Below the pieces are notes generated by a model, which worked only from the letters and a program-made list of their open reading frames with translations, did not search any database and had not been told where the DNA came from. From an uncultured Rhodobacteraceae bacterium (lineage in GTDB: Bacteria; Pseudomonadota; Alphaproteobacteria; Rhodobacterales; Rhodobacteraceae), in the NCBI GenBank assembly GCA_937895435.1, contig CALAXT010000018.1, positions 3,216 through 67,215 on the forward strand: a stretch of DNA of 64,000 nucleotides, read 5' to 3'. Below are positions 1-64,000 of the stretch, one piece after another (the first letter of the stretch is position 1; each line of letters begins with the position of its first letter). The position numbers and the translations under genes were made by a program.

Positions 1-610
1 CCGACAGCGATCGGCCATTGCCCAGCTGTAAGAACACCGATGCTGTCGGGCCGGGTGAATTGCGCACAAACACCGACTTTTCCGGTAATGCCAGATGCAC
101 CCGAGCTGACAAAACCGAGTCAATCTCATTAATAGACCGCGCTAACTCAACCTCTTGGCTTTGTTTGAGGCGCATATTTTCGACCGAACGCGATGTACCC
201 AATGGCATATCGTTCAAACTTTCATAGCCATCAGGCGTAGAACTTGGCAAACCTTGGGCGGCCAGCGACATGCGCGAGCGGTGATAATCGGCGGCAGGCA
301 CCACAACCTCGCCAGTCGTCGGATCAAGCATCACCTCAATCCCACTGTTTTTCAAAGAGTCAACGACACGCGCCTTTTCAGATTCGGGCAATGACGCATA
401 AAGTGTTGTCATCTCGGGCTTTTGCAAAATGACATACACAATAATGGTGACAGCAACCGCAAGCAAAGCGACCAGCATCGGCAAAGACCGCTGCACACTG
501 GGCTGCGCATAAATTTGCATGACGTTCGACAGGACATTGCCGGACTTTGCCACGACAACACCACCCTTTGGGGCGGATCTTACTGCCGGGCTTTGGGTCT
601 GATCAACCAT
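1..610 (-). CDS. fliF: Flagellar MS-ring protein FliF, N-terminal part (runs off the left edge)
   Basis: Absent from the ORF track because it has no stop in the window. My reverse-complement translation from ATG 610-608 gives MVDQTQSPAVRSAPKGGVVVAKSGNVLSNVMQIYAQPSVQRSLPMLVALLAVAVTIIVYVILQKPEMTTLYASLPESEKARVV... This is an N-terminal TM helix followed by the periplasmic FliF/YscJ-like region. It lies 36 nt after fliE on the same strand. Confidence 0.8.
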   Translation of the reverse strand, partial: MVDQTQSPAVRSAPKGGVVVAKSGNVLSNVMQIYAQPSVQRSLPMLVALLAVAVTIIVYVILQKPEMTTLYASLPESEKARVVDSLKNSGIEVMLDPTTGEVVVPAADYHRSRMSLAAQGLPSSTPDGYESLNDMPLGTSRSVENMRLKQSQEVELARSINEIDSVLSARVHLALPEKSVFVRNSPGPTASVFLQLGNGRSLS

Positions 611-646
611 GCACGTCGCTCCAATTCACACGTCGTTTTGTTACCG

Positions 647-982
647 TCAAACCGGCATGCTCATGATGTCTTTATAGGCGCTCAGCGCTTTGTTGCGGAC
701 GTTCAGCGCCAGCTGAAACCCGATCGAGGCAACCTGTTGGCTGGCCATGACCTTGGCCAAGTCATCCTCACGCCCCAATTCATAAGCTTTGGTCAGATCG
801 GCCGCACCGTTTTGCGCACCCGCAACCTGCTGCAGGGAATCGGCAATACGATCCCCAAACGATTGGGTGGACTCTGGATTGCCAAAGGCACTTTGGGCGG
901 CATCAAGCTTTTGATTGGCCCGCATCATGACGTCTTTATGTGAAACGCCAAGGCTTGCGGATACTGAAGAAACGGTGGTCAT
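647..982 (-). CDS. fliE: Flagellar hook-basal body complex protein FliE
   Basis: 111 aa. The C-terminus ...QLALNVRNKALSAYKDIMSMPV matches the FliE signature (VRNK..AY.EIM.M). AGGAG lies 7 nt upstream of the ATG. Positioned between fleT and fliF. Confidence 0.9.
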   Translation of the reverse strand: MTTVSSVSASLGVSHKDVMMRANQKLDAAQSAFGNPESTQSFGDRIADSLQQVAGAQNGAADLTKAYELGREDDLAKVMASQQVASIGFQLALNVRNKALSAYKDIMSMPV

Positions 983-994
983 GGTCTAACTCCT

Positions 995-2158
995 TCAGAC
1001 AGCCTGACGGGCATAAAGTTGATCGCTGAGGGCGGCGGCCTGCTGGCCATGCCCACCTGCGGGAATATCCAAAATAATGTCGTCAGCGCAGATTTCGCCA
1101 TTGGCATGCAAAACCAATGCCCGTTGGACAACATTATCCAACTCGCGCACATTTCCCGGCCAGGCATGCGCCACCAATCGGTCAATCGCACCCTGCGAAA
1201 GCCAAGGTAACGTTGCCAAATCACTGTGATGGCGCAGCAAAAGCGCTGTGACGATCGGCAGAATATCCCCCACCCGCTCTGACAATGCATCCGTCATCAA
1301 GGGAAATACATTCAGCCGATAAAACAGATCTTCGCGAAACGTGCCACGCGCCACAGCCCCCGGCATATCGCGGTTTGACGTTGCAACCACCCGCACATTC
1401 ACCGCCACCGCCTTGGATGCACCAAGGGGCGTCACGGTACGTTCTTGCAAAACGCGCAGCAGTTTGGCCTGCAAGCCAAGCGGCATCTCAGAAATCTCAT
1501 CTAGCAGCAGCGTACCACCGTCGGCTGCGCGAAAAATCCCGACATTGGCGGCCGAGGCACCCGTAAAGGCACCCTTTTCATGGCCAAACAAAATTGCCTC
1601 CAGCATATTTTCTGGAATTGCCGCGCAGTTAATCGCAACAAATGGCCCAGTTGATCGGGTCGACCGATCATGCACGAATTGCGACAGCACCTCTTTGCCA
1701 GTACCCGTGGGGCCGTTAATAAACACCGTCACCTCTGAGCGGGCAACACGCTCAGCGACCTCTAGCAATCGCGTCGATTTCGCATCGCAGGCGATAGCTT
1801 GACGCGGGCCACCGATCAGCGCCGCAGCCAGCTGGGCACCAAAATCAAACTCGGGTGACACCGCCGCCATTTGGCGCGGCAAGGCCAAGCGGATCAGCTT
1901 GCCCCCCATTTCACTAACAACCGCAAAGGCAGGCGCCGCCTCATCAACAACCAAAATCGCACGCATGCGGGCCGTGCGGGCTGCGGCCACCAAACCGGGC
2001 GCCCCCCCCAATTTTTCTTCAAATGCTTTGGAACAAACAAAAAACCCGCCCTCTTTCGCATCGGCCGATGGCTTTGTCGCAATCCGACGCAGGCCAAGGA
2101 TGCGCTCAAGGCGGGCGGCCCCCTCATACGCATCAGGCTGAATAAAGACGTGCGACAT
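995..2158 (-). CDS. fleT: Sigma-54-dependent activator lacking a DNA-binding domain (FleT-like)
   Basis: 387 aa with an AAA+ bEBP core: GPTGTGKEV (Walker A), HEKGAFTGA (GAFTGA loop), LLLDEISE (Walker B), GNVRELDN. It has a ~130-aa N-terminal domain but ends ~40 aa after the AAA+ module with no Fis-type HTH. It is the first gene of an operon with fliE-fliF, the arrangement reported for R. sphaeroides fleT. Confidence 0.8.
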   Translation of the reverse strand: MSHVFIQPDAYEGAARLERILGLRRIATKPSADAKEGGFFVCSKAFEEKLGGAPGLVAAARTARMRAILVVDEAAPAFAVVSEMGGKLIRLALPRQMAAVSPEFDFGAQLAAALIGGPRQAIACDAKSTRLLEVAERVARSEVTVFINGPTGTGKEVLSQFVHDRSTRSTGPFVAINCAAIPENMLEAILFGHEKGAFTGASAANVGIFRAADGGTLLLDEISEMPLGLQAKLLRVLQERTVTPLGASKAVAVNVRVVATSNRDMPGAVARGTFREDLFYRLNVFPLMTDALSERVGDILPIVTALLLRHHSDLATLPWLSQGAIDRLVAHAWPGNVRELDNVVQRALVLHANGEICADDIILDIPAGGHGQQAAALSDQLYARQAV

Positions 2159-2190
2159 CTGATCACTCCAAATCGATCAGATGCTAAAAG

Positions 2191-2205
2191 GCAAAATGCA
2201 GGCCA
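2191..2205 (-). promoter_or_regulatory. Sigma-54 promoter of the fleT-fliE-fliF operon
   Basis: The minus strand reads TGGCCTGCATTTTGC (GG-N10-GC spacing correct, TTGC -12 element). The -12 element lies ~33 nt upstream of the fleT ATG at 2158. Confidence 0.65.
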
Positions 2206-2490
2206 ATTTTGGATTTCCATCCAAAAAAATAATTTTTACTGTGGATAAATTCAACAGCCGCTAAAAAACTGGCCCTTACAGAAGTCACAACACACATAAA
2301 TTATAAAAAATACACGTATACACATTTTTCAACAAAGCCTTTATGCATACACCATGCCATATTTAAAAATATTATTGTTTTTTTATTTTTTTCAAATTCC
2401 AACAAAAATTTGACGGCCGATCAATTTTTAGGTTAGAGAAAGACAGGTTTTTGACACCAACCATTCAATTCCCCAAAAGGGCCCTTTTCG
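2206..2490. promoter_or_regulatory. AT-rich divergent control region between the fleT operon and fleQ
   Basis: The most AT-rich stretch of the window, with long A/T tracts (aaaaaaataattttta; tgtttttttatttttttcaaatt). No ORF. It lies upstream of the sigma-54 promoter, where an enhancer (UAS) or bending site would be expected. A weak sigma-70-like TTGACG-N17-TTAGAG (2410-2438) precedes fleQ. Confidence 0.5.
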
Positions 2491-3597
2491 ATGACCACAG
2501 AGCTTATGGCACACATCGAAAAGATCATTGTTGGAACATCGCGCCCAGCTGCCGAAATGAAGCGTCTTTTGGCGCTTGTTGCGAAATCTGACACCACTGT
2601 TTTGGCACAAGGCCCGACCGGATCGGGCAAAGAGCTTATTGCGCGCGCTTTGCATCAGGCGTCCGGGCGCAAGGGGCGGTTGATTTCGGTGAATTGCGCG
2701 GCAATTCCGGCCGAACTTCTGGAATCAGAACTGTTTGGCTATGAACGCGGCGCCTTTACAGGTGCCGACAAGCGCCGCCCCGGTCGCGTTGAAGAAGCCC
2801 ATGGTGGCACGCTTTTTTTGGATGAAGTCGGCGATATGCCGCTGCTGCTGCAATCAAAGCTGTTGCGCGTGTTGGAAAACCGAACGGTTCAGCGGGTCGG
2901 CAGCGGCGACGAAATCGCAGTGAACTTTCGGCTTGTCTGCGCAACCCACCAATCGCTTGATCAAAAGGTTGATGCCGGCCTGTTTCGCGCCGATCTTTTC
3001 TATCGCATCAATGTCTTTGCGGTCGATGTGCCATCACTTTCTGAACGGCGTGCGGATATTCCGCTTATTTTAGACGCGTTGGTGAACGCACGCGCCGAAA
3101 GCGCACCACATTTGCCGCGGCCGCAGTTTGACATCACGGCATTGCACGCGCTGGCGGCCCATGACTGGCCAGGAAACGTGCGCGAGTTGCGCAATGTGCT
3201 GGATCGCGCACAGGTGCTGTTCCCAGACACGCCGATCACGGGCGCACATGTGAATGAAAACCTGCTGCGCTTACGCGCCCCGCGCGCCACGGCGGCCGAA
3301 GAACAGGCCGCGATCTGGGAGACCGTCGGGGAATTGGCCCAAGATCTGGATATGGCATCCGATGAACATAACGATCAGGGTATTAACTTTAACCCAAAAA
3401 GATACCGCAATTGGTTCGATCATAACGACCAAATTGACCTGCGCCAGCATTTGCGTGATGTCGAAGCCGAGCTGGTGCGGGCGGCGCTTGAACGCTCGGG
3501 CGGAATGGTAAGCCGCGCCGCAGATTTGTTGACGTTGCGTCGCACAACGCTGATTGAAAAGATGCGCAAGTTGGAAATTGAAAGCGGTGCAGATTAA
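2491..3597 (+). CDS. fleQ: Sigma-54-dependent activator with C-terminal HTH and no N-terminal regulatory domain (FleQ-like master regulator)
   Basis: 368 aa. The AAA+ core begins almost at the N-terminus ([34 protein letters not shown]). C-terminal Fis-type HTH: [23 protein letters not shown]. An alternative start exists at ATG 2506. Confidence 0.8.
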
Positions 3598-3606
3598 CTT
3601 GCGCCG

Positions 3607-3924
3607 CTAGACCGCTTTTAAATATCCACGCCATGCCACCAATTGCCGCCCCGTTAAAGCCGACAGCTTATCCATGCGGGCCTGCAACTGTTGTTCAAGA
3701 TCGTTTGAATCCTGCTGCAACAGCTGCAATTGGGCCACAGCGTCCAACGGCAGTGCCTGTTTTGGAATATTCTCCAAAAGGCGGCGCCGCTCAGCATCAG
3801 CGAGCGCCGCGGTTTTATAATCTTCGGCCATGATCGCATCGCGCAACTGTGCCTGGGCCGCGCCAAGCGCAACAATCACATCACCCAGACCCAAAGCGTT
3901 TTGTGACCCATCGGAAACTGTCAT
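3607..3924 (-). CDS. Small all-helical protein, FliT-like flagellar export chaperone candidate
   Basis: Start moved to ATG 3924 (GGGAG 6 nt upstream). 105 aa. The C-terminal ...QQLQARMDKLSALTGRQLVAWRGY parallels my recollection of Salmonella FliT ...[25 protein letters not shown]. It sits in a flagellar late-gene neighbourhood. Confidence 0.45.
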   Translation of the reverse strand: MTVSDGSQNALGLGDVIVALGAAQAQLRDAIMAEDYKTAALADAERRRLLENIPKQALPLDAVAQLQLLQQDSNDLEQQLQARMDKLSALTGRQLVAWRGYLKAV

Positions 3925-3999
3925 TACAAACTCCCATTCCTTCGGCCCTGCTGAAAGCAACAATTGCCTGCAATAGGGTTATCTGATATCAACTCCAAT

Positions 4000-4368
4000 A
4001 TGCAGATTACAAGCAGCCCCGATGTTGGTAATTATCTCGGCCTGCCAATGGTCGACCCGGCCGCCCCTGTGATGGGGATGCCCAGCGCCGCATTTTCTAA
4101 TTATTCCAATCAAAAAATGCTGCCAACAGCTGTTGATCCTGCATCAAACACGGCGTGGCCAGCGCCGCGCAATCGTTTTTTTACGCAGGACCGAATCTAT
4201 AATCCCGATTCCTCACCTGCCGCCATCACAACAGAAAACGCACTGGCAGCGCGCGCATTGATCGCACCGCAATTTATGCATAATATAGCACGCACAAAAA
4301 TGGCGCAGATTTCGAACATGTTCCGCGATATGCCAAACTTTGGCCGCGCGTTGAACGTGCTTGCGTAA
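4000..4368 (+). CDS. Hypothetical Pro/Ala/Asn-rich protein (disordered N-terminus, helical C-terminus)
   Basis: The only ORF >=60 aa in any frame across this ~400-nt interval. MQITSSPDVGNYLGLPMVDPAAPVMGMPSAAF...IARTKMAQISNMFRDMPNFGRALNVLA. No convincing SD at ATG 4000 or TTG 3964. Its stop is only 8 nt from the convergent neighbour. Confidence 0.35.
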   Translation: MQITSSPDVGNYLGLPMVDPAAPVMGMPSAAFSNYSNQKMLPTAVDPASNTAWPAPRNRFFTQDRIYNPDSSPAAITTENALAARALIAPQFMHNIARTKMAQISNMFRDMPNFGRALNVLA

Positions 4369-4376
4369 TCTAGCCT

Positions 4377-4859
4377 TTAGATACCGTCAAAAACCGATAC
4401 TTCTTCACCCATAAGTGAGGCAAACCAATCCAGATCGGCAACATTTTGTAATTGCCAGTCCTTTGGCGCTGCAAGACTGGGCGTTGCACGCAGTGTAAAG
4501 ACGAACGCCCGGAAGGTTTTAACAATCTCTTCGACAGGTACTTCTTCTCTGACAGGATCTAGAGCTGTGCGAAACATCGTACGAAATTTTCGCGGCTTTC
4601 CTGGACGCTCTTGCGTCACACGATTGTGACAAAAGCTTTGCGCCAAACCTGTGAAATCTTCATGCTCTATTTCCGCAACGAACTGCAGCATTTCAACAGC
4701 AATACGTTTGAGTTTTTCTTCGCTCGTATCTTCGTAATATTCCAGCATACGCTCAGAATATTTCGTACAAAACACCTCAATAGGCAAAGAACCACTGACG
4801 TAGCGTTTGGCAATTTCCGCACCAGCCACACCCAAAAGCCAATCCGGACAAAATACCAT
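4377..4859 (-). CDS. Hypothetical acidic cytoplasmic protein co-transcribed with fliS
   Basis: 160 aa, 51 nt downstream of fliS on the same strand with no promoter or terminator signal between. No TM or signal peptide and no motif I recognise. AT-richer than the flanking flagellar genes. Confidence 0.55.
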   Translation of the reverse strand: MVFCPDWLLGVAGAEIAKRYVSGSLPIEVFCTKYSERMLEYYEDTSEEKLKRIAVEMLQFVAEIEHEDFTGLAQSFCHNRVTQERPGKPRKFRTMFRTALDPVREEVPVEEIVKTFRAFVFTLRATPSLAAPKDWQLQNVADLDWFASLMGEEVSVFDGI

Positions 4860-4910
4860 TTCCTACTGCACCCTGTTAATTAGCGATTTCACCAAACGTC
4901 TTCAAATCGC

Positions 4911-5285
4911 TTAGCGAATAGATGACCACGCGTCAATAATATCACCCATCACAATGCAGCACGTCTCTAAGTCTCCGTCTCCACTTGATGCAAAGTCAGC
5001 CAGCAACTGCGCCCGACAGTATTCATAGATATTGAAAAGGTTTGTCGCAATCTCGCCACCCTTGTCAAAATCAAGGCTTGATTGAAGAATATAGATCGCA
5101 GTGAACACACGCGTCATGTGGTGGTTACGCTGCTCAGAGGCGAGGCTTTTGTTAAGCCGAAGCGCAACAAGGCTTTTGTTCAACTCTTTAAGCGTAATAA
5201 GAATCAACTCATGCGGATCCCCAATTTCAGAAATCGTCGATTCGGCACTTTTCTGGTACACTGAACGTGCGGCCAACATATTCAT
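4911..5285 (-). CDS. fliS: Flagellar export chaperone FliS
   Basis: Start set at ATG 5285 (AAGGGAG 9 nt upstream; the sigma-28 promoter lies inside the longer track ORF). Sequence MNMLAARSVYQKSAES...PHELILITL...FTAIYILQSSLDFDKGGEIATNLFNIYEYCRAQLL fits the FliS four-helix-bundle pattern. Confidence 0.85.
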   Translation of the reverse strand: MNMLAARSVYQKSAESTISEIGDPHELILITLKELNKSLVALRLNKSLASEQRNHHMTRVFTAIYILQSSLDFDKGGEIATNLFNIYEYCRAQLLADFASSGDGDLETCCIVMGDIIDAWSSIR

Positions 5286-5341
5286 TTTCGGCGACTCCCT
5301 TAAGATAAAACTGTGAGTGACCAAAACCGCCACCTGATTCT

Positions 5342-5368
5342 TTAACGGCCCATGACAACATTCCTTTA
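5342..5368 (-). promoter_or_regulatory. Sigma-28 (FliA) promoter of fliS
   Basis: The minus strand reads TAAA-GGAATGTTGTCATGG-GCCGTTAA, against the consensus TAAA-N15-GCCGATAA (one mismatch, exact spacing). The -10 element ends ~57 nt upstream of the fliS ATG. Confidence 0.65.
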
Positions 5369-5479
5369 GGACTCAGATGACAAAACTTATCTGGTGGCCG
5401 CACGAATTGTGCCCACCGAAGTTTCGTTTGGCTTTACGTATTTGTCGTTGGGCCGTAATATGAACAGAAGAATAAGGAC

Positions 5480-5872
5480 ATGAAGATGTCGAACAGCTCA
5501 TCAAATGCGCTTGTGCCTGTGGCACATATGGCCCTTCCGTCTGGGGGAAGGGTCAGTCAATCAGATAAATTTGAATTGGTTCAGGAAGAGGTGATTCTTC
5601 ACACACGCGAAGAAGTGCGCAACCAACTGCCCGATATTTTGGGGCGTGCGCTGGCCCGAATTTGGATTGACCCAGATTTTCATGCCCGGTTTGCATCAGA
5701 CCCAAAGACTGAATTGGCACGGCATGGCGTTTTGATGCCTGAAAACATGTCTATTGAATATACCGCTTCAAATTCTGATCGGCCCAAAATTGTCGTTTTT
5801 GAAATGGCGCCTGGGTCAAAGTTTCGGATGCGAGTCTTTTATCTGCAACTGGTCATGATGGCAGGACGATAA
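5480..5872 (+). CDS. Small protein with a nitrile-hydratase-alpha / NHLP-leader-like segment
   Basis: 130 aa (128 if ATG 5486, which has AGGA 7 nt upstream). The core ...ILGRALARIWIDPDFHARFASDPKTELARHGVLMPENMSIEY... resembles the helical N-terminal region of NHase alpha subunits and NHLP-type RiPP leaders. It has no CxLCSC metal site, no Cys, no GG cleavage motif and no signal peptide. Confidence 0.6.
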   Translation: MKMSNSSSNALVPVAHMALPSGGRVSQSDKFELVQEEVILHTREEVRNQLPDILGRALARIWIDPDFHARFASDPKTELARHGVLMPENMSIEYTASNSDRPKIVVFEMAPGSKFRMRVFYLQLVMMAGR

Positions 5873-5873
5873 T

Positions 5874-6503
5874 TTGAAAACTCACTCGATTCTGGCGGTG
5901 GCGCTCGGCTTGGCTTTGACCTTGCCCACAGATGCCCACGCCCAGACAGCCAGCCCGTTTTCGCAAGCAGTGCAGGCTACACGGGAAAAGCGCTATGATG
6001 AGGCTGTAGCGCTTTTTCGTAACTTGGCTGAAGCATCCGACCATGAGGCACAATATAATTTGGCCGTATTACTTAAATCAGGGCGTGGGGTGCCCCAAGA
6101 TTACCTGAATGCACTTATTTGGGCATGGCAGGCGCAATTGGGTGGCATAAACAGGGCTGCCGGTCTGGCAGATGAGTTGTTTCAGCTTCTACCAGAGACC
6201 ACGCAACAAACTGCGCGTAAAAAAGTGGCGCAAAGCCTGCAATCACGTTTGGATGCAGGCGATCGTGATGCGATTGCGGAATTTGCAGAATTTAATTTAA
6301 CCTTGATGGCAGAGCCGGATTATGGCGCAGCCTATATGTGGTATTCGATCGGCAGCGCCCTGAATATAAACGGCGCCGAGCAAGCCCGCGATGCCGCCGC
6401 AGCCAGCATGACACAAGAAGATATTGCCACACTGCAAGCCAAGACAGGCACGTTGTTTTCAGAAAAAGGCTTGGCGCAAAGATTTAAAGTGCCCACAAAG
6501 TAA
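5874..6503 (+). CDS. Secreted Sel1-like-repeat protein (MotX-like candidate)
   Basis: TTG start 1 nt after the upstream stop, with AGGA 7 nt upstream (translational coupling). Signal peptide MKTHSILAVALGLALTLPTDAHA/Q. Sel1 repeat HEAQYNLAVLLKSGRGVPQDYLNALIWAWQAQ and a terminal AAYMWYSIGSAL...MTQEDIATLQAK. 209 aa, about the size of Vibrio MotX, which I recall as a periplasmic SLR protein of ~211 aa. Confidence 0.6.
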   Translation: MKTHSILAVALGLALTLPTDAHAQTASPFSQAVQATREKRYDEAVALFRNLAEASDHEAQYNLAVLLKSGRGVPQDYLNALIWAWQAQLGGINRAAGLADELFQLLPETTQQTARKKVAQSLQSRLDAGDRDAIAEFAEFNLTLMAEPDYGAAYMWYSIGSALNINGAEQARDAAAASMTQEDIATLQAKTGTLFSEKGLAQRFKVPTK

Positions 6504-6511
6504 TCCACAGA

Positions 6512-6991
6512 TCACCCACCGACAGATTTCACAGCCTTGCGGCGGCGGGCATTTGCCCGCAACATCGCTTGCGCCTCGGCCAGTGAAATACCGGCGATGG
6601 CGGCAATTTCTTCGACGTCATGACCTGTACGCACTAAATCTAGCGCGCGCCCCAGCGATTGCTCGGCAATATCCGTGGGGTTTGGGGGCGGCAAAAGATT
6701 GGTCACGGCTGGCGCGTGCTTTTCACCATTTACGGACTTTTCAATAGCGTCTAGCCTCTGGGCCAAACCAACCTGCAAAATCGCCATTCGCTTTACATCG
6801 GCCTCAATCCCCGACAGCATGCGCAACATCTGAGTTTGGGTTTCATCAATCTGCGGCAGAGGTGGTGCGGCCAAGCGAGCGGCGTTTTGCAGGGCGCGCC
6901 TGCGCAATGCTTTGGCCATAACAGCAATCAATGACAACAAAACAAGCGCAAGAAATCCAGCCAAAATGCTTGTTTCAACAGTCATCTGCAT
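6512..6991 (-). CDS. Single-pass membrane protein with a DUF2802-like C-terminal domain
   Basis: 159 aa. AGGAG lies 6 nt upstream of the ATG. N-terminal TM helix ILAGFLALVLLSLIAVMA followed by KALRRR. The C-terminal ...GRALDLVRTGHDVEEIAAIAGISLAEAQAMLRAN resembles the DUF2802 motif found next to flagellar/che genes in gammaproteobacteria. Confidence 0.5.
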   Translation of the reverse strand: MQMTVETSILAGFLALVLLSLIAVMAKALRRRALQNAARLAAPPLPQIDETQTQMLRMLSGIEADVKRMAILQVGLAQRLDAIEKSVNGEKHAPAVTNLLPPPNPTDIAEQSLGRALDLVRTGHDVEEIAAIAGISLAEAQAMLRANARRRKAVKSVGG

Positions 6992-7060
6992 GCCGCGCTC
7001 CTTTGGGCCCCACGAGATATAACACAGATTTTGGGCACAGCGCTACCAGCCCAACACCAA

Positions 7061-7330
7061 TTACGCGCCCCGATCTGCACCGCCATTTTGCATAAAATCG
7101 GCAAAGCCATTCCAGATGTCGGCACGCGCAGAAATTTTTTCACTTAAAACAACAAAAAGCTCGCGCAGATGCGCAAGCTTTTTTTCAGATTCGGGTATTT
7201 CACTAAAATCAGTTTTAGCCAAGTTTTCGATATCAAATTTCAACAGCTCACACTCTGCAGGAAACCGGCCCGCAGGGATGCTTTCTTCCAAAAGCGCGTT
7301 TAACCGGCCTTCAAGCTGCGCAAACACCAT
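7061..7330 (-). CDS. Small helical protein downstream of flgM (positional FlgN candidate)
   Basis: The track ORF starts at TTG 7372, overlapping the flgM end; the ATG at 7330 gives 89 aa. It occupies the flgN position of a flgA-flgM-flgN operon. Acidic and helical (MVFAQLEGRLNALLEES...KKLAHLRELFVVLSEKI). Family assignment is not verifiable by eye. Confidence 0.4.
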   Translation of the reverse strand: MVFAQLEGRLNALLEESIPAGRFPAECELLKFDIENLAKTDFSEIPESEKKLAHLRELFVVLSEKISARADIWNGFADFMQNGGADRGA

Positions 7331-7352
7331 CTCGGCCTGCGCAACTGCTGGC

Positions 7353-7652
7353 TTAGGCACGCAGATCGTCAAAGGCGGCCATCAAGCCTGCCACGATCTT
7401 ATCTGCATCCACAGGATAGGCCCCCTGCGCAATAGCAGAGCGGATGCGCACAACAGCTTCCATGTCCACTGGCGGTGTTTTATCGGCACCCGCGACCATG
7501 TCTTTGGTCGAAAGGCTTGTGATTTCAACACCAGCAGATGCGGCACCCACCTGAATGGGAGCGGCAGAAGATTGCTTTACCTCGACAGGTTTTGCCTCGG
7601 TAGGAAGGGGGCTGACCGCGCGGCCAGCCATATTTGAGATAGCGTCGACCAT
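7353..7652 (-). CDS. flgM: Anti-sigma-28 factor FlgM
   Basis: 99 aa. Disordered N-terminal part, and the C-terminal ...VVRIRSAIAQGAYPVDADKIVAGLM matches the FlgM signature (I..AI..G.Y.VD..KIA). AGGA lies 8 nt upstream. Follows flgA. Confidence 0.85.
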   Translation of the reverse strand: MVDAISNMAGRAVSPLPTEAKPVEVKQSSAAPIQVGAASAGVEITSLSTKDMVAGADKTPPVDMEAVVRIRSAIAQGAYPVDADKIVAGLMAAFDDLRA

Positions 7653-7674
7653 GATTGTGATCCTTTCAAGGTTA

Positions 7675-7701
7675 GAAACGGCGCAATGTCAGTTCCCTTT
7701 A
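7675..7701 (-). promoter_or_regulatory. Sigma-28-like promoter for flgM inside the 3' end of flgA
   Basis: The minus strand reads TAAA-GGGAACTGACATTGC-GCCGTTTC. TAAA and GCCG sit at the exact 15-nt spacing, and the GCCGTT core is shared with the fliS promoter. The 3' half of the -10 is poor. It lies ~23 nt upstream of the flgM ATG. Confidence 0.4.
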
Positions 7702-8531
7702 GCCATCACTGCAATTTTTTTTGGGCCGACCACAACTCCCTGCACAACCTGCCCACTCGACAGGTTCCGGGCGGTCACATCTTCGCCGTATTGGCCATCA
7801 GAAAGGGCCTGCCCCGAAACACTAACGCTCACGCCTCCAATCCTTATTTCTATGACAATTTCTTGATCTTTTTCGACCAACCAATCCAATTCCAAGTGGC
7901 GCGCCTTAACCAGTTGCCCAAGGCTGAGCGAGGCCTTTAGCCGCCGCCCCAATACGGTATTTGGGTCAGAAAAAATTCCCACAGTTTCTGGGCCTGATAC
8001 CGGCACCAGCGCCAAATCCCCCGGCGCGATCGTCTCGCCGCGTTTCATAGACCGCACGAGGGCCAGCCCCATGGCATTTGCAGCCATAGGGTCGTTGCCC
8101 GTATCGTGAGCCCCCTCGGGCATCGCTGTTGTACCCTGATCGGGGATATCTTCGCGGGGCGGCAGCAAGGGCCGCGCACCCATTGGCTCCGCCCCACTGC
8201 GCACAATGGTCCGCCACGGGGTCGGTTTGGCACAGGAAACCTCAACCGTGCGCCAGCTGTCCTGGCGCGGTTTAATTGTCAAAGGTTCTGCACAAGGCGA
8301 AAATCGCCGACTGTCTGACAGACTGGGCGCCCCGGTCATGCCCTCTTGCGTCAATCGCGCAATGATCTGCGCGCTGACATCAGCCCCTGTCAAGCTTTTC
8401 AGGCCGGGTGCGGGATCAGTTTGGGCCGATGCTTGACATGTCAGCCCCAGCGTTACGATCACCCCAAGGGCACGCATCATGACAGCCAGCCTGTTGCCAG
8501 CCACATCAGAAGCGAGCGCAGCGTTAATCAT
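7689..8531 (-). CDS. flgA: Flagellar P-ring assembly chaperone FlgA
   Basis: C-terminal SAF/FlgA pattern: ...GRRLKASLSLGQLVKARHLELDWLVEKDQEIVIEIRIGGVSVSVSGQALSDGQYGEDVTARNLSSGQVVQGVVVGP. Signal peptide MMRALGVIVTLGLTCQASA. Start is uncertain: ATG 8531 overlaps the flgT stop as ATGATTAA, ATG 8480 is the alternative, and the track start 8615 is unlikely. Confidence 0.8.
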   Translation of the reverse strand: MINAALASDVAGNRLAVMMRALGVIVTLGLTCQASAQTDPAPGLKSLTGADVSAQIIARLTQEGMTGAPSLSDSRRFSPCAEPLTIKPRQDSWRTVEVSCAKPTPWRTIVRSGAEPMGARPLLPPREDIPDQGTTAMPEGAHDTGNDPMAANAMGLALVRSMKRGETIAPGDLALVPVSGPETVGIFSDPNTVLGRRLKASLSLGQLVKARHLELDWLVEKDQEIVIEIRIGGVSVSVSGQALSDGQYGEDVTARNLSSGQVVQGVVVGPKKIAVMAKGN

Positions 8532-9675
8532 CGCTGATAATTTCGGCCTCAACTCCGGCCAAAGATTCCAGCGCACGTTTACGATCGATAGGCACCAAAA
8601 GGCTTGAATGCGCATCCAATTCCGTTACCCGCAGCAGCGTGAATGGCGTGTTTATGCCCTGTGTCAGCGCCAAACTGCCCGACCGCACACCATCAGCACG
8701 CCCCAACGGCAACCGCAACCCCTGCCCCTCAACCCGAAGCGCAGCTTTGAGGGGAGCACAGGCAACACCCTCGACCAAAGCATCCAAATGCGGGCGGATG
8801 TTGGCCAACAATTCGCTCGTGATCGCATCACGACTTTTGCGGGTAAGCACATCAACAGCACGCAAGGGCGTGTTGCGGCCCAAAACCACGCTTTGCTCAA
8901 ACACAGTATCACGCACCAGCTGATAGGTGCCACCGGCCAGCAAGACCGAGCGCAAGCGCAAGGTCACATCTTCCCGGCCCGATTTGGTTTTGTTGTAGAA
9001 AATTGAGATTTCGGGCCGAAATGCATACGAATGCTGTGCCACCCGTACCACGCTTGATGTCAGGGCCATATAATCAAAAGCATCATTTTTTGATGTCAGG
9101 CGTGCAGGATCTAATACTATGGTCTCTTGACGCGTCAGTGTCACATCTCTGCGGCTGCTAAGTGCATCGCCCAACGCACGGGCAATTTGCCCCATCACGG
9201 GCTGAAGCCAGGCCGGAGCCTTGGGATCAAGGCGCAAGATGGGCGCGAAAGACGTAACATCCAACGCGCGGCGATGCGCACAAACCGACGCAGGCCGGGT
9301 GCCGACATAGGCCTGCACGTCAACCTCAACCAATGTGCCTTTCACACGTTCTGCCAAAACCGTGTAATCCATGATCCGGCTGGCAGGGCTGACCAAAAAC
9401 TGATCGCTGACGACCACACCGCTGCTTATGGCAGTAACGCCGCTGACATTGGCTCCACCCTCAAGGGCCGCCAGATACAGCGCATCTTGCAGCGCCACGC
9501 GCAGTGCGGCAGGTTTATCGACAGTACCGGTGATTGCGGCGCGCCCCGTTGCCTTAATCGCACGCGGGGCCTCGGCCCAAACGGCGGGCACCCCCATCAG
9601 GCCTATCGCAATCAGGGCTACAAAAAGCGCCATGCACAGATTGCGGCACATCCATGTTACGGGGCGCACGTGCAT
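8524..9675 (-). CDS. flgT: FlgT-like periplasmic flagellar (H-ring) protein
   Basis: 383 aa with a signal peptide (...GLMGVPAVWA/EA). The N-terminal IKATGRAAITGTVDKPAALRVALQDALYLAALEGGANVSG fits the FlgT_N/LPP20-like pattern. Size and position (between flgP and flgA) match Vibrio/R. sphaeroides FlgT. Confidence 0.6.
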   Translation of the reverse strand: MHVRPVTWMCRNLCMALFVALIAIGLMGVPAVWAEAPRAIKATGRAAITGTVDKPAALRVALQDALYLAALEGGANVSGVTAISSGVVVSDQFLVSPASRIMDYTVLAERVKGTLVEVDVQAYVGTRPASVCAHRRALDVTSFAPILRLDPKAPAWLQPVMGQIARALGDALSSRRDVTLTRQETIVLDPARLTSKNDAFDYMALTSSVVRVAQHSYAFRPEISIFYNKTKSGREDVTLRLRSVLLAGGTYQLVRDTVFEQSVVLGRNTPLRAVDVLTRKSRDAITSELLANIRPHLDALVEGVACAPLKAALRVEGQGLRLPLGRADGVRSGSLALTQGINTPFTLLRVTELDAHSSLLVPIDRKRALESLAGVEAEIISDD

Positions 9676-9678
9676 CCG

Positions 9679-10206
9679 CTAGCCCCGTGCTGCTTTCAGC
9701 AGATAGCGCACCATGTCGCGGTCCAACTCTAACACCACCTCATAGGTGTCGGTGCCCATTGGGGTGATCCGCACCGTGCGCGCCCCGCGGATCAGACCTT
9801 GGATCTGAGCACGCAGGGTGTCGTTTTGCACAACAGCGTCTGAAACCATCGTTTGACTGTCGATCCGAATGCCATGGACCTGTTCGGTTAGGTTGCGCAC
9901 GGCCTCCATTCGCGCAGCACGAATGGCCATCAGACGCTGCTGATTGCGCGAACTGGCGGGTTGCGCGGAAATTGACGCATAGCCCATGCCGTTGATGGTT
10001 GGAACCAACTCTGCCTTGACCGATGTCATATCCATCAAATCTTTGGTCAGCGCCAAATCACGGGTGGGGGCGCCGGCGTCGCTGTTCAGCATGCTCACAG
10101 CACTTGGCATGCTCATTTCACAGGCAGGCAGGGCCAGCAGGGCCAGGATCAGCGCCAGCCGCGTCGGGCGGGCGGATTGTTTTTCTTTGGTCGGTCTTTG
10201 CTGCAT
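9679..10206 (-). CDS. flgP: FlgP-like outer-membrane lipoprotein (LPP20 family)
   Basis: Start set at ATG 10206 because the sigma-54 promoter at 10257-10271 lies inside the longer track ORF. Lipobox LALLALPAC. The C-terminal AIRAARMEAVRNLTEQVHGIRIDSQTMVSDAVVQNDTLRAQIQGLIRGARTV fits the FlgP/LPP20 pattern. Confidence 0.7.
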   Translation of the reverse strand: MQQRPTKEKQSARPTRLALILALLALPACEMSMPSAVSMLNSDAGAPTRDLALTKDLMDMTSVKAELVPTINGMGYASISAQPASSRNQQRLMAIRAARMEAVRNLTEQVHGIRIDSQTMVSDAVVQNDTLRAQIQGLIRGARTVRITPMGTDTYEVVLELDRDMVRYLLKAARG

Positions 10207-10256
10207 CTGCGCCACGGCCAACGCTCCTTCGCATATCGATGATCTGCGCCCCCCTT

Positions 10257-10271
10257 GCATCATCCGTGCCA
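10257..10271 (-). promoter_or_regulatory. Sigma-54 promoter of the flgP-flgT-flgA(-flgM...) operon
   Basis: The minus strand reads TGGCACGGATGATGC (perfect -24 TGGCAC, -12 GC present as ATGC). It lies ~50 nt upstream of the flgP ATG. Confidence 0.6.
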
Positions 10272-10313
10272 AAGGTGCGCAGCGGGTATGCGGGGCGCCG
10301 CGATGGGGGCATT

Positions 10314-10328
10314 TGGCACATAAATTGC
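10314..10328 (+). promoter_or_regulatory. Sigma-54 promoter of the flhA-flhF-flhG-fliA operon
   Basis: The plus strand reads TGGCACATAAATTGC, a perfect TGGCAC-N5-TTGC, ~95 nt upstream of the flhA ATG at 10423. Confidence 0.75.
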
Positions 10329-10422
10329 CTTGTTCAGACCAAGAAGCGTCACAGCCATGGCAATCCGGTCCAAAGCCCTGCCCCACTTGTGATTTGCAGC
10401 AATGAAACGACAGGAGTGCGTC

Positions 10423-12546
10423 ATGGAATTGACAGGGGGCAAGTTCAGCCTGAGCAAAGTGCGCGATAGCGTCACCGGCTCAGTCTTGCCTGTTGGCATT
10501 CTTATTTTGATCGCCATGATGGTTTTGCCGCTGCCTACCGTGCTGCTGGATATGTTTTTCGTTCTGAATATTCTCCTGTCGCTTGTTATATTGATGGTGG
10601 CGATGCACACATATCGCCCGCTTGATTTTTCCAGCTTTCCCAGCCTTTTGTTGATTGCAACCGTGCTGCGATTGTCGCTGAACGTGGCATCCACGCGGAT
10701 CGTGCTGTCAGAGGGTCACACCGGGGCGGGCGCGGCGGGCGTGGTCATTCAGGCCTTTGGCGATTTTGTCGTGGCTGGCAATTTCACGGTTGGTATTTTT
10801 GTTTTTATTATCCTTGTGATCATCAACTTGGTGGTGATTACCAAAGGCGCAGGGCGTGTGTCTGAAGTTTCCGCGCGTTTCACGCTGGACGCCATGCCCG
10901 GCAAACAGATGGCGATTGATGCCGATTTGAACGCGGGCATCTTGTCTTCAGAAGAGGCAACGGTGCGCCGCGCTGATGTCGCAAAAGAGGCTGATTTTTA
11001 CGGCGCAATGGACGGTGCCTCTAAGTTCGTCAAAGGCGATGCGGTCGCGGGCCTGATGATCTTGGCCATCAACATTGTGGGCGGCCTGATCATTGGTGTG
11101 ACCCAGCATGACATCCCCGTGGGCGAAGCCGCGCAAACCTATATTTTGCTATCGATCGGCGATGGGCTTGTGGCCCAAATCCCATCCCTGCTGTTGTCGA
11201 TTGCAGCCGCAATCATCGTGACGCGCGTGTCTGATAATACTGACATGGCCGAACATATGGGCAAGCAAATCGCCATTTCACGGGCCTGGATTCCAGTGGC
11301 TGGCATCATGTTCATGATCGGCATCGTCCCGGGTATGCCCACGCTTTTGTTCATGGTGGCGGCAGCCGCTGCAGCCATCGCCGCCCGCCTGTCCTATCTC
11401 GCCGAGGAACGCCGCGCCAATGGCCAAGAGGATGAGGCCGAGGTGATGCCACCTGACATGGCCGAAAACCCTGACCTTTTCGATTTGCAAGATATCACCG
11501 ACAACTCAGCCATTTCGATCCAACTGGGATATGGGTTGCTGGATCTGGTAGATGAGGAAAAAGATGGCCCCCTTGTGCGTCGGATCACTGCAATCCGGCG
11601 CGAAGTGTCTCGCGCGCTCGGCTTTGTCGTGCCAACTGTCCGCCTGCGCGATGATCTGTCCCTCAAAGCCAATCAGTATCGCATTCGGATTGGTCAAACA
11701 ATCGTGGCCGAAGATGTGATTTACGCCGACCGGAAACTGGCACTGGCCGGATCAAATTCGACCATCAAAATGGAAGGGATCGATGTTAAAGACCCCTCAT
11801 TCGGGATGGATGCAACTTGGATCATGCCGCGCCAAGAAGCCGAGGCCGAAGCAAATGATTATGTCGTGATCCAGCCCGACTCGGTTATGGCCACGCATCT
11901 CAGCCAAATCATCACCAAACATGCAGGTGAGCTGATCGGCCAAGACGATGTGCAGATGCTGTTGGACAATTTGGCCAAAACCGCGCCACAACTGGTGCAA
12001 TCTATCGTGCCAAAACTGGTGCCGTTGCACAATCTAACTGGCATCCTGCGTGAATTGCTGCGCGAACGAATCCCAATCAGCGATTTGCGCCGAATTCTTG
12101 AGGTGCTGCCCGGGCTGGCCAGCCGTAATCTGTCTGTGCGCGACACCGCCGAGGCCCTGAGGCCCGCATTGGCGGGGCTGCTGATCCAACAGGTCGCACC
12201 GCTGAACCAGCCGCTGCCAGTGATCACGCTGAGCTCAGACATGGAACACGTGCTGATCACCACAGCCCGCCAAAGCAATGATGGCGAATTAATGCTGGAA
12301 AGCGGGCTTGCGCGTAAATTGTTGCAAGCGATTTCTGAAACCAACGAACGGCTTGCCGCCAACGGCCAGCAAGCCGTAATGGTGGTTGCGCCGCAAATTC
12401 GCCGCCAGTTTTCCGATATGGTGCGCCAGCATTTGCCCGACACCATCATTCTCAGCTTTAACGAACTGCCTGATGCCCGCAAGGTTGATGTTGTGGCCAC
12501 GCTCAACGGCAATGGGGCCATCCCCGATCTGCCGCCTGCGAAATGA
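10423..12546 (+). CDS. flhA: Flagellar type III export gate protein FlhA
   Basis: 707 aa from ATG 10423 (AGGAG 6 nt upstream; the track start at 10402 is less likely). Typical FlhA N-terminal TM region (...VLPVGILILIAMMVLPLP...FPSLLLIATVLRLSLNVASTRIVL...), FHIPEP-type loop and C-terminal cytoplasmic domain. Confidence 0.95.
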   Translation: MELTGGKFSLSKVRDSVTGSVLPVGILILIAMMVLPLPTVLLDMFFVLNILLSLVILMVAMHTYRPLDFSSFPSLLLIATVLRLSLNVASTRIVLSEGHTGAGAAGVVIQAFGDFVVAGNFTVGIFVFIILVIINLVVITKGAGRVSEVSARFTLDAMPGKQMAIDADLNAGILSSEEATVRRADVAKEADFYGAMDGASKFVKGDAVAGLMILAINIVGGLIIGVTQHDIPVGEAAQTYILLSIGDGLVAQIPSLLLSIAAAIIVTRVSDNTDMAEHMGKQIAISRAWIPVAGIMFMIGIVPGMPTLLFMVAAAAAAIAARLSYLAEERRANGQEDEAEVMPPDMAENPDLFDLQDITDNSAISIQLGYGLLDLVDEEKDGPLVRRITAIRREVSRALGFVVPTVRLRDDLSLKANQYRIRIGQTIVAEDVIYADRKLALAGSNSTIKMEGIDVKDPSFGMDATWIMPRQEAEAEANDYVVIQPDSVMATHLSQIITKHAGELIGQDDVQMLLDNLAKTAPQLVQSIVPKLVPLHNLTGILRELLRERIPISDLRRILEVLPGLASRNLSVRDTAEALRPALAGLLIQQVAPLNQPLPVITLSSDMEHVLITTARQSNDGELMLESGLARKLLQAISETNERLAANGQQAVMVVAPQIRRQFSDMVRQHLPDTIILSFNELPDARKVDVVATLNGNGAIPDLPPAK

Positions 12547-12574
12547 AAGGGCAAAAAATGAAAGAGGGTGACCA

Positions 12575-13927
12575 ATGAGTTCCCAAGTTTTTTCTGCCCG
12601 TGACAGCGCCTCGGCGATGGATCAGGTCTTTCGCACCATGGGCGAGGATGCGTTCATTCTGGAAACCCGCACCCGAGACGGTATGGTCGAAATTGAAGCC
12701 ACGATGGAGCTTCCCAAACCCACCCGCCCACGCCAGCGCCCCAAACAGGCGTTCAAAGAGATCATTGAGGCCAAGGATGCTGATCTGGCCAACAAAGGGA
12801 TCAAGCTTGTCAGCTTGAGCCAAGCCGATGACGATGCGCAAGAGGATGCCCCCGAAGACAAAGCGACAGAAGCGCTGACGCACACGCCGTCACAGCGCAT
12901 TGCTGAACAGCCAAGCATCACAGCACAGCCCCAGCCCGCAGCAAAAGAAGAAGCGCACACACAAACTGCGGCCGCCCCGACTTTTGTCAAAGCCATCCCG
13001 GCCAAACCATATGCTTTTTTCACCGAAGCCAAAGATGCACCCATCGCAGGCCCAGCCGATACGGCCCGGCTTGACGCGATTGAAGACAGGCTTGGCGGCA
13101 CGCAGAAATCACTTGCCAATTTGACAGCACAAATCGAAACGCATTTCCAAACGCTGAGCGCAGCGCTGGCAGCCCTTGCGTCAGCACAAACCGCCTCACC
13201 TGCGCACACACAGGCGACCCCCACGGGCATCCAAACAACACCCAGCTTACGGCCAGGTCCGGCAGAGTTGCCACCACTTGACCCCGAAGAAACCGCCCAA
13301 GCCCTTGCCGCACCGCGCGCCCATCAACGGCTTGAGGCCCAAATACTGCTGGTTTGCGGGCCAAGCGGGTCGGGAAAGACAACGCTTTGTGCAAAGCTGG
13401 CCGATCGCGCGATGGCCCATGGCGCGTCCGAAATCGAATTTGGGGAATTGGCCGGCCCCGACCGCATCGCAGATCGACTGCTGCGCGATTGTGCGCGGAT
13501 CATGCAAATTCCCATGCGCAAGATCACGCCCGAAAGCGGCTTGGCTTTGGGCAAATCGGGTCGGCTGATCATTGAAATCAGCACATCCCGCGCGGATGCC
13601 CATGCCTTGATGGTGCAGTGCCAAAAATCCGTCGGGGCCGCAAATGTCACGACAGTTTTATGTCTGCCGGGGGGCGCCAGCACCGCGATGATTGACACAC
13701 AGCTGGACCGCTTTGCCAAATTAGAGCCTGTTGTGGCGCTGACAAAATTGGATGAGTGTGGGCTGGAACGCGATCAAATTCGCGCATTATCTGAGGAAAT
13801 GCCACGTGTGGCGATTTTGGCCGGAACGGCTTCGCTTTATGGTGGATTAGAAATCGCCGAAAACGACAATTTGGCCCGATATCTGCATCAGATTTGCCAA
13901 GAATGTAAAAAGGCTGAGGCGCAATGA
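12575..13927 (+). CDS. flhF: Flagellar SRP-type GTPase FlhF (divergent G-domain)
   Basis: 450 aa. Acidic, low-complexity N-terminal half. G1 LVCGPSGSGKTT and G4 LTKLDE are present, but where DTAGR (G3) is expected the sequence reads IIEISTSR. Followed by flhG with an ATGA overlap. Confidence 0.8.
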   Translation: MSSQVFSARDSASAMDQVFRTMGEDAFILETRTRDGMVEIEATMELPKPTRPRQRPKQAFKEIIEAKDADLANKGIKLVSLSQADDDAQEDAPEDKATEALTHTPSQRIAEQPSITAQPQPAAKEEAHTQTAAAPTFVKAIPAKPYAFFTEAKDAPIAGPADTARLDAIEDRLGGTQKSLANLTAQIETHFQTLSAALAALASAQTASPAHTQATPTGIQTTPSLRPGPAELPPLDPEETAQALAAPRAHQRLEAQILLVCGPSGSGKTTLCAKLADRAMAHGASEIEFGELAGPDRIADRLLRDCARIMQIPMRKITPESGLALGKSGRLIIEISTSRADAHALMVQCQKSVGAANVTTVLCLPGGASTAMIDTQLDRFAKLEPVVALTKLDECGLERDQIRALSEEMPRVAILAGTASLYGGLEIAENDNLARYLHQICQECKKAEAQ

Positions 13928-14706
13928 CAATTTCTCTTGCGATTGCAAGTGGTAAGGGTGGGGTCGGCAAGACCACCATCGCGGTCAACCTTGCGATCAC
14001 GTTGCAACGCATGGGGTCGCGCGTGACGATGATGGATGCCGATTTCGGTCTGGCTAATGCTCATATTTTAATGGGCCAAAACCCCAAGATCACCATGTCA
14101 GATGTGCTGGCGGGCGAGAACAGTGTGCAAGACGCGCTCAGCGAAGGGCCAGCAGGTATCAAATTTCTGTCAGGCGGCAGTGGCCTGCTCGATATGTTGA
14201 ACCTTGATGCCGAGGCCCGCTATCGCACAATCAGGGCTTTGGATGAGATCGAAAACCAGACCGATGTCTTGATGGTGGATACCCCGGCGGGCGCATCAGA
14301 CAGCACGCTGTCGTTTGTCTTGGCCAGTGACAAAGTTTTGGTGGTGATTGTGGGCGAGCCGACCAGCCTGATGGATGCCTATGCAATGATCAAGGCGGCC
14401 CATATGGAACAACAGGTCGATAAGTTTTCTGTTGTGGTCAACATGGTGCGCGATGCCGATCAGGGGATGGCGCATTTTGAAAAATTCCGCGCCATCACCC
14501 GGCGCTTCTTGGATGTTGAACTGAGCTATGCCGGCCATGTGCCGCAATCACAGGCCCTGCGCAATTCAATCGTCCGCCGCTCACCCATTGCCCTGCATCC
14601 TGAACACACCCGCGAAAATCGGGCGTTTGAGGCGATCGCACGCGAAGTTCTGCGCGCACCCTTCCGGGGTGGGCAGGGTGTGCGCTTTTTCAACTCTGAC
14701 CGCTAA
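13924..14706 (+). CDS. flhG: MinD/ParA-type flagellar number regulator FlhG (FleN)
   Basis: 260 aa. Deviant Walker A IASGKGGVGKTT and MDADFGLANAHILMG. Sits between flhF and fliA as in polar-flagellate gammaproteobacteria. Confidence 0.9.
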   Translation: MTISLAIASGKGGVGKTTIAVNLAITLQRMGSRVTMMDADFGLANAHILMGQNPKITMSDVLAGENSVQDALSEGPAGIKFLSGGSGLLDMLNLDAEARYRTIRALDEIENQTDVLMVDTPAGASDSTLSFVLASDKVLVVIVGEPTSLMDAYAMIKAAHMEQQVDKFSVVVNMVRDADQGMAHFEKFRAITRRFLDVELSYAGHVPQSQALRNSIVRRSPIALHPEHTRENRAFEAIAREVLRAPFRGGQGVRFFNSDR

Positions 14707-14723
14707 GCGGCGAAAGCAAGCAA

Positions 14724-15446
14724 ATGAACGCCCTTTATCCGGAGCAAAATCCAACGATCGAGGATCTTGTCCAAGGGCATATGAATTTGGTCCGCAAAAT
14801 CGCCTTTCATCTGCATGGGCGGGTTCAAGGCGCGGTTGAGGCGGAAGATCTGATCCAAATTGGCTGTATGGGTTTGATTGATGCTGCCCAGAAATACACA
14901 CGCCAAGAGGGCGTGGCCTTTGCCGCCTATGCTGCCATCCGAATTCGCGGCGCAATTTTCGACTTTTTGCGGAAAAATTCAAACCTTTGCCGCACCACAA
15001 TTCGCATGCAGCAAAAAGTGCGCGCAGCCACCGACGCGCTTAGCCGCAAATTGCAGCGCGCACCGGAACCCGCCGAATTGGCCACCGAATTGGGCATTCC
15101 GCTGACAGAATTGCAAGAATGGCAAACGGCCTTTTCCGCTAATGTGCATCAGTCGATTGACGAAGTGTATGATGATTTTTCGATCTGGTTCACCTCAGAT
15201 ACGCGCACACCCGAACAAGAGCTGAACAACACCCAAATTCGGGCCTTGCTGGCCGCGGCCGTGAAATCTCTGCCAGAACGTGAGGCGCTCGTGCTGCAAC
15301 TTTACTATGTTGAAGAGTTGAACATTTACGAAATCGGCGCAGTGCTTGAGGTCACGCCAGGCCGCGTGTCACAGCTAAAGACCAGCGCAGTCAAACGATT
15401 GCGCACGATCCTGAGTGACGTAGACGGGGCAGAGATTTTATCATGA
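14724..15446 (+). CDS. fliA: Flagellar sigma factor FliA (sigma-28)
   Basis: 240 aa. Sigma-70 family regions 2-4 (LVRKIAFHL..., DLIQIGCMGLIDAAQKY, C-terminal LNIYEIGAVLEVTPGRVSQLKTSAVKRLR). Follows flhG. Confidence 0.9.
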   Translation: MNALYPEQNPTIEDLVQGHMNLVRKIAFHLHGRVQGAVEAEDLIQIGCMGLIDAAQKYTRQEGVAFAAYAAIRIRGAIFDFLRKNSNLCRTTIRMQQKVRAATDALSRKLQRAPEPAELATELGIPLTELQEWQTAFSANVHQSIDEVYDDFSIWFTSDTRTPEQELNNTQIRALLAAAVKSLPEREALVLQLYYVEELNIYEIGAVLEVTPGRVSQLKTSAVKRLRTILSDVDGAEILS

Positions 15447-15856
15447 GCCGTGGTGAGTGGCAGCCCACCCGCACCGTTCAAATGTCTGTTCAAACGGCTG
15501 AGCAGCATATTTTGGGCCACGCAGGCCCACCCGAACTTTATCTGACCACAGCGCTGATCAGCATTGCGCGTGGCACCTGTATTTTACAAATCCGCCCCGT
15601 CACCCAACCGCAAGTCGGTGCGGTGGGCACATTGAATATCGCGCATGACCGCCCCGTCATGCGTGCAGATGCCGCGCTGCCGACAGATCTTTTTGAACAG
15701 CTGATCACCGCACTTTGCCGCCCGTTGCCGCGGCCTGCGACGGTAATTTTGTTGTTAAATGAGCCGCTGATTGTAAGCGTCAATGGCTATCTTGATATTG
15801 CAGAAGACACCGAACGGCTGATCACAGATCTGTCATGGGTCTTGCCGCTGCAATAG
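15443..15856 (+). CDS. Hypothetical protein translationally coupled to fliA
   Basis: 137 aa. Its ATG overlaps the fliA stop (ATGA). It is the last gene before a hairpin terminator. No recognisable motif, TM or signal peptide. Confidence 0.5.
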   Translation: MSRGEWQPTRTVQMSVQTAEQHILGHAGPPELYLTTALISIARGTCILQIRPVTQPQVGAVGTLNIAHDRPVMRADAALPTDLFEQLITALCRPLPRPATVILLLNEPLIVSVNGYLDIAEDTERLITDLSWVLPLQ

Positions 15857-15873
15857 AGCGGCAGCGCCCAGAT

Positions 15874-15894
15874 GCGCAGGCCCAAAGCCTGCGC
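15874..15894 (+). terminator. Hairpin terminator after the flhA-...-fliA-orf137 operon
   Basis: GCGCAGGC-ccaaa-GCCTGCGC (8-bp stem) followed by aaattttac, in a 55-nt gap between convergent genes. Confidence 0.5.
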
Positions 15895-15911
15895 AAATTT
15901 TACATCAAATA

Positions 15912-16673
15912 TTAGCTGTCAATCAGGCGCTTGCCCAAATCAACCTCAGTCTGCAGCGCACGCGAATTTGCGTTATAGATCTGCTGGGCGCGGATCATCA
16001 TCGCAAGCTCATTGGTCAGATCAACGTTCGACACTTCCAGCGCACCGGCCTGTACCGTGCCAAAGGTTTCACCACCCGGCCTGCCATAGGTGGCCACACC
16101 CGATTCCCGGCTGACGGCAAACCGGTTTGATCCCAGCGGCTGCAACCGCGCCACATCCACAAAACTGGCGAGACCAACCTGCCCGACCTTGATCGCTTCA
16201 TTCTGGCCATACACCGCCATGATCGCGCCATCTGAATTCACATTAACAGCCTCAAGTGCCGCCCCCATCCAAGATGCGGGCAGTTGCAGCGGCTCAAGCT
16301 CATCAGACAGATATGAAAACCCCTCGGACGAGACCAGATAGCCCTCAGAATCCACCGTTACACCGCCTTCGCGGGTAAAGATCGGCGCAGCGGATCCGTC
16401 GCGTGGGCCCAAGACAAACATGCCCTGACCCAGCACAGCCAAATCAAGCGTGTTTTGTGTGGTTTCTATCGACCCTTGGCTGAACGCTCGGCGGCTGCCC
16501 TCAAGCTTGACGCCAATCCCTTGGGTTTGGTTGCCAACTGTCGCAGCATAGACATCGCTGAAACTGGCAGTCGATCGTTTGAAACCCGCTGATTTCGCAT
16601 TCGCCATATTGTCGGTGATGATGTCGAGTTGGCGCGTCGATGCAGCCAGGCCAGAACGGATTGTGTCGAACAT
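15912..16673 (-). CDS. Short FlgE-like hook/rod-family paralog lacking a D2 domain
   Basis: 253 aa. The N-terminus MFDTIRSGLAASTRQLDIITDNMANAKSAGFKRSTASFSDVYA...GIGVKLEGSRRAFSQGSIETTQNTLDLAVLGQGMFVL is FlgE-like. The C-terminus ...GALEVSNVDLTNELAMMIRAQQIYNANSRALQT fits the flagellar basal-body rod/hook C-terminal pattern. GGTGG lies 7 nt upstream of the ATG. It is additional to flgB, C, F, G and E. Confidence 0.75.
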   Translation of the reverse strand: MFDTIRSGLAASTRQLDIITDNMANAKSAGFKRSTASFSDVYAATVGNQTQGIGVKLEGSRRAFSQGSIETTQNTLDLAVLGQGMFVLGPRDGSAAPIFTREGGVTVDSEGYLVSSEGFSYLSDELEPLQLPASWMGAALEAVNVNSDGAIMAVYGQNEAIKVGQVGLASFVDVARLQPLGSNRFAVSRESGVATYGRPGGETFGTVQAGALEVSNVDLTNELAMMIRAQQIYNANSRALQTEVDLGKRLIDS

Positions 16674-16706
16674 CGCAAGTCCACCTTTTGTTGTTGTGGC
16701 TCTCTT

Positions 16707-16721
16707 TCAAGTGCCGTGCCA
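16707..16721 (-). promoter_or_regulatory. Sigma-54-like promoter in front of the short FlgE-like gene
   Basis: The minus strand reads TGGCACGGCACTTGA. The -24 is perfect and the spacing correct, but the -12 is TTGA rather than TTGC. Geometry is good, with the -12 ~34 nt upstream of the ATG. Confidence 0.4.
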
Positions 16722-16737
16722 GAAGCGGCCGAGGCGT

Positions 16738-17511
16738 TTAGCGCACCGGATTTTGTTGGGAAAAATCGTCGCGAAAGGTCAAAATCTGATCCCATTTGGC
16801 CTGAAGCCGCCCCGGTAACGCATTACGGGCGACGATGTCTGGGGGTGGGGCGGTGATAATGTCGAAATCCCCGCCACGCATCCGCCCCATAAGCGCCGTG
16901 GCCAAGTCAGACCCATCCAGCTGCGCCAGGGGCGCCCAATTGGGCAGGCTGGCATTGGCCACTGTCACCGCCACATCAGGCGTCTTGGCACCCCAGACCC
17001 GCTTGACGCGCGACAGATACCCAACATTGAATTCAGGATTGGCTGAATGATAATGTTTGATCGCTGCATCCCAGCTGCCATGTTCGGCCCGCAGCGCGCT
17101 GAGAAACCGCGCCGCGTAGCGCACATTTGATGCAGGGTCGAGCATTTGATCAAGTGATGAGAATTCCTGCGCATGCCAACGCACGTTGATCTGCATGCAG
17201 CCAGTATCAACGTTGCGATCCCCCCCGTCGACCACCTTACGCAAAAACGCCAATGCTTTGGCCTGCGTATCAAAATAATAACCTTTACCGCGGTGGTTCA
17301 GCGTCCAGGGCCAGCCACGCACCCGTTTGTCGGGCCCAGCGCGGCCAGCCTCTACCCGAGAAATGCTGGCTAAAAGCCCATCAGGCAGACCGGCCTCGGC
17401 CCCAAAGCGGCTGGCAAGCGCCTCGCAATCAACGGCTGGGCTTGCCTGCAGACGAAGCGGCGCTGTAAGCGCCGCCGCCGAAAGCAAAAGAACCAGAATA
17501 ATCCGTCGCAT
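16738..17511 (-). CDS. sltF: Sec-exported lytic transglycosylase (SltF-like flagellar muramidase)
   Basis: Signal peptide MRRIILVLLLSAAALTAPLRLQA. SLT-domain motifs ISRVEAG (catalytic Glu), GCMQIN and AARFL...YHSA. It lies in the flagellar cluster, and the cluster's FlgJ lacks a muramidase domain. Start is ATG 17511 or ATG 17529. Confidence 0.7.
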   Translation of the reverse strand: MRRIILVLLLSAAALTAPLRLQASPAVDCEALASRFGAEAGLPDGLLASISRVEAGRAGPDKRVRGWPWTLNHRGKGYYFDTQAKALAFLRKVVDGGDRNVDTGCMQINVRWHAQEFSSLDQMLDPASNVRYAARFLSALRAEHGSWDAAIKHYHSANPEFNVGYLSRVKRVWGAKTPDVAVTVANASLPNWAPLAQLDGSDLATALMGRMRGGDFDIITAPPPDIVARNALPGRLQAKWDQILTFRDDFSQQNPVR

Positions 17512-17547
17512 CGCCACACCATTTTGCACATTGTGTGACGGCTATCA

Positions 17548-17562
17548 GCAAAAAGCGCGCCA
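17548..17562 (-). promoter_or_regulatory. Sigma-54 promoter of sltF
   Basis: The minus strand reads TGGCGCGCTTTTTGC (GG-N10-GC, TTGC). It lies in the 48-nt gap between flgL and sltF. Confidence 0.6.
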
Positions 17563-17577
17563 GTTGGCGGGCTTGGG

Positions 17578-18858
17578 TTACATAAAATCAAAAAGGCTGC
17601 GCTGGCTGACCGTTGCATAGGCCTTTTGCGCCGCATCTCGGTTCAGCACCAACGATTGCATCTGGGTGATCAACACTGCCAAATCAGCATCTTGCAGTTT
17701 TGAGACATCTTTTTCGATCTGCAACATGCGGTCATCCATGATCTTGGATTGCAATTCCGCCACCTGCAAATAGGAACCAACCTCTGCTTGGCGCAGCGCA
17801 ACATGTTCAATTGTGTCGCGAATATTGGCAATCGCTCCATTGATCCGATGGCGTTGGTCAGTAAGCTGCGCACTGCCCGTCGTGTCACCATTGCTGTCCA
17901 AAGCGCTGACCGTAGCCGAATAGTCAGCAGGAATTGCGGTGCCATCAGCACCTTCAATCTGCAAACGGTCCAGCTTAACAATACCACCACTTGTGGCAGT
18001 TAGAACCAAGCCTAAACCATCACCTGTCAGGCTTGCCGTGATGCCTGTTGTGCCACTTGCATCATTGATTGCGGTCATTGCGGTTGCAACTTCACCATCC
18101 ACCAGATCAAAGCTCAAGTTGGCTGATCCGCTGGGACCCGTCAGACGCATTTGCCACGTTTGGGGTTCGCGCGCGGCGCTAAAGCGCAGCTCGGCATTAT
18201 CGGTCGTCTGACGGCTGTCAGAACTGCCAGACCGATTTTCCACTGCTGCGATAAATCCATCAATCACATCAAACACGCTTTGTGGCCCCTCACTCGTGGC
18301 GACCCGCATGAAAGCATCTGCACCATCCAGGCTGGTGCTCAGACGCTGCGATGTTGAGATCGCCACGGAATGGCGACCATCATCACCCTGATAGGCAATA
18401 CCACCATCCGCATCCGTCACAAAAGGATCGGTGCTGGTGCGCAGCCCGCCAAAAATTGCCTGCCCATTGCCATCGCGTGTGTTTCCCAAGCTGACCAGAA
18501 GCCCACGCAACTGTTTTACCTCAGTCGCAATGGCGGTTCTATCGGTGTCGTTCAGCGTGTCGTTTCCTGCCTGAACAGCCAGTTCTGAAATACGCGTCAG
18601 GGCATTCACGCTGGCGCCCAGGGACGAATCTGCCACAGCCAACCGGTTTTGAGCGGTGGCAATGTTATCCGAAAACCGTTCGGCCGCCGCGCGCAACACT
18701 TTGGTCGCCGACAGCTTTACAGCCTGCGTTGGCGCATCCGCAGATTCGGTAAAGGCTTTGCCCGACGCCACCTGACTTTGCAGTTTTTGCGCATCTTCGG
18801 TCAGCCGATTGAACTGCGACACCGCCTGCTGGTTATAGAGCTTGCTGCTGATTGTCAT
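17578..18858 (-). CDS. flgL: Hook-associated protein 3 FlgL
   Basis: 426 aa. Flagellin-family N-terminus (MTISSKLYNQQAVSQFNRLTEDAQKLQSQVASGKAF) and C-terminus (...VLITQMQSLVLNRDAAQKAYATVSQRSLFDFM). Follows flgK. Confidence 0.85.
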   Translation of the reverse strand: MTISSKLYNQQAVSQFNRLTEDAQKLQSQVASGKAFTESADAPTQAVKLSATKVLRAAAERFSDNIATAQNRLAVADSSLGASVNALTRISELAVQAGNDTLNDTDRTAIATEVKQLRGLLVSLGNTRDGNGQAIFGGLRTSTDPFVTDADGGIAYQGDDGRHSVAISTSQRLSTSLDGADAFMRVATSEGPQSVFDVIDGFIAAVENRSGSSDSRQTTDNAELRFSAAREPQTWQMRLTGPSGSANLSFDLVDGEVATAMTAINDASGTTGITASLTGDGLGLVLTATSGGIVKLDRLQIEGADGTAIPADYSATVSALDSNGDTTGSAQLTDQRHRINGAIANIRDTIEHVALRQAEVGSYLQVAELQSKIMDDRMLQIEKDVSKLQDADLAVLITQMQSLVLNRDAAQKAYATVSQRSLFDFM

Positions 18859-18866
18859 GGCTGGCC

Positions 18867-21800
18867 TTACCTAAGCTGAAGAAGGGTGTCGAAAAGTTCT
18901 TTGGCGGTCGAAAGTATGCGCGCGGCCGCTTGATAGGCCTGTTGCTGTTCCAACAAATGCGCAGCCTCGGTATCAAGGTTAACCCCGTTTGATTCCGAAC
19001 GCGCATTATCTGCTGCGTTTTTCAACGCTGTGCTGGTGCTCAACGTCATGCCACTGGCCTGAACCGAGGCCCCAACACGCGTCAACATTTCTTGAAACAT
19101 GCCCTGAAACCCACCACGCCCATCGGTGCCAGTTTCCAGCGTCAGCATCGCGTCCAGATTACTGGCATCCCCAGTGGCCCCTGCCCCACCACTGACAACG
19201 CGGAAAATGTCATCATCAGACAGCGCACCTGAAACTGACAGGCTAAAGCCCGCCGCCTGCACCGGCGATCCGCTGCGCAATGTGCGCGTGGCTATCGAAT
19301 GCCCCGTGTCACGGTCAAAAATTTCAACCGTTCCAGCCGCCGCATTCATCACCCGCATTTCAACATCTGGCGCGGGCATCAGGCTGGCAGGTGTCAGATC
19401 ATAGGCTGCGCTCAGGCGGTTGGCCCCACCCCCGCTGGTGATCACAATCAGCTCTTCATCAGGCAGATCAGTCAGACGCACCCGGCTTGAGGCAAGCGAG
19501 CTGCCACTGGCATCAACCGAAATCGCCGCTCCATCGCGGCTGGTCATTTGAATTTGCCCATCAACAACGCGCAGACTGGCAGCCGCCACATTAAACCCAG
19601 CTGCTGCCGCGCTAGAACTGGGCTCAATCATCATCGGCAGCGTGCTGTCTGGGCCATAAAGCACAAGGGCATCGGTGCTGCTGGTGGATGTGCTCGCCCC
19701 CGTCGCAAAGGCAACTGTCAAGTCGGTCGCACCTGCTGTTGTCACACTCCACGTCGCCGAGTCGCTGTCATAAGACATGGTGATGGTTTCGGTCGTGTCA
19801 TCAACTGTGACATAAAACGTCGTATCATCGGTTGGCAGACTGACCGAAGCGCCCGTCAATTGCTGAGCCGTAGACACACCAGACAGGCCAAAGAGCGCCG
19901 CCGCAGCTTCATTGCCCGATACATCTGCATCCTCTGGAATGGCGAAGCCTTCACCACTTAAAATTCCTTGTGCAGCGCTCAGCCGCAGAATCATATCGCT
20001 GCCGATCACCGCCGTCAGGCGGCCATCTTCGGGGCCACTCACGACCACCTCACTGTCCACCATGGTCAGCGTATAGCTGTCGCCCGCCAGCGTGATTGTC
20101 AGCGATGTGCCATCATCTGGCAGATCGCTCATCTCTTCCCCCACCAAAGATGGCACTGGGGTATCTGCCCGCAGGCTGGCGGCCAAGGCGGCCGCCAGTT
20201 CTGTTTTATCCGCAGGGGTCAGGTCAGCACTGCTGATGGTCGCCGTGAAACTGGTGCCACCCGTATAACTTGCCGGCATCGTGACGCTATAGCTGGCGGC
20301 TGGCGCTTGTGCGGCCAAACCTTCGGGGTGGCTGTCGCCACCGTCAATCGCCTCTTCTATGGCGAAATCCAGCGTCAAGCTTTCGCCCGCAGTGCCGTAT
20401 TCCACCGACACCAGACCACCGCTCAGGGTATCTGCGGTACTGTCGCCCAGACTGGTTGAAAACGTATCAGACATCACAGCCGAAAAGCTCAACCGCCCCG
20501 CAGCACGCAGATCCGTCAGCCCCGTTGTGCCAGAAATCGATGTTGCATCAGACACTGCACTGTAATCAGCGTCCAGCACCTGTACGCTAAGACCAGCGCC
20601 ACTGGCCGTGCCAATACGAATATCTTCGCCATCTGACTGGGTCAGGATCAACCGCATTCCATCGCTGGATGTTTCAGCCACAATGCCTGTTTCTGATGAC
20701 AGCCGATTAATTGCAGTGCGCAGATTGGTCATATCACCGCTGGAAATTGACGTATCAATCGTCAGCGCGGTCAGGTTGCTGCCGGTCAGCTCAAACGTCA
20801 GGCTTTCAGAGCTGTCCGTATCCGTGGCGGTCAATTCAAGCCGGGTTATGGCAGTTACAGCGATTCCCATTGATTGCGTGGCTTCAGCCAATGTGCGCGC
20901 AGCATACCCGGCTGAAACCCCAGCAGGAATATCAACCGATACATCATCATAATCCGTGGCTGTGATCGTGATCGTCTGAGCGTCAGTGTTGCTGCCCGGC
21001 ACGTCATCGGTGCCGGTTTGCAGCACACCATCGCCATCCAATGTCGCAACCAGCGTCTGCGTGCCCGCCGAATTCATCACCTCAAGCCCCATACCACGAT
21101 AGGCATCAGCCCCTGTCAGGTTCAAGTAATCAGCGCGGTATTCAGCTTCAGCCGAAAAACCATTGGCCGTGGTAATCAAAGACGCAATCTGATCTGATGT
21201 CAGCGCGGTTCCTGCAATGTGGCGGCCCTCACGCGTGAAAATCTGAATGTCTGACGCATCGTCCACTGCGGCCGTCAGCGTCGGTTCGATGTCGCTGGCG
21301 GGGCCAGTGATCTGGCCTGTATCACTGAAATCAGTGGTGGCGGCCAAAACCAGCCGCCCCCCACCACCTGATGCATAGATCCCCAGATCGGCCATTGAAT
21401 AGCCGTCGTCGGTCTTCAATACGCCCGAATTCAGATAATCAGCCAACATGGTAAGATCGGTCCATGTGACAGCATCATCACTGGTATCTTCAATCAGCGA
21501 ACTATAGGTTACATCGACTTCATAGGCGGTGCCATTCACGGTGAATCCCAGCGTGCCGGCCAACGCCAAATCATCATCTGACACGACAAAAGACAGGCTG
21601 GATTGCCGACCAAAGCTGGCCAGTTCAACCGCCGTCGCATTGGCCGGGATCACCGCCACCACGCCCTCACGCAAAAAGCTGGTGGCCGCAACTGAGCTGA
21701 GACCGTTGTTAAAGGCGGAATCAATGCTGGCCTTATCGGTCAACGCGGCTGTAGGCTGCAACAGCGCGGTCACCATGGCCGAGCCATCATTGCCAATATC

Positions 21801-23117
21801 AGCCTGAACCGTCATCCCCGACGAGGCTGCGATTTCCTGCGAGCGGCTCAACAAAAAGGTCATGTTCAGCGCCGCGTCACCGGTCTTGCTTAAAACAAAT
21901 CCGTCGCCATCAGCCGCTGTTCCAGAAATCGCAATGCTGCCACCATCAAAGCTCAGTTGCTTGCGCCCTGTGGCAAGAACCTGCCCCGATGCGTCAACTG
22001 CGCTCCAAAGATCGGTGCTGGCCTTATAGCTCAGCCGCAATTCGGGCACGCCGTCAGGATCTGTCAGACTGCGCGACAGGCTCATGCTGGCAGTGCCAAG
22101 GTTGCCATTCTCGGCCTCAAAGGCATAGGCGGTCGATGAAAACATCGCCTTGCCTTTTTGGCCCTCAAGGTCTGTGCCTTGCATGTGTTGGGTGTTCATT
22201 TCAATGGTGATGGCTGATGCCAGCGTGTTCAGATCGTCCAGGGCCGCCGAAACCGCGCCATAAGCATCGGTCAGGCCGCGCAAAGCCCCACCGCCGGTCA
22301 ATTGCACCGGCGTGCCCTTGCCCATCAAACCGGTGGTGATCGCCAAACCATTCTCGCCGGCAGATATTGTCAGCGCATTGGCCCGGCTTGCGTTCACCAG
22401 CTCAACCCCGCCAAAGCTCGCGCCCATCGTCAGGGTGGCCTGCCCGCGCGTATCCAACTGCACGGAAACCTCTGTGATGGCGGAAATGCGGTCAATCAAC
22501 AAATCCCGCTCATCCAAAAGCGCAATCGGCGGCTTCCCACTTTGGCCGCCAGCACTGATTTGCGCATTGGTTGAGGACAGCGCCACTGTCAGCGCGTTCA
22601 GCTCACTTATTTCAGATTTGGCTTCGGCCAAAATTTGGTCAGACAAGCTGCCAAGCGTTTCGGCCGATGTGCGCACCGCACTGGCCAGCATCTTGCCCTG
22701 CTCGATGGCCACCATCCGCGGCGCGACGTCACCAGGCTGGGCGGCCACTTCGCTCAGGGATGTAAAGAATGCCTGCACAATACTGCCCAAGTCCCCCTCA
22801 GACGGCAAAAGCTGATTTTGCAAGGTGCGTATTTGGGCATCAAAGGCGCTGGCGGCTTCAAACTTTGCATCGGCACTGCGACTGCGTTCGGTCACAAATT
22901 CATCAAAGGCGCGACGAATTTCCCCCACCCGAACGCCCAGCCCAGTCTGCGCGGCAAGGCTTGTCATGGCACCCGCACTGCCAGAAACTTCTACGGTCAC
23001 GACATCGCGGCGGGAATAGCCTTCGGTATTGACGTTGACGATGTTTTGCCCGGTGACCGCCAGCGCATCACGCTGGGCCAAGACGCCACTGCGGCCGATA
23101 TCAATGAGGCTGGCCAT
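18867..23117 (-). CDS. flgK: Hook-associated protein 1 FlgK, giant form (1416 aa)
   Basis: The N-terminus MASLIDIGRSGVLAQRDALAVTGQNIVNVNTEGYSRRDV and C-terminus ...GVNLDTEAAHLLEQQQAYQAAARILSTAKELFDTLLQLR are canonical FlgK ends. A single uninterrupted ORF between flgJ and flgL. Confidence 0.9.
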   Translation of the reverse strand: MASLIDIGRSGVLAQRDALAVTGQNIVNVNTEGYSRRDVVTVEVSGSAGAMTSLAAQTGLGVRVGEIRRAFDEFVTERSRSADAKFEAASAFDAQIRTLQNQLLPSEGDLGSIVQAFFTSLSEVAAQPGDVAPRMVAIEQGKMLASAVRTSAETLGSLSDQILAEAKSEISELNALTVALSSTNAQISAGGQSGKPPIALLDERDLLIDRISAITEVSVQLDTRGQATLTMGASFGGVELVNASRANALTISAGENGLAITTGLMGKGTPVQLTGGGALRGLTDAYGAVSAALDDLNTLASAITIEMNTQHMQGTDLEGQKGKAMFSSTAYAFEAENGNLGTASMSLSRSLTDPDGVPELRLSYKASTDLWSAVDASGQVLATGRKQLSFDGGSIAISGTAADGDGFVLSKTGDAALNMTFLLSRSQEIAASSGMTVQADIGNDGSAMVTALLQPTAALTDKASIDSAFNNGLSSVAATSFLREGVVAVIPANATAVELASFGRQSSLSFVVSDDDLALAGTLGFTVNGTAYEVDVTYSSLIEDTSDDAVTWTDLTMLADYLNSGVLKTDDGYSMADLGIYASGGGGRLVLAATTDFSDTGQITGPASDIEPTLTAAVDDASDIQIFTREGRHIAGTALTSDQIASLITTANGFSAEAEYRADYLNLTGADAYRGMGLEVMNSAGTQTLVATLDGDGVLQTGTDDVPGSNTDAQTITITATDYDDVSVDIPAGVSAGYAARTLAEATQSMGIAVTAITRLELTATDTDSSESLTFELTGSNLTALTIDTSISSGDMTNLRTAINRLSSETGIVAETSSDGMRLILTQSDGEDIRIGTASGAGLSVQVLDADYSAVSDATSISGTTGLTDLRAAGRLSFSAVMSDTFSTSLGDSTADTLSGGLVSVEYGTAGESLTLDFAIEEAIDGGDSHPEGLAAQAPAASYSVTMPASYTGGTSFTATISSADLTPADKTELAAALAASLRADTPVPSLVGEEMSDLPDDGTSLTITLAGDSYTLTMVDSEVVVSGPEDGRLTAVIGSDMILRLSAAQGILSGEGFAIPEDADVSGNEAAAALFGLSGVSTAQQLTGASVSLPTDDTTFYVTVDDTTETITMSYDSDSATWSVTTAGATDLTVAFATGASTSTSSTDALVLYGPDSTLPMMIEPSSSAAAAGFNVAAASLRVVDGQIQMTSRDGAAISVDASGSSLASSRVRLTDLPDEELIVITSGGGANRLSAAYDLTPASLMPAPDVEMRVMNAAAGTVEIFDRDTGHSIATRTLRSGSPVQAAGFSLSVSGALSDDDIFRVVSGGAGATGDASNLDAMLTLETGTDGRGGFQGMFQEMLTRVGASVQASGMTLSTSTALKNAADNARSESNGVNLDTEAAHLLEQQQAYQAAARILSTAKELFDTLLQLR

Positions 23118-23120
23118 GAT

Positions 23121-23435
23121 TTAGTCCTGCTTGGCGGTCACGAACCGCGAAAACTGTGCAACAAGCGCATCGGCAATGCCAAGATTGGTGCCTCCCGCCA
23201 CTTCGGTTGCGTATTTTTGATCGAGCATGGCCGTGTAGGTATCGCCCGCATCACTTTGAAAAAGCCCATCCGACAGCTGGCTTTTGCGCGCGGCCTGCAT
23301 GAACTGGCCCATAAAAAGGGCCTCAAACTGTTCTGCGGCATCGCGCAGCTCTTTGACTTGGGTGTCTTGGGCTGCTTTTTGATCGGTGGGCAGATTTGCC
23401 GCAAGCGGCACAGCAGCCGTGATCTTTTCCATCAC
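23121..23435 (-). CDS. flgJ: Rod-binding-domain-only FlgJ (no muramidase domain)
   Basis: 104 aa. ...QVKELRDAAEQFEALFMGQFMQAARKS...YTAMLDQKYATEVA is the FlgJ N-terminal rod-binding domain pattern. The ORF stops before any glucosaminidase domain. Between flgI and flgK. Confidence 0.8.
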   Translation of the reverse strand: MMEKITAAVPLAANLPTDQKAAQDTQVKELRDAAEQFEALFMGQFMQAARKSQLSDGLFQSDAGDTYTAMLDQKYATEVAGGTNLGIADALVAQFSRFVTAKQD

Positions 23436-23443
23436 CCAACCCC

Positions 23444-24601
23444 TTAAATGATTATAAGTTCTGCACGAAGCGCACCGGCCGCGCGCAGCGCCTCAAGAAT
23501 AGCGACCAGATCAGATGGGCTGGCCCCAACGGCATTGATCGCATCGACAATCGAGGAAAGATCAACACCGGTATCAAATACAAAGGCCGGTTTGTCTTCC
23601 TGTTGCACATCAATTGTGCTGTTCTCGGTCACGATCGGTTCCGCCGGGGTCACCACGGTCTGGGTGCCATTCATAGAAACGGTCGATTGCGGAGAAACTG
23701 TAGGGTCTTCGCTTACTTTTACGGTCAAAGCACCGTGCGAAACAGCCGCCGGTGTCACACGCACCTTGCCGCCAATCACAATCGTCCCCGTCCGGGCATT
23801 TACGATCACTTTGGCCGGTGGCTCGGCCGGATCTACCTCAATGTTTTCCAGCATGCCCACGAACGAAACCCGCTGTGCCGGATCGCTGGGCGCGCGCACC
23901 CGAATAGAGGATGAGTCAATGGCCACAGCCACATCCGGGCCGAACACTGCATTGATTGCATTGGCAACACTGGCGGCGGTTGAAAAATCGCCCCGGTGCA
24001 AGTTCATCATAATATTGTCAGATTCAAGAAAGGCGGTATCGACCATGCGTTCAACCGTGGCGCCTTGCGGCACCCGGCCCACGGTTGGAATGTTCACCAC
24101 CATGGTTGAGCCATCCAGCCCCTCGGCCGACAATCCGCCCACCAAAAGATTACCCTGGGCAATGGCATAGGTTTCGCCATCTGCGCCCAAAAGCGGCGTC
24201 ATCAGCAAAGTGCCGCCCCGCAACGACTTGGCCGAACCAATGGTTGACACCGTCACATCAAGGGTTTGACCAGGCTTGATAAAGGCTGGCAGCTCTGCTG
24301 TGACCATCACAGATGCCGCATTCGACGCCTTAAGATCCGACACAGCCGCCGTCTGCCCCAAACGCGACACCATAGATTGCATGGATTGCAGCGCCAACTG
24401 GCCACCGCTGCCATCACCCGTGCCCGGCAGACCCACAACCAAACCATATCCCACCAACTGGTTGGTGCGCGCCCCCGCGATGGCTGTCAAATCTTTCAGC
24501 CGATCAGCCTGTGCGGCAGGCGCCAAACAAACGATCATGGCAGATGCACAAAGGCTTAAGAAAATCGCGCGCAACACCCTGCGCGGGCCACACCCTGACA
24601 T
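23444..24601 (-). CDS. flgI: Flagellar P-ring protein FlgI
   Basis: [30 protein letters not shown]..., C-terminus ...[18 protein letters not shown]. Signal peptide [35 protein letters not shown] 24601 is preferred over the TTG at 24637. Confidence 0.9.
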
Positions 24602-24638
24602 CAGATTGAGTTGGCTGCGCGCCACACCGACCTCCAAT

Positions 24639-25340
24639 TTAAAACGGTGAAATAGCGGTCATGGCTTTGCCCAGCCAGCCGCGTTTGGAACTGTCGGCCA
24701 CATCCCCCGCACCGATATAGGTGATATCGGCATTGGCAATTCGGTCGGACAAAATCAGATTTTTTGAACTGATATCTTCAGGGCGCACCAAACCACGCAA
24801 ACGAATATATTCATCACCATTGTTCAGCGTGATTTTCTTTTGGCCCAAGATTTCCATCGTCCCATTCGGAAATACCCGCATCACGGTTACAGACATTTGA
24901 CCCGTCAGTGAATTTGACTGCTCGGCACCGCCTGTGCCCGCAAAAGATTGGGTTGTGCCCGAATCCAGCCGTGAATCAGTGAACCCGCCCGACAACACGT
25001 CAGGCAGATCAAGCGAAAAGCTGTCATCTTTGGTCGAAGAGGCCTTCTGCGACTTGGTCGCAGCAAAAGCTTCGGTGAAATAGACCGTGACGATATCACC
25101 CACGCGCGACGCCCGACCATCACGGGCAAATAAACCAGCCTCGCTGCCCTTATAGATCGCGCCCGTGCTGGCGCCCCGCCCAACGTCGATCATTTCTTCG
25201 GGGTAAACCGGCTGAAAATCGGCGCTGGCACGATCTTCGACATAGGTCGAACACCCAGAAAGCGTGGCCACAACGGCTAAGACCGCCATAAACCCGCGTG
25301 ACATGCTGTGCGTCGAACCATGGGCCATCATCGCAAACAT
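24639..25340 (-). CDS. flgH: Flagellar L-ring lipoprotein FlgH
   Basis: 233 aa. Lipobox VATLSGC. ...[28 protein letters not shown]... and ...[20 protein letters not shown] fit the FlgH pattern. Confidence 0.9.
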
Positions 25341-25342
25341 CC

Positions 25343-26131
25343 TCAGAGATTGTTCGAAACGAAGCGCATCATCTCATCCACAGCTGTGATCGACTTTGAG
25401 TTGACCTCATAAGCGCGCTGCGTCTCGATCATATCAACCAACTGCTGAACAACATTGACGTTAGAGCCTTCAAGCGAGCCCTGCACCAACTTACCAAAAC
25501 CCTGATCCAGCGGGGCAGCCACGACGGGCGCGCCACTCGCGGGGGTTTCCACCAAAAAGTTCTCACCCACCGGCAAAAGCCCACGCGGGTTGGCAAAATT
25601 GGCAAGGGTCAACGCACCAACTTCTTGCATTTTGGCGTCACCAGGAATGGAAACCGAAACCGTGCCATCAGCCGCAATGCTGATTTGCATGGCATCATCT
25701 GGAATGGTGATTTCAGGCTGCACCACATATCCGCTGGCGGTGGTCAACGCCCCATCGACGCTGCGCGAAAAATTGCCTGCACGTGTATATCCCATCGTGC
25801 CATCAGGCAGTAAAACCTGAAAAAATCCCTGACCATCAATCGCCAAATCCAAAGAGTTTTCGGTCGTGATCATCGCGCCCTGGGAATAGAGCTTTTCAGT
25901 GTTTACCGTACGCACCCCGGTCCCGATGGCCAAGCCTGCCGAGAGCATGCTGTCAACACCCGTGCGGTCGCCACCCGTGCGCGACACCTGATAGAGCAGG
26001 CTTTCGAAATTCGGGCGATCACGTTTAAAGCCAGTGGTGCTGGCGTTGGCTAGGTTGTTTGAAATTGTCTGCATGCGCAATTGTTGCGCACTTAGACCGG
26101 TTGCCGCTACGTGCATTGCGCTTGAAGACAT
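25343..26131 (-). CDS. flgG: Distal rod protein FlgG
   Basis: 262 aa. MSSSAMHVAATGLSAQQLRMQTISNNLANASTTGFKRDRPNFESLLYQ... and ...GSLEGSNVNVVQQLVDMIETQRAYEVNSKSI. Confidence 0.9.
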   Translation of the reverse strand: MSSSAMHVAATGLSAQQLRMQTISNNLANASTTGFKRDRPNFESLLYQVSRTGGDRTGVDSMLSAGLAIGTGVRTVNTEKLYSQGAMITTENSLDLAIDGQGFFQVLLPDGTMGYTRAGNFSRSVDGALTTASGYVVQPEITIPDDAMQISIAADGTVSVSIPGDAKMQEVGALTLANFANPRGLLPVGENFLVETPASGAPVVAAPLDQGFGKLVQGSLEGSNVNVVQQLVDMIETQRAYEVNSKSITAVDEMMRFVSNNL

Positions 26132-26169
26132 GATCTGGGCTCCTGAAAAGTGGTGTCATGCACCCTTTT

Positions 26170-26184
26170 GCAAAAGCCGTGCCA
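26170..26184 (-). promoter_or_regulatory. Sigma-54 promoter of the flgG-H-I-J-K-L operon
   Basis: The minus strand reads TGGCACGGCTTTTGC (perfect consensus), in the 80-nt flgF-flgG gap, ~39 nt upstream of the flgG ATG. Confidence 0.8.
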
Positions 26185-26211
26185 GATCACATGGGCGCGC
26201 ACCGCGCAAAA

Positions 26212-26973
26212 TCAAACATTGGGCATCCGCATGATTTCGGTGCCGCGCTCATCAATTTCTTGGGCTTGCTTGACAAACTTCACGGCAATCTCGAAAGCCC
26301 GTTGGGTGTCGATGGAACTCACCAATTCATCAACGGTGTTGACGTTGCTGCCCTCGATAGAACCTTGAACGATTTGCCCCAACTGATCGGGCGCTGGCAA
26401 GGCAGAGCCATCCGACATGCGAATAAAACCCGTCCCTTCTTTTGAAAGATCAGCGCCGACAGCCGTCGTGATGCCAAGTTCCGCCACGACTTCTTTTACC
26501 CCCGGCAAACCACCCGCCGGTTCTATTGTAATCTCACCAAATTTCCCGATCGAAATATAGCGATACTCAGGAATGAAGATTTCCGCGCCCGAGCTGTCGA
26601 GCACTTTTTGATCAGCACCATTCACCAAGATGCGATCGGCATTTAGCTTAAGATCCCCACGACGGCTGAGCGCAGGCGCGCCATTGTCAGGCTGAATGTA
26701 GAAATAGCCATCATTGATAAAGGCCAAATCAAGCTCTGCACCCGTTTCCGTGACAAGACCGGGCGCGTTTGAAAAATGTGATTTTCCCGAAGGGGGCACA
26801 TAGGCCCGCGATGAAAATTCCCCCATCGCCTCCAAAAAAGAACTGCCGCCCTGCGCCGAGATATCACGGCGATACCCCGAAACCGAGATGTTGGCGATAT
26901 TTTGCGCCTGCAACACGGTCTCATTGCGGATATTTTTCATGTTGTTTAGCGCAACGTGAATCATCTTATCCAT
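26212..26973 (-). CDS. flgF: Proximal rod protein FlgF
   Basis: 253 aa. MDKMIHVALNNMKNIRNETVLQAQNIANISVSGYRRD... and ...GSIEGSNVNTVDELVSSIDTQRAFEIAVKFV. Between flgE and flgG. Confidence 0.85.
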   Translation of the reverse strand: MDKMIHVALNNMKNIRNETVLQAQNIANISVSGYRRDISAQGGSSFLEAMGEFSSRAYVPPSGKSHFSNAPGLVTETGAELDLAFINDGYFYIQPDNGAPALSRRGDLKLNADRILVNGADQKVLDSSGAEIFIPEYRYISIGKFGEITIEPAGGLPGVKEVVAELGITTAVGADLSKEGTGFIRMSDGSALPAPDQLGQIVQGSIEGSNVNTVDELVSSIDTQRAFEIAVKFVKQAQEIDERGTEIMRMPNV

Positions 26974-27002
26974 GGCGGCAGTCCCTTCTCTTTGGGCCCA
27001 GA

Positions 27003-30000
27003 TTACATCCGGATGTTAATGATCGTCTGCGTGAGCGAGGTCGAGGTTTCAATCGCCTTAGCTGATGCCTGATAGTTCCGCTGCGCAGTGATCAGGTTTA
27101 CCAGCTCTTCGGTGATATCAACGTTTGAACGCTCAAGCGAGCCTGACAAGATTGAGCCGAACCCCTCAGACCCTGCTTCACCAACCGAAGGTGAGCCCGA
27201 CACCGCGGTTGCAACATAGGTCGCATTGCCGATTTGTTTCAGACCATTTTGGTTGTTGAAGTTCGCAATAACGATCTTACCCAACGGATTGTTTTGACCG
27301 TTGGTATAGTTGGCCCGGATTGTGCCCGAGCTGTCGATTTCCAAACCATCCAGACGGCCCGAGGTAAAGCCATCCTGCTCAACCGACAGCACCGAGAACG
27401 GCTGTGCAAGCTGGGTTGAACCAGCAAAATCAACCTGCAATGAGATGGAGAACCCAGCCTCTTGCTGCTCATAGCTTACCATGTTCTGCGGGCTGAGCAA
27501 TTTACCCGATTTGTCAAAGGTCAGCTCGCCTTCGTCGATATAAAGCGGGTAGTATCCCGTAACCATGTTTTCGGGTGGGCTTTCAACAGTGTTCCCGTTC
27601 GCATCAACATAAAGTGCGATGCCCTGGTCGTTTGTGGCCTGTACCAGATTATAGATCATCGGCACTGAGCCCACGCCCAGCGGCACATCCGCCAAGCCAA
27701 GCCGCGCAGTTCCTTTGACCTTTATGGTCGTGTCGCTGCCGGTGGTGCCAGTGGTAAAGGTAAAGTTGTTATCGGCAGAGCTGTAGCGCACCTTGACCCC
27801 ACCCACAGTATCACCACTCAGCGGGTCTTGGATTTGGTTGATGCGCTCTTCCAAAGCCGCGGCCAGCGTGGTGCCCACGTAGTTGCCTGATGGCACCTGG
27901 ATAACACCACTGATGCCATTGACCGAGATATTGAAAGTTGTCTCGCCACCCGCCGAGCTCAGGCGGAAAATCTCGCCCAGATCTTCGTTGGCTGTGCCCC
28001 CGATTGCAACCGCAGCCGAAGCCGCCAAACCACGACCATCGACAAAGAGCGCGTCAGACTTACTGGCGCCAACCCCCATCAGCTGGTTATCGCCCACACC
28101 AAGATAGCGGCTGTCAGCATCGACACTGGAAGACAAAACACTGCCATCAGTCGACGAAATTGAGTAGCGCCCCACCTGAATGTTTGATGCTTTTTGCGCA
28201 GTTGTCACACCAATCGCACCATCCGCCGCAATCGCCTCACCTGTCGAACCTGACGCAAAAGAAAAGTTCTGCGTGTCTGAGTTATAGGTGACCGTAATTC
28301 CATAACGTTTATCGTTCAGCTGCACCTCTTCGCCATCGGCAACAAAGGGTTCGCCATAAAACACTTCACCGCCCCGGATCAAAACTGTTGAGGCATCGCC
28401 TGGGGCAGGAATACCCAACCCATTGGTCGAATCTGCTGACGTGTCACCACCAATTTTAAAAGAGTTAAAGCCGCTATCAGTCCCCATCCCCAAGATCGAA
28501 CGATCAACCTCAAAGGAAAAACGTTGGTTGATTTCGTCATAATAAATCGAAACGGGCGGAGCTTTTTCATCGACCCACTGGGTTGCGATCGTGGCACCAT
28601 CGAGGCCGAGCAAAGCGACCGTATCAATCGTCTCACCATCGGCATCGACGTTCAGCAGGGCTGCTGAGTCGAATTCAAAAATGTTCAGACCGGCTGTATT
28701 GAAGCTGGACGTATCTGCCGCAAACGAAGCGTTGGTGTAATCATGCAGCGCATCTGATCCAAATTCACGCACAACCAGCTTGCTACTGTTATAATTCACG
28801 GTAGAGCCTGGGATCACATCGCTGGCACCTTCATAAAATGCCTCAACCGTGTCTGATTCATCGCTCATCAAATAGACTGATGTCGATTCAATTGTGAAAT
28901 CTGCATCTGGCAGTGCCAGGTTGGTGGTATCAACCGTGATAAGACCATTGGTCTCATCCACACTCAGCACAGTAAACGCACGACCGTTCAGATACCCGCC
29001 GTAGCCGCTTTCGCCTTCGGTCACAAAGTCACCCGCGATGCGGATACTTTCACCAGCAACCAAACAGGCATTGCCATTATCGTTGTCAGCAAAGCCAGTG
29101 GTTGGGTCCATATAAATGGTCAGCGTATTTTGCGCGGCATTATAGCTCATCGTTTTGCCATAATCCGTGTCTGTTGTATCAGTCACAGCAGAAACCTGAT
29201 CGCGGCGCTCATAGACGTTGAGCGTGGAACGGTTGTTGTAATATGAATGTACCAAGTTCAGATCCGTTGACAGCATCTCACCATAGGTGTCGCTTGTGCT
29301 GTCGGTATCTTCATAGTTACGCGTAAACGTCACAATGTCTGTGGTTTCCAGAACCGCATCCATCTCTTCACCCAAGGCACGGGCAAAAAAGCTTGAATCA
29401 ACCCCAAGAGCCGAATCGTTTGAAATATCGGTATCGGGGTCAATGGCGTAATCATTGAGGGTTTCATTGATACGGGCCTGCGCATGGGCCAAAAATTCCT
29501 CAAAGGAAAAATCAGGCGACGCACCCGATGTATCGATACCGGCAAGGTCTGATACAAAGCTAGAGGTCAGCAGATCAACCTCAATCACATCATCAAGCCC
29601 TTCAGACGTTCCATCTGCGGCCAGTTTGAAAAGATCGATGGTCAGGGTATCATCAACGTTCCGCTGCACCTGAATTTTGCGATCATCGCCATAGGCGGCG
29701 TTGATCGCACGCTCAACTTCCGCCGCCAATTGCTCAGCATTATACTTGCCGGGCCGCAGATCGATGCTGACAGGCTGATCGCCATCATCCACATTGACCA
29801 ACAAAAAGTCTTTGCCCCAGTACACATCGCTTGAACTGTTGCCAGCTTCGCGGGTTGACATGAACTGCATCGGGTCGGTGACAATTTCAACCAGCTTGTC
29901 GCCTTCTTCCCCAAAGTCAAAGCTGGTTTCTTCCCCAGTCAGCGTTGCAGGGGATGAGGGCACAAGGGTTTGCAAATCATCCAGCTTATAAAGCGGCGAG

Positions 30001-30842
30001 CCCTTGCCCTCGATGAAATAGTTGTCATCAGGGACGACACTGGTCGTGTTGCCAAAACGGTCAATATACTGCTGACGACCAGAGTCATCGACAGCAGGCA
30101 CCAGATCAGGATCAATGACGATACCGTCAATCACCAGACGTGTATCATATTTGTTGGTTGGGTCTTCACTGGAAGCCGCTTGGGTTTTGATGAAATACAT
30201 CGTGGCGATCGTTGGGTTACCAAGATCATCGAAGATCGTCATCGAGGTTGAGTTGGTATAGGTATCTGGGTCATCAGGATCAAAGGTATAACCTTCTGCA
30301 AACTGTGGCTTGTCCGTCACCACTTCGGCCGAAGCTGCAACGTTCACACCCAATTCAATCAAGCTGGTGGCCTTTGGGTCACCCGATGTGACAGGCAGCT
30401 GCAACGGCATTGCACTATCAAGATCTTTGGCGGTCACCGATCCATCGTCGTTGACCGGGTAAACCATCAGATACTGGCCAGCAGAATCCACCACATAGCG
30501 GTCATTGTTCACGCTAAGCGAACCGTTGCGGGTATAAACCGTCTGCGACGAGCTAAGCGACGGCTTCAGCGTGAAAAACCCCTGACCCGAAATCGCCAGA
30601 TCCAGAGCGTTCAGCGATGAAGCAACGTTACCTTGGGTGAACTGTTGCTTGATCCCCTTCAAGATCGTGCCCGAACCGATCGATGATGACGCGTTTTGCA
30701 AGGGCGATGTGGCAAAGATATCGCCAAATTCTGCCCGGCTGCGTTTAAAGCCCGTCGTCCCAACGTTTGCGATGTTGTTCGACGTGGCCGCGATATCTGC
30801 TTGTGAGCCATTGAGGCCGGTCAGCGCTGTGTAGAATGACAT
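27003..30842 (-). CDS. flgE: Flagellar hook protein FlgE, giant form (1279 aa)
   Basis: N-terminal ~240 aa (MSFYTALTGLNGSQADIAATSNNIANVGTTGFKRSRAEF..., ISGQGFFTL, VYTRNGSLSV, FDDLGNPTIATMYFIKT) and C-terminal ~173 aa (LTFDKSGKLL...GSLERSNVDITEELVNLITAQRNYQASAKAIETSTSLTQTIINIRM) are canonical FlgE D0/D1 and the base of D2. A single ORF between flgD and flgF. Confidence 0.9.
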   Translation of the reverse strand: MSFYTALTGLNGSQADIAATSNNIANVGTTGFKRSRAEFGDIFATSPLQNASSSIGSGTILKGIKQQFTQGNVASSLNALDLAISGQGFFTLKPSLSSSQTVYTRNGSLSVNNDRYVVDSAGQYLMVYPVNDDGSVTAKDLDSAMPLQLPVTSGDPKATSLIELGVNVAASAEVVTDKPQFAEGYTFDPDDPDTYTNSTSMTIFDDLGNPTIATMYFIKTQAASSEDPTNKYDTRLVIDGIVIDPDLVPAVDDSGRQQYIDRFGNTTSVVPDDNYFIEGKGSPLYKLDDLQTLVPSSPATLTGEETSFDFGEEGDKLVEIVTDPMQFMSTREAGNSSSDVYWGKDFLLVNVDDGDQPVSIDLRPGKYNAEQLAAEVERAINAAYGDDRKIQVQRNVDDTLTIDLFKLAADGTSEGLDDVIEVDLLTSSFVSDLAGIDTSGASPDFSFEEFLAHAQARINETLNDYAIDPDTDISNDSALGVDSSFFARALGEEMDAVLETTDIVTFTRNYEDTDSTSDTYGEMLSTDLNLVHSYYNNRSTLNVYERRDQVSAVTDTTDTDYGKTMSYNAAQNTLTIYMDPTTGFADNDNGNACLVAGESIRIAGDFVTEGESGYGGYLNGRAFTVLSVDETNGLITVDTTNLALPDADFTIESTSVYLMSDESDTVEAFYEGASDVIPGSTVNYNSSKLVVREFGSDALHDYTNASFAADTSSFNTAGLNIFEFDSAALLNVDADGETIDTVALLGLDGATIATQWVDEKAPPVSIYYDEINQRFSFEVDRSILGMGTDSGFNSFKIGGDTSADSTNGLGIPAPGDASTVLIRGGEVFYGEPFVADGEEVQLNDKRYGITVTYNSDTQNFSFASGSTGEAIAADGAIGVTTAQKASNIQVGRYSISSTDGSVLSSSVDADSRYLGVGDNQLMGVGASKSDALFVDGRGLAASAAVAIGGTANEDLGEIFRLSSAGGETTFNISVNGISGVIQVPSGNYVGTTLAAALEERINQIQDPLSGDTVGGVKVRYSSADNNFTFTTGTTGSDTTIKVKGTARLGLADVPLGVGSVPMIYNLVQATNDQGIALYVDANGNTVESPPENMVTGYYPLYIDEGELTFDKSGKLLSPQNMVSYEQQEAGFSISLQVDFAGSTQLAQPFSVLSVEQDGFTSGRLDGLEIDSSGTIRANYTNGQNNPLGKIVIANFNNQNGLKQIGNATYVATAVSGSPSVGEAGSEGFGSILSGSLERSNVDITEELVNLITAQRNYQASAKAIETSTSLTQTIINIRM

Positions 30843-30894
30843 GTCGCACTCCCTTTATGTTCGAGGACGATTTTTGCTTCTTTTGAAAATTTGA

Positions 30895-31590
30895 TCAGGC
30901 GCGGAACCGCAGCACGTTATTGGCGTTCACTTCGCCATAATCGCGCACATCCAGCATCACCCCATCAGCACTGCCAACCGAGGTGCCAAGCACATCGGCA
31001 AAAACAGCTGGCTGTAATTCTTCAGCGCCCTTACCCGCATTAATCATGGCCTGAATGCGCACACGCTTTGCACCCGAAGCGTAATCTGCTGGCAGTCCGG
31101 TCCAGCTGAACCCAACCAATCCCTGCGCTTGCGCGCCCAAGTCCATTGAGTGCACGACCTCACCGGTCGTGGCATCCGAAAAGGTAAGTGTCGTCAGCGA
31201 CGAAGCCGATGGCAGATCAAGCGCACCATTGATTTCACCGTTTTCATCCGCGCGCGCCAAGTTGCCGGGCACCAACACTTTGTGCCCAAGCAGCGTCGTT
31301 GCCGTTGCGATACGAAATTCTTTAAGCTGGTCGGCCAAACCCGTCATGGTGGCCCCCATCTCACGGATGCCCGTCACGGTCGAAAACTGGGCCATCTGCG
31401 CGATAAAGTCACCATTATCCATGGGCTTGAACGGATCTTGGTTTTGCAGCTGCGCCGTCATCAATTTAAGAAATTCTTCTTGACCAAGCTGATCTGACGA
31501 GCCAGCAGTCTCGCTGGGCCCAGCGTTGATCCCCAGCTTTTCAAACAAAGCAGCCTGTGCGGTGCTGGCGGCGGCGTTGACTTCAGCCAT
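30895..31590 (-). CDS. flgD: Hook capping/scaffold protein FlgD
   Basis: 231 aa. ...LGQEEFLKLMTAQLQNQDPFKPMDNGDFIAQMAQFSTVTGI... is the FlgD N-terminal signature. Confidence 0.9.
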   Translation of the reverse strand: MAEVNAAASTAQAALFEKLGINAGPSETAGSSDQLGQEEFLKLMTAQLQNQDPFKPMDNGDFIAQMAQFSTVTGIREMGATMTGLADQLKEFRIATATTLLGHKVLVPGNLARADENGEINGALDLPSASSLTTLTFSDATTGEVVHSMDLGAQAQGLVGFSWTGLPADYASGAKRVRIQAMINAGKGAEELQPAVFADVLGTSVGSADGVMLDVRDYGEVNANNVLRFRA

Positions 31591-31604
31591 TGAACTATCC
31601 TTGC

Positions 31605-32021
31605 TTATTTGCCCATGTTGGCCGTGCGCAGCATCAATGTGCGCAGGGTCGACACGACTTCGAGGTTGTTTTGATACTGCCGGCCGGCTTCCAGCATTTC
31701 GACCATTTCTTCATCAACATCGACAGCGGCCGAATAAACATATCCCTCACCATCCGCACTGGGATGATCGGGCATGTAAGTACGCGCAGGCTGACGATTG
31801 AGCGCCACCACATCCACCACATCCGTGGTCGACAGGCCGCTTTTACGGATATTGCTGTCATATTCTGTGGAAAAAACCGGGCGAATGGCGCGATAGGCCT
31901 CTTCTTGCGTGCTGGCCGCGGAACGCGCATTGGCAAGGTTACTGGCAACCGTGTTCAATCGTACCATCTGGGCCGCCATAGCCCGGCTTGCGACATCAAA
32001 AACATTACGGATCTCGGCCAT
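31605..32021 (-). CDS. flgC: Proximal rod protein FlgC
   Basis: 138 aa. ...ASRAMAAQMVRLNTVASNLANARS... and ...VDVDEEMVEMLEAGRQYQNNLEVVSTLRTLMLRT. The ATG overlaps the flgB stop (TAATG). Confidence 0.9.
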   Translation of the reverse strand: MAEIRNVFDVASRAMAAQMVRLNTVASNLANARSAASTQEEAYRAIRPVFSTEYDSNIRKSGLSTTDVVDVVALNRQPARTYMPDHPSADGEGYVYSAAVDVDEEMVEMLEAGRQYQNNLEVVSTLRTLMLRTANMGK

Positions 32022-32407
32022 TATTCCCCCCGTATCGCGGACATCAAACCAGAAATCCGGTTATTAATGAAATTCAGCGTGGTCTGATAGCGCACCACGT
32101 TTTCTGAAAACTGCATTTGCTCAACACTTAGCTCAACGGTGTTGCCATCAAGCGAGGGCTGCAATGGCTGGCGATACAGCATTTGATCAGGGCGCGGGTT
32201 AACCGCTGCAGCCAAATGGCGGGAATCCGTGGTTTTTAAATCACCGATTGGTTCAATTTTGGCCATCTCAGCGCTAAAATCAACGTCACGCGCCTTGAAA
32301 TTCGGCGTGGCAGCGTTGGCGATATTTGACGCCAAAACCGCATTCCGCTTTTCACGCAAAGCAAGGGCGTTTACATAAAAGCCCAGATGTTGCTTAATGC
32401 CTTCCAT
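32021..32407 (-). CDS. flgB: Proximal rod protein FlgB
   Basis: Start set at ATG 32407 (128 aa: MEGIKQHLGFYVNALALREKRNAVLASNIANAATPNFKARDVDF...) because the sigma-54 promoter at 32460-32474 lies within the longer track ORF. Confidence 0.85.
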   Translation of the reverse strand: MEGIKQHLGFYVNALALREKRNAVLASNIANAATPNFKARDVDFSAEMAKIEPIGDLKTTDSRHLAAAVNPRPDQMLYRQPLQPSLDGNTVELSVEQMQFSENVVRYQTTLNFINNRISGLMSAIRGE

Positions 32408-32459
32408 CGAAATATTCCGTGCCACTTTGATTTGATTACGCTTCAGTCGCAGGAATTCT

Positions 32460-32474
32460 GCAAAACGCGTGCCA
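32460..32474 (-). promoter_or_regulatory. Sigma-54 promoter of the flgB-C-D-E-F operon
   Basis: The minus strand reads TGGCACGCGTTTTGC (perfect consensus), with the -12 ~53 nt upstream of the flgB ATG at 32407. Confidence 0.8.
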
Positions 32475-32499
32475 ATCTGAAACAAGTCAGGAAAAAGTA

Positions 32500-33099
32500 A
32501 TGTCAGTTCAAAATGTCGCCGCAAAAACAGCCGCTACGCGTGATGTTGAAAAGTTGCGCAGCGCAACGTTAAAACGCTTTGAAAAAACGCCGGTGCGCGA
32601 AGCAATCGTATCTTTGCGCACACAATTGGCAACGGAAACAGATGAGCGTCTGCGACTTGGGCTGTTGTCCGCGCGGGTGGAATTGGTGCGCCAACAAACC
32701 GCGCAAATCCGCGAAATGGACGGCCACACCGCCCCCCGCACCATGCGCAACGATGCAAATCCCGCATCCGTCCAGACCCAAGCCGGGGCATCAAGCGACA
32801 ACCACGACAGCGACAAGGCCCGCGCGGCGGGCATCATGATACCGGACGACCCGCAAACACCGCCCTCAGGCTGGCAGCGGCTGCGGGTGACAGAGACAAC
32901 TGTGGTAAACGGTGTGCGCTTTCCAGCCGGCGTGCAAATTGAGGTCTCTCAGGATGATGCAGACAGGCTGGTTGAGGCCAATATGGCCGAGCGCCTGGCC
33001 ATACCCGCACAGACCGCCGAGACAACCACAGAAAAATCCACCCCCGCAAAACGCCCTGCCCGTAAAAAGCCTGCCCCCAAGGCTAAAGGTGCCACATGA
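32500..33099 (+). CDS. Hypothetical protein divergent from flgB (coiled N-terminus, Lys-rich tail)
   Basis: 199 aa. AGGA lies 7 nt upstream of the ATG. MSVQNVAAKTAATRDVEKLRSATLKRFEK...ends TPAKRPARKKPAPKAKGAT. It is the longest of many open frames in a GC-rich stretch. Its stop overlaps the next start (ATGA). Confidence 0.5.
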   Translation: MSVQNVAAKTAATRDVEKLRSATLKRFEKTPVREAIVSLRTQLATETDERLRLGLLSARVELVRQQTAQIREMDGHTAPRTMRNDANPASVQTQAGASSDNHDSDKARAAGIMIPDDPQTPPSGWQRLRVTETTVVNGVRFPAGVQIEVSQDDADRLVEANMAERLAIPAQTAETTTEKSTPAKRPARKKPAPKAKGAT

Positions 33100-33434
33100 G
33101 CGCGACCGGAGCTTGGGCGGCACTTGCCGCGTTGACGGCGCTAAACCTGCAGGGGTGCATGTCGCGCTTTGCACATGAATCTTACGATTGCAGCAGCCAA
33201 CCACTGCCCTTTATCAGCATCGACCTGCGCAACCCCGCCAAAGGCAGCACAGCCGAAATCACAGCCCAAACCGCCAGCTACCCCGTCACGATCACCCAGA
33301 TTGATGCCGTGACCCTGACAATGACCACCCCCACCGCCGCAATCACGATCAATCGTGAAACCGGTCAAATCGTTTGGAAACAAGGCGACACAGCCGTGGT
33401 GGGCCAATGCGAAAAATCTGAATTCAAGATGTAA
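33096..33434 (+). CDS. Hypothetical small lipoprotein upstream of fliD
   Basis: 112 aa. Signal plus lipobox AALTALNLQGC. Two further Cys. ATGA-coupled to the upstream ORF. 84 nt before fliD. Confidence 0.6.
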   Translation: MSATGAWAALAALTALNLQGCMSRFAHESYDCSSQPLPFISIDLRNPAKGSTAEITAQTASYPVTITQIDAVTLTMTTPTAAITINRETGQIVWKQGDTAVVGQCEKSEFKM

Positions 33435-33518
33435 CGCAGAAAATCATCGCCTCGGCATAGAATTTGCAAAAATTTGGTCGTTGCTATTGCAGCAGTAGCG
33501 ATAACACAGGGTGCGATC

Positions 33519-35171
33519 ATGGCAGTCGACTATATCAGCGCAATCAACACCAAGGGGTCAGGCATGAACCTGACACAGATCGTTGATGGCTTGGTGACCG
33601 CCGAAACAGCGCCACTGATGGAACAAACGCAAAAAAAATATGACGCTTATGAAACTTCGATTTCAGAGATTGGTACGGTCGTGGCCGAGCTGAGTTCTCT
33701 GAAATCTGCGATGGACATCATAGGCGAAAACCCAATGCTCGAAATTTCGCCCGACAACGATTATTTCACCATGGACTTGATTGATTCCGACGCCGCAGAC
33801 AATTTCAATTATGATCTTGAAATTTCACAGCTTGCGACAGCACAAGTTCTGCAATTTTCAGGCTACACCAGCACGACCACAACAGTCGGGACGGGCACGC
33901 TGACCATCGACTTTGGCGCGTGGTCGGGCTCGGCCACAAATACATTTACAACTAATACTGACTCGACATCGCAAACACTGACGATCACTGACAGCACGCT
34001 GACCTTGATCGAATTAGCAGAACTGATTGATGATCTCGATGGCATCAGCGCGTCTGTGATTGAAACAGATACCGACACGTATTCACTGGTTATTAAGGCA
34101 GAAGAAGGTGAAGATTACGCGATCAGAATGACAGCTGTTGAGGATTCATCCAATACTGGTCTTGCAGATTTTGATACAACATCTGACAATTACAGTCATG
34201 AGGTCCAAGCAGCGCAAGATGCAATTTTAACACTTGATAGTATCACAGTCACGCGTTCTTCAAACCGGATTACAGATCTTTTACCGGGTTATGGATTGAC
34301 CCTAACCGAAACAACCACCAGCGCTATGACACTAAAGGCGGATCGCTCTGACTCTTATGCCGTCCAACTGATGACCATTTTCGTTGATCAGATCAACACA
34401 ACTCTCTCAGTGCTTAAGGCTGCGACATCGAAAGGTTACAATGGAGCAACGCGCGGGGGACTGGCGGGGGACATTGCGGCGACCTCACTGCAATCACAAC
34501 TTAAATCGGTGCTGCAATCCGCAATCGTAGGCTTTGGCAGCGATGATGTGTATCTATCTGATTTTGGTGTAACTACAAATACAGATGGCTCATTGTCGTT
34601 AGACGAGACACGGTTTCTTGCAAAGTTCAACGATGATCCAACCTCTTTAAACGTACTTTTTAAGTCTGGTTTCACCTCAAGCTCAACACTGGTAAAGGCG
34701 GAAAAATTTGGCTCATCAACGCCGACGCCAGGTGGCTATGATTTTACTTATTCATCAAAATCGACCAACTTTAAGATGGACTCAAAGAGTTTTATTAGAG
34801 GCACGGACGATAATGGCGAATATTATTGGAAATCATACAGTGGGGATACGCAGGGCAGCCGCATAAGCATTTCTGGCTCGGGCGCAGCATCAGGTACGAT
34901 TTACTACGGAACAAGTCTTGCGGATTTGTTGTCTGATCTAGTCGAGTCGGTAACTGACAATGACGGTCTCATCGACCGTCGCCTGACCCAATTAGAAACT
35001 GATAAGACGGATGCCACAGATGAGATTAAAGCCATCGAAACGAGGGTGGAAATGATCCGCACGCGTTACACGATGCAATTTTCAGCGATGGAAGCGTTGA
35101 TCACGAACATGAAATCCACAGGATCATTCATGACATCAATGATGGATGCTTGGAACAACAGCGATAACTAG
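33519..35171 (+). CDS. fliD: Filament cap protein FliD (HAP2)
   Basis: Start set at ATG 33519 (AGGGTG 5 nt upstream). MAVDYISAINTKGSGMNLTQIVDGLVTAETAPLMEQTQKK... is the FliD N-terminal pattern. C-terminal ...IRTRYTMQFSAMEALITNMKSTGSFMTSMM. An IN-motif-like TLTITDSTLTLIELAELIDDLDGISASVIE is present. Confidence 0.85.
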   Translation: MAVDYISAINTKGSGMNLTQIVDGLVTAETAPLMEQTQKKYDAYETSISEIGTVVAELSSLKSAMDIIGENPMLEISPDNDYFTMDLIDSDAADNFNYDLEISQLATAQVLQFSGYTSTTTTVGTGTLTIDFGAWSGSATNTFTTNTDSTSQTLTITDSTLTLIELAELIDDLDGISASVIETDTDTYSLVIKAEEGEDYAIRMTAVEDSSNTGLADFDTTSDNYSHEVQAAQDAILTLDSITVTRSSNRITDLLPGYGLTLTETTTSAMTLKADRSDSYAVQLMTIFVDQINTTLSVLKAATSKGYNGATRGGLAGDIAATSLQSQLKSVLQSAIVGFGSDDVYLSDFGVTTNTDGSLSLDETRFLAKFNDDPTSLNVLFKSGFTSSSTLVKAEKFGSSTPTPGGYDFTYSSKSTNFKMDSKSFIRGTDDNGEYYWKSYSGDTQGSRISISGSGAASGTIYYGTSLADLLSDLVESVTDNDGLIDRRLTQLETDKTDATDEIKAIETRVEMIRTRYTMQFSAMEALITNMKSTGSFMTSMMDAWNNSDN

Positions 35172-35173
35172 GG

Positions 35174-35569
35174 TTACCGCGCGTCGCAGCTGTAACTTTT
35201 CAGACACTGCTCACTTGGTGAGGTCGTCATTGTTGTATTGCTTTTGTTCAGCCCACCGCGGGAATAAACACAAAAACGCGTACCCGTTCCCTCATCAACA
35301 TAGGTCGATTTCAAACGGCATGTCGTCATATTGCCACTTTCAGGTGCAGCGCGGGTTTTACACTCGGCAGCTGCCGAACCCAAATTCTTTTGTGGAAATC
35401 GCGAACGATTGGTTTTCCATTTTTCACAATATCCATTTTGTGCAGAATACATGACAGCTTCAGCATAAGCCGGTTTTGACATGATAAAAGCCAAAGCGAT
35501 CAAAACAGGCGCACCAGCCAAAGCTAGTGACAAGAAGATCCGTGAATATTTGTGAAATGAGTTCTTCAT
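35174..35569 (-). CDS. Hypothetical secreted Cys-rich small protein
   Basis: 131 aa. Signal peptide ...LALAGAPVLIALAFIMSKPAYA/EA. Six Cys in the mature part. AT-richer than the cluster average. Its stop is 2 nt from the fliD stop (convergent). Confidence 0.5.
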   Translation of the reverse strand: MKNSFHKYSRIFLSLALAGAPVLIALAFIMSKPAYAEAVMYSAQNGYCEKWKTNRSRFPQKNLGSAAAECKTRAAPESGNMTTCRLKSTYVDEGTGTRFCVYSRGGLNKSNTTMTTSPSEQCLKSYSCDAR

Positions 35570-35638
35570 TGTTTCATTCTGCCTTAAAAACGCTATCTAA
35601 ATCAACAGATCAAAAGAGGATTGACTAAAAATTAAAAT

Positions 35639-35653
35639 TGGCATTGTTCTTGC
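35639..35653 (+). promoter_or_regulatory. Sigma-54 promoter of fliL
   Basis: The plus strand reads TGGCATTGTTCTTGC (TGGCAT-N5-TTGC) in an AT-rich intergenic region, ~40 nt upstream of GTG 35693. Confidence 0.75.
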
Positions 35654-35692
35654 CATTTTCAATGACTGAACGCCAAATCAAGGACAAACACC

Positions 35693-36217
35693 GTGTCAAA
35701 AACACTCATGCCCTATAAATTTCATCCCCTTCACCTTTTGCCGGGGGTGGGCATGGTCGTTTTGTTCATCGCGGGCCAAATGCTGATGACCGGAAGCATG
35801 GAACAGCAAGACTTAACCGCCCTGCGCCGCCCCCCCGAGGCAGCCCCCCCCCCAGAACCCGAGGTGGTGGAAGATCCAACCCAAAAAGGCGTTAAAGAAT
35901 ACTATACGTTTACAGCGGCATTTTCACAAACGCTGCCCGCATCTGGCAGCGTTGTGACCTTTGATTTGACGCTGGGTGTGCGCGCAACGGTGCTGACGAT
36001 CAATGGCTACATGGATATTTTGGCCCAACAAGAACCACGCTTACGTCCTGCAATTTTGGCCACGCTGAATGATCTGACGTTGGCTGATATCAGCGGTGTT
36101 GAAAACCGCCTGCGGCTGTTGGAACGGATCCGCGATGCGGTAAATAGTGTGCTGGCCGAGGGCCAGATTGACCCTGTGGTGGAACGCGCGATTTTTACCT
36201 CGTTCATCGCAAACTGA
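35693..36217 (+). CDS. fliL: Flagellar basal-body-associated protein FliL
   Basis: 174 aa. One TM (LLPGVGMVVLFIAGQML) followed by the FliL pattern ...YYTFTAAFSQTLPASGSVVTFDLTLGV...RPAILATLNDLTLADISGVENRLRLLERIRDAVNSVL...ERAIFTSFIAN. GTG start; an in-frame ATG lies at 35711. Confidence 0.75.
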   Translation: MSKTLMPYKFHPLHLLPGVGMVVLFIAGQMLMTGSMEQQDLTALRRPPEAAPPPEPEVVEDPTQKGVKEYYTFTAAFSQTLPASGSVVTFDLTLGVRATVLTINGYMDILAQQEPRLRPAILATLNDLTLADISGVENRLRLLERIRDAVNSVLAEGQIDPVVERAIFTSFIAN

Positions 36218-36456
36218 TCCACGCCGAGAGTGCCCCATTATCCACGCTGCTTGCCAAGCGCACCAGAATCATCCACTGGTTGGGTTGGCGCAAGCTGGGC
36301 TTTGATGGCCGTTGGCGCGCGCGTATCACGACCAACACAGGAATCCTGTGGATCATTTGCATTTCGGTCTGGACGCCGCCGCTAAGCTTGCGCAGATTAC
36401 GCGCCTGTGTTGACCTAAGACACACAAGAATGATCAACAACAGTTGGAGGGTTCTG

Positions 36457-38049
36457 ATGACACTAAAAACCAAATTTGCTGCCGGCCTTATGATGGCCGC
36501 GCTCTGCGCCAGCGGGGCCACGGCAAAAACGCTGGTCTATTGCTCAGAGGGTTCGCCCGAGGGCTTTGACCCGGCACTTTACACTGCAGGCACCACGTTT
36601 GATGCCTCATCCCACCCGGTCTATAACCGGCTGGTCGAGTTTGAAACCGGCACCACCAATGTTGTGCCCGGCCTGGCAGAAAGCTGGTCAGCCTCGGCGG
36701 ATGGATTGGAATTTACGTTCAACCTGCGCAAGGGCGTCAAGTTTCATTCAAACAAAATGTTCACACCATCACGCGATTTCAACGCAGATGACGTGATCTT
36801 TAGCTTTGACCGCCAGCGTTTGGCCGACAATCCCTATCATACCGTTTCGGGCGGCACTTGGGAATATTTCAGCGGGATGTCGATGCCCGATTTGATCAAA
36901 GAAATCGTCAAAGTTGACGATTACACGGTCAAATTTGTGCTCAACCGCCCCGAAGCCCCGATGATGGCAAACTTGGCGATGGATTTCGCCTCGATCGTCA
37001 GCGCGGAATATGCGGATGCCATGCTGGCTGCGGGCACGCCTGAGATGCTGAACCAGGCGCCAATTGGCACCGGGCCGTTCAGCTTTGTGGCCTATCAAAA
37101 AGACGCCGTTATCCGCTATGCCGCCAACCCTGATTACTGGAATGGCGCATCCCCACTGGACAATCTGGTGTTTGCCATCACGCCCGATGCATCCGTGCGC
37201 TATCAAAAGCTGAAAGCTGGCGAATGTCATGTGATGCCTTATCCAAACCCCGCCGATATCGCCGCCATGAAGGCCGACAAAGACGTGGTGATGATGGAGC
37301 AAGAAGGCCTGAACGTCGGCTATCTGGCCTATAACACCCAGATGGCGCCGTTCGATAACGCCAAGGTGCGCAAAGCACTGAACATGGCGATCGACAAACA
37401 AGCGATCATTGATGTTGTGTTCCAAGGCTCGGGCCAGGTTGCCAAAAACCCGATCCCACCCACCATCTGGTCGTATAACGACGCCATCGTCGATGATCCC
37501 TATGATCCTGCTGCCGCCAAGGCCATGCTGGAGGCCGAGGGTGTCAAGGATCTTTCGATGAAAATCTGGGCCATGCCAGTGCAGCGCCCCTATAACCCCA
37601 ATGCGCGCCGTATGGCCGAACTGATGCAGGAAGATTTTGCAAAAGTTGGCGTGACCGTCGAAATCGTGTCGTATGAATGGGGCGAATATCTTGATCGTTC
37701 CAAAGCGGCCGACCGTGATGGGGCCGTGCTGTTGGGCTGGACGGGTGACAATGGAGATCCTGACAACTTCCTGGCCGTGTTGCTGGGCTGTGACGGCGTG
37801 ACGCGTTCGAACCGTGCGCAGTGGTGCTACAAGCCGTTTGACGATTTGGTGCAAAAGGCCAAAAGCGAATCTGACGTGGCAGAACGTACCCGGCTTTATC
37901 AAGAAGCGCAGGTTGTGTTCAAAGACCAAGCGCCGTGGGCCACCATCGCGCATTCGGTCGTGTTCATGCCAACCCGCCCCGAGGTCAAAGGCTACAAGGT
38001 GCATCCGCTGGGCGGACACATCTTCTATGGTGTTGATCTGGCTGAATAA
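36457..38049 (+). CDS. dppA: Dipeptide ABC transporter periplasmic binding protein DppA
   Basis: Start at ATG 36457 (GGAGG 6 nt upstream). Signal peptide, then the mature N-terminus KTLVYCSEGSPEGFDPALYTAGTTFDASSHPVYNRLVEFETGTT, nearly identical in pattern to E. coli DppA (KTLVYCSEGSPEGFNPQLF...). Confidence 0.9.
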   Translation: MTLKTKFAAGLMMAALCASGATAKTLVYCSEGSPEGFDPALYTAGTTFDASSHPVYNRLVEFETGTTNVVPGLAESWSASADGLEFTFNLRKGVKFHSNKMFTPSRDFNADDVIFSFDRQRLADNPYHTVSGGTWEYFSGMSMPDLIKEIVKVDDYTVKFVLNRPEAPMMANLAMDFASIVSAEYADAMLAAGTPEMLNQAPIGTGPFSFVAYQKDAVIRYAANPDYWNGASPLDNLVFAITPDASVRYQKLKAGECHVMPYPNPADIAAMKADKDVVMMEQEGLNVGYLAYNTQMAPFDNAKVRKALNMAIDKQAIIDVVFQGSGQVAKNPIPPTIWSYNDAIVDDPYDPAAAKAMLEAEGVKDLSMKIWAMPVQRPYNPNARRMAELMQEDFAKVGVTVEIVSYEWGEYLDRSKAADRDGAVLLGWTGDNGDPDNFLAVLLGCDGVTRSNRAQWCYKPFDDLVQKAKSESDVAERTRLYQEAQVVFKDQAPWATIAHSVVFMPTRPEVKGYKVHPLGGHIFYGVDLAE

Positions 38050-38124
38050 GATTGCACACATCGGCGGGGCCTTCGGGCCCCGCCACCTTTTTATCTGCAC
38101 AATTCTTTTGGAAAGTCCGCCATT

Positions 38125-39219
38125 ATGACCGACCGTTACGCAGATTTCCGTGCCATCGCGCGCGGCCTTGGGGTTGATGCGGTGGCTTTGGTGCCGGGGT
38201 CAAATTTCGAACGGTTGTTTGCCAAAGGCTTTCACAGCCATGAACGCCCTTTGGTGGTGGTTATCCCCGCCGACGGCCCGCCTGCGGCGATCGTCCCCAA
38301 TCTGGAACTGCGCTCTTTTGACCTGATCGGGTTTGAGGGTGAGGTGTTCGATTGGCGCGACCAAACCGGTTATACCGACGCGTTCACCGCCCTTGCCGCC
38401 CATATGCCCCTGCGCAGCTTGGCGGTTGAGGGGCAGGTGATGCGAGTTTTTGTGCATCACGCCCTGTTGGCAGCCAATCCAGGGCTGCGGATTGTGGATG
38501 GCGAAAAACAGATCTCGGGCCTGCGTCTGTGCAAAACGCCCGATGAAATTGCCGCCCTGCGCGCCGCCATCACGGTGGCCGAAGGTGCGCTGGCGGATCT
38601 TTTGCCACAAGTCCGCGCGGGCATGACAGAAATGCAGGTGGAAAGCCTGCTTATTCAGGCGCTTTTTGCCCATGGCGCGCAAGATCTGGCCTTTGGCCCT
38701 ATTGTGGCCGCCGCAGACAATTCCGCCCGCCCCCACGCCCACGCCCGGCCTGATTACATTATCCAGCCCGGCGATGCGCTGTTGCTGGATTTTGGCGCGC
38801 GCAAATCCGGTTTAGTGTCAGATATCACCCGCACGTTTTTTATCGGCCACGCCACAGATGAGGCGCATCAGGTCTACGATACCGTCCTGCGTGCCAATCT
38901 GGCGGGCTTTACCGCCACCAAACCTGGCGCTACGGCGCATGACATTGATGATGCTGTGATCAGCGTGTTAGAGGCGTCGCCCTTTGCAGACCGCATTCGC
39001 ACCAAAACCGGCCACGGCCTTGGCCGTGATGTGCATGAAGCCCCCTATATCATGCGTGGCAACATGCAGGTGATGGAACCCGGCATGGTCTATACCAACG
39101 AGCCGGGATTGTATCAGATCGGCGCCTTTGGCGTGCGGATTGAAGATGATGTGTTGGTCACCGCGTCAGGCTGTGAATCGCTGACGTCTTTTCCCAAAGA
39201 TCTGACGGTGATTGGCTGA
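38125..39219 (+). CDS. M24-family Xaa-Pro dipeptidase / aminopeptidase P-like peptidase
   Basis: 364 aa. Creatinase/prolidase-type N-domain plus a pita-bread domain. All five metal ligands are readable: LLLDFGARKSGLVSDITRTF (D, D), GHGLGRDVHE (H), VYTNEPGLY (E), GVRIEDDVLV (E). Confidence 0.8.
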   Translation: MTDRYADFRAIARGLGVDAVALVPGSNFERLFAKGFHSHERPLVVVIPADGPPAAIVPNLELRSFDLIGFEGEVFDWRDQTGYTDAFTALAAHMPLRSLAVEGQVMRVFVHHALLAANPGLRIVDGEKQISGLRLCKTPDEIAALRAAITVAEGALADLLPQVRAGMTEMQVESLLIQALFAHGAQDLAFGPIVAAADNSARPHAHARPDYIIQPGDALLLDFGARKSGLVSDITRTFFIGHATDEAHQVYDTVLRANLAGFTATKPGATAHDIDDAVISVLEASPFADRIRTKTGHGLGRDVHEAPYIMRGNMQVMEPGMVYTNEPGLYQIGAFGVRIEDDVLVTASGCESLTSFPKDLTVIG

Positions 39220-40226
39220 TGCTGGGATATCTGCTGTCGCGTTTACTGACCTTTGTTCCAACGTTTCTTGGTGTCACGCTGATCTCGTTTTCCTTTATCC
39301 GGGTGCTGCCCGGTGACCCGATCATCGTAATGGCAGGCGAACGCGGTGTCAGTGCCGAGCGCTATGCAGAATTGACCAAGCAAATGGGCTTTGACCGCCC
39401 GCTGATCACCCAATATCTGGACTATCTTTGGGGCGTTTTACAGGGCGATCTTGGGCAATCTTTTGTGACCAAAAGGCCGGTGTGGGATGAATTTTTCGCC
39501 CTTTTCCCTGCCACGCTTGAGCTTTCCATTTGCGCCATGATCTTTGCTGTGGTGCTGGGCCTGCCTGCGGGTGTTATTGCGGCGGTAAACCGGGGCAAGT
39601 TCTTTGACAGGGCGCTGATGTCCAGCGCGCTGATCGGCTATTCCATGCCCATTTTTTGGTGGGCATTGCTGCTGATTATCGTGGTGTCAGGCACATGGGG
39701 GCTGACGCCGGTATCGGGCCGGATCAGCTTGCTTTACTATTTTGATACATCCACTGGCTTTATGCTGATTGATGCGCTGCGCTCTGGGCAGAAGGGCGCG
39801 TTTGGGTCGGCCCTGCACCACCTGGTGCTGCCCACCATTGTTTTGGGCACGATCCCGCTGGCGGTCATTGCCCGCCAAACCCGGTCCGCCATGCTAGAGG
39901 TGCTGAGCGAAGATTACATTCGCACCGCGCGGGCCAAAGGCTTGTCACCCTTTCGCATCAATGGCGTGCATGCGCTGCGCAATGCGCTGATCCCGGTGAT
40001 CACGGTGATTGGCCTGTCGGTTGGCACGCTGCTGGCGGGCGCTATCTTGACCGAAACCATCTTTTCATGGCCCGGCATTGGCAAATGGATGGTCGACAGC
40101 ATCTTTCGCAGGGATTATCCGGTGGTACAGGGTGGGCTGTTGTTGATTGCCGTGATCGTGATGATCGTGAACCTGACCGTTGATGTGCTGTATGGGCTGA
40201 TCAACCCGAAAATCAGGAAACGCTGA
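39219..40226 (+). CDS. dppB: Dipeptide ABC transporter permease DppB
   Basis: 335 aa. N-terminal MLGYLLSRLLTFVPTFLGVTLISFSFIRVLPGDP and the EAA loop ...EDYIRTARAKGLSPFRINGVHALRNALIPV. Confidence 0.9.
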   Translation: MLGYLLSRLLTFVPTFLGVTLISFSFIRVLPGDPIIVMAGERGVSAERYAELTKQMGFDRPLITQYLDYLWGVLQGDLGQSFVTKRPVWDEFFALFPATLELSICAMIFAVVLGLPAGVIAAVNRGKFFDRALMSSALIGYSMPIFWWALLLIIVVSGTWGLTPVSGRISLLYYFDTSTGFMLIDALRSGQKGAFGSALHHLVLPTIVLGTIPLAVIARQTRSAMLEVLSEDYIRTARAKGLSPFRINGVHALRNALIPVITVIGLSVGTLLAGAILTETIFSWPGIGKWMVDSIFRRDYPVVQGGLLLIAVIVMIVNLTVDVLYGLINPKIRKR

Positions 40227-40227
40227 G

Positions 40228-41109
40228 ATGACCACTGCGCCCGCCCAACCCAGCCGCCTGCGCGAATTTTGGTTTTATTTCCGCGAAAACCGGGGCGCCG
40301 TGATCGGGCTTTATATCTTTGCCGTGTTTGTGTTTGTGGCCGCGATGGCAGATATCATCGCGCCCTATGACCCGACTGAGCAATTTCGCGAACATCTGTT
40401 GCAGCCGCCATTCTGGCAGGCCGGGGGCTCGTTTGCATTTCCATTGGGCACGGATGCGGTGGGGCGTGATATGCTGTCACGGCTGCTGCATGGCGCACGC
40501 TATTCGTTTTATGTGGGCATCGTGGTCGTGCTTATCGCGGCGTCGGGTGGGATTGTGCTGGGGCTGATTGCGGGCTTTGCGCCGCGCTGGCTGGATGCGA
40601 TCATCATGCGGGTGATGGATATTATTTTGGCGTTTCCGTCCCTGTTATTGGCGCTGGTGCTGGTGGCGGTGCTGGGGCCATCGCTGACCAATGCGATGAT
40701 TGCCATCGCCATTGTGCTGCAACCCCATTATGTGCGCCTGACGCGCGCCTCAGTGATGGGGGAACGCGCCAAAGATTATGTCACAGCGTCACGCGTAACA
40801 GGGGCGGGGCTGCTGCGGTTGATGTTTGTCACCGTGTTGCCCAACTGTCTGTCGCCGATCATCGTGCAAGCGGCGTTGTCATTTTCGACCGCCATTCTGG
40901 ATGCCGCTGCGCTTGGCTTTTTGGGCATGGGCGCACAGCCCCCCACACCCGAGTGGGGGACCATGCTGGCCGAAGCCCGCGAATTTATATTGCGTGCCTG
41001 GTGGGTGGTGACCCTGCCGGGGCTGGCCATTTTGGTGACGGTGCTGGCAATCAACCTGATGGGCGACGGCCTGCGTGACGCGCTTGACCCGAAATTGCGG
41101 AGAAGCTGA
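40228..41109 (+). CDS. dppC: Dipeptide ABC transporter permease DppC
   Basis: 293 aa. ...PLGTDAVGRDMLSRLLHGARYS... and ...KDYVTASRVTGAGLLRLMFVTVLPNCLSPIIV fit the DppC/OppC pattern. Confidence 0.9.
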   Translation: MTTAPAQPSRLREFWFYFRENRGAVIGLYIFAVFVFVAAMADIIAPYDPTEQFREHLLQPPFWQAGGSFAFPLGTDAVGRDMLSRLLHGARYSFYVGIVVVLIAASGGIVLGLIAGFAPRWLDAIIMRVMDIILAFPSLLLALVLVAVLGPSLTNAMIAIAIVLQPHYVRLTRASVMGERAKDYVTASRVTGAGLLRLMFVTVLPNCLSPIIVQAALSFSTAILDAAALGFLGMGAQPPTPEWGTMLAEAREFILRAWWVVTLPGLAILVTVLAINLMGDGLRDALDPKLRRS

Positions 41110-41112
41110 GCG

Positions 41113-42096
41113 ATGCCGCTGTTGGATATTCAAAACCTAAGTGTGGATTTTGCAACCTCGGCCGGGCAGTTCCGCGCCGTGGATGGCGTTGATGTGCGGG
41201 TAGAGCCAGGTGACGTGCTGGCAATCGTGGGCGAAAGTGGGTCTGGAAAATCTGTGTCAATGCTAGCGCTGATGGGGCTGTTGCCCTGGACGGCCACCGT
41301 GCGCGCAGACCGCATGGCCTTTGACGGTCAGGACCTGCGTGATCTATCCCCCCGCGCCCGCCGTCGGATTATTGGCAAAGATCTGGCAATGATCTTTCAA
41401 GAGCCGATGTCCTCGCTCAATCCCTGCTTTACGGTCGGGTTTCAGATCAAAGAGGCGCTGCGCCTGCATCTGCGGCTAGACCGCGCTGCCCGGCATCGCC
41501 GCGCGATAGAACTGTTTGAAATGGTGGGCATCCCCGCCCCGGAAGAGCGTCTTGGCGTCTTTCCGCACCAGATGTCGGGGGGCATGAACCAGCGCGTGAT
41601 GATCGCGATGGCGCTGGCCTGTTCGCCCAAGCTGCTGATCGCGGATGAGCCGACCACCGCACTGGATGTGACAATTCAGGCCCAGATTCTGGATTTGTTG
41701 ACGGGCTTGCAGCGCGACACCGGCATGGGGCTGATCTTGATCACCCATGACATGGGCGTCGTGGCTGAAACCGGCCAGCGCGTTGCGGTGCAATACGCCG
41801 GCCAAAAGGTAGAGGAACAGCCCGTTGCGGCGCTGTTTGAAACCCCGCGCCATCCCTATACCCAGGCGCTGCTGGCAGCCCTGCCAGAACGCGCCACGGG
41901 GCGACATCTGCCAACCATTCCCGGCGTTGTACCGGGGCAATTTGACCGCCCAAAGGGCTGCCTGTTTGCGCCGCGCTGCGCCTTTGCGGATGATCTGTGC
42001 CACAGCACACCACCAAAGCCGCGGGGGCCAGATCTGGGGCTGGCGCGCTGTCATTACCCGGTTGGCACCCATACATCCGTGGGGGCCCCGGCATGA
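41113..42096 (+). CDS. dppD: Dipeptide ABC transporter ATPase DppD
   Basis: 327 aa. Walker A GESGSGKS, signature MSGGMNQR, Walker [14 protein letters not shown]-terminal oligopeptide-type domain. Confidence 0.9.
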
Positions 42097-43043
42097 GTGA
42101 CCCGATCATCATCGCGCAAAACCTGTCGCGCAGCTATGACGTAAAGCGCGGCCTGCTGTCGGCCCCGCGCAAATTGCACGCGCTGGCCGATGTCAGCTTT
42201 ACCCTTCAGCCGGGAAAAACATTGGCGGTGGTGGGCGAAAGCGGCTGTGGAAAATCCACGCTGGCCCGTGTGATTACAATGATTGAACCGCCCACCGGCG
42301 GCAGTTTCAGCGTGCAGGGCACGGCGGGCACCGCAGAAAATTGGGCATCATTGCGCGCCTCGGTCCAGATTGTGTTTCAAGACCCTTACGGCTCGCTCAA
42401 CCCACGCCAGCGGGTGGGGGCGATCTTGGAAGAGCCGCTGAAAATCAACCGCCCCGAAATGAGCGCGGCCGAGCGCACTGCGCAGGCGCGCGACATGCTG
42501 GGGCTGGTGGGTCTGCGCCCCGAACATTTTGACCGCTACCCCCATATGTTTTCGGGTGGCCAGCGCCAGCGCATCGCCGTTGCCCGCGCGCTGATGCTTG
42601 ACCCAAAGGTTCTGGTGCTGGATGAGCCGGTTTCAGCACTGGATCTGTCGATCCAAAGTCAGATCCTGAACCTGTTGGTTGATCTGCAAGACCGGCTGGG
42701 TTTGGCCTATCTGTTCATCAGCCATGATCTGTCGGTGGTGCGCCACATGGCCGATGATGTGATTGTGATGTATCTGGGCCGCGCTGTGGAAATGGGCCCA
42801 AAAGCGCAGATTTTTGCCACGCCGCACCACCCCTACACCAAAGCACTTTTATCCGCGACGCCAGTGGCCGACCCGACCGCCCATAAAACCCGGATTAAAT
42901 TGCAGGGCGAATTGCCCTCGCCCATGAACGTGCCAGCTGGCTGCGCCTTTGCCCCACGCTGCTGGAAAGCCCAATCCCGCTGCCAATCTGAGCGCCCGCC
43001 CTTGGGCCCAGCCGGCCAAGCTGCGTGCTTTTTCCCCGAATAG
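42093..43043 (+). CDS. dppF: Dipeptide ABC transporter ATPase DppF
   Basis: Start at ATG 42093, overlapping the dppD stop (ATGA). Walker A GESGCGKST, signature FSGGQRQR, Walker B VLVLDEPVSALD. Confidence 0.9.
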   Translation: MSDPIIIAQNLSRSYDVKRGLLSAPRKLHALADVSFTLQPGKTLAVVGESGCGKSTLARVITMIEPPTGGSFSVQGTAGTAENWASLRASVQIVFQDPYGSLNPRQRVGAILEEPLKINRPEMSAAERTAQARDMLGLVGLRPEHFDRYPHMFSGGQRQRIAVARALMLDPKVLVLDEPVSALDLSIQSQILNLLVDLQDRLGLAYLFISHDLSVVRHMADDVIVMYLGRAVEMGPKAQIFATPHHPYTKALLSATPVADPTAHKTRIKLQGELPSPMNVPAGCAFAPRCWKAQSRCQSERPPLGPAGQAACFFPE

Positions 43044-43161
43044 CAGGCTCATTTTAAAGGGGCCCGATATTTGGTGAATTCGGGCCTTGAAATATGCGCG
43101 CCCGGCGATACCCTTGGGCATGTCGGCAATCTATAGTCTTATAATCTAACTGGATATCGCA

Positions 43162-45372
43162 ATGACAACCCAAACAACATTAGAACTTACACTGGATGGT
43201 AAAACAGATTTTGAGACTCTGTGGGGAACCGACAGTTGGAGCACCCAACAAGACAGTGATACCGGCACATATGGCTGGCTTGGATATCTGAGCATTTATG
43301 ATGAAACTGGCGATGACACGCTGACCACAACCACCTTGCTTGATGGTGTCAACTGGAACATTGCCGCGTTGCGGTTTGGCGCCGCATATGAAAACAAAGC
43401 GATTATTACCGACCAAGACGATGGTGCCAATAGGGATATTGCCTATCTGAAACTGGGCAACAATTCCGATGTTGATCTTATTTCCACCCGCGTGCGATTT
43501 ATTGAGGGAGGTTATGGCGATCTGCACGATGTCACACTGGGGTCAGCAAGCACAACAGCAATCCAGTTAGGCGCCACCACCAATATTGTGACCACTGGCT
43601 CGGGCTATGTCGGCAGCATTTCGACCAATGGCAATGATACGATCACCATTGGGTCCGGCGGGGCTGGGATGGTCGAAGTCGGCGGGGGTGACAACGTAAT
43701 TACAACGACCAGTGATTATGTGAACGCAATCATCATTATAGGCACCGGCACCAACACCGTCGATCTTGGCAGCGCTGGCGTGGAAAGCCTGCGGCTGAGC
43801 AAAGGCACCAACACGGTCGATACGGGCAGCGGCAATGTCACGTCGATCTTTGCCTATAGCGGTGCAACAAATAATATTACCGTCGGCACAGGCACCGTGG
43901 ATCAAATACGCTTCAGCCAAGGCACCCATTCCATCACCTCGACCGCGGGCGAAACCGGTGATCAGGGGTATATCGGGTCGATCTTGGTTTACGGCAGCGG
44001 TGAAACGAATGTGACCTTGGGCAATGGTGGCGCAAGTTCCATACGTCTGAGCGGCGGATCTGATAGCGTTGAAACTGGCAGTGGCTGGGTCGGGCAGATC
44101 ACAACCGGCGGTGGCGAAGATACCATCACAATCGGGTCTGGCGGCATTCAAATGCTGCATTCCGGCGGTGGCGATGATGTGATTACCGTCAATGGGTCGT
44201 TTGAAAGCATCATGGCGGGATATGGTGATGACATCATCACCCTCGCAAACCTCGGCTGGAATTTGGATAGCTATTCGGCACCCAGCGTAAACGGTGGCGC
44301 GGGGTCAGATACGTTTGTCCTTGGCCCCTATACAGACACAAACGCCAGTGTCGTGATCGATGGCGGCTATGGCAGCGGCACAATCGATATTGTCGATTTA
44401 AGCGGCTACACAACCGATCTGACCGTAACCCTGGCCAATGACGCGCAGTGGCAAGATTTGGGGGCCGGTTGGGTCACACTTTTGGGTATCGAAGGTTTAA
44501 TTGGCGGCAGCGGCAATGACGTTCTGACTGGGGCGTCCAGCGGATCAAACCAAAACAGCGTGCTTTACGGCGGAGCGGGCGATGACACGCTTTATGGTGG
44601 CGCGGGCGATGACTGGCTAGACGCCGGTGCAGGCAATGACGCAGTCTATGGCGGAGCGGGCGACGACATCATTGTACAATCCGGCAGCGGCACCCAATTC
44701 TATGACGGGGGTGCTGGTAACGACACCTATATGTGGGACACCTCAGCTTGGGGTAGCGTTGCGCTTGGAACCGTGTTGGTTAATTTGAACACTGGCTTTT
44801 CTGGGCTGCGCGATTTGCCAAATCATCCCAAAAACGACACGCTGACCAATATCGAAAATATTGACTTTACCGACCTTGAATATGCTTTTGAGCTGATCGG
44901 CGACGGCGGAAACAACATGATCACTGCGGGCGCTTTGGACGATCTGCTAAGGGGCGGCGGCAGAAATGATACGTTGGTCGGCGGTGCGGGCGACGACACG
45001 CTTTATGGCGATAATGGCGATGATAGCTTGACGGGCGGCACCGGCAAAGACGTGATGAACGGCGGACAAGGTGCTGATGATTTCATTTTTGCCGATGGTG
45101 ACACAGGCATTGGGCGGAACCGTGATGTTATCGTGAAATTCCGAACGCGATCCGATGATATCGATCTGCGCTTGATGGATGCAAACACAGATATCGATGG
45201 CGATCAGGCCTTTAGCTTTACGGGCAAAAATGCCAGTGCCAATGCAATTTGGACAAGCAAAATAGGAAAAAACACCATTGTACATGGTGATGTCGATGGC
45301 GATGGTGTGGCTGATTTTCAGATTCAGCTCAATGGCACAGCTAAGGTTATCGCAGGGGATTTCTTATTGTAA
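43162..45372 (+). CDS. RTX-type calcium-binding repeat protein (putative T1SS substrate)
   Basis: 736 aa. Canonical nonapeptides GGAGDDTLY-GGAGDDWLD-AGAGNDAVY-GGAGDDIIV and GGGRNDTLV-GGAGDDTLY-GDNGDDSLT-GGTGKDVMN-GGQGADDFI. Serralysin-C-like tail ...DIDLRLMDANTDIDGDQAFSF...GDVDGDGVADFQIQLNG...GDFLL. No signal peptide. Confidence 0.85.
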   Translation: MTTQTTLELTLDGKTDFETLWGTDSWSTQQDSDTGTYGWLGYLSIYDETGDDTLTTTTLLDGVNWNIAALRFGAAYENKAIITDQDDGANRDIAYLKLGNNSDVDLISTRVRFIEGGYGDLHDVTLGSASTTAIQLGATTNIVTTGSGYVGSISTNGNDTITIGSGGAGMVEVGGGDNVITTTSDYVNAIIIIGTGTNTVDLGSAGVESLRLSKGTNTVDTGSGNVTSIFAYSGATNNITVGTGTVDQIRFSQGTHSITSTAGETGDQGYIGSILVYGSGETNVTLGNGGASSIRLSGGSDSVETGSGWVGQITTGGGEDTITIGSGGIQMLHSGGGDDVITVNGSFESIMAGYGDDIITLANLGWNLDSYSAPSVNGGAGSDTFVLGPYTDTNASVVIDGGYGSGTIDIVDLSGYTTDLTVTLANDAQWQDLGAGWVTLLGIEGLIGGSGNDVLTGASSGSNQNSVLYGGAGDDTLYGGAGDDWLDAGAGNDAVYGGAGDDIIVQSGSGTQFYDGGAGNDTYMWDTSAWGSVALGTVLVNLNTGFSGLRDLPNHPKNDTLTNIENIDFTDLEYAFELIGDGGNNMITAGALDDLLRGGGRNDTLVGGAGDDTLYGDNGDDSLTGGTGKDVMNGGQGADDFIFADGDTGIGRNRDVIVKFRTRSDDIDLRLMDANTDIDGDQAFSFTGKNASANAIWTSKIGKNTIVHGDVDGDGVADFQIQLNGTAKVIAGDFLL

Positions 45373-45405
45373 CGCCATTGGTCGGGCCGAAAACTGCCAC
45401 CAAAC

Positions 45406-46017
45406 TTAGGATTTGCCCGCCCCAATCCGTGGCTCGGTGCCGCGCAAAAGCCGGGCGATATTGGCGCGGTGCCGCCACAGAACAAAGCCCGCCATCACCG
45501 CCAAGAAACCCGTTTTTGCCCCATAGCCCAAAGCCAGCGCCGCAGCCGGGCCCATCAGCGCACCCGCCATGCCCGCAACCGAGGAAATGCGCAGCAATTT
45601 TGCAACCGCGGCCCAGGCGGCACACATCGCCAACCCCACAGGCCACGCCAGCGCCAGTGCAACCCCCAGCAACGTCGCCACCCCTTTGCCACCACGAAAG
45701 CCCAGCCAAACCGGATAAAGATGGCCCAAAAACGCAGCAAGCCCCGCCATCTGCGCCGCCTCTTCGCCCCAGACCGCCCGCGCCAGCAAAACCGCCCCCG
45801 CACCCTTAAGCGCATCCAACACCAAGGTCATCGCAGCGGCTGCTTTATTGCCGGTGCGCAGCACATTGGTTGCACCAATATTGCCAGATCCGATGCTGCG
45901 CAAATCGCCCAAACCCATCAGCCGCGCCAAAATCAACCCAAAAGGGATGGCGCCCATCGCATAAGACAGCCCCAGTATCAGCAGCAGTTCGGGCACAGAT
46001 ATCGCCATCTCAAACAT
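45406..46017 (-). CDS. plsY: Glycerol-3-phosphate acyltransferase PlsY
   Basis: 203 aa. ...SYAMGAIPFGLILARLMGLGDLRSIGSGNIGATNVLRTGNK is the PlsY signature. Polytopic membrane protein. Confidence 0.9.
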   Translation of the reverse strand: MFEMAISVPELLLILGLSYAMGAIPFGLILARLMGLGDLRSIGSGNIGATNVLRTGNKAAAAMTLVLDALKGAGAVLLARAVWGEEAAQMAGLAAFLGHLYPVWLGFRGGKGVATLLGVALALAWPVGLAMCAAWAAVAKLLRISSVAGMAGALMGPAAALALGYGAKTGFLAVMAGFVLWRHRANIARLLRGTEPRIGAGKS

Positions 46018-47295
46018 TCAATAGCCCTCACCAAAAACGCAGCGCCCCGCCACAAAGCTCGCCCGCACCCTGCCCTGCATCCGCTGGCCATCAAAAGGCG
46101 TATTGCGCGATTTTGATCGCAGGCTGGCGCGGTCCAACACAAAGGGCAGATCGGGGTCAAACAGCACCAAATCCGCAGGAGCCCCCACCGACAACCGCCC
46201 CGCTGGCAGGCCCAAAAGCCGCGCTGGGTTCAACGAAAGCGCCCGAAAGAGCTGCGCCATGCTCAGATCACCCGAATGCACCAAACGCAGCGCTGCGGGC
46301 AATAACGTCTCTAACCCAACGGCACCAGCGGCTGCATCTTCAAAGGGCAAGCGTTTTGATTCTTCGTCCTGGGGGGTGTGCATCGAACAAATGACATCAA
46401 TCAGCCCTTCGGCCACCGCAGCAACCATCGCCACCCGATCATCTTCGGCGCGCAACGGTGGGGTCATGCGGAAAAAGGTGCGGTAATCGCCAATATCAAA
46501 CTCATTCAGCGTCAGATGGTGAATACTGACACCCGCCGTGACCCTTAGACCATTGGCCTTGGCACGCGCCAACGCGGGCAGGCTGCGCGCCGTTGTGATT
46601 TGATCGGCATGATAGCGCACGCCTGTCATTTCGACCAAGGCAATATCACGATCAAGCCCCATCCGTTCGGCCATGGGCGAGACATGCGGCAAACCGCGCA
46701 GGCTGGCAAATTTGCCGCTGGTAGCCACAGCCCCGGCCGACAGGCTAGGATCTTGTGGATGCCCAATAACCAGCGCACCCAAACTGCGGGCATAGGTCAT
46801 GCAGCGGGCCAGTACTTTGGTATTGGCCACAACGTGATCGCAATCGCTAAAAGCCACCGCACCAGCATCACGCAGAAATCCAATTTCAACCATCTCGCGG
46901 CCAGCACGGCCTTTGGTCAGTGCGGCCATGTGGTGAATGTTCACCGGGCTTGCAGCCGCGGCGCGGCGGGTAACAAATTCAAGAATTTCCGGTGTATCAA
47001 TCGCAGGGTCAGTATCGGGGCGGGTCACCATGGTGGTCACCCCCCCTGCCGCTGCCGCCAGCCCAGCGGAACGAAAGCTTTCTTTGTGCCGTTCGCCCGG
47101 CTCGCCGACCTTTACCCCCAGATCAATAATGCCGGGCGCCAGACATTTGCCCCCACAGTCAACCACTCGGGCACCAAGTGGGGCGTCAACGGCCCCAATG
47201 GCGGTGATCACGCCCCCCTCAACCACGATATTTCCGATGGTTTCCGTCAGGGCCTCTGGGTCGATCAGGCGGGCGTTTTCAAAAAAAAGCGTCAT
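46018..47295 (-). CDS. Dihydroorotase-like protein, probably non-catalytic PyrC'
   Basis: 425 aa amidohydrolase-fold DHOase homolog whose start overlaps the pyrB stop (ATGA). Where HxH is expected it reads [14 protein letters not shown], and where ATDHAPH is expected it reads ICSMHTPQ. Confidence 0.8.
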
Positions 47296-48260
47296 GCCAT
47301 CATCCCCGCTTCGCCAGCCCGTGCCGCGCGTGCATCGCGCAGATTTCGGGCCAGCAAATCCATCGCAGCCATGCGCACCGCTACACCCATTTCCACCTGA
47401 TCTTGAATAACAGATCGGTTGATATCATCAGCCAGCGTGCCATCAATTTCGACACCACGGTTCATTGGCCCAGGATGCATCACAATGGCATCAGGCTTTG
47501 CAAAAGCAAGTTTTTCGGCATCTAATCCATAGCGGTGATAATATTCACGCTCAGATGGAACAAACCCACCATCCATTCGTTCGCGTTGCAGCCGCAGCAT
47601 CATCACAACATCGACACCCTGCAGCCCCTCGGCCATGTCTTCAAAGACTTCACAGCCCAGATCGGCCACGCCAGGGGGCATCAGCGTGGGTGGGCCGATC
47701 AGGCGCAGCCGATTTTCCATCTTGCCCAGCAAAATCAGATTTGATCGTGCCACCCTTGAATGGGCGATATCCCCGCAAATCGCCACGCTAAGCCGCTGAA
47801 TACGCCCCTTGGCGCGGCGAATGGTCAGCGCATCGAGCAGCGCCTGTGTTGGATGTTCGTGGCGGCCATCGCCCGCATTCAACACGGCGCAGTTCACTTT
47901 TTCAGCCAGCAAATTCACCGCCCCCGATGCCGGGTGGCGCACAACCAACAGATCAGGGTGCATGGCGTTCAGGGTCATGGCGGTATCTAGCAGGGTCTCG
48001 CCCTTTTTCACGCTGGACTGGGCCACCGACATATTCATCACATCAGCACCCAGCCGCTTTCCAGCCAACTCAAAGCTGGCTTGCGTACGGGTTGAGGCTT
48101 CGAAGAACATGTTGATCTGTGTCATGCCTGCCAGCGCGTCTGATTGCTTAACCGTGGCGCGGTTCAAATCAACATAGCGATCGGCCAGATCCAGAACGGT
48201 GACAATCTCATCAGGGGCCAACGGCTCAATCCCCAACAAATGGCGCGCGCGAAATGTCAT
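47292..48260 (-). CDS. pyrB: Aspartate carbamoyltransferase catalytic chain PyrB
   Basis: 322 aa. ...[23 protein letters not shown] (STRT motif), HPTQALLD, ...[11 protein letters not shown]. Confidence 0.95.
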
Positions 48261-48368
48261 GGCATCCCCCCAAAGGCAGGCCCTTGGCCCTGCCCTCTCT
48301 ATAGAAAGCCCACGCGGTCACGACAAGCACGGCTTTACCTGCGCCTCGCCACGCCCTAGGGTCACGTC

Positions 48369-49154
48369 ATGACGCAGGCCTTGGATTTTCACACACTAAA
48401 AGCACTGCTGGAATGGCAGATTGACCTTGGTGCGACCGAGGCAATTGGTGATGCGCCAATCAACCGCTTTGAAGCGCCCGCCAAAGCACCCCAACCCATC
48501 CGCCCGCAAGATCCTGCCCCCCAAGACCTGCCCACGCCCCCCCCCGCAGCCAACCAGACCGAGATCGCACAAACACTGGCCACCCAAGCCACAGATCTGG
48601 TCAGCCTGCGGGCAGCTTTAGCCGCATTTGATGGCTGCGATCTGAAAAAAGGTGCACGCAATATGGTGTTCGCCGATGGCAACCCCGCTGCACGGGTGAT
48701 GGTGATTGGCGAGGCACCGGGGCGCGAGGAAGATCTACATGGCCGACCCTTTGTGGGGGCAGCAGGGCAACTGCTTGATAAGATGTTCGCCGCCATTGGC
48801 CTGTCGCGGGGCAGCGAAGATCCAGATACGGCGATTTACATCACCAATATTTTGCCATGGCGTCCACCGCAAAATCGTGAGCCCACGCCACAAGAAATTG
48901 CCATGCTGATGCCGTTTGTCGCCCAACATATCAACTTGGCCGCACCCCAATTGATTATAGCAATGGGCAACACACCCTGCGCGGCGCTGTTGGGCCAGCG
49001 TGGCATCACCCGTCTGCGTGGCACCTTTACCACTGCCTTTGACAGGCCCGTGTTGCCGATGCTGCATCCGGCCTATCTGCTGCGCAATCCCATCGCCAAG
49101 CGCGACGCTTGGTGCGATCTTTTGACCCTGAAAGCAAGGATGCACCCAACATGA
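48369..49154 (+). CDS. Family-4 uracil-DNA glycosylase with an N-terminal extension
   Basis: 261 aa. VMVIGEAPGREEDLHGRPFVGAAGQLLDKM (GEAPG motif), ...YITNILPWRPPQNREP, ...PMLHPAYLLRNP. Confidence 0.85.
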   Translation: MTQALDFHTLKALLEWQIDLGATEAIGDAPINRFEAPAKAPQPIRPQDPAPQDLPTPPPAANQTEIAQTLATQATDLVSLRAALAAFDGCDLKKGARNMVFADGNPAARVMVIGEAPGREEDLHGRPFVGAAGQLLDKMFAAIGLSRGSEDPDTAIYITNILPWRPPQNREPTPQEIAMLMPFVAQHINLAAPQLIIAMGNTPCAALLGQRGITRLRGTFTTAFDRPVLPMLHPAYLLRNPIAKRDAWCDLLTLKARMHPT

Positions 49155-49693
49155 GCCGCATCGACGAAAACCGCGAATTTATGGCTGTGCGCATCGCGGT
49201 TTTAACCGTCTCTGACACCCGCAGCATAACAGATGACCGATCAGGCGATACACTGGTGGAACGGTTGACAGGCGCAGGCCATCTGTTGGCTGCGCGCGCC
49301 ATCGTGCAAGATGAACGGGCCGATATCGCCGCACAACTGCGCACATGGTGTGCTGACCCTGAAATTGATGTCATTTTATCAACTGGTGGCACGGGCCTGA
49401 CTGGCCGTGATGTCACAGTCGAAGCCCATCGCGATGTCTATGAAAAAGAGATTGAGGCCTTTGGCACCGTGTTCACTCTGATTTCCATGCAGAAAATTGG
49501 CACATCAGCCGTGCAAAGCCGTGCCTGTGGCGGGGTGGCTATGGGCACCTATCTCTTTGCTCTGCCCGGCAGCCCCGGTGGCTGTCGCGATGCTTGGGAT
49601 GAAATCTTGCGCTGGCAACTGGATTATCGCCATCGCCCTTGTAATTTTGTCGAAATTTTTCCCCGGCTCGAAGAACACAAACGCCGTAAATAA
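49151..49693 (+). CDS. moaB: Molybdenum cofactor biosynthesis protein MoaB
   Basis: Start at ATG 49151, overlapping the upstream stop (ATGA). IAVLTVSDTRS..DDRSGDTLVERL...ILSTGGTGLTGRDVT...FGTVFTLISMQKIGTSAVQSRA...RHRPCNF parallels E. coli MoaB throughout. Confidence 0.9.
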   Translation: MSRIDENREFMAVRIAVLTVSDTRSITDDRSGDTLVERLTGAGHLLAARAIVQDERADIAAQLRTWCADPEIDVILSTGGTGLTGRDVTVEAHRDVYEKEIEAFGTVFTLISMQKIGTSAVQSRACGGVAMGTYLFALPGSPGGCRDAWDEILRWQLDYRHRPCNFVEIFPRLEEHKRRK

Positions 49694-49711
49694 CCCGAGC
49701 GCACCGCAGGT

Positions 49712-50563
49712 TTAGCGCTGTGGTGCCGGGCAACCCACCAAATCAATCGCGCCGCCGGGGTGCAAAAGCGTCAGCCGAATATCGCCACGGGTCAGCGCCA
49801 AACTGACCCCGCGTGGTGGCACCAGATCGCTGGTCAGGCGCAGCCGCGATTGGTCTTGCTGGGCCAGAACTTCGGACACCCAGATATCAGGGTCGGGCAA
49901 CTCAATCACACCCAGATAACCACCACCAACCCAGTCCATATTTCGGCCCATCTCTCGGCCCAGATCAATATCAGCCGTCAGCCGCAGCCCATCAGCAATC
50001 GGCACAACGGTGCAAGAAACATCGCCCAGCCCAGCCGCCGCAGCACTTTGCGGTTGCGCAGCCAGCGCTTGCTCGATCAGCGCATTTTTGGGGCCAAGAT
50101 GTTGCACCGGCAACGCCGCCGCAAGATCCAACCGCAGCGGCATGCAGATGTCATGACAAATGCCCAAATCCACGCCCAGCTGCACTGCAATCGGCTGTGC
50201 GGTGTCTTGCGGAGTCAGCAAAATTGGTAAAATAAGCTCTTCCGCATAACCAATGGTCTGATAGCCACCCAAATCGAACACCTGCGGAACCGGCCACAAT
50301 ATCTCCACCGCCCCCAGATTTTGTGACCCCGCCCAAGCAAAGCGTGGTGCAACCCCCGCTGCCCCCGGCGCGCGCCAATAGGTTTTCCAATGCTGGGCCA
50401 ACCGCAAATGCAGCGCCACCATCTGCTGCCCACCCGATAGCTGCCACCCTGGCACAATCTGCGCTGAAATCAGCGCATCAGGCAGGCCTTGGGCCCGCAC
50501 CAGACGCCCGGCGGGCAATAAGGCCAATCCAAGCCCCAACATCAAAGCAAAAACATATCTCAT
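49712..50563 (-). CDS. Periplasmic DsbD-N-terminal-domain-like protein
   Basis: Signal peptide MRYVFALMLGLGLALLPAGRLVRAQG. HWKTYWRAPGAAGVAPRFAWAGSQN...WPVP is the characteristic motif of the DsbD/DsbC N-terminal domain family. ATG 50563 is preferred over GTG 50581. Confidence 0.7.
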   Translation of the reverse strand: MRYVFALMLGLGLALLPAGRLVRAQGLPDALISAQIVPGWQLSGGQQMVALHLRLAQHWKTYWRAPGAAGVAPRFAWAGSQNLGAVEILWPVPQVFDLGGYQTIGYAEELILPILLTPQDTAQPIAVQLGVDLGICHDICMPLRLDLAAALPVQHLGPKNALIEQALAAQPQSAAAAGLGDVSCTVVPIADGLRLTADIDLGREMGRNMDWVGGGYLGVIELPDPDIWVSEVLAQQDQSRLRLTSDLVPPRGVSLALTRGDIRLTLLHPGGAIDLVGCPAPQR

Positions 50564-50714
50564 AACGTCGATATTAGGCACATAGACGCAATTTGGAAAT
50601 CACATTCCAGACACAATAACAATCAAACCGCACCCGCCCCCTTGCCCTTGCGCGATAATCCCGCGACGGTGGCAATGGTGGTGGCTAAAGCAACAATGGG
50701 GGCAAAGGCCTGCG

Positions 50715-51281
50715 ATGGATCTTTGTGGCAAAATTTTGATTGCCATGCCAGGCATGGGCGATGGTGGCTTTGGCCACAGCATCGTTTTTTTGTGCGCCCA
50801 TTCTGATGAGGGCGCGATGGGGCTAATTGTCAACAAACCTGCAAAAGATCTGACGTTTAAGAAATTGGTTGGCCAACTTGATATCGCATTCGACGAATCA
50901 GCGCTGTATGGCCAACAGATACCACCGGTCTATTTCGGCGGCCCCGTGGAACGCGGCCGGGGCTTTGTGTTGCATTCTCCCGAATATGGAACCAACCCAG
51001 CCACGCTGCGGGTAAACGGTGATTTTGCCATGACCGCAACGCTTGATGTGTTGGAAGATATCGCCCGCGGTCAAGGGCCACAGGCCTGTCTGTTGGCTTT
51101 GGGCTATGCGGGTTGGGCGCCGGGCCAATTAGAAGATGAGATTGCACAAAATGGCTGGCTGACATGTGACGGCCACCGCGATTTGGTTTTTCAAGCGCCC
51201 GACACCACAAAATGGTCGCGCGCGCTGAAATCACTGGGTGTCGATGCGCTCAGCCTGTCGGCTGCCGCTGGCCGGGCATAG
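50715..51281 (+). CDS. YqgE/AlgH family protein (UPF0301)
   Basis: 188 aa. GKILIAMPGMGDGGFGHSIVFLCAHSDEGAMGLIVNKP... and ...LGYAGWAPGQLEDEIAQNGWL. Confidence 0.85.
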   Translation: MDLCGKILIAMPGMGDGGFGHSIVFLCAHSDEGAMGLIVNKPAKDLTFKKLVGQLDIAFDESALYGQQIPPVYFGGPVERGRGFVLHSPEYGTNPATLRVNGDFAMTATLDVLEDIARGQGPQACLLALGYAGWAPGQLEDEIAQNGWLTCDGHRDLVFQAPDTTKWSRALKSLGVDALSLSAAAGRA

Positions 51282-51290
51282 GGCCAAAGA

Positions 51291-52421
51291 CTACACCGGC
51301 CAGCCTGCATCGTCATGCTCGCCCAGCTTGGGCGAGGCTCGGCCCAGTGTCAGTTCTGCCCGCGAAAACACAAAGGGCGCCCGCACCCCCGGCACACCCT
51401 CTGGCGCGATTTGCAAACCACGATGGATCACCTGCGGATCGGCAAAAACCTCGGCTAAATCATTAATTTGGTCAGCTGGCACGCCATGGGTTTCACAAGC
51501 GGCCAAAAGATCAACCTTGGTAAAACGCAATGTCTGTTGCGTCAGACGGCGTGTCAGTTCGGCGCGATTGGCAACCCGGTCGGCGTTGGTGAAAAATTCT
51601 GGCATCTGCGCCATGTCAGGCACGCCCAAAAGCTGACACAGCCGGTGAAATTGCCCATCATTGCCAATTGCCAAAATCACCCACCCATCCGCACAAGTAT
51701 AAACCGCATAGGGGGCAAGGTTTGGGTGGTCATTGCCCAGACGGATCGGTGCATGCCCCGTCGTCAGGTAATTCATTGCTTGGTTGGCCATTACGGCCGT
51801 TGCAACATCCAACAGCGCCATGTCAATATGCTGGCCCAGCCCCGTCAAAGCGCGCTGATGCACCGCAGCCAGAATGGCAGTGCAGGCATAGATGCCAGTC
51901 AGAATATCTGTGACAGCCACACCCACCTTTTGCGGCTGCCCGTCGGGTGTGCCGGTCACTGACATCAAGCCAGACATGCCCTGAATGATAAAATCATACC
52001 CCGCCCGATGGGCATAGGGGCCAGTTTGGCCAAACCCCGTGATCGAACAATAGATCAGCCGCGGATTGATCTCTGCCAAACTTGGATAGTCCAAGCCATA
52101 TTTGGCCAACCCACCGACCTTGAAATTTTCAATCACTACATCAGCACTGCGCACCAAATCTTGCACCCGCGCGCGCCCCTGTGGGGTACGAAAATCAGCC
52201 GCAACAGACCGCTTGCCACGATTGGCACCATGAAAATAGGCCGCCGACTGGTCATCACCCCGGTCGACAAAAGGCGGGCCCCAACGACGGGTATCATCGC
52301 CCTCGGGGGCCTCAATCTTGATGACATCGGCACCCAAATCAGCCAGGGTCTGACCAGCCCAAGGGCCCGCCAGAATGCGCGCCAACTCAACGACCCGCAG
52401 GCCCGCAAGCGGTGCTGTCAT
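51291..52421 (-). CDS. Family III CoA-transferase (CaiB/BaiF type)
   Basis: 376 aa. MTAPLAGLRVVELARILAGPWAGQTLADLGADVIKIE... and ...GRDFIGIE-type core. Typical CoA_transf_3 N-terminus. Confidence 0.85.
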   Translation of the reverse strand: MTAPLAGLRVVELARILAGPWAGQTLADLGADVIKIEAPEGDDTRRWGPPFVDRGDDQSAAYFHGANRGKRSVAADFRTPQGRARVQDLVRSADVVIENFKVGGLAKYGLDYPSLAEINPRLIYCSITGFGQTGPYAHRAGYDFIIQGMSGLMSVTGTPDGQPQKVGVAVTDILTGIYACTAILAAVHQRALTGLGQHIDMALLDVATAVMANQAMNYLTTGHAPIRLGNDHPNLAPYAVYTCADGWVILAIGNDGQFHRLCQLLGVPDMAQMPEFFTNADRVANRAELTRRLTQQTLRFTKVDLLAACETHGVPADQINDLAEVFADPQVIHRGLQIAPEGVPGVRAPFVFSRAELTLGRASPKLGEHDDAGWPV

Positions 52422-52424
52422 CGG

Positions 52425-53072
52425 CTATTTCGCCGCCAATTTTGCATCAAGCAACGTGGCAAAGGCTTTATAGGCCATGTTGGAGTGCCGCTCACCATCG
52501 ATAATGAAACTGGGCGTGCCCTCAATTCCGTCTGCTGCGCTATTCTTTTGGTAAGCGGCCACCAGCGCCTCGGCCAAAGGTTTGTTTTGCAAACAGGCCT
52601 CAATGCTATCATTGCTCATGCCCGACACCCGGCCAATTCGGCGCAGGTTATCAGCAATGACAGCCGGATCCCGGTCTGACAGCCAAGAGTCACGCGCAGA
52701 ATAATAGGTATCTACAAACCCAAAATACCGCTCAGGCCCCGCACAGCGCGCCAGCATGGCCGCCCAAAGACCAATGCCGTCAAAATACACTTCGCGATAG
52801 GTGAAAAAAACCTTGCCGGTGTCAATGTAGTTAGCCTTGAGTTCTTTAAAGACGTCAGTGTGAAAATCGGCGCAATGCGGGCAGGTAAAGGATGCGTATT
52901 CCGTCACTTTGATCGGGGCATCTGGATCCCCCATGGTAAAGTCTTGCAACAACTCCGGCGCCAAATCCGCCGTTTCGCCAGCAGCTGTTTGCGCCCAAAC
53001 TGGGCGCATTCCACCCACCATACCCGACAAACCACCAGCGGCCATCAGGCCCAGTGCAATTCTTCTGTCCAT
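52425..53072 (-). CDS. DsbA-family thiol:disulfide oxidoreductase
   Basis: 215 aa. Tat/Sec-like signal (MDRRIALGLMAAGGLSG...). Thioredoxin active site FTCPHCADF. Confidence 0.85.
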   Translation of the reverse strand: MDRRIALGLMAAGGLSGMVGGMRPVWAQTAAGETADLAPELLQDFTMGDPDAPIKVTEYASFTCPHCADFHTDVFKELKANYIDTGKVFFTYREVYFDGIGLWAAMLARCAGPERYFGFVDTYYSARDSWLSDRDPAVIADNLRRIGRVSGMSNDSIEACLQNKPLAEALVAAYQKNSAADGIEGTPSFIIDGERHSNMAYKAFATLLDAKLAAK

Positions 53073-53083
53073 GGAAAACCTTT

Positions 53084-53623
53084 CTATCTATCGCTGCGAG
53101 ATAAGATGTTTTGCCCCAATGCTTCAAGGGCTGCGCGCAGGCTTTCATCGCCGACCGCTTGCGACAAATTGCGCGCCCGGGCACAGACCTCGGGGTTCGG
53201 GGGTTTGGGCGCTTTTGGGGCGGTGGCAAAGACTGCCTGTCCCTCGGCAAACCCAATTGGTGCCGTTTGGGTAATATGGATACGCGCCACCGCATTATAG
53301 CCGTAACAGGCGTTTACTTTGGCGCGAATAGTGGGCTTTTCCATTTGCAACAGCGGTGCAGTCGCACCTGTTGTCAGCAGCGTCAGCGTGGCCCCTAACC
53401 CATCGCGACCATATCCCATTTTCACGGGCCGGGCCATGCGCGCCACATCCTCACCGACGATCTCAGCCCACTGGGTCAAAAGCCGTGTGATGGCAAAGCC
53501 ACGCGTCTCACCAGCCAGCCGGATCGGTTCGCGCAAAAGTCCCGCGGCGGGCTCAAACCCGCGCATGCGGCGCTGCCCCCCAAGCGGGGGTTTTGATATG
53601 CCCTTTGATCCAGATTTTGACAC
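53084..53623 (-). CDS. DUF721 (DciA-like) protein
   Basis: 179 aa. ...GFAITRLLTQWAEIVGEDVARMARPVKMGYGRDGLGATLTLLTTGATAPLLQMEKPTIRAKVNACYGYNAV fits the DUF721 pattern. Divergent from mutY, as is common in alphaproteobacteria. Confidence 0.6.
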   Translation of the reverse strand: MSKSGSKGISKPPLGGQRRMRGFEPAAGLLREPIRLAGETRGFAITRLLTQWAEIVGEDVARMARPVKMGYGRDGLGATLTLLTTGATAPLLQMEKPTIRAKVNACYGYNAVARIHITQTAPIGFAEGQAVFATAPKAPKPPNPEVCARARNLSQAVGDESLRAALEALGQNILSRSDR

Positions 53624-53706
53624 GGCTTTTCATTCCCCTCTTCTTCCCTATTCTAAGCACCAACCGGCCAAAGACCAGCCCATAGGCCTGACAAAGGACA
53701 TAAAGA

Positions 53707-54822
53707 TTGCGTGACACCCCCAGCCAGACGCAGCCCGCCACGCCCGACGCTGCAACCCAGATCAGCGGGGCGCTTTTGGCGTGGTATGACCGCCATGCCC
53801 GCATCATGCCGTGGCGTGTCAGCCCTGCAGCCCGCCAGCAGGGCCAAACCCCCGACCCGTATCGTATTTGGCTGTCTGAAGTCATGCTGCAACAAACCAC
53901 GGTGGCAGCGGTGAAAAGCTATTTCCTGCGCTTTACCCAGCGCTGGCCAAACGTGGGTGATCTGGCAGCCGCCCAAGATGGCGATGTGATGGCCGAATGG
54001 GCGGGTCTGGGCTATTATGCCCGTGCCCGTAATCTGCTGCGCTGCGCGAGGGCGGTGGTGCAAAATCACGGCGGCGTCTTTCCCGCCGATCACGCAGCCC
54101 TTCTGCGGCTGCCGGGGGTTGGCCCCTATACTGCCGCTGCGGTTGGGGCGATTGCCTTTGATATTCCAGCAACCGTTGTTGACGGCAATGTTGAGCGCGT
54201 GATGGCCCGGCTTTTTGATGTGCAAACACCGCTGCCACGCGCCAAACCAGAATTGACAGCACATGCAGCCCGGCTGACGCCTCAGCTTAGACCCGGCGAT
54301 TATGCACAGGCCGTGATGGACCTGGGCGCCACAATCTGTACACCCAGAAAACCCGCCTGTGGCATCTGCCCGCTGATGGATGCCTGTCAGGCCCGCCATG
54401 CAGGCAGCGCCGAAACCCTGCCCCGAAAACTGGCCAAAACCACAAAGCCCACACGATTTGGCACAGTGTTCATCGCCCGGCGCAGCGATGGTGCGTGGCT
54501 GCTGGAACGCAGGCCCGGCCATGGGCTGTTGGGCGGCATGCTGGGCTGGCCCGGTGACGCTTGGGCCACAGATAGCACCCCATATGCCACCACAGCTGCA
54601 CCGCCAGCCCCTGTCGTTGCCAATTGGCAAAGCCTGAACACACAGGTGCGCCACACCTTTACACATTTTCATCTGGTGCTCAGCGTTCAGGTGGCCCATG
54701 TCAGCCCAGAGGCCACGCCAAAGATCGGATATTTTTTGCCCGCCACAGAGTTTCGCGCAAAAGATCTGCCCACAGTTATGCGCAAAGCCCATGCTTTGGC
54801 CGCAACCATATTGCAGCCATAA
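53707..54822 (+). CDS. mutY: A/G-specific adenine glycosylase MutY
   Basis: 371 aa (TTG start). LLAWYDRHARIMPWR, PYRIWLSEVMLQQTTV, GLGYYARARNL, LPGVGPYTAAAV. 4Fe-4S loop CTPRKPACGICPLMDAC. C-terminal NUDIX-like domain. Confidence 0.9.
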   Translation: MRDTPSQTQPATPDAATQISGALLAWYDRHARIMPWRVSPAARQQGQTPDPYRIWLSEVMLQQTTVAAVKSYFLRFTQRWPNVGDLAAAQDGDVMAEWAGLGYYARARNLLRCARAVVQNHGGVFPADHAALLRLPGVGPYTAAAVGAIAFDIPATVVDGNVERVMARLFDVQTPLPRAKPELTAHAARLTPQLRPGDYAQAVMDLGATICTPRKPACGICPLMDACQARHAGSAETLPRKLAKTTKPTRFGTVFIARRSDGAWLLERRPGHGLLGGMLGWPGDAWATDSTPYATTAAPPAPVVANWQSLNTQVRHTFTHFHLVLSVQVAHVSPEATPKIGYFLPATEFRAKDLPTVMRKAHALAATILQP

Positions 54823-54827
54823 AAAGA

Positions 54828-54852
54828 CCCCGCCATTGCAGAAATGGCGGGG
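54828..54852 (-). terminator. Intrinsic terminator downstream of ccrM
   Basis: 10-bp stem CCCCGCCATT-gcaga-AATGGCGGGG. On the minus strand it is followed by TCTTTTTAT, which overlaps the mutY stop. It lies between convergent mutY and ccrM. Confidence 0.65.
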
Positions 54853-54909
54853 CGCAGTGGTGCAGCCCGATCAAATCGGGCGCACGGGCGGTAAACTGTG
54901 AAAAATTGA

Positions 54910-56145
<1,236 letters not shown>

Positions 56146-56147
<2 letters not shown>

Positions 56148-56772
56148 AAGGATTTACATTATTTTCTTGATACAAGATATTGTGTACGGGTTTAAACGAA
56201 CGCCTATGATGTGGGGTCACACCCAGGGCTTTAAGCGCCTGCAGATGCGCCGCAGTGGGGTAGCCGGCATTTTTGGCCCAGCCATACCCCGGAAAGTGTT
56301 GCGCTAAATCCACCATGATATCGTCACGCACCACCTTGGCCAGGATCGACGCCGCCGCAATTGACAGGCTGCGGGCATCGCCCTTGACCACCGCTTGGGC
56401 CGAAATATCCAAACCACGCGGCAGCAAATTGCCATCAATCAACACATGATCAGGCGCCTGCGGCAGCGCGGCAATTGCGCGCAACATCGCCAAATGACTG
56501 GCGCGCAGAATATTCAAATCATCAATTTCAGCAACACTGGCGTGGGCCACAGCAACCTGTGCTGTCGCCCGAATCTCATCTGCCAGTGCCCGGCGACGAC
56601 TGTCAGACAGCTGTTTTGAATCACGCAAGCCATGCGGCACATTATCAGGGTTCAACCGCACCGCAGCCGCAGTAACAGGCCCCGCCAAAGGGCCCCGCCC
56701 AACCTCATCCACACCCACAACCCACTGCGCCCCATTGGCAAAAGCAGCCAGTTCAAAACTGAAATCTGGCAT
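56146..56772 (-). CDS. rnhB: Ribonuclease HII
   Basis: 208 aa. VVGVDEVGRGPLAGPV, LRDSKQLS, ...IDGN..., ...SIAAASILAKVVRD fit the RNase HII motifs. Confidence 0.9.
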
Positions 56773-56781
56773 CCCCTGGCC

Positions 56782-57864
56782 CTAGCGGCTGAGCCCACCG
56801 GGCAAGGTCGGCATATCCAACGCAGCAAAACCATAGTGTTTCAACCAACGCAGATCCGATTCAAAAAAGGCGCGCAGATCTGGAATGCCATATTTCAGCA
56901 TCGCAATACGGTCGATGCCCAACCCAAAAGCAAAGCCCTGCCATTTATCGGGGTCAACCCCGGCGGCTGCCAGCACCTTGGGGTGCACCATGCCGCTGCC
57001 CAAAATCTCCATCCAGCTGTCACCCTCACCGATTTTCAACTGGCCACCCTGCCATGAACAGCGGATATCCACCTCGGCCGAGGGTTCGGTAAATGGAAAA
57101 TGCGATGCGCGAAAGCGCAGTTCAACATGATCTACCTCAAAAAATGCGCGGCAGAATTCTTCAAGCACCCATTTCAGATTGGCCATCGATAGATCGCGAT
57201 CAATCGCCAGCCCTTCAACCTGATGAAACATGGGCGTGTGGGTCTGATCCATATCCATGCGATACACGCGGCCCGGCGCAATCACACGGATCGGCGCACC
57301 CTGCGCTTGCATCGCACGGATCTGCACTGGGCTGGTGTGGGTGCGCAACACATGCGGTGGCCGCGGATCAGCGGCATCACGGTGCAAAAAGAACGTATCA
57401 TGTTCTTGCCGGGCTGGATGTTCAGCAGGAATATTCAACGCATCAAAGTTGAACCAATCGCTTTCCACCTGTGGGCCTTCGGCCACTGCAAAGCCCATAT
57501 CGGCGAAAATCGCAGTCAGCTCATCCATAACCTGGCTGACCGGGTGGATCGTGCCCATCCGCCGAGGCCGACCAGGCAGCGATACATCCAACCACTCCGC
57601 CTGCAGCCGTTCATGCAACGCTGCATCGGCCATCGCGGCCTTGCGCGCCCGCAGTGCAGCATCCAGTTCATCTTTCAACGCGTTAAGCGCCGGGCCCGCT
57701 GTCTGACGCTCTTCTGGTGCCATGCGGCCCAACTCGCGCATCATCAGGCTTACCTCGCCCTTTTTGCCAAGAGCGGCCAGCCGGATTTCCTCCAACGCGG
57801 CCTCATCTGCCGCCGAAGCCACAGCCCCGATAAACCGAAGCCTCAGATCATCCAAACCCTGCAT
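56782..57864 (-). CDS. pheS: Phenylalanine--tRNA ligase alpha subunit PheS
   Basis: Class II aaRS motifs (...[11 protein letters not shown]..., ...[10 protein letters not shown]..., ...FHQVEGL..., ...[10 protein letters not shown]...[18 protein letters not shown]). ATG 57864 gives the usual ~30 aa before LGKKG. An alternative ATG at 57984 overlaps the upstream stop (TGATG). Confidence 0.9.
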
Positions 57865-57983
57865 ATCCGCCACCTGTTGCAATTGGGTCAGGGGGCTATC
57901 ACAAGAGCCTGTGTTGTCAAGCAGCAGCACCGCCCCCATCGGCGCGTCAGGCATCAGAAAGTCACGAGCAAGACAGTCGGGCA

Positions 57984-58784
57984 TCAAAAAATTGATTTGC
58001 GTCCACGCACCGTCAACATTTTGCGCGATTCCTGCACCACGCCGTTTTTTGATGAAATTGTCTTGGGCGGATCTTTCAGATGCTTTTCAACCACAACCAT
58101 AGAATCATAGAATTTCACTGACTCAACCTGACGGGCTGCCGGATGCAGCGGAAAGATCTCATCTTGGTCGGTATACCAGCTGTGCATCCGGTCAATCAGA
58201 TCTTTGGCAATTTCAATAAAGCTGCCACGCTGACGAAACCCACCACCAAATCCCGGCCAATAGCTGGTATGGGTGTCCTCCACCACATAAAGACCACGGT
58301 TTTTTACTGTGGGCCAAAGATGGCGCAAGCTTGTGGCCTGTTGATCCATTTTATGCCCGCCATCATCCACGATGATATCAAACGGCCCATATTTTTCGGC
58401 AACAGACTTCAGAAAAACCGGATCAGCCTGATCGCCAATCTCAACATGCACCCCTGGCCCAGCAAAGGCTTGGCACGCAGGATCGATATCCAAAAAAACC
58501 AAAGTGGAACCTGGGCCAAAAAACCCCTTCCACAAATCGATCGATCCACCTTTGAAAATGCCAATTTCCATAAAGGTCACATCGCGGCCCTGCCAGTCAC
58601 GCAAAAGATCGTGATAAACATCCAGATAATGATCCAGCTTCAACAGCATCCGATCATCTGTGCGTGTCAAATATGTCCGAAAATAATTGGGCCGTGCGGC
58701 GGCGTCAACAATCGCGGCTTGGGCAAGGGCGGGTTTTGCAGCGGGCGCAGGCGCAGGGCTGGATGCGGCGGACGGGTCTGACAA
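57984..58784 (-). CDS. Class I SAM-dependent methyltransferase (CmcI / rhamnosyl O-methyltransferase-like)
   Basis: ...[53 protein letters not shown]...[10 protein letters not shown]...[12 protein letters not shown] fits the Methyltransf_24/CmcI-type pattern. A TTG at 58784 has AGGAGG 5 nt upstream, whereas the track start TTG 58805 lies in the rplT terminator U-tract. Confidence 0.7.
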
Positions 58785-58800
58785 AGCGGCCTCCTGATCA

Positions 58801-58836
58801 AACAAAAGCCCACGCCTGCAAATGCAAGGCGCGGGC
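58801..58836 (-). terminator. Intrinsic terminator after rplT
   Basis: The minus strand reads GCCCGCGCC-ttgcatttgca-GGCGTGGGC (9-bp stem with one G.U) followed by TTTTGTTTG. It begins 29 nt after the rplT stop. Confidence 0.7.
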
Positions 58837-58864
58837 TTTCAAAGATCTAACACCCTAGGGTTGA

Positions 58865-59227
58865 TCAGGCAACAGCAGCTTTCGCCTGTGCCACAATCGC
58901 ACCAAAGGCCTCGGGCTCATTCACGGCCAGATCGGCCAGAACCTTGCGGTCAACCTCAATCCCGGCCTGCGCCAGCGCGTTGATAAAACGCGAATAGGTC
59001 ATCGCTGCATCAATTTCACGCACAGCAGCGTTGATCCGCTGGATCCACAGCGCGCGGAAATTACGCTTGCGCACCTTGCGGTCGCGCGTGGCGTATTGGT
59101 TGGCTTTGTCCACAGCCTGCGTCGCAGTGCGGAAATTGGTGCTGCGCGCGGCATAATAGCCAGCGGCGGCTTTGATCACCTTGCGGTGGCGAGCATGGGT
59201 AACGACCCCGGATTTAACGCGTGACAT
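58865..59227 (-). CDS. rplT: 50S ribosomal protein L20
   Basis: 120 aa. [29 protein letters not shown]...[21 protein letters not shown] is the L20 signature. Confidence 0.95.
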
Positions 59228-59239
59228 TGTCGTGCCTCC

Positions 59240-59440
59240 TTAACGGTCGTAGGGCATGTATTTTTTGACGATCTTGGCATCCTGATCTGACAAGATCATC
59301 ATGCCACGCGCGTCGCGAATGAATTTCGGCGTGCGCTTGATCATTCCGTGCCGCTTGCCCGCAGGGCCGGACTTAACAAGCCCTGACGCTGTCATGGAAA
59401 AGCGCTTTTTGGCGCTTGATTTGGTCTTCATCTTGGGCAT
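59240..59440 (-). CDS. rpmI: 50S ribosomal protein L35
   Basis: [14 protein letters not shown]... AGGAG lies 6 nt upstream of ATG 59440; the track start at 59446 would add ME. Confidence 0.9.
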
Positions 59441-59559
59441 TTCCATCTCCTCTTACGAGTGGTTGACGCGCGACTCGGCATGCCACTATAGGCCGGCCAC
59501 GCGGTAAGAAAGCGCCGTATAGGGCTCTGGGCCCTGCCTGACAAGCGAAAAAGCGCGCT

Positions 59560-61017
59560 CTATTCCGGCTCACTGCGGAAAATAAGACGTTCCTGACAGG
59601 GTGCCACACGCAGAATATTTGTGGTGCCGGGCACGTTAAAGGGCACACCAGCTGTCACAACAATCTGATCAGTTTCTTGGGCAAAGCCATAGGTCAAAGC
59701 CGCACGCACCGCACCCACCACGGCAGATTTAAACCGCCCAACCTCATCACCCACCACACAGTGCAGCCCCCAAGTCAGCGACAGGCGCCGGGCAGTCTGG
59801 TTGATTGGGGTTAAGGCCAGAATAGGCACGCGTGGCCGCTCACGCGCCACCAAACTGGCTGTTGTGCCAGATTGGGTATAGCAACAAATTGCCTTAATAT
59901 CAGTTGTCTCTGCAATTTCCCGCGCCGCAGCAACAATCCCATCGGCCACCGAACGCCGCACAGCCTTGCGTGAACTTTCGATCACCTCACGATAGGTGGG
60001 ATCATGCTCAACCGAGATTGCAACGTTGTTCATCGTCTGCACGGCTTCGACGGGGTAAGATCCTGCCGCAGATTCTGCCGACAACATCACTGCATCGGCA
60101 CCTTCATAAATCGCCGTCGCAACATCTGATACCTCAGCCCGGGTTGGGATGGGCGATTCAATCATGCTTTCCAACATTTGCGTGGCCACAATAACCGGCT
60201 TGGCCGCAGCCCTACAGGCACGCACCAAACGCTTTTGAATGGGCGGCACCGCATGAACCGGCAATTCGACACCCAAGTCTCCACGCGCCACCATAATCCC
60301 ATCCGAGGCTTCAAGGATTTCGGCAAAAGCAGTTACAGCGGCAGGTTTTTCAATTTTTGACATGATCGCAGCGCGCCCCTGCACCAAGGCACGCGCCTCG
60401 GTAACATCCTCGGCCCGCTGCACAAAAGAAAGTGCCAACCAATCAACGCCCAACTGACAGGCAAATTCCAGATCGCTCAGATCCTTTTCGGACAGCGCCG
60501 CCAAAGGCAGCACAACGTCGGGCACGTTCACACCCTTACGGTTGGAAATGGTGCCCCCCACCTCAACCCGGCAATTGGCAAAATCAGGGCCACAAGTCTC
60601 AACCCGCAGGCGGATCTTGCCATCATTCACCAAAAGTGAGGCCCCCGGCACAAGCGCAGCAAAAATTTCAGGGTGGGGCAAGCGCACACGTGTCGCATCC
60701 CCCTCAGCCGCATCCAAATCTAAGCGAAAGGTCTGGCCCTCGCTCAGTTCTTGGGCGCCCTCGGCAAATACACCCACCCGCAACTTTGGCCCCTGCAAAT
60801 CGGCCAAAATACAGATCGGCCGCCCCAAATCGGCTTCAACCTGGCGGATCTGGCCATGGCGGCGGGCAATATCATCTTGCGTGCCATGGCTCATATTTAA
60901 GCGAAACACATCCGCCCCAGCCTCAAACAAAGCACGGATCATTTCATAACTGTCTGAAGCCGGGCCAAGCGTGGCCACGATTTTCACATTGCGCAGGCGT
61001 CTCATCTTGCGTTTCAT
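59560..61017 (-). CDS. pyk: Pyruvate kinase
   Basis: ...RNVKIVATLGPAS..., NMSHG, ...DLQGPKLR..., ...MVARGDLGVE..., ...VATQMLESM. 485 aa (or 481 from ATG 61005). Confidence 0.95.
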   Translation of the reverse strand: MKRKMRRLRNVKIVATLGPASDSYEMIRALFEAGADVFRLNMSHGTQDDIARRHGQIRQVEADLGRPICILADLQGPKLRVGVFAEGAQELSEGQTFRLDLDAAEGDATRVRLPHPEIFAALVPGASLLVNDGKIRLRVETCGPDFANCRVEVGGTISNRKGVNVPDVVLPLAALSEKDLSDLEFACQLGVDWLALSFVQRAEDVTEARALVQGRAAIMSKIEKPAAVTAFAEILEASDGIMVARGDLGVELPVHAVPPIQKRLVRACRAAAKPVIVATQMLESMIESPIPTRAEVSDVATAIYEGADAVMLSAESAAGSYPVEAVQTMNNVAISVEHDPTYREVIESSRKAVRRSVADGIVAAAREIAETTDIKAICCYTQSGTTASLVARERPRVPILALTPINQTARRLSLTWGLHCVVGDEVGRFKSAVVGAVRAALTYGFAQETDQIVVTAGVPFNVPGTTNILRVAPCQERLIFRSEPE

Positions 61018-61133
61018 CCTCGCTGATGTACGTGTCTATATAATCTCTGGCCTTGTATGGCCGAAAATATGCCTTTGGGCAACATCCACCCGTTAGCGAT
61101 AACAAAAAACTAGCAAAGCCATGTGACACCACC

Positions 61134-61889
61134 ATGACCCATCCCGCATATGAAATCATTGGGGCCAACCGCCCTGGCCGTTGGCTGATCACCTGCGACC
61201 ATGCCAGCAACCATATTCCAAACTCGGTGGGTCTGGGCAGTCTTGGCATCAGCGCAGCCGACATGTCACGCCACATTGCATATGACCCAGGCGCTGCAGG
61301 CCTTGCCACAGCGCTCAGCGAACAGCTCAACAGCCCCGCCATTCTCAGCCAGTTCTCACGCCTGGTGATTGACCCAAACAGGGGCGAGGATGATCCAACC
61401 CTGATCATGCAGCTTTATGATGGCACCATCATACCCGCAAACCGCAATATTGACCCAACAGAAACCCAACGACGGCTCAACACCTTTCACCGCCCCTATC
61501 ATGCTGCCTTGGCCCAGCTTGCCGCCCGCAGATCAGATACCGTCATCTTGGCCATTCACAGCTTCACACCCTGCCTGCGCGGCCGCGCCCCACGCCCTTG
61601 GCATTTGGGAATTCTTTATGGAACCGACGCGCGCCTATCATGCGCATTGCTCGACGTGCTACAAAATGAACCCGATCTTTGTACGGGCGACAATGAGCCC
61701 TATCGCGGCCAATTACCCAATGATGCCATCGACCGACACGCCATCAGCGCCAACCGCCACAACACACTCATTGAACTGCGCAATGATCTGATCACAACAC
61801 CCACAGATCAAACCCTCTGGGCCACCCGCTTGGCCCCCCTGCTCACCCAAGCCCTTCACCAAGCCGAGCATTCACAACAGGAGCCCTGA
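61134..61889 (+). CDS. N-formylglutamate amidohydrolase-family protein
   Basis: Start at ATG 61134. ...RWLITCDHASNHIP..., ...SRLVIDPNRGEDD..., ...FHRPYHAAL..., ...LAIHSFTP fit the FGase family pattern. Confidence 0.75.
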   Translation: MTHPAYEIIGANRPGRWLITCDHASNHIPNSVGLGSLGISAADMSRHIAYDPGAAGLATALSEQLNSPAILSQFSRLVIDPNRGEDDPTLIMQLYDGTIIPANRNIDPTETQRRLNTFHRPYHAALAQLAARRSDTVILAIHSFTPCLRGRAPRPWHLGILYGTDARLSCALLDVLQNEPDLCTGDNEPYRGQLPNDAIDRHAISANRHNTLIELRNDLITTPTDQTLWATRLAPLLTQALHQAEHSQQEP

Positions 61890-61890
61890 T

Positions 61891-62205
61891 ATGGATGACA
61901 CCACCCGCACCGAAATCGAAGCCGCAACCTTTCGCGCGCTCATGCATCACCTGCTCGAAAAACGCCCCGATGTCCAAAACATCGACCTGATGACCCTCGC
62001 AGGCTTTTGCCGAAACTGCCTGTCGCGCTGGTATCAGGAAGCCGCAGAAACACGCGGCATCACCCTTTCCAAAGACGAAGCCCGCGAAATCGTCTACGCC
62101 ATGCCCTTTGCCGATTGGACAGAAAAACACCAACGCCCCGCAAGCGCTGACCAACAATCGGCTTTTGCAGCCGCTTTCAAAGAAAATGTTGGCAAGCCGA
62201 CCTGA
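61891..62205 (+). CDS. DUF1244 family protein
   Basis: 104 aa. ...AATFRALMHHLLEKRPDVQNIDLMTLAGFCRNCLSRWYQEAAE... is the conserved DUF1244 core. Confidence 0.75.
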   Translation: MDDTTRTEIEAATFRALMHHLLEKRPDVQNIDLMTLAGFCRNCLSRWYQEAAETRGITLSKDEAREIVYAMPFADWTEKHQRPASADQQSAFAAAFKENVGKPT

Positions 62206-62299
62206 GTCCCAGCGCCTCTTTCGTTCTTAAATATCCCCGCCGGAGGCCCTGCCGCGCAGCATTCCCTGCCACAGGGCCTCTCAACCCACAAAAGATCGG

Positions 62300-63175
62300 C
62301 TAAACAGCCTGCTTGCGCATTTCCTCAAGATAAACACGCCGCAGCTGCGTGGCCACAGGCCCGGGCTTACCCAACTGCGCCCCATCACCCAACTTCACCC
62401 CGTCAATCTGCACAACCGGCATGACAAACGCACTGGCCGAGGTCATGAACGCCTCATCCGCGCTCTGCGCCTCAGCGATGTCAAAGGCGCGCTCTTCCAC
62501 GATTAATTGGCACATTTCGGCCACCCGCAGCACGGCCTTGCGGGTGATCCCCGCCAGAATGTCATGGCCCAATTGCCGGGTGATAATCCGGCCATTCGCG
62601 ACGATATAGGCATTGTTTGATGTGCCTTCGGTCACAAAACCGTCTTGCACCATCCAAGCATCATCCGCCCCAGCCTTGCGTGCCATCATCTTTCCCATTG
62701 ATGGGTAAAGCAGCTGCACGGTCTTGATATCGCGGCGCGCCCAGCGTTGGTCTTCAATCGAAATCACGCTGATCCCAATATCCGCCTGCGGGCTTTGCGC
62801 CATTCCTGGCTTTGATTGCGTGAAAGCCACAATGGTCGAGGGCACCTCGGCCGGGTCTGGAAAGACGAAATCGCGGTCGCCAGGGGCGCCACGGGTGATT
62901 TGCAGATAGATCATTCCATCCACCAAACCATTGCGCGCCACCAATTCGCGGTGCATCACCAAAATTTCATCCGCAGTCATCGGCGCGGCCATATCCAACT
63001 CGGCCAGCGACCGTGCCAGCCGCGTCATATGCCCGTCAAAGTCGATCAGCTTGCCATCAAGCACGCTGGTCACCTCATAAACGGCATCAGCCATCAAAAA
63101 TCCACGATCAAACACCGACACCTTGGCGTCAGCTTCTGGGGTATAGGCGCCATTCACAAAAACAGTCCGGGTCAT
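62300..63175 (-). CDS. Class IV (D-amino-acid / branched-chain) aminotransferase
   Basis: Start at ATG 63175. MTRTVFVNGAYTPEADAKVSVFDRGFLMADAVYEV..., ...YLQITRGAPGDRDF..., ...EGTSNNAYIV..., ...ILAGITR fit fold-type IV PLP enzymes. Confidence 0.8.
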   Translation of the reverse strand: MTRTVFVNGAYTPEADAKVSVFDRGFLMADAVYEVTSVLDGKLIDFDGHMTRLARSLAELDMAAPMTADEILVMHRELVARNGLVDGMIYLQITRGAPGDRDFVFPDPAEVPSTIVAFTQSKPGMAQSPQADIGISVISIEDQRWARRDIKTVQLLYPSMGKMMARKAGADDAWMVQDGFVTEGTSNNAYIVANGRIITRQLGHDILAGITRKAVLRVAEMCQLIVEERAFDIAEAQSADEAFMTSASAFVMPVVQIDGVKLGDGAQLGKPGPVATQLRRVYLEEMRKQAV

Positions 63176-63199
63176 CCAAAGCGTCCTTAAATCCAAATA

Positions 63200-64000
63200 T
63201 CACAGGGGAATGTGGCCATCTTCGGCCAATTTTTGCAGCATCGGCGCCAGATCAGCCTCATAGCGTTGCCAGCTTTTGACAGAGCCAGACGACATTGGCT
63301 GGCGCACTTGATAAAGGCTCAACGTGTCAACCTTGCGGTTATTTTGATGAAAATTCAAACAGCTATCCTGCCATTCCAGCCCACAAGCCGCGATCAATCG
63401 GCGGGTCTGCACCTCGGGGTCGGCCACCAGATCCTCATATTGCACCTCATAAAACCACTCAGGCACTTCACGGCGCCAAAAATCAATCATGCTCACGAAT
63501 GTAGTGTAATAGGTCGCAAGTTCGCGCTGGTCATAGGCATAAAGATGCGTGCCGTCTGGGAACTTATTTTTGTACATTGACAGCAAATTATCACGCGGAT
63601 CACGGCGCACCACAATAAAACGGGCGTTTGGCATCGCCAGCTTCATCAGGCCGATCACCAGATAGGTCTGAATAGATTTATCTGTAACCCGCGGCGTATC
63701 GGGGCACCGTGCGCGCATCAGCGCCTGATATTCATGGCCCATGGCGGCGATGGCGGCTGCGGGCAACTCGGTGATCGCGTGGAAACCGCGCGCTTGTGGG
63801 TTGAGCAGCAAATTTTGGCCCAACCGCGTGCCCTCGCCCACCTCACCCGCGCCCGTTACATCAGAATGACTGGCAATGATCTGTTCAACCAAGGTCGTGC
63901 CCGACCGTGGCATGCCCGTGACAAAAATTGGTGCGTAATCGGTGGTGCCCGGAATGTGGGCCCCCTGCCAATCAAACCCAGCCATGGCTTTCTGCATCAT
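63200..64000 (-). CDS. Sulfotransferase-family protein (probably 5'-truncated by the window edge)
   Basis: PAPS-binding loop PIFVTGMPRSGTTLVEQI and ...FIVVRRDPRDNLLS. The frame is still open at base 64000, so the real start may lie outside the window. Confidence 0.7.
   Translation of the reverse strand: MMQKAMAGFDWQGAHIPGTTDYAPIFVTGMPRSGTTLVEQIIASHSDVTGAGEVGEGTRLGQNLLLNPQARGFHAITELPAAAIAAMGHEYQALMRARCPDTPRVTDKSIQTYLVIGLMKLAMPNARFIVVRRDPRDNLLSMYKNKFPDGTHLYAYDQRELATYYTTFVSMIDFWRREVPEWFYEVQYEDLVADPEVQTRRLIAACGLEWQDSCLNFHQNNRKVDTLSLYQVRQPMSSGSVKSWQRYEADLAPMLQKLAEDGHIPL

What the first reader, a model, noticed from the sequence alone, without database searches (positions are those of the whole stretch)
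27543..30125. Hyper-expanded hook protein: FlgE of 1279 aa with an ~860-aa insertion replacing the D2 tip
The first ~240 aa and last ~173 aa add up to a normal ~400-aa hook protein: D0/D1 plus the FDDLGNPTIATMYFIKT and LTFDKSGKLL elements that normally bracket D2. Between them lies ~860 aa of acidic, Cys-poor (single Cys) sequence. It has two Flagellin-IN-motif-like modules (VSIDLRPGKYNAEQLAAEVERAINAAYG; FNISVNGISGVIQVPSGNYVGTTLAAALEERINQIQ). It also has a recurring strand motif (VSIYYDEINQRFSFEV / ITVTYNSDTQNFSFASGSTG / VKVRYSSADNNFTFTTGTTG / KTMSYNAAQNTLTIYMDPTTG). The largest hooks I know of (epsilonproteobacteria, about 700-870 aa) are much smaller, and I recall R. sphaeroides FlgE as ordinary-sized. 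With ~120 copies per hook, this would build a very thick, multi-domain outer hook layer. Some stretches of the insert are visibly AT-richer than the conserved ends in my spot counts, hinting at separate origins. Together with giant FlgK and the mini-FlgE, this is the best candidate here for an undescribed flagellar architecture.
Basis: partly seen in the sequence, partly recalled or inferred. Interest (0 to 1): 0.7.

Follow-up and report, generated by a model that had tools for sequence, protein, structure and literature searches.

The report
Giant flagellar hook protein (FlgE)
This marine bacterium's flagellar hook protein is three times the usual size because a folded arm of about 850 amino acids sits inside its outer domain; the same giant hook gene occurs in many ocean bacteria, but I found no paper that studies it.

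Summary
Window 27003-30842 (-) is one uninterrupted 1279-aa ORF lying between flgD and flgF. Both ends are ordinary FlgE (D0, D1, D2). About 850 aa (aa ~246-1096) are inserted in a D2 loop.

It is not an assembly artefact. The identical protein is on 10 independently assembled contigs. Relatives of 1239-1650 aa occur in at least 161 species genomes: Roseobacter group (including isolates HIMB11, LSUCC0031 and nBUS_22), SAR116 and PS1. More distant versions occur in Oceanospirillaceae and Limnohabitans.

AlphaFold models the insert as a confident, rigid, beta-rich unit (pLDDT 86.6, pTM 0.82). It has no significant Pfam match and no similarity to Campylobacter D3/D4. One conserved module weakly resembles contractile-phage tail proteins (sheath-annotated hits) and FliD. 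Modules near D2 are conserved (69-73% identity). The middle modules are hypervariable (33-36%) and gain further insertions in relatives. FlgK is also giant here (1416 aa) and in two relatives.

Best reading: this is the real hook subunit, and it adds outer layers to the hook (roughly 32-34 nm wide by mass scaling), probably changing its stiffness. That function is inferred. Several side claims failed: significant IN motifs, Ca2+ patches, and foreign origin from AT content. It is a new variant of a known kind, uncharacterised in the literature searched.

The parts
27003..30842 (-). flgE, 1279 aa, 135.5 kDa, pI 4.05: the giant hook protein
   Evidence: ORF. Pfam and NCBIfam FlgE architecture. 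Mass and pI. The identical sequence is on 10 contigs.
30108..30842 (-). N-terminal core, aa 1-245: D0, D1 and the first part of D2, up to strand KYDTRLVIDG
   Evidence: Aligns with Vibrio-type FlgE 8z5u/9yee residues 3-215 and Salmonella 3a69 residues 1-203. 86% mean identity over aa 1-240 to 15 collinear homologues.
27555..30107 (-). Insert, aa 246-1096 (about 850 aa): an acidic, beta-rich, multi-module arm emerging from a D2 loop
   Evidence: No counterpart in solved FlgE sequences. AF2 pLDDT 86.6 and pTM 0.82 for aa 225-1130. No significant Pfam hit.
29403..29990 (-). Proximal N-side module(s), aa 285-480, containing VSIDLRPGKYNAEQLAAEVERAINAAYG (strand-helix motif)
   Evidence: pLDDT above 90. 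69% identity to homologues. Reciprocal profile match to aa 970-1003.
28563..29402 (-). Hypervariable middle modules, aa 481-760, inferred to be the outermost part; includes the site (aa ~705-733) where relatives carry a further 50-240 aa
   Evidence: 33-36% identity against 83-86% in the core; GC3 0.505 (aa 481-700) and 0.517 (aa 701-845). Nested length variation in relatives.
27939..28562 (-). Modules aa 761-968 with the recurring 'V.Y....F.F.SG(S/T)TG' strand motif (764, 849)
   Evidence: 58-63% identity. Profile match 847-871 <-> 1014-1038. pLDDT falls from above 90 to 51-62 over aa ~840-940 when aa 740-1105 is modelled alone, which suggests these residues pack against the N-terminal half of the insert.
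27618..27938 (-). Proximal C-side module, aa 969-1075 (FNISVNG...KVKGTARLGL): the module most widely shared with distant relatives
   Evidence: 73% identity. pLDDT 92-98. Most distant relatives share insert-query positions ~665-865. The Foldseek hits below were obtained with the aa 740-1105 model, and I assign them to this module only because it is the confident part of that model; the aligned query residues were not reported: phage E217 8env_A and cyanophage A-1(L) sheath-tube entry 8kee_C (prob 1.00) and H. pylori FliD 6iwy (prob 0.97).
27003..27554 (-). C-terminal core, aa 1097-1279: the rest of D2, D1 and D0
   Evidence: Aligns with 8z5u/9yee residues 290-437 and C. jejuni 5jxl residues 652-850. 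83% identity over aa 1076-1279.
18867..23117 (-). flgK, 1416 aa: the first hook-filament junction protein, also giant
   Evidence: Pfam FlgK_D1 and TIGR02492. Relatives with a giant FlgE have FlgK of 1618 and 1547 aa. No sequence similarity between the FlgE and FlgK inserts.
30895..31590 (-). flgD (hook cap), 231 aa, normal size, immediately upstream
   Evidence: Pfam FlgD, FlgD_ig, FlgD_tudor.
   Evidence: FlgF models are the two best hits, both below their curated cut-offs: NF009280 167 bits against 210, TIGR02490 113 bits against 178.5. Canonical position after flgE.

Best explanation
This is the genuine hook subunit of a polar flagellar gene cluster. The cluster resembles the Vibrio type and the 'fla3' type of Rhodobacterales. 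The window comes from a marine Paracoccaceae (Roseobacter-group) genome.

Shown: D0, D1 and D2 are conventional. A D2 surface loop has been expanded into an ~850-aa, strongly acidic, beta-rich arm of several modules that is predicted to fold as one rigid unit. The modules at the two ends of the insert, next to D2, are conserved. The modules in the middle of the insert are hypervariable.

Inferred: the conventional core should polymerise into the usual 11-protofilament tube. With about 120 copies, the arms would add concentric outer layers beyond D2, as D3 and D4 do in Campylobacter. The hook would then widen from about 18 nm to roughly 32-34 nm and weigh roughly 16 MDa. The modules next to D2 probably make contacts between subunits that change the hook's bending and torsional stiffness and its robustness. 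The variable middle modules would form the exposed surface. The equally enlarged FlgK would continue this thick layer at the hook-filament junction.
For: Identity as FlgE:
- Full Pfam architecture, and gene order flgB-C-D-E-F-G-H-I-J-K-L.
- No other full-length hook gene in the 64-kb window.

Real and under selection:
- The identical protein is on 10 contigs from four sources.
- All 120 listed homologues are 1246-1492 aa.
- 161 species genomes are confirmed, and the complete ORFs I could read in the 80 fetched loci are 1239-1575 aa.
- Representative sequences reach 1650 aa with complete FlgE ends.

Folded rigid arm:
- pLDDT 86.6, pTM 0.82, and 551 of 906 residues at pLDDT 90 or above.
- A C-terminal fragment modelled alone loses confidence (pTM 0.44), so the two halves of the insert appear to pack together.

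Inside-out conservation gradient: 0.86 / 0.69 / 0.33-0.36 / 0.58-0.63 / 0.73 / 0.83. There is a nested insertion hot-spot at aa ~705-733.

Precedent: C. jejuni D3/D4 are inserted within D2, widen the hook from 180 to 280 A, and make it stiffer and more robust (PMC5069557, PMC5097172, PMC9254593).

Width estimate (my arithmetic): R^2 per kDa is 193-213 A^2 from those two hooks, which gives R = 162-170 A for 135.5 kDa.

Motor context: FlgT, an LPP20-family lipoprotein, FlhF, FlhG, FliA, two sigma-54 activators and a 209-aa Sel1-repeat protein are in the cluster. The closest solved core is the 434-437-aa FlgE of 9yee/8z5u. I take these entries to be Vibrio polar-flagellum structures from memory and from the title of a preprint on the Vibrio polar motor; I did not verify the link.

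Co-adaptation: giant FlgK in this window and in two relatives.
Against: - No experimental data exist: no hook image, no protein gel, no mutant.
- The insert shows no fold similarity to Campylobacter D3/D4, so the analogy is architectural only.
- The hypervariable middle modules fit a surface or interaction role as well as they fit relaxed constraint.
- FlgL (426 aa) and FliD (565 aa) are not enlarged, and the flagellin gene is not in the window, so the rest of the filament architecture is unknown.
- A Paracoccaceae genome may carry a second flagellar cluster with an ordinary FlgE (PMC11974857 reports fla1/fla3 combinations).
Confidence: 0.55

Rival explanations
1. The arm is mainly a surface or interaction device, not a mechanical one. 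It would be a variable, acidic coat on the hook used for adhesion, for shielding the hook from flagellotropic phages or grazers, or as a scaffold for glycans. Any stiffening would be a by-product.
For: The middle modules are hypervariable (33-36% identity) and gain extra insertions in relatives, as in flagellin hypervariable regions. The conserved module resembles surface domains of phage contractile-tail proteins, and DUF3383-like modules recur in flagellin hypervariable regions (PMC5595980 Table 1). The insert is strongly acidic.
Against: The hook is a very small part of the flagellar surface, so a purely surface role gives little reason to triple the size of FlgE and FlgK. The modules next to D2 are well conserved (69-73%) and the arm is predicted rigid, which suits structural contacts. 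No adhesin, lectin or enzyme domain was detected.
Confidence: 0.2
2. The arm exists to match the hook's diameter to an unusually thick junction and filament, or to an outer sheath-like layer. The thick filaments built from giant flagellins in marine gammaproteobacteria would be the analogue. The expansion of FlgE would then be secondary to the filament architecture.
For: FlgK, the protein that sits directly on the hook, is also giant here and in two relatives. Giant flagellins that give thick filaments are documented in marine bacteria (PMC6248924).
Against: FlgL (426-428 aa) and FliD (565 aa) are not enlarged. The flagellin gene is not in the window, so its size is unknown. The FlgE and FlgK inserts are unrelated in sequence.
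Confidence: 0.15
3. Artefact or non-functional gene: a fused or chimeric ORF, a pseudogene, or a paralogue that is not used in the hook.
For: None found, apart from the lack of any experimental data.
Against: The identical 1279-aa ORF is on 10 independent contigs. There are hundreds of full-length relatives, including a complete isolate chromosome (CP179201) and single-cell genomes. The reading frame is intact. The insert is conserved at 58-73% identity in most modules and folds confidently. The gene sits in the canonical position between flgD and flgF.
Confidence: 0.03

Closest known systems
Campylobacter jejuni / Helicobacter pylori FlgE with extra domains D3 and D4 (PDB 5jxl, 5az4, 5npy; TIGR02489)
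   Same: A large insertion within D2 of an otherwise conventional FlgE. In C. jejuni it adds concentric outer layers, widens the hook (280 against 180 A) and makes it stiffer and more robust (PMC5069557, PMC5097172).
   Different: The insert here is about 850 aa against about 386 aa. It has at least five modules instead of two. The TIGR02489 score is 151.6 against a cut-off of 412.85. None of the epsilonproteobacterial FlgE structures appears among the top 50 Foldseek matches to the insert. The core is closest to the 434-437-aa FlgE of 9yee/8z5u, not to the epsilonproteobacterial type.
FlgE of PDB 8z5u / 9yee (434-437 aa), which I take to be Vibrio polar-flagellum FlgE, and the C. sphaeroides Fla1-type ('fla3-type') cluster
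   Same: These are the closest solved core sequences (E 3.5e-69 and 2.3e-67). The cluster content is similar to that kind of polar system: FlgT, an LPP20-family lipoprotein, FlhF/FlhG, FliA, sigma-54 activators and a short rod-binding-only FlgJ.
   Different: Those FlgE proteins have only about 75 residues where this protein has about 910 (chain 213-290 against query 222-1132). The organism behind the two PDB entries is from memory and from a preprint title, not verified.
Giant flagellins of marine gammaproteobacteria (Bermanella marisrubri, Oleibacter marinus; PMC6248924)
   Same: An axial flagellar protein of marine bacteria expanded beyond 1000 aa by insertions in its surface-exposed middle, which gives a thicker structure. 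Evolution there was stepwise by nested insertion.
   Different: It is a different protein (flagellin, not the hook), and that paper does not discuss FlgE size. No Flagellin_N or Flagellin_C domains occur here.
Surface domains of contractile-phage tail proteins (Pfam DUF3383; PDB 8kee_C, 8env_A) and FliD domains (6iwy)
   Same: The aa 740-1105 model matches them structurally (prob 0.97-1.00, 122-165 aligned columns). The confident part of that model is aa ~940-1070. Relatives give sub-threshold DUF3383 hits on the 'V.Y....F.F.SGTTG' motif. DUF3383 is also listed among domains found in flagellin hypervariable regions (PMC5595980).
   Different: E-values are only about 2.5e-3 and TM-scores 0.15-0.24. 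The window sequence itself has no DUF3383 hit. PHROGs gives nothing significant. The identity of chain 8env_A is unverified: E217 sheath gp31 and baseplate gp45 are both 504 aa (PMC10329688). This is a shared module at most, not family membership.

Membership tests
FlgE, flagellar hook protein (FlgE/F/G superfamily) | N-terminal Flg_bb_rod motif (PF00460) | tested here: met
   aa 3-33, 28.7 bits against cut-off 20.7.
FlgE, flagellar hook protein (FlgE/F/G superfamily) | D1 domain (PF22692) and C-terminal Flg_bbr_C (PF06429) | tested here: met
   D1 at aa 83-126, 37.9 bits against 27. C-terminal motif at aa 1233-1277, 62 bits against 23. TIGR03506 FlgEFG_subfam 289.6 bits against 70.25.
FlgE, flagellar hook protein (FlgE/F/G superfamily) | D2 domain specific to hook proteins (PF07559) | tested here: met
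   75.6 bits against 22.7, in two stretches split by the insert.
FlgE, flagellar hook protein (FlgE/F/G superfamily) | Whole-protein score above NCBIfam FlgE equivalog cut-offs | tested here: not met
   Best is NF004238 at 375.3 bits against a cut-off of 400. All other FlgE equivalogs are also below cut-off. Both halves of these ~400-450-aa models match; the shortfall reflects the split by the insert.
FlgE, flagellar hook protein (FlgE/F/G superfamily) | Gene position between flgD and flgF in a flagellar operon | tested here: met
   flgB-C-D-E-F-G-H-I-J-K-L on the minus strand, 17578-32524. The same order is seen in two relatives.
FlgE, flagellar hook protein (FlgE/F/G superfamily) | Polymerises into the hook | not testable with these tools
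   Needs hook purification or cryo-EM.
Epsilonproteobacterial large FlgE (TIGR02489; D3/D4 domains) | TIGR02489 score at or above 412.85 | tested here: not met
   151.6 bits, from the shared ends only.
Epsilonproteobacterial large FlgE (TIGR02489; D3/D4 domains) | Insert domains share the D3/D4 folds | tested here: not met
   5jxl, 5az4 and 5npy are absent from the top 50 Foldseek PDB matches for both insert models.
Epsilonproteobacterial large FlgE (TIGR02489; D3/D4 domains) | Insertion located inside D2 | tested here: inconclusive
   The alignment breaks at aa ~224 and ~1081 lie within D2, as in C. jejuni (codons 233-618; PMC5069557). Residue-level equivalence of the loop was not established.
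Flagellin_IN motif (PF07196) | Pfam match at or above 22.7 bits | tested here: not met
   Best in the insert is 9.6 bits, E=1.4, on aa 969-1075. One distant relative (P0159) reaches 17.3 bits. The two 'IN-like' modules do match each other by profile.
DUF3383 / surface domain of contractile-tail proteins | Pfam PF11863 at or above 34.9 bits | tested here: not met
   No hit in the window sequence. 5 of 14 relatives have sub-threshold hits, the best at 22.2 bits and E 7.5e-5, on profile positions 136-203. The hits are absent when full-length proteins are scanned.
DUF3383 / surface domain of contractile-tail proteins | Fold similarity to solved or predicted tail proteins | tested here: inconclusive
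   8env_A and 8kee_C: prob 1.00, E 2.5-2.8e-3, rmsd 4.7-5.0 A over 122-143 columns, TM 0.15-0.24. BFVD proteins named tail sheath: prob 1.00, E 8e-5 to 2e-4.
Giant flagellins (PMC6248924) | Flagellin_N / Flagellin_C terminal domains | tested here: not met
   Not detected in this protein. The rod/hook-type termini are present instead.

The most novel reading that the evidence does not exclude
Abundant motile marine Alphaproteobacteria (Roseobacter group, SAR116, PS1), and some planktonic Beta- and Gammaproteobacteria, build a distinct class of hook. In it, FlgE's own outer modules, possibly sharing ancestry with phage contractile-tail surface domains, form a continuous lattice about 32-34 nm wide around the universal joint. 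This lattice is matched by a giant FlgK collar and sets the hook's stiffness or buckling threshold for fast polar swimming and turning.
Probability: 0.3. Interest if true: 0.75.

Novelty: new variant of a known kind. Interest (0 to 1): 0.55.

Why it matters
Hook mechanics (bending stiffness, buckling, torque transmission) govern how single-flagellum marine bacteria swim and turn. All structural knowledge of hooks comes from FlgE proteins of 865 aa or fewer.

Here a hook subunit of 1240-1650 aa is conserved in some of the ocean's most abundant motile heterotrophs, and cultured strains are available (HIMB11, LSUCC0031, nBUS_22). This makes a direct question testable: what do several hundred extra residues per subunit do to a universal joint?

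It also extends to the hook what is already known for flagellins, namely that axial proteins grow by nested insertion of outer domains. Outer-domain surveys so far cover flagellins; the 2024 survey (PMC11532411) does not mention FlgE. Finally, it hints that such modules are shared with phage tail proteins.

Tried and rejected
- Self-BLAST of FlgE for internal repeats found nothing at E<=10. Only profile searches recover the motifs.
- BLASTP of the FlgE insert against the giant FlgK showed no similarity (best E 0.36), so the two expansions are independent in sequence.
- Pfam on five insert segments gave no significant family.
- PHROGs on 14 relatives gave nothing significant.
- A profile of the conserved C-terminal insert region against all PDB sequences gave no hit even at E<=10.
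- Foldseek of the whole insert against the PDB gave no match at E<=0.001.
- Ca2+-binding motif counts were not above shuffled expectation.
- GC and GC3 as evidence of foreign origin were rejected. The dip is modest, tracks the fastest-evolving modules, and fliD is even lower.
- Intein or enzyme insertion was rejected, because no such domain was found.
- A motif search of the six-frame translation for a flagellin gene in the window found none.
- The first genome scan, with a 14-sequence alignment, failed for lack of a conserved stretch. It was repeated with 5 sequences.
- A neighbour-joining tree of FlgE cores shows taxon labels interleaved. MAG labels are too unreliable for me to claim horizontal transfer from it.
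- Literature searches for giant or large FlgE found no relevant paper.

Full report
**1. The observation**

Window 27003..30842 on the minus strand is one uninterrupted 1279-aa ORF. The finding's coordinates (27543-30125) are aa 240-1100 of it. Every quoted motif is at the stated place, there is a single Cys (C593), and the middle is strongly acidic: net charge -99 over aa 225-1130, and pI 4.05 for aa 241-1075.

Pfam finds the complete hook-protein architecture: Flg_bb_rod at 3-33, D1 at 83-126, FlgE_D2 in two pieces, and Flg_bbr_C at 1233-1277. TIGR03506 (FlgE/F/G subfamily) passes its cut-off. The FlgE equivalog models each match in two halves and fall just short of their cut-offs (NF004238: 375 against 400 bits).

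Against solved structures, the N-terminal homology runs to aa ~221-224 (Vibrio-type 8z5u/9yee and Salmonella 3a69). It resumes at ~1081-1137. Read by eye, the D2 strands KYDTRLVIDG (~235-245) and YPLYIDEGELTFD (~1097-1109) bracket an insert of about 850 aa in a D2 loop. In the 434-437-aa FlgE of 9yee/8z5u, only about 75 residues lie between the last N-terminal and first C-terminal aligned positions. D2 is therefore retained, not replaced.

**2. Surroundings and source**

The gene lies in the canonical order flgB-C-D-E-F-G-H-I-J-K-L.
- FlgJ is a 104-aa protein whose sequence looks like a rod-binding domain only. The syntenic 97-100-aa genes in two relatives carry Pfam Rod-binding.
- FlgK is itself giant (1416 aa), whereas FlgL (426 aa), FlgD (231 aa) and FliD (565 aa) are not enlarged.
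- The cluster also holds flgA, flgT, an LPP20-family lipoprotein, flhA, flhF, flhG, fliA, two sigma-54 activators, a 209-aa Sel1-repeat protein and fliL.

This content is that of a Vibrio-like polar system, the 'fla3-type' cluster of Rhodobacterales exemplified by C. sphaeroides (PMC11974857). That paper reports that fla3 spread by horizontal operon transfer.

The window's pyrB product is identical to MDP5344504.1 from a 'Paracoccaceae bacterium' MAG. No flagellin gene is in the window. The 'mini-FlgE' next to flgE is FlgF.

**3. Not an artefact, and not unique**

- The identical 1279-aa protein is recorded on 10 contigs from NCBI, JGI, ENA and Logan assemblies.
- The 120 best homologues are all 1246-1492 aa and cover the whole query.
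- A scan of one genome per species confirmed relatives in 161 species, a lower bound set by the two search patterns. The 80 best loci are titled as SAR116/Puniceispirillales, PS1/Rhodobiaceae and Rhodobacteraceae/Paracoccaceae. They include cultured HIMB11 (FlgE 1465 aa), LSUCC0031 (1374 aa) and the complete chromosome of nBUS_22 (1364 aa). The complete ORFs I could read range from 1239 to 1575 aa.
- In a library of 1.84 billion representative proteins, only 360 match the insert at E<=0.001. The long matches I scanned with Pfam carry FlgE domains and reach 1650 aa.
- More distant versions (933-1153 aa) that share the C-terminal insert region occur in Oceanospirillaceae, 'Ca. Azotimanducaceae' and freshwater Limnohabitans.
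- Two relatives examined with 10-kb flanks have the same synteny and FlgK of 1618 and 1547 aa.

**4. Anatomy of the insert**

AlphaFold2 on aa 225-1130 with 66 sequences gives mean pLDDT 86.6 and pTM 0.82. Low confidence is confined to the truncated D2 stubs at both ends. The fold is beta-rich with a few helices. A pTM this high for 906 residues implies a defined mutual arrangement of the modules.

Modelling aa 740-1105 alone lowers confidence (pLDDT 76.8, pTM 0.44). Residues ~840-940 drop from above 90 to 51-62, while ~940-1070 stay at 92-98. I take this as evidence that the two halves of the insert pack together, which fits a nested arrangement.

Conservation against 15 collinear homologues follows an inside-out gradient:

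| Region (aa) | Mean identity |
|---|---|
| 1-240 (core) | 0.86 |
| 285-480 | 0.69 |
| 481-760 | 0.33-0.36 |
| 761-968 | 0.58-0.63 |
| 969-1075 | 0.73 |
| 1076-1279 (core) | 0.83 |

Relatives carry a further 50-240 aa at aa ~705-733. This is the pattern known from flagellin outer domains: modules near the core are constrained, and the outermost part is free to vary and to accept further insertions.

The recurring motifs are detectable only with profiles. The strand-helix element at 348-383 pairs with 970-1003, and 'V.Y....F.F.SG(S/T)TG' at 847-871 pairs with 1014-1038. The copies at 764 and 563 do not reach significance.

**5. What the modules resemble**

- No Pfam family is significant in the insert. 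Flagellin_IN reaches only E=1.4.
- The whole insert has no PDB match at E<=0.001. Campylobacter and Helicobacter FlgE structures do not appear among the top 50.
- Against predicted viral structures, the best local matches include proteins named tail sheath (prob 1.00, 139-249 columns) and baseplate proteins.
- The aa 740-1105 model, whose confident part is aa ~940-1070, matches a 504-aa chain of phage E217 (8env_A), chain 8kee_C of the cyanophage A-1(L) sheath-tube entry (both prob 1.00, rmsd 4.7-5.0 A, 17-20% identity), and H. pylori FliD (prob 0.97). E-values are only about 2.5e-3 to 2.7e-2. The tool did not report which query residues align.
- Independently, 5 of 14 relatives give sub-threshold Pfam DUF3383 hits on the SGTTG motif (best 22.2 bits against a cut-off of 34.9). 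DUF3383 labels a 504-aa protein among the structural genes of the Pseudomonas phage JJ01 (PMC9583000). It is also the seventh most frequent domain found in flagellin hypervariable regions (PMC5595980, Table 1).

I read this as a plausible but unproven shared module between flagellar outer domains and contractile-tail surface domains. The identity of chain 8env_A is unverified, because E217 sheath gp31 and baseplate gp45 are both 504 residues (PMC10329688).

**6. Mechanism**

Shown: a conventional polymerising core, a large folded and conserved insertion inside D2, a co-occurring giant FlgK, and wide conservation.

Inferred: the arms project outward and form additional layers. The precedent is C. 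jejuni FlgE ('one of the longest', 865 aa). Its ~386-aa D3/D4 insertion in D2 widens the hook from 180 to 280 A and adds contacts that make it stiffer and more robust (PMC5069557, PMC5097172, PMC9254593).

Scaling cross-section with subunit mass from those two hooks gives about 32-34 nm for a 135.5-kDa subunit. About 120 subunits would give about 16 MDa. Both figures are my own arithmetic.

I favour a mechanical role, in which hook stiffness or robustness is tuned for a polar motor with extra periplasmic components. The rivals are a surface-interaction role for the variable tip and diameter matching to a thick junction or filament. These are not mutually exclusive.

**7. Sub-claims that failed**

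- D-x-D-x-D patches are not enriched: 3 against 2.3 expected.
- There is no Ca2+-binding motif.
- The AT-richer stretches are a modest GC3 dip that follows the fast-evolving modules, and fliD in the same window is lower still.
- The FlgE and FlgK inserts are unrelated in sequence.

**8. Novelty**

Searches of the held literature found no paper on hook proteins above 1000 aa.
- The giant-flagellin paper does not discuss FlgE size.
- The 2024 survey of flagellar outer domains contains no mention of FlgE and mentions the hook only in passing.
- The HIMB11 genome paper infers motility only from the presence of the genes.

Public databases auto-annotate these proteins as FlgE. I therefore classify this as a new variant of a known kind: FlgE with outer domains, taken much further, with unrelated folds, and in ecologically important marine bacteria. 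Interest is moderate to good. It is directly testable in available cultures, but it extends an established principle and is not a new one.

Noticed in passing
window 18867-23117 (-): FlgK is also giant (1416 aa) with its own long middle insert, which has a sub-threshold Flagellin_IN hit at aa 772-828. Relatives with a giant FlgE have FlgK of 1547-1618 aa, while FlgL stays at about 426 aa. The FlgK insert shows no sequence similarity to the FlgE insert.
   Followed up: partly
window 15912-16673 (-) and 16738-17529 (-): Between fliA and flgL lies an extra 253-aa rod/hook-family protein (Flg_bb_rod, D1, Flg_bbr_C), separate from flgF and flgG. Next to it is a 263-aa ORF with no Pfam match. The role of both is unknown.
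   Followed up: no
protein P0139 (2492 aa, Logan assembly; found): This protein has 28 ALTTAQ repeats, an FlgE_D2 domain and a FlgD Ig-like domain, but no rod-type N- or C-terminal motifs. It matches the C-terminal part of the FlgE insert (39% identity over all matched stretches; best stretch about 190 aa). It looks like a non-axial protein that reuses hook D2 plus the conserved insert module.
   Followed up: partly
window 23121-23435 (-): FlgJ is only 104 aa, and its sequence looks like a rod-binding domain with no muramidase domain. The syntenic 97-100-aa genes in two relatives carry Pfam Rod-binding. From memory, C. sphaeroides Fla1 is similar, which fits the fla3-type assignment.
   Followed up: no
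window 995-2158 (-) and 2491-3597 (+): Two divergently oriented sigma-54 activators. One lacks a detectable HTH_8 DNA-binding domain and the other has it. This is reminiscent (from memory) of the FleQ/FleT pair of C. sphaeroides.
   Followed up: no
window 5874-6503 (+): A 209-aa Sel1-repeat protein inside the flagellar cluster. The size and family resemble MotX of Vibrio T-rings (from memory). The hit is below the Pfam cut-off.
   Followed up: no
window 33474-35171 (+): fliD has clearly lower GC (0.465) and GC3 (0.484) than all neighbouring flagellar genes (GC3 0.56-0.65).
   Followed up: no
window 43162-45372 (+): A 736-aa protein with RTX calcium-binding nonapeptide repeats lies just beyond a peptide ABC-transporter operon.
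   Followed up: no
loci L001-L080: FlgE core sequences (first 224 plus last 150 aa) are 88-90% identical between this Paracoccaceae window and genomes labelled SAR116, PS1 or Rhodobacteraceae, and the labels interleave in a neighbour-joining tree. This suggests horizontal spread of the whole cluster, but MAG taxonomy labels are unreliable.
   Followed up: partly
The sub-threshold Pfam DUF3383 hits appear when trimmed ~300-370-aa fragments of relatives are scanned, but vanish when the same proteins are scanned full length. I assume this is an effect of HMMER's filters or length correction, but it is unexplained.
   Followed up: partly
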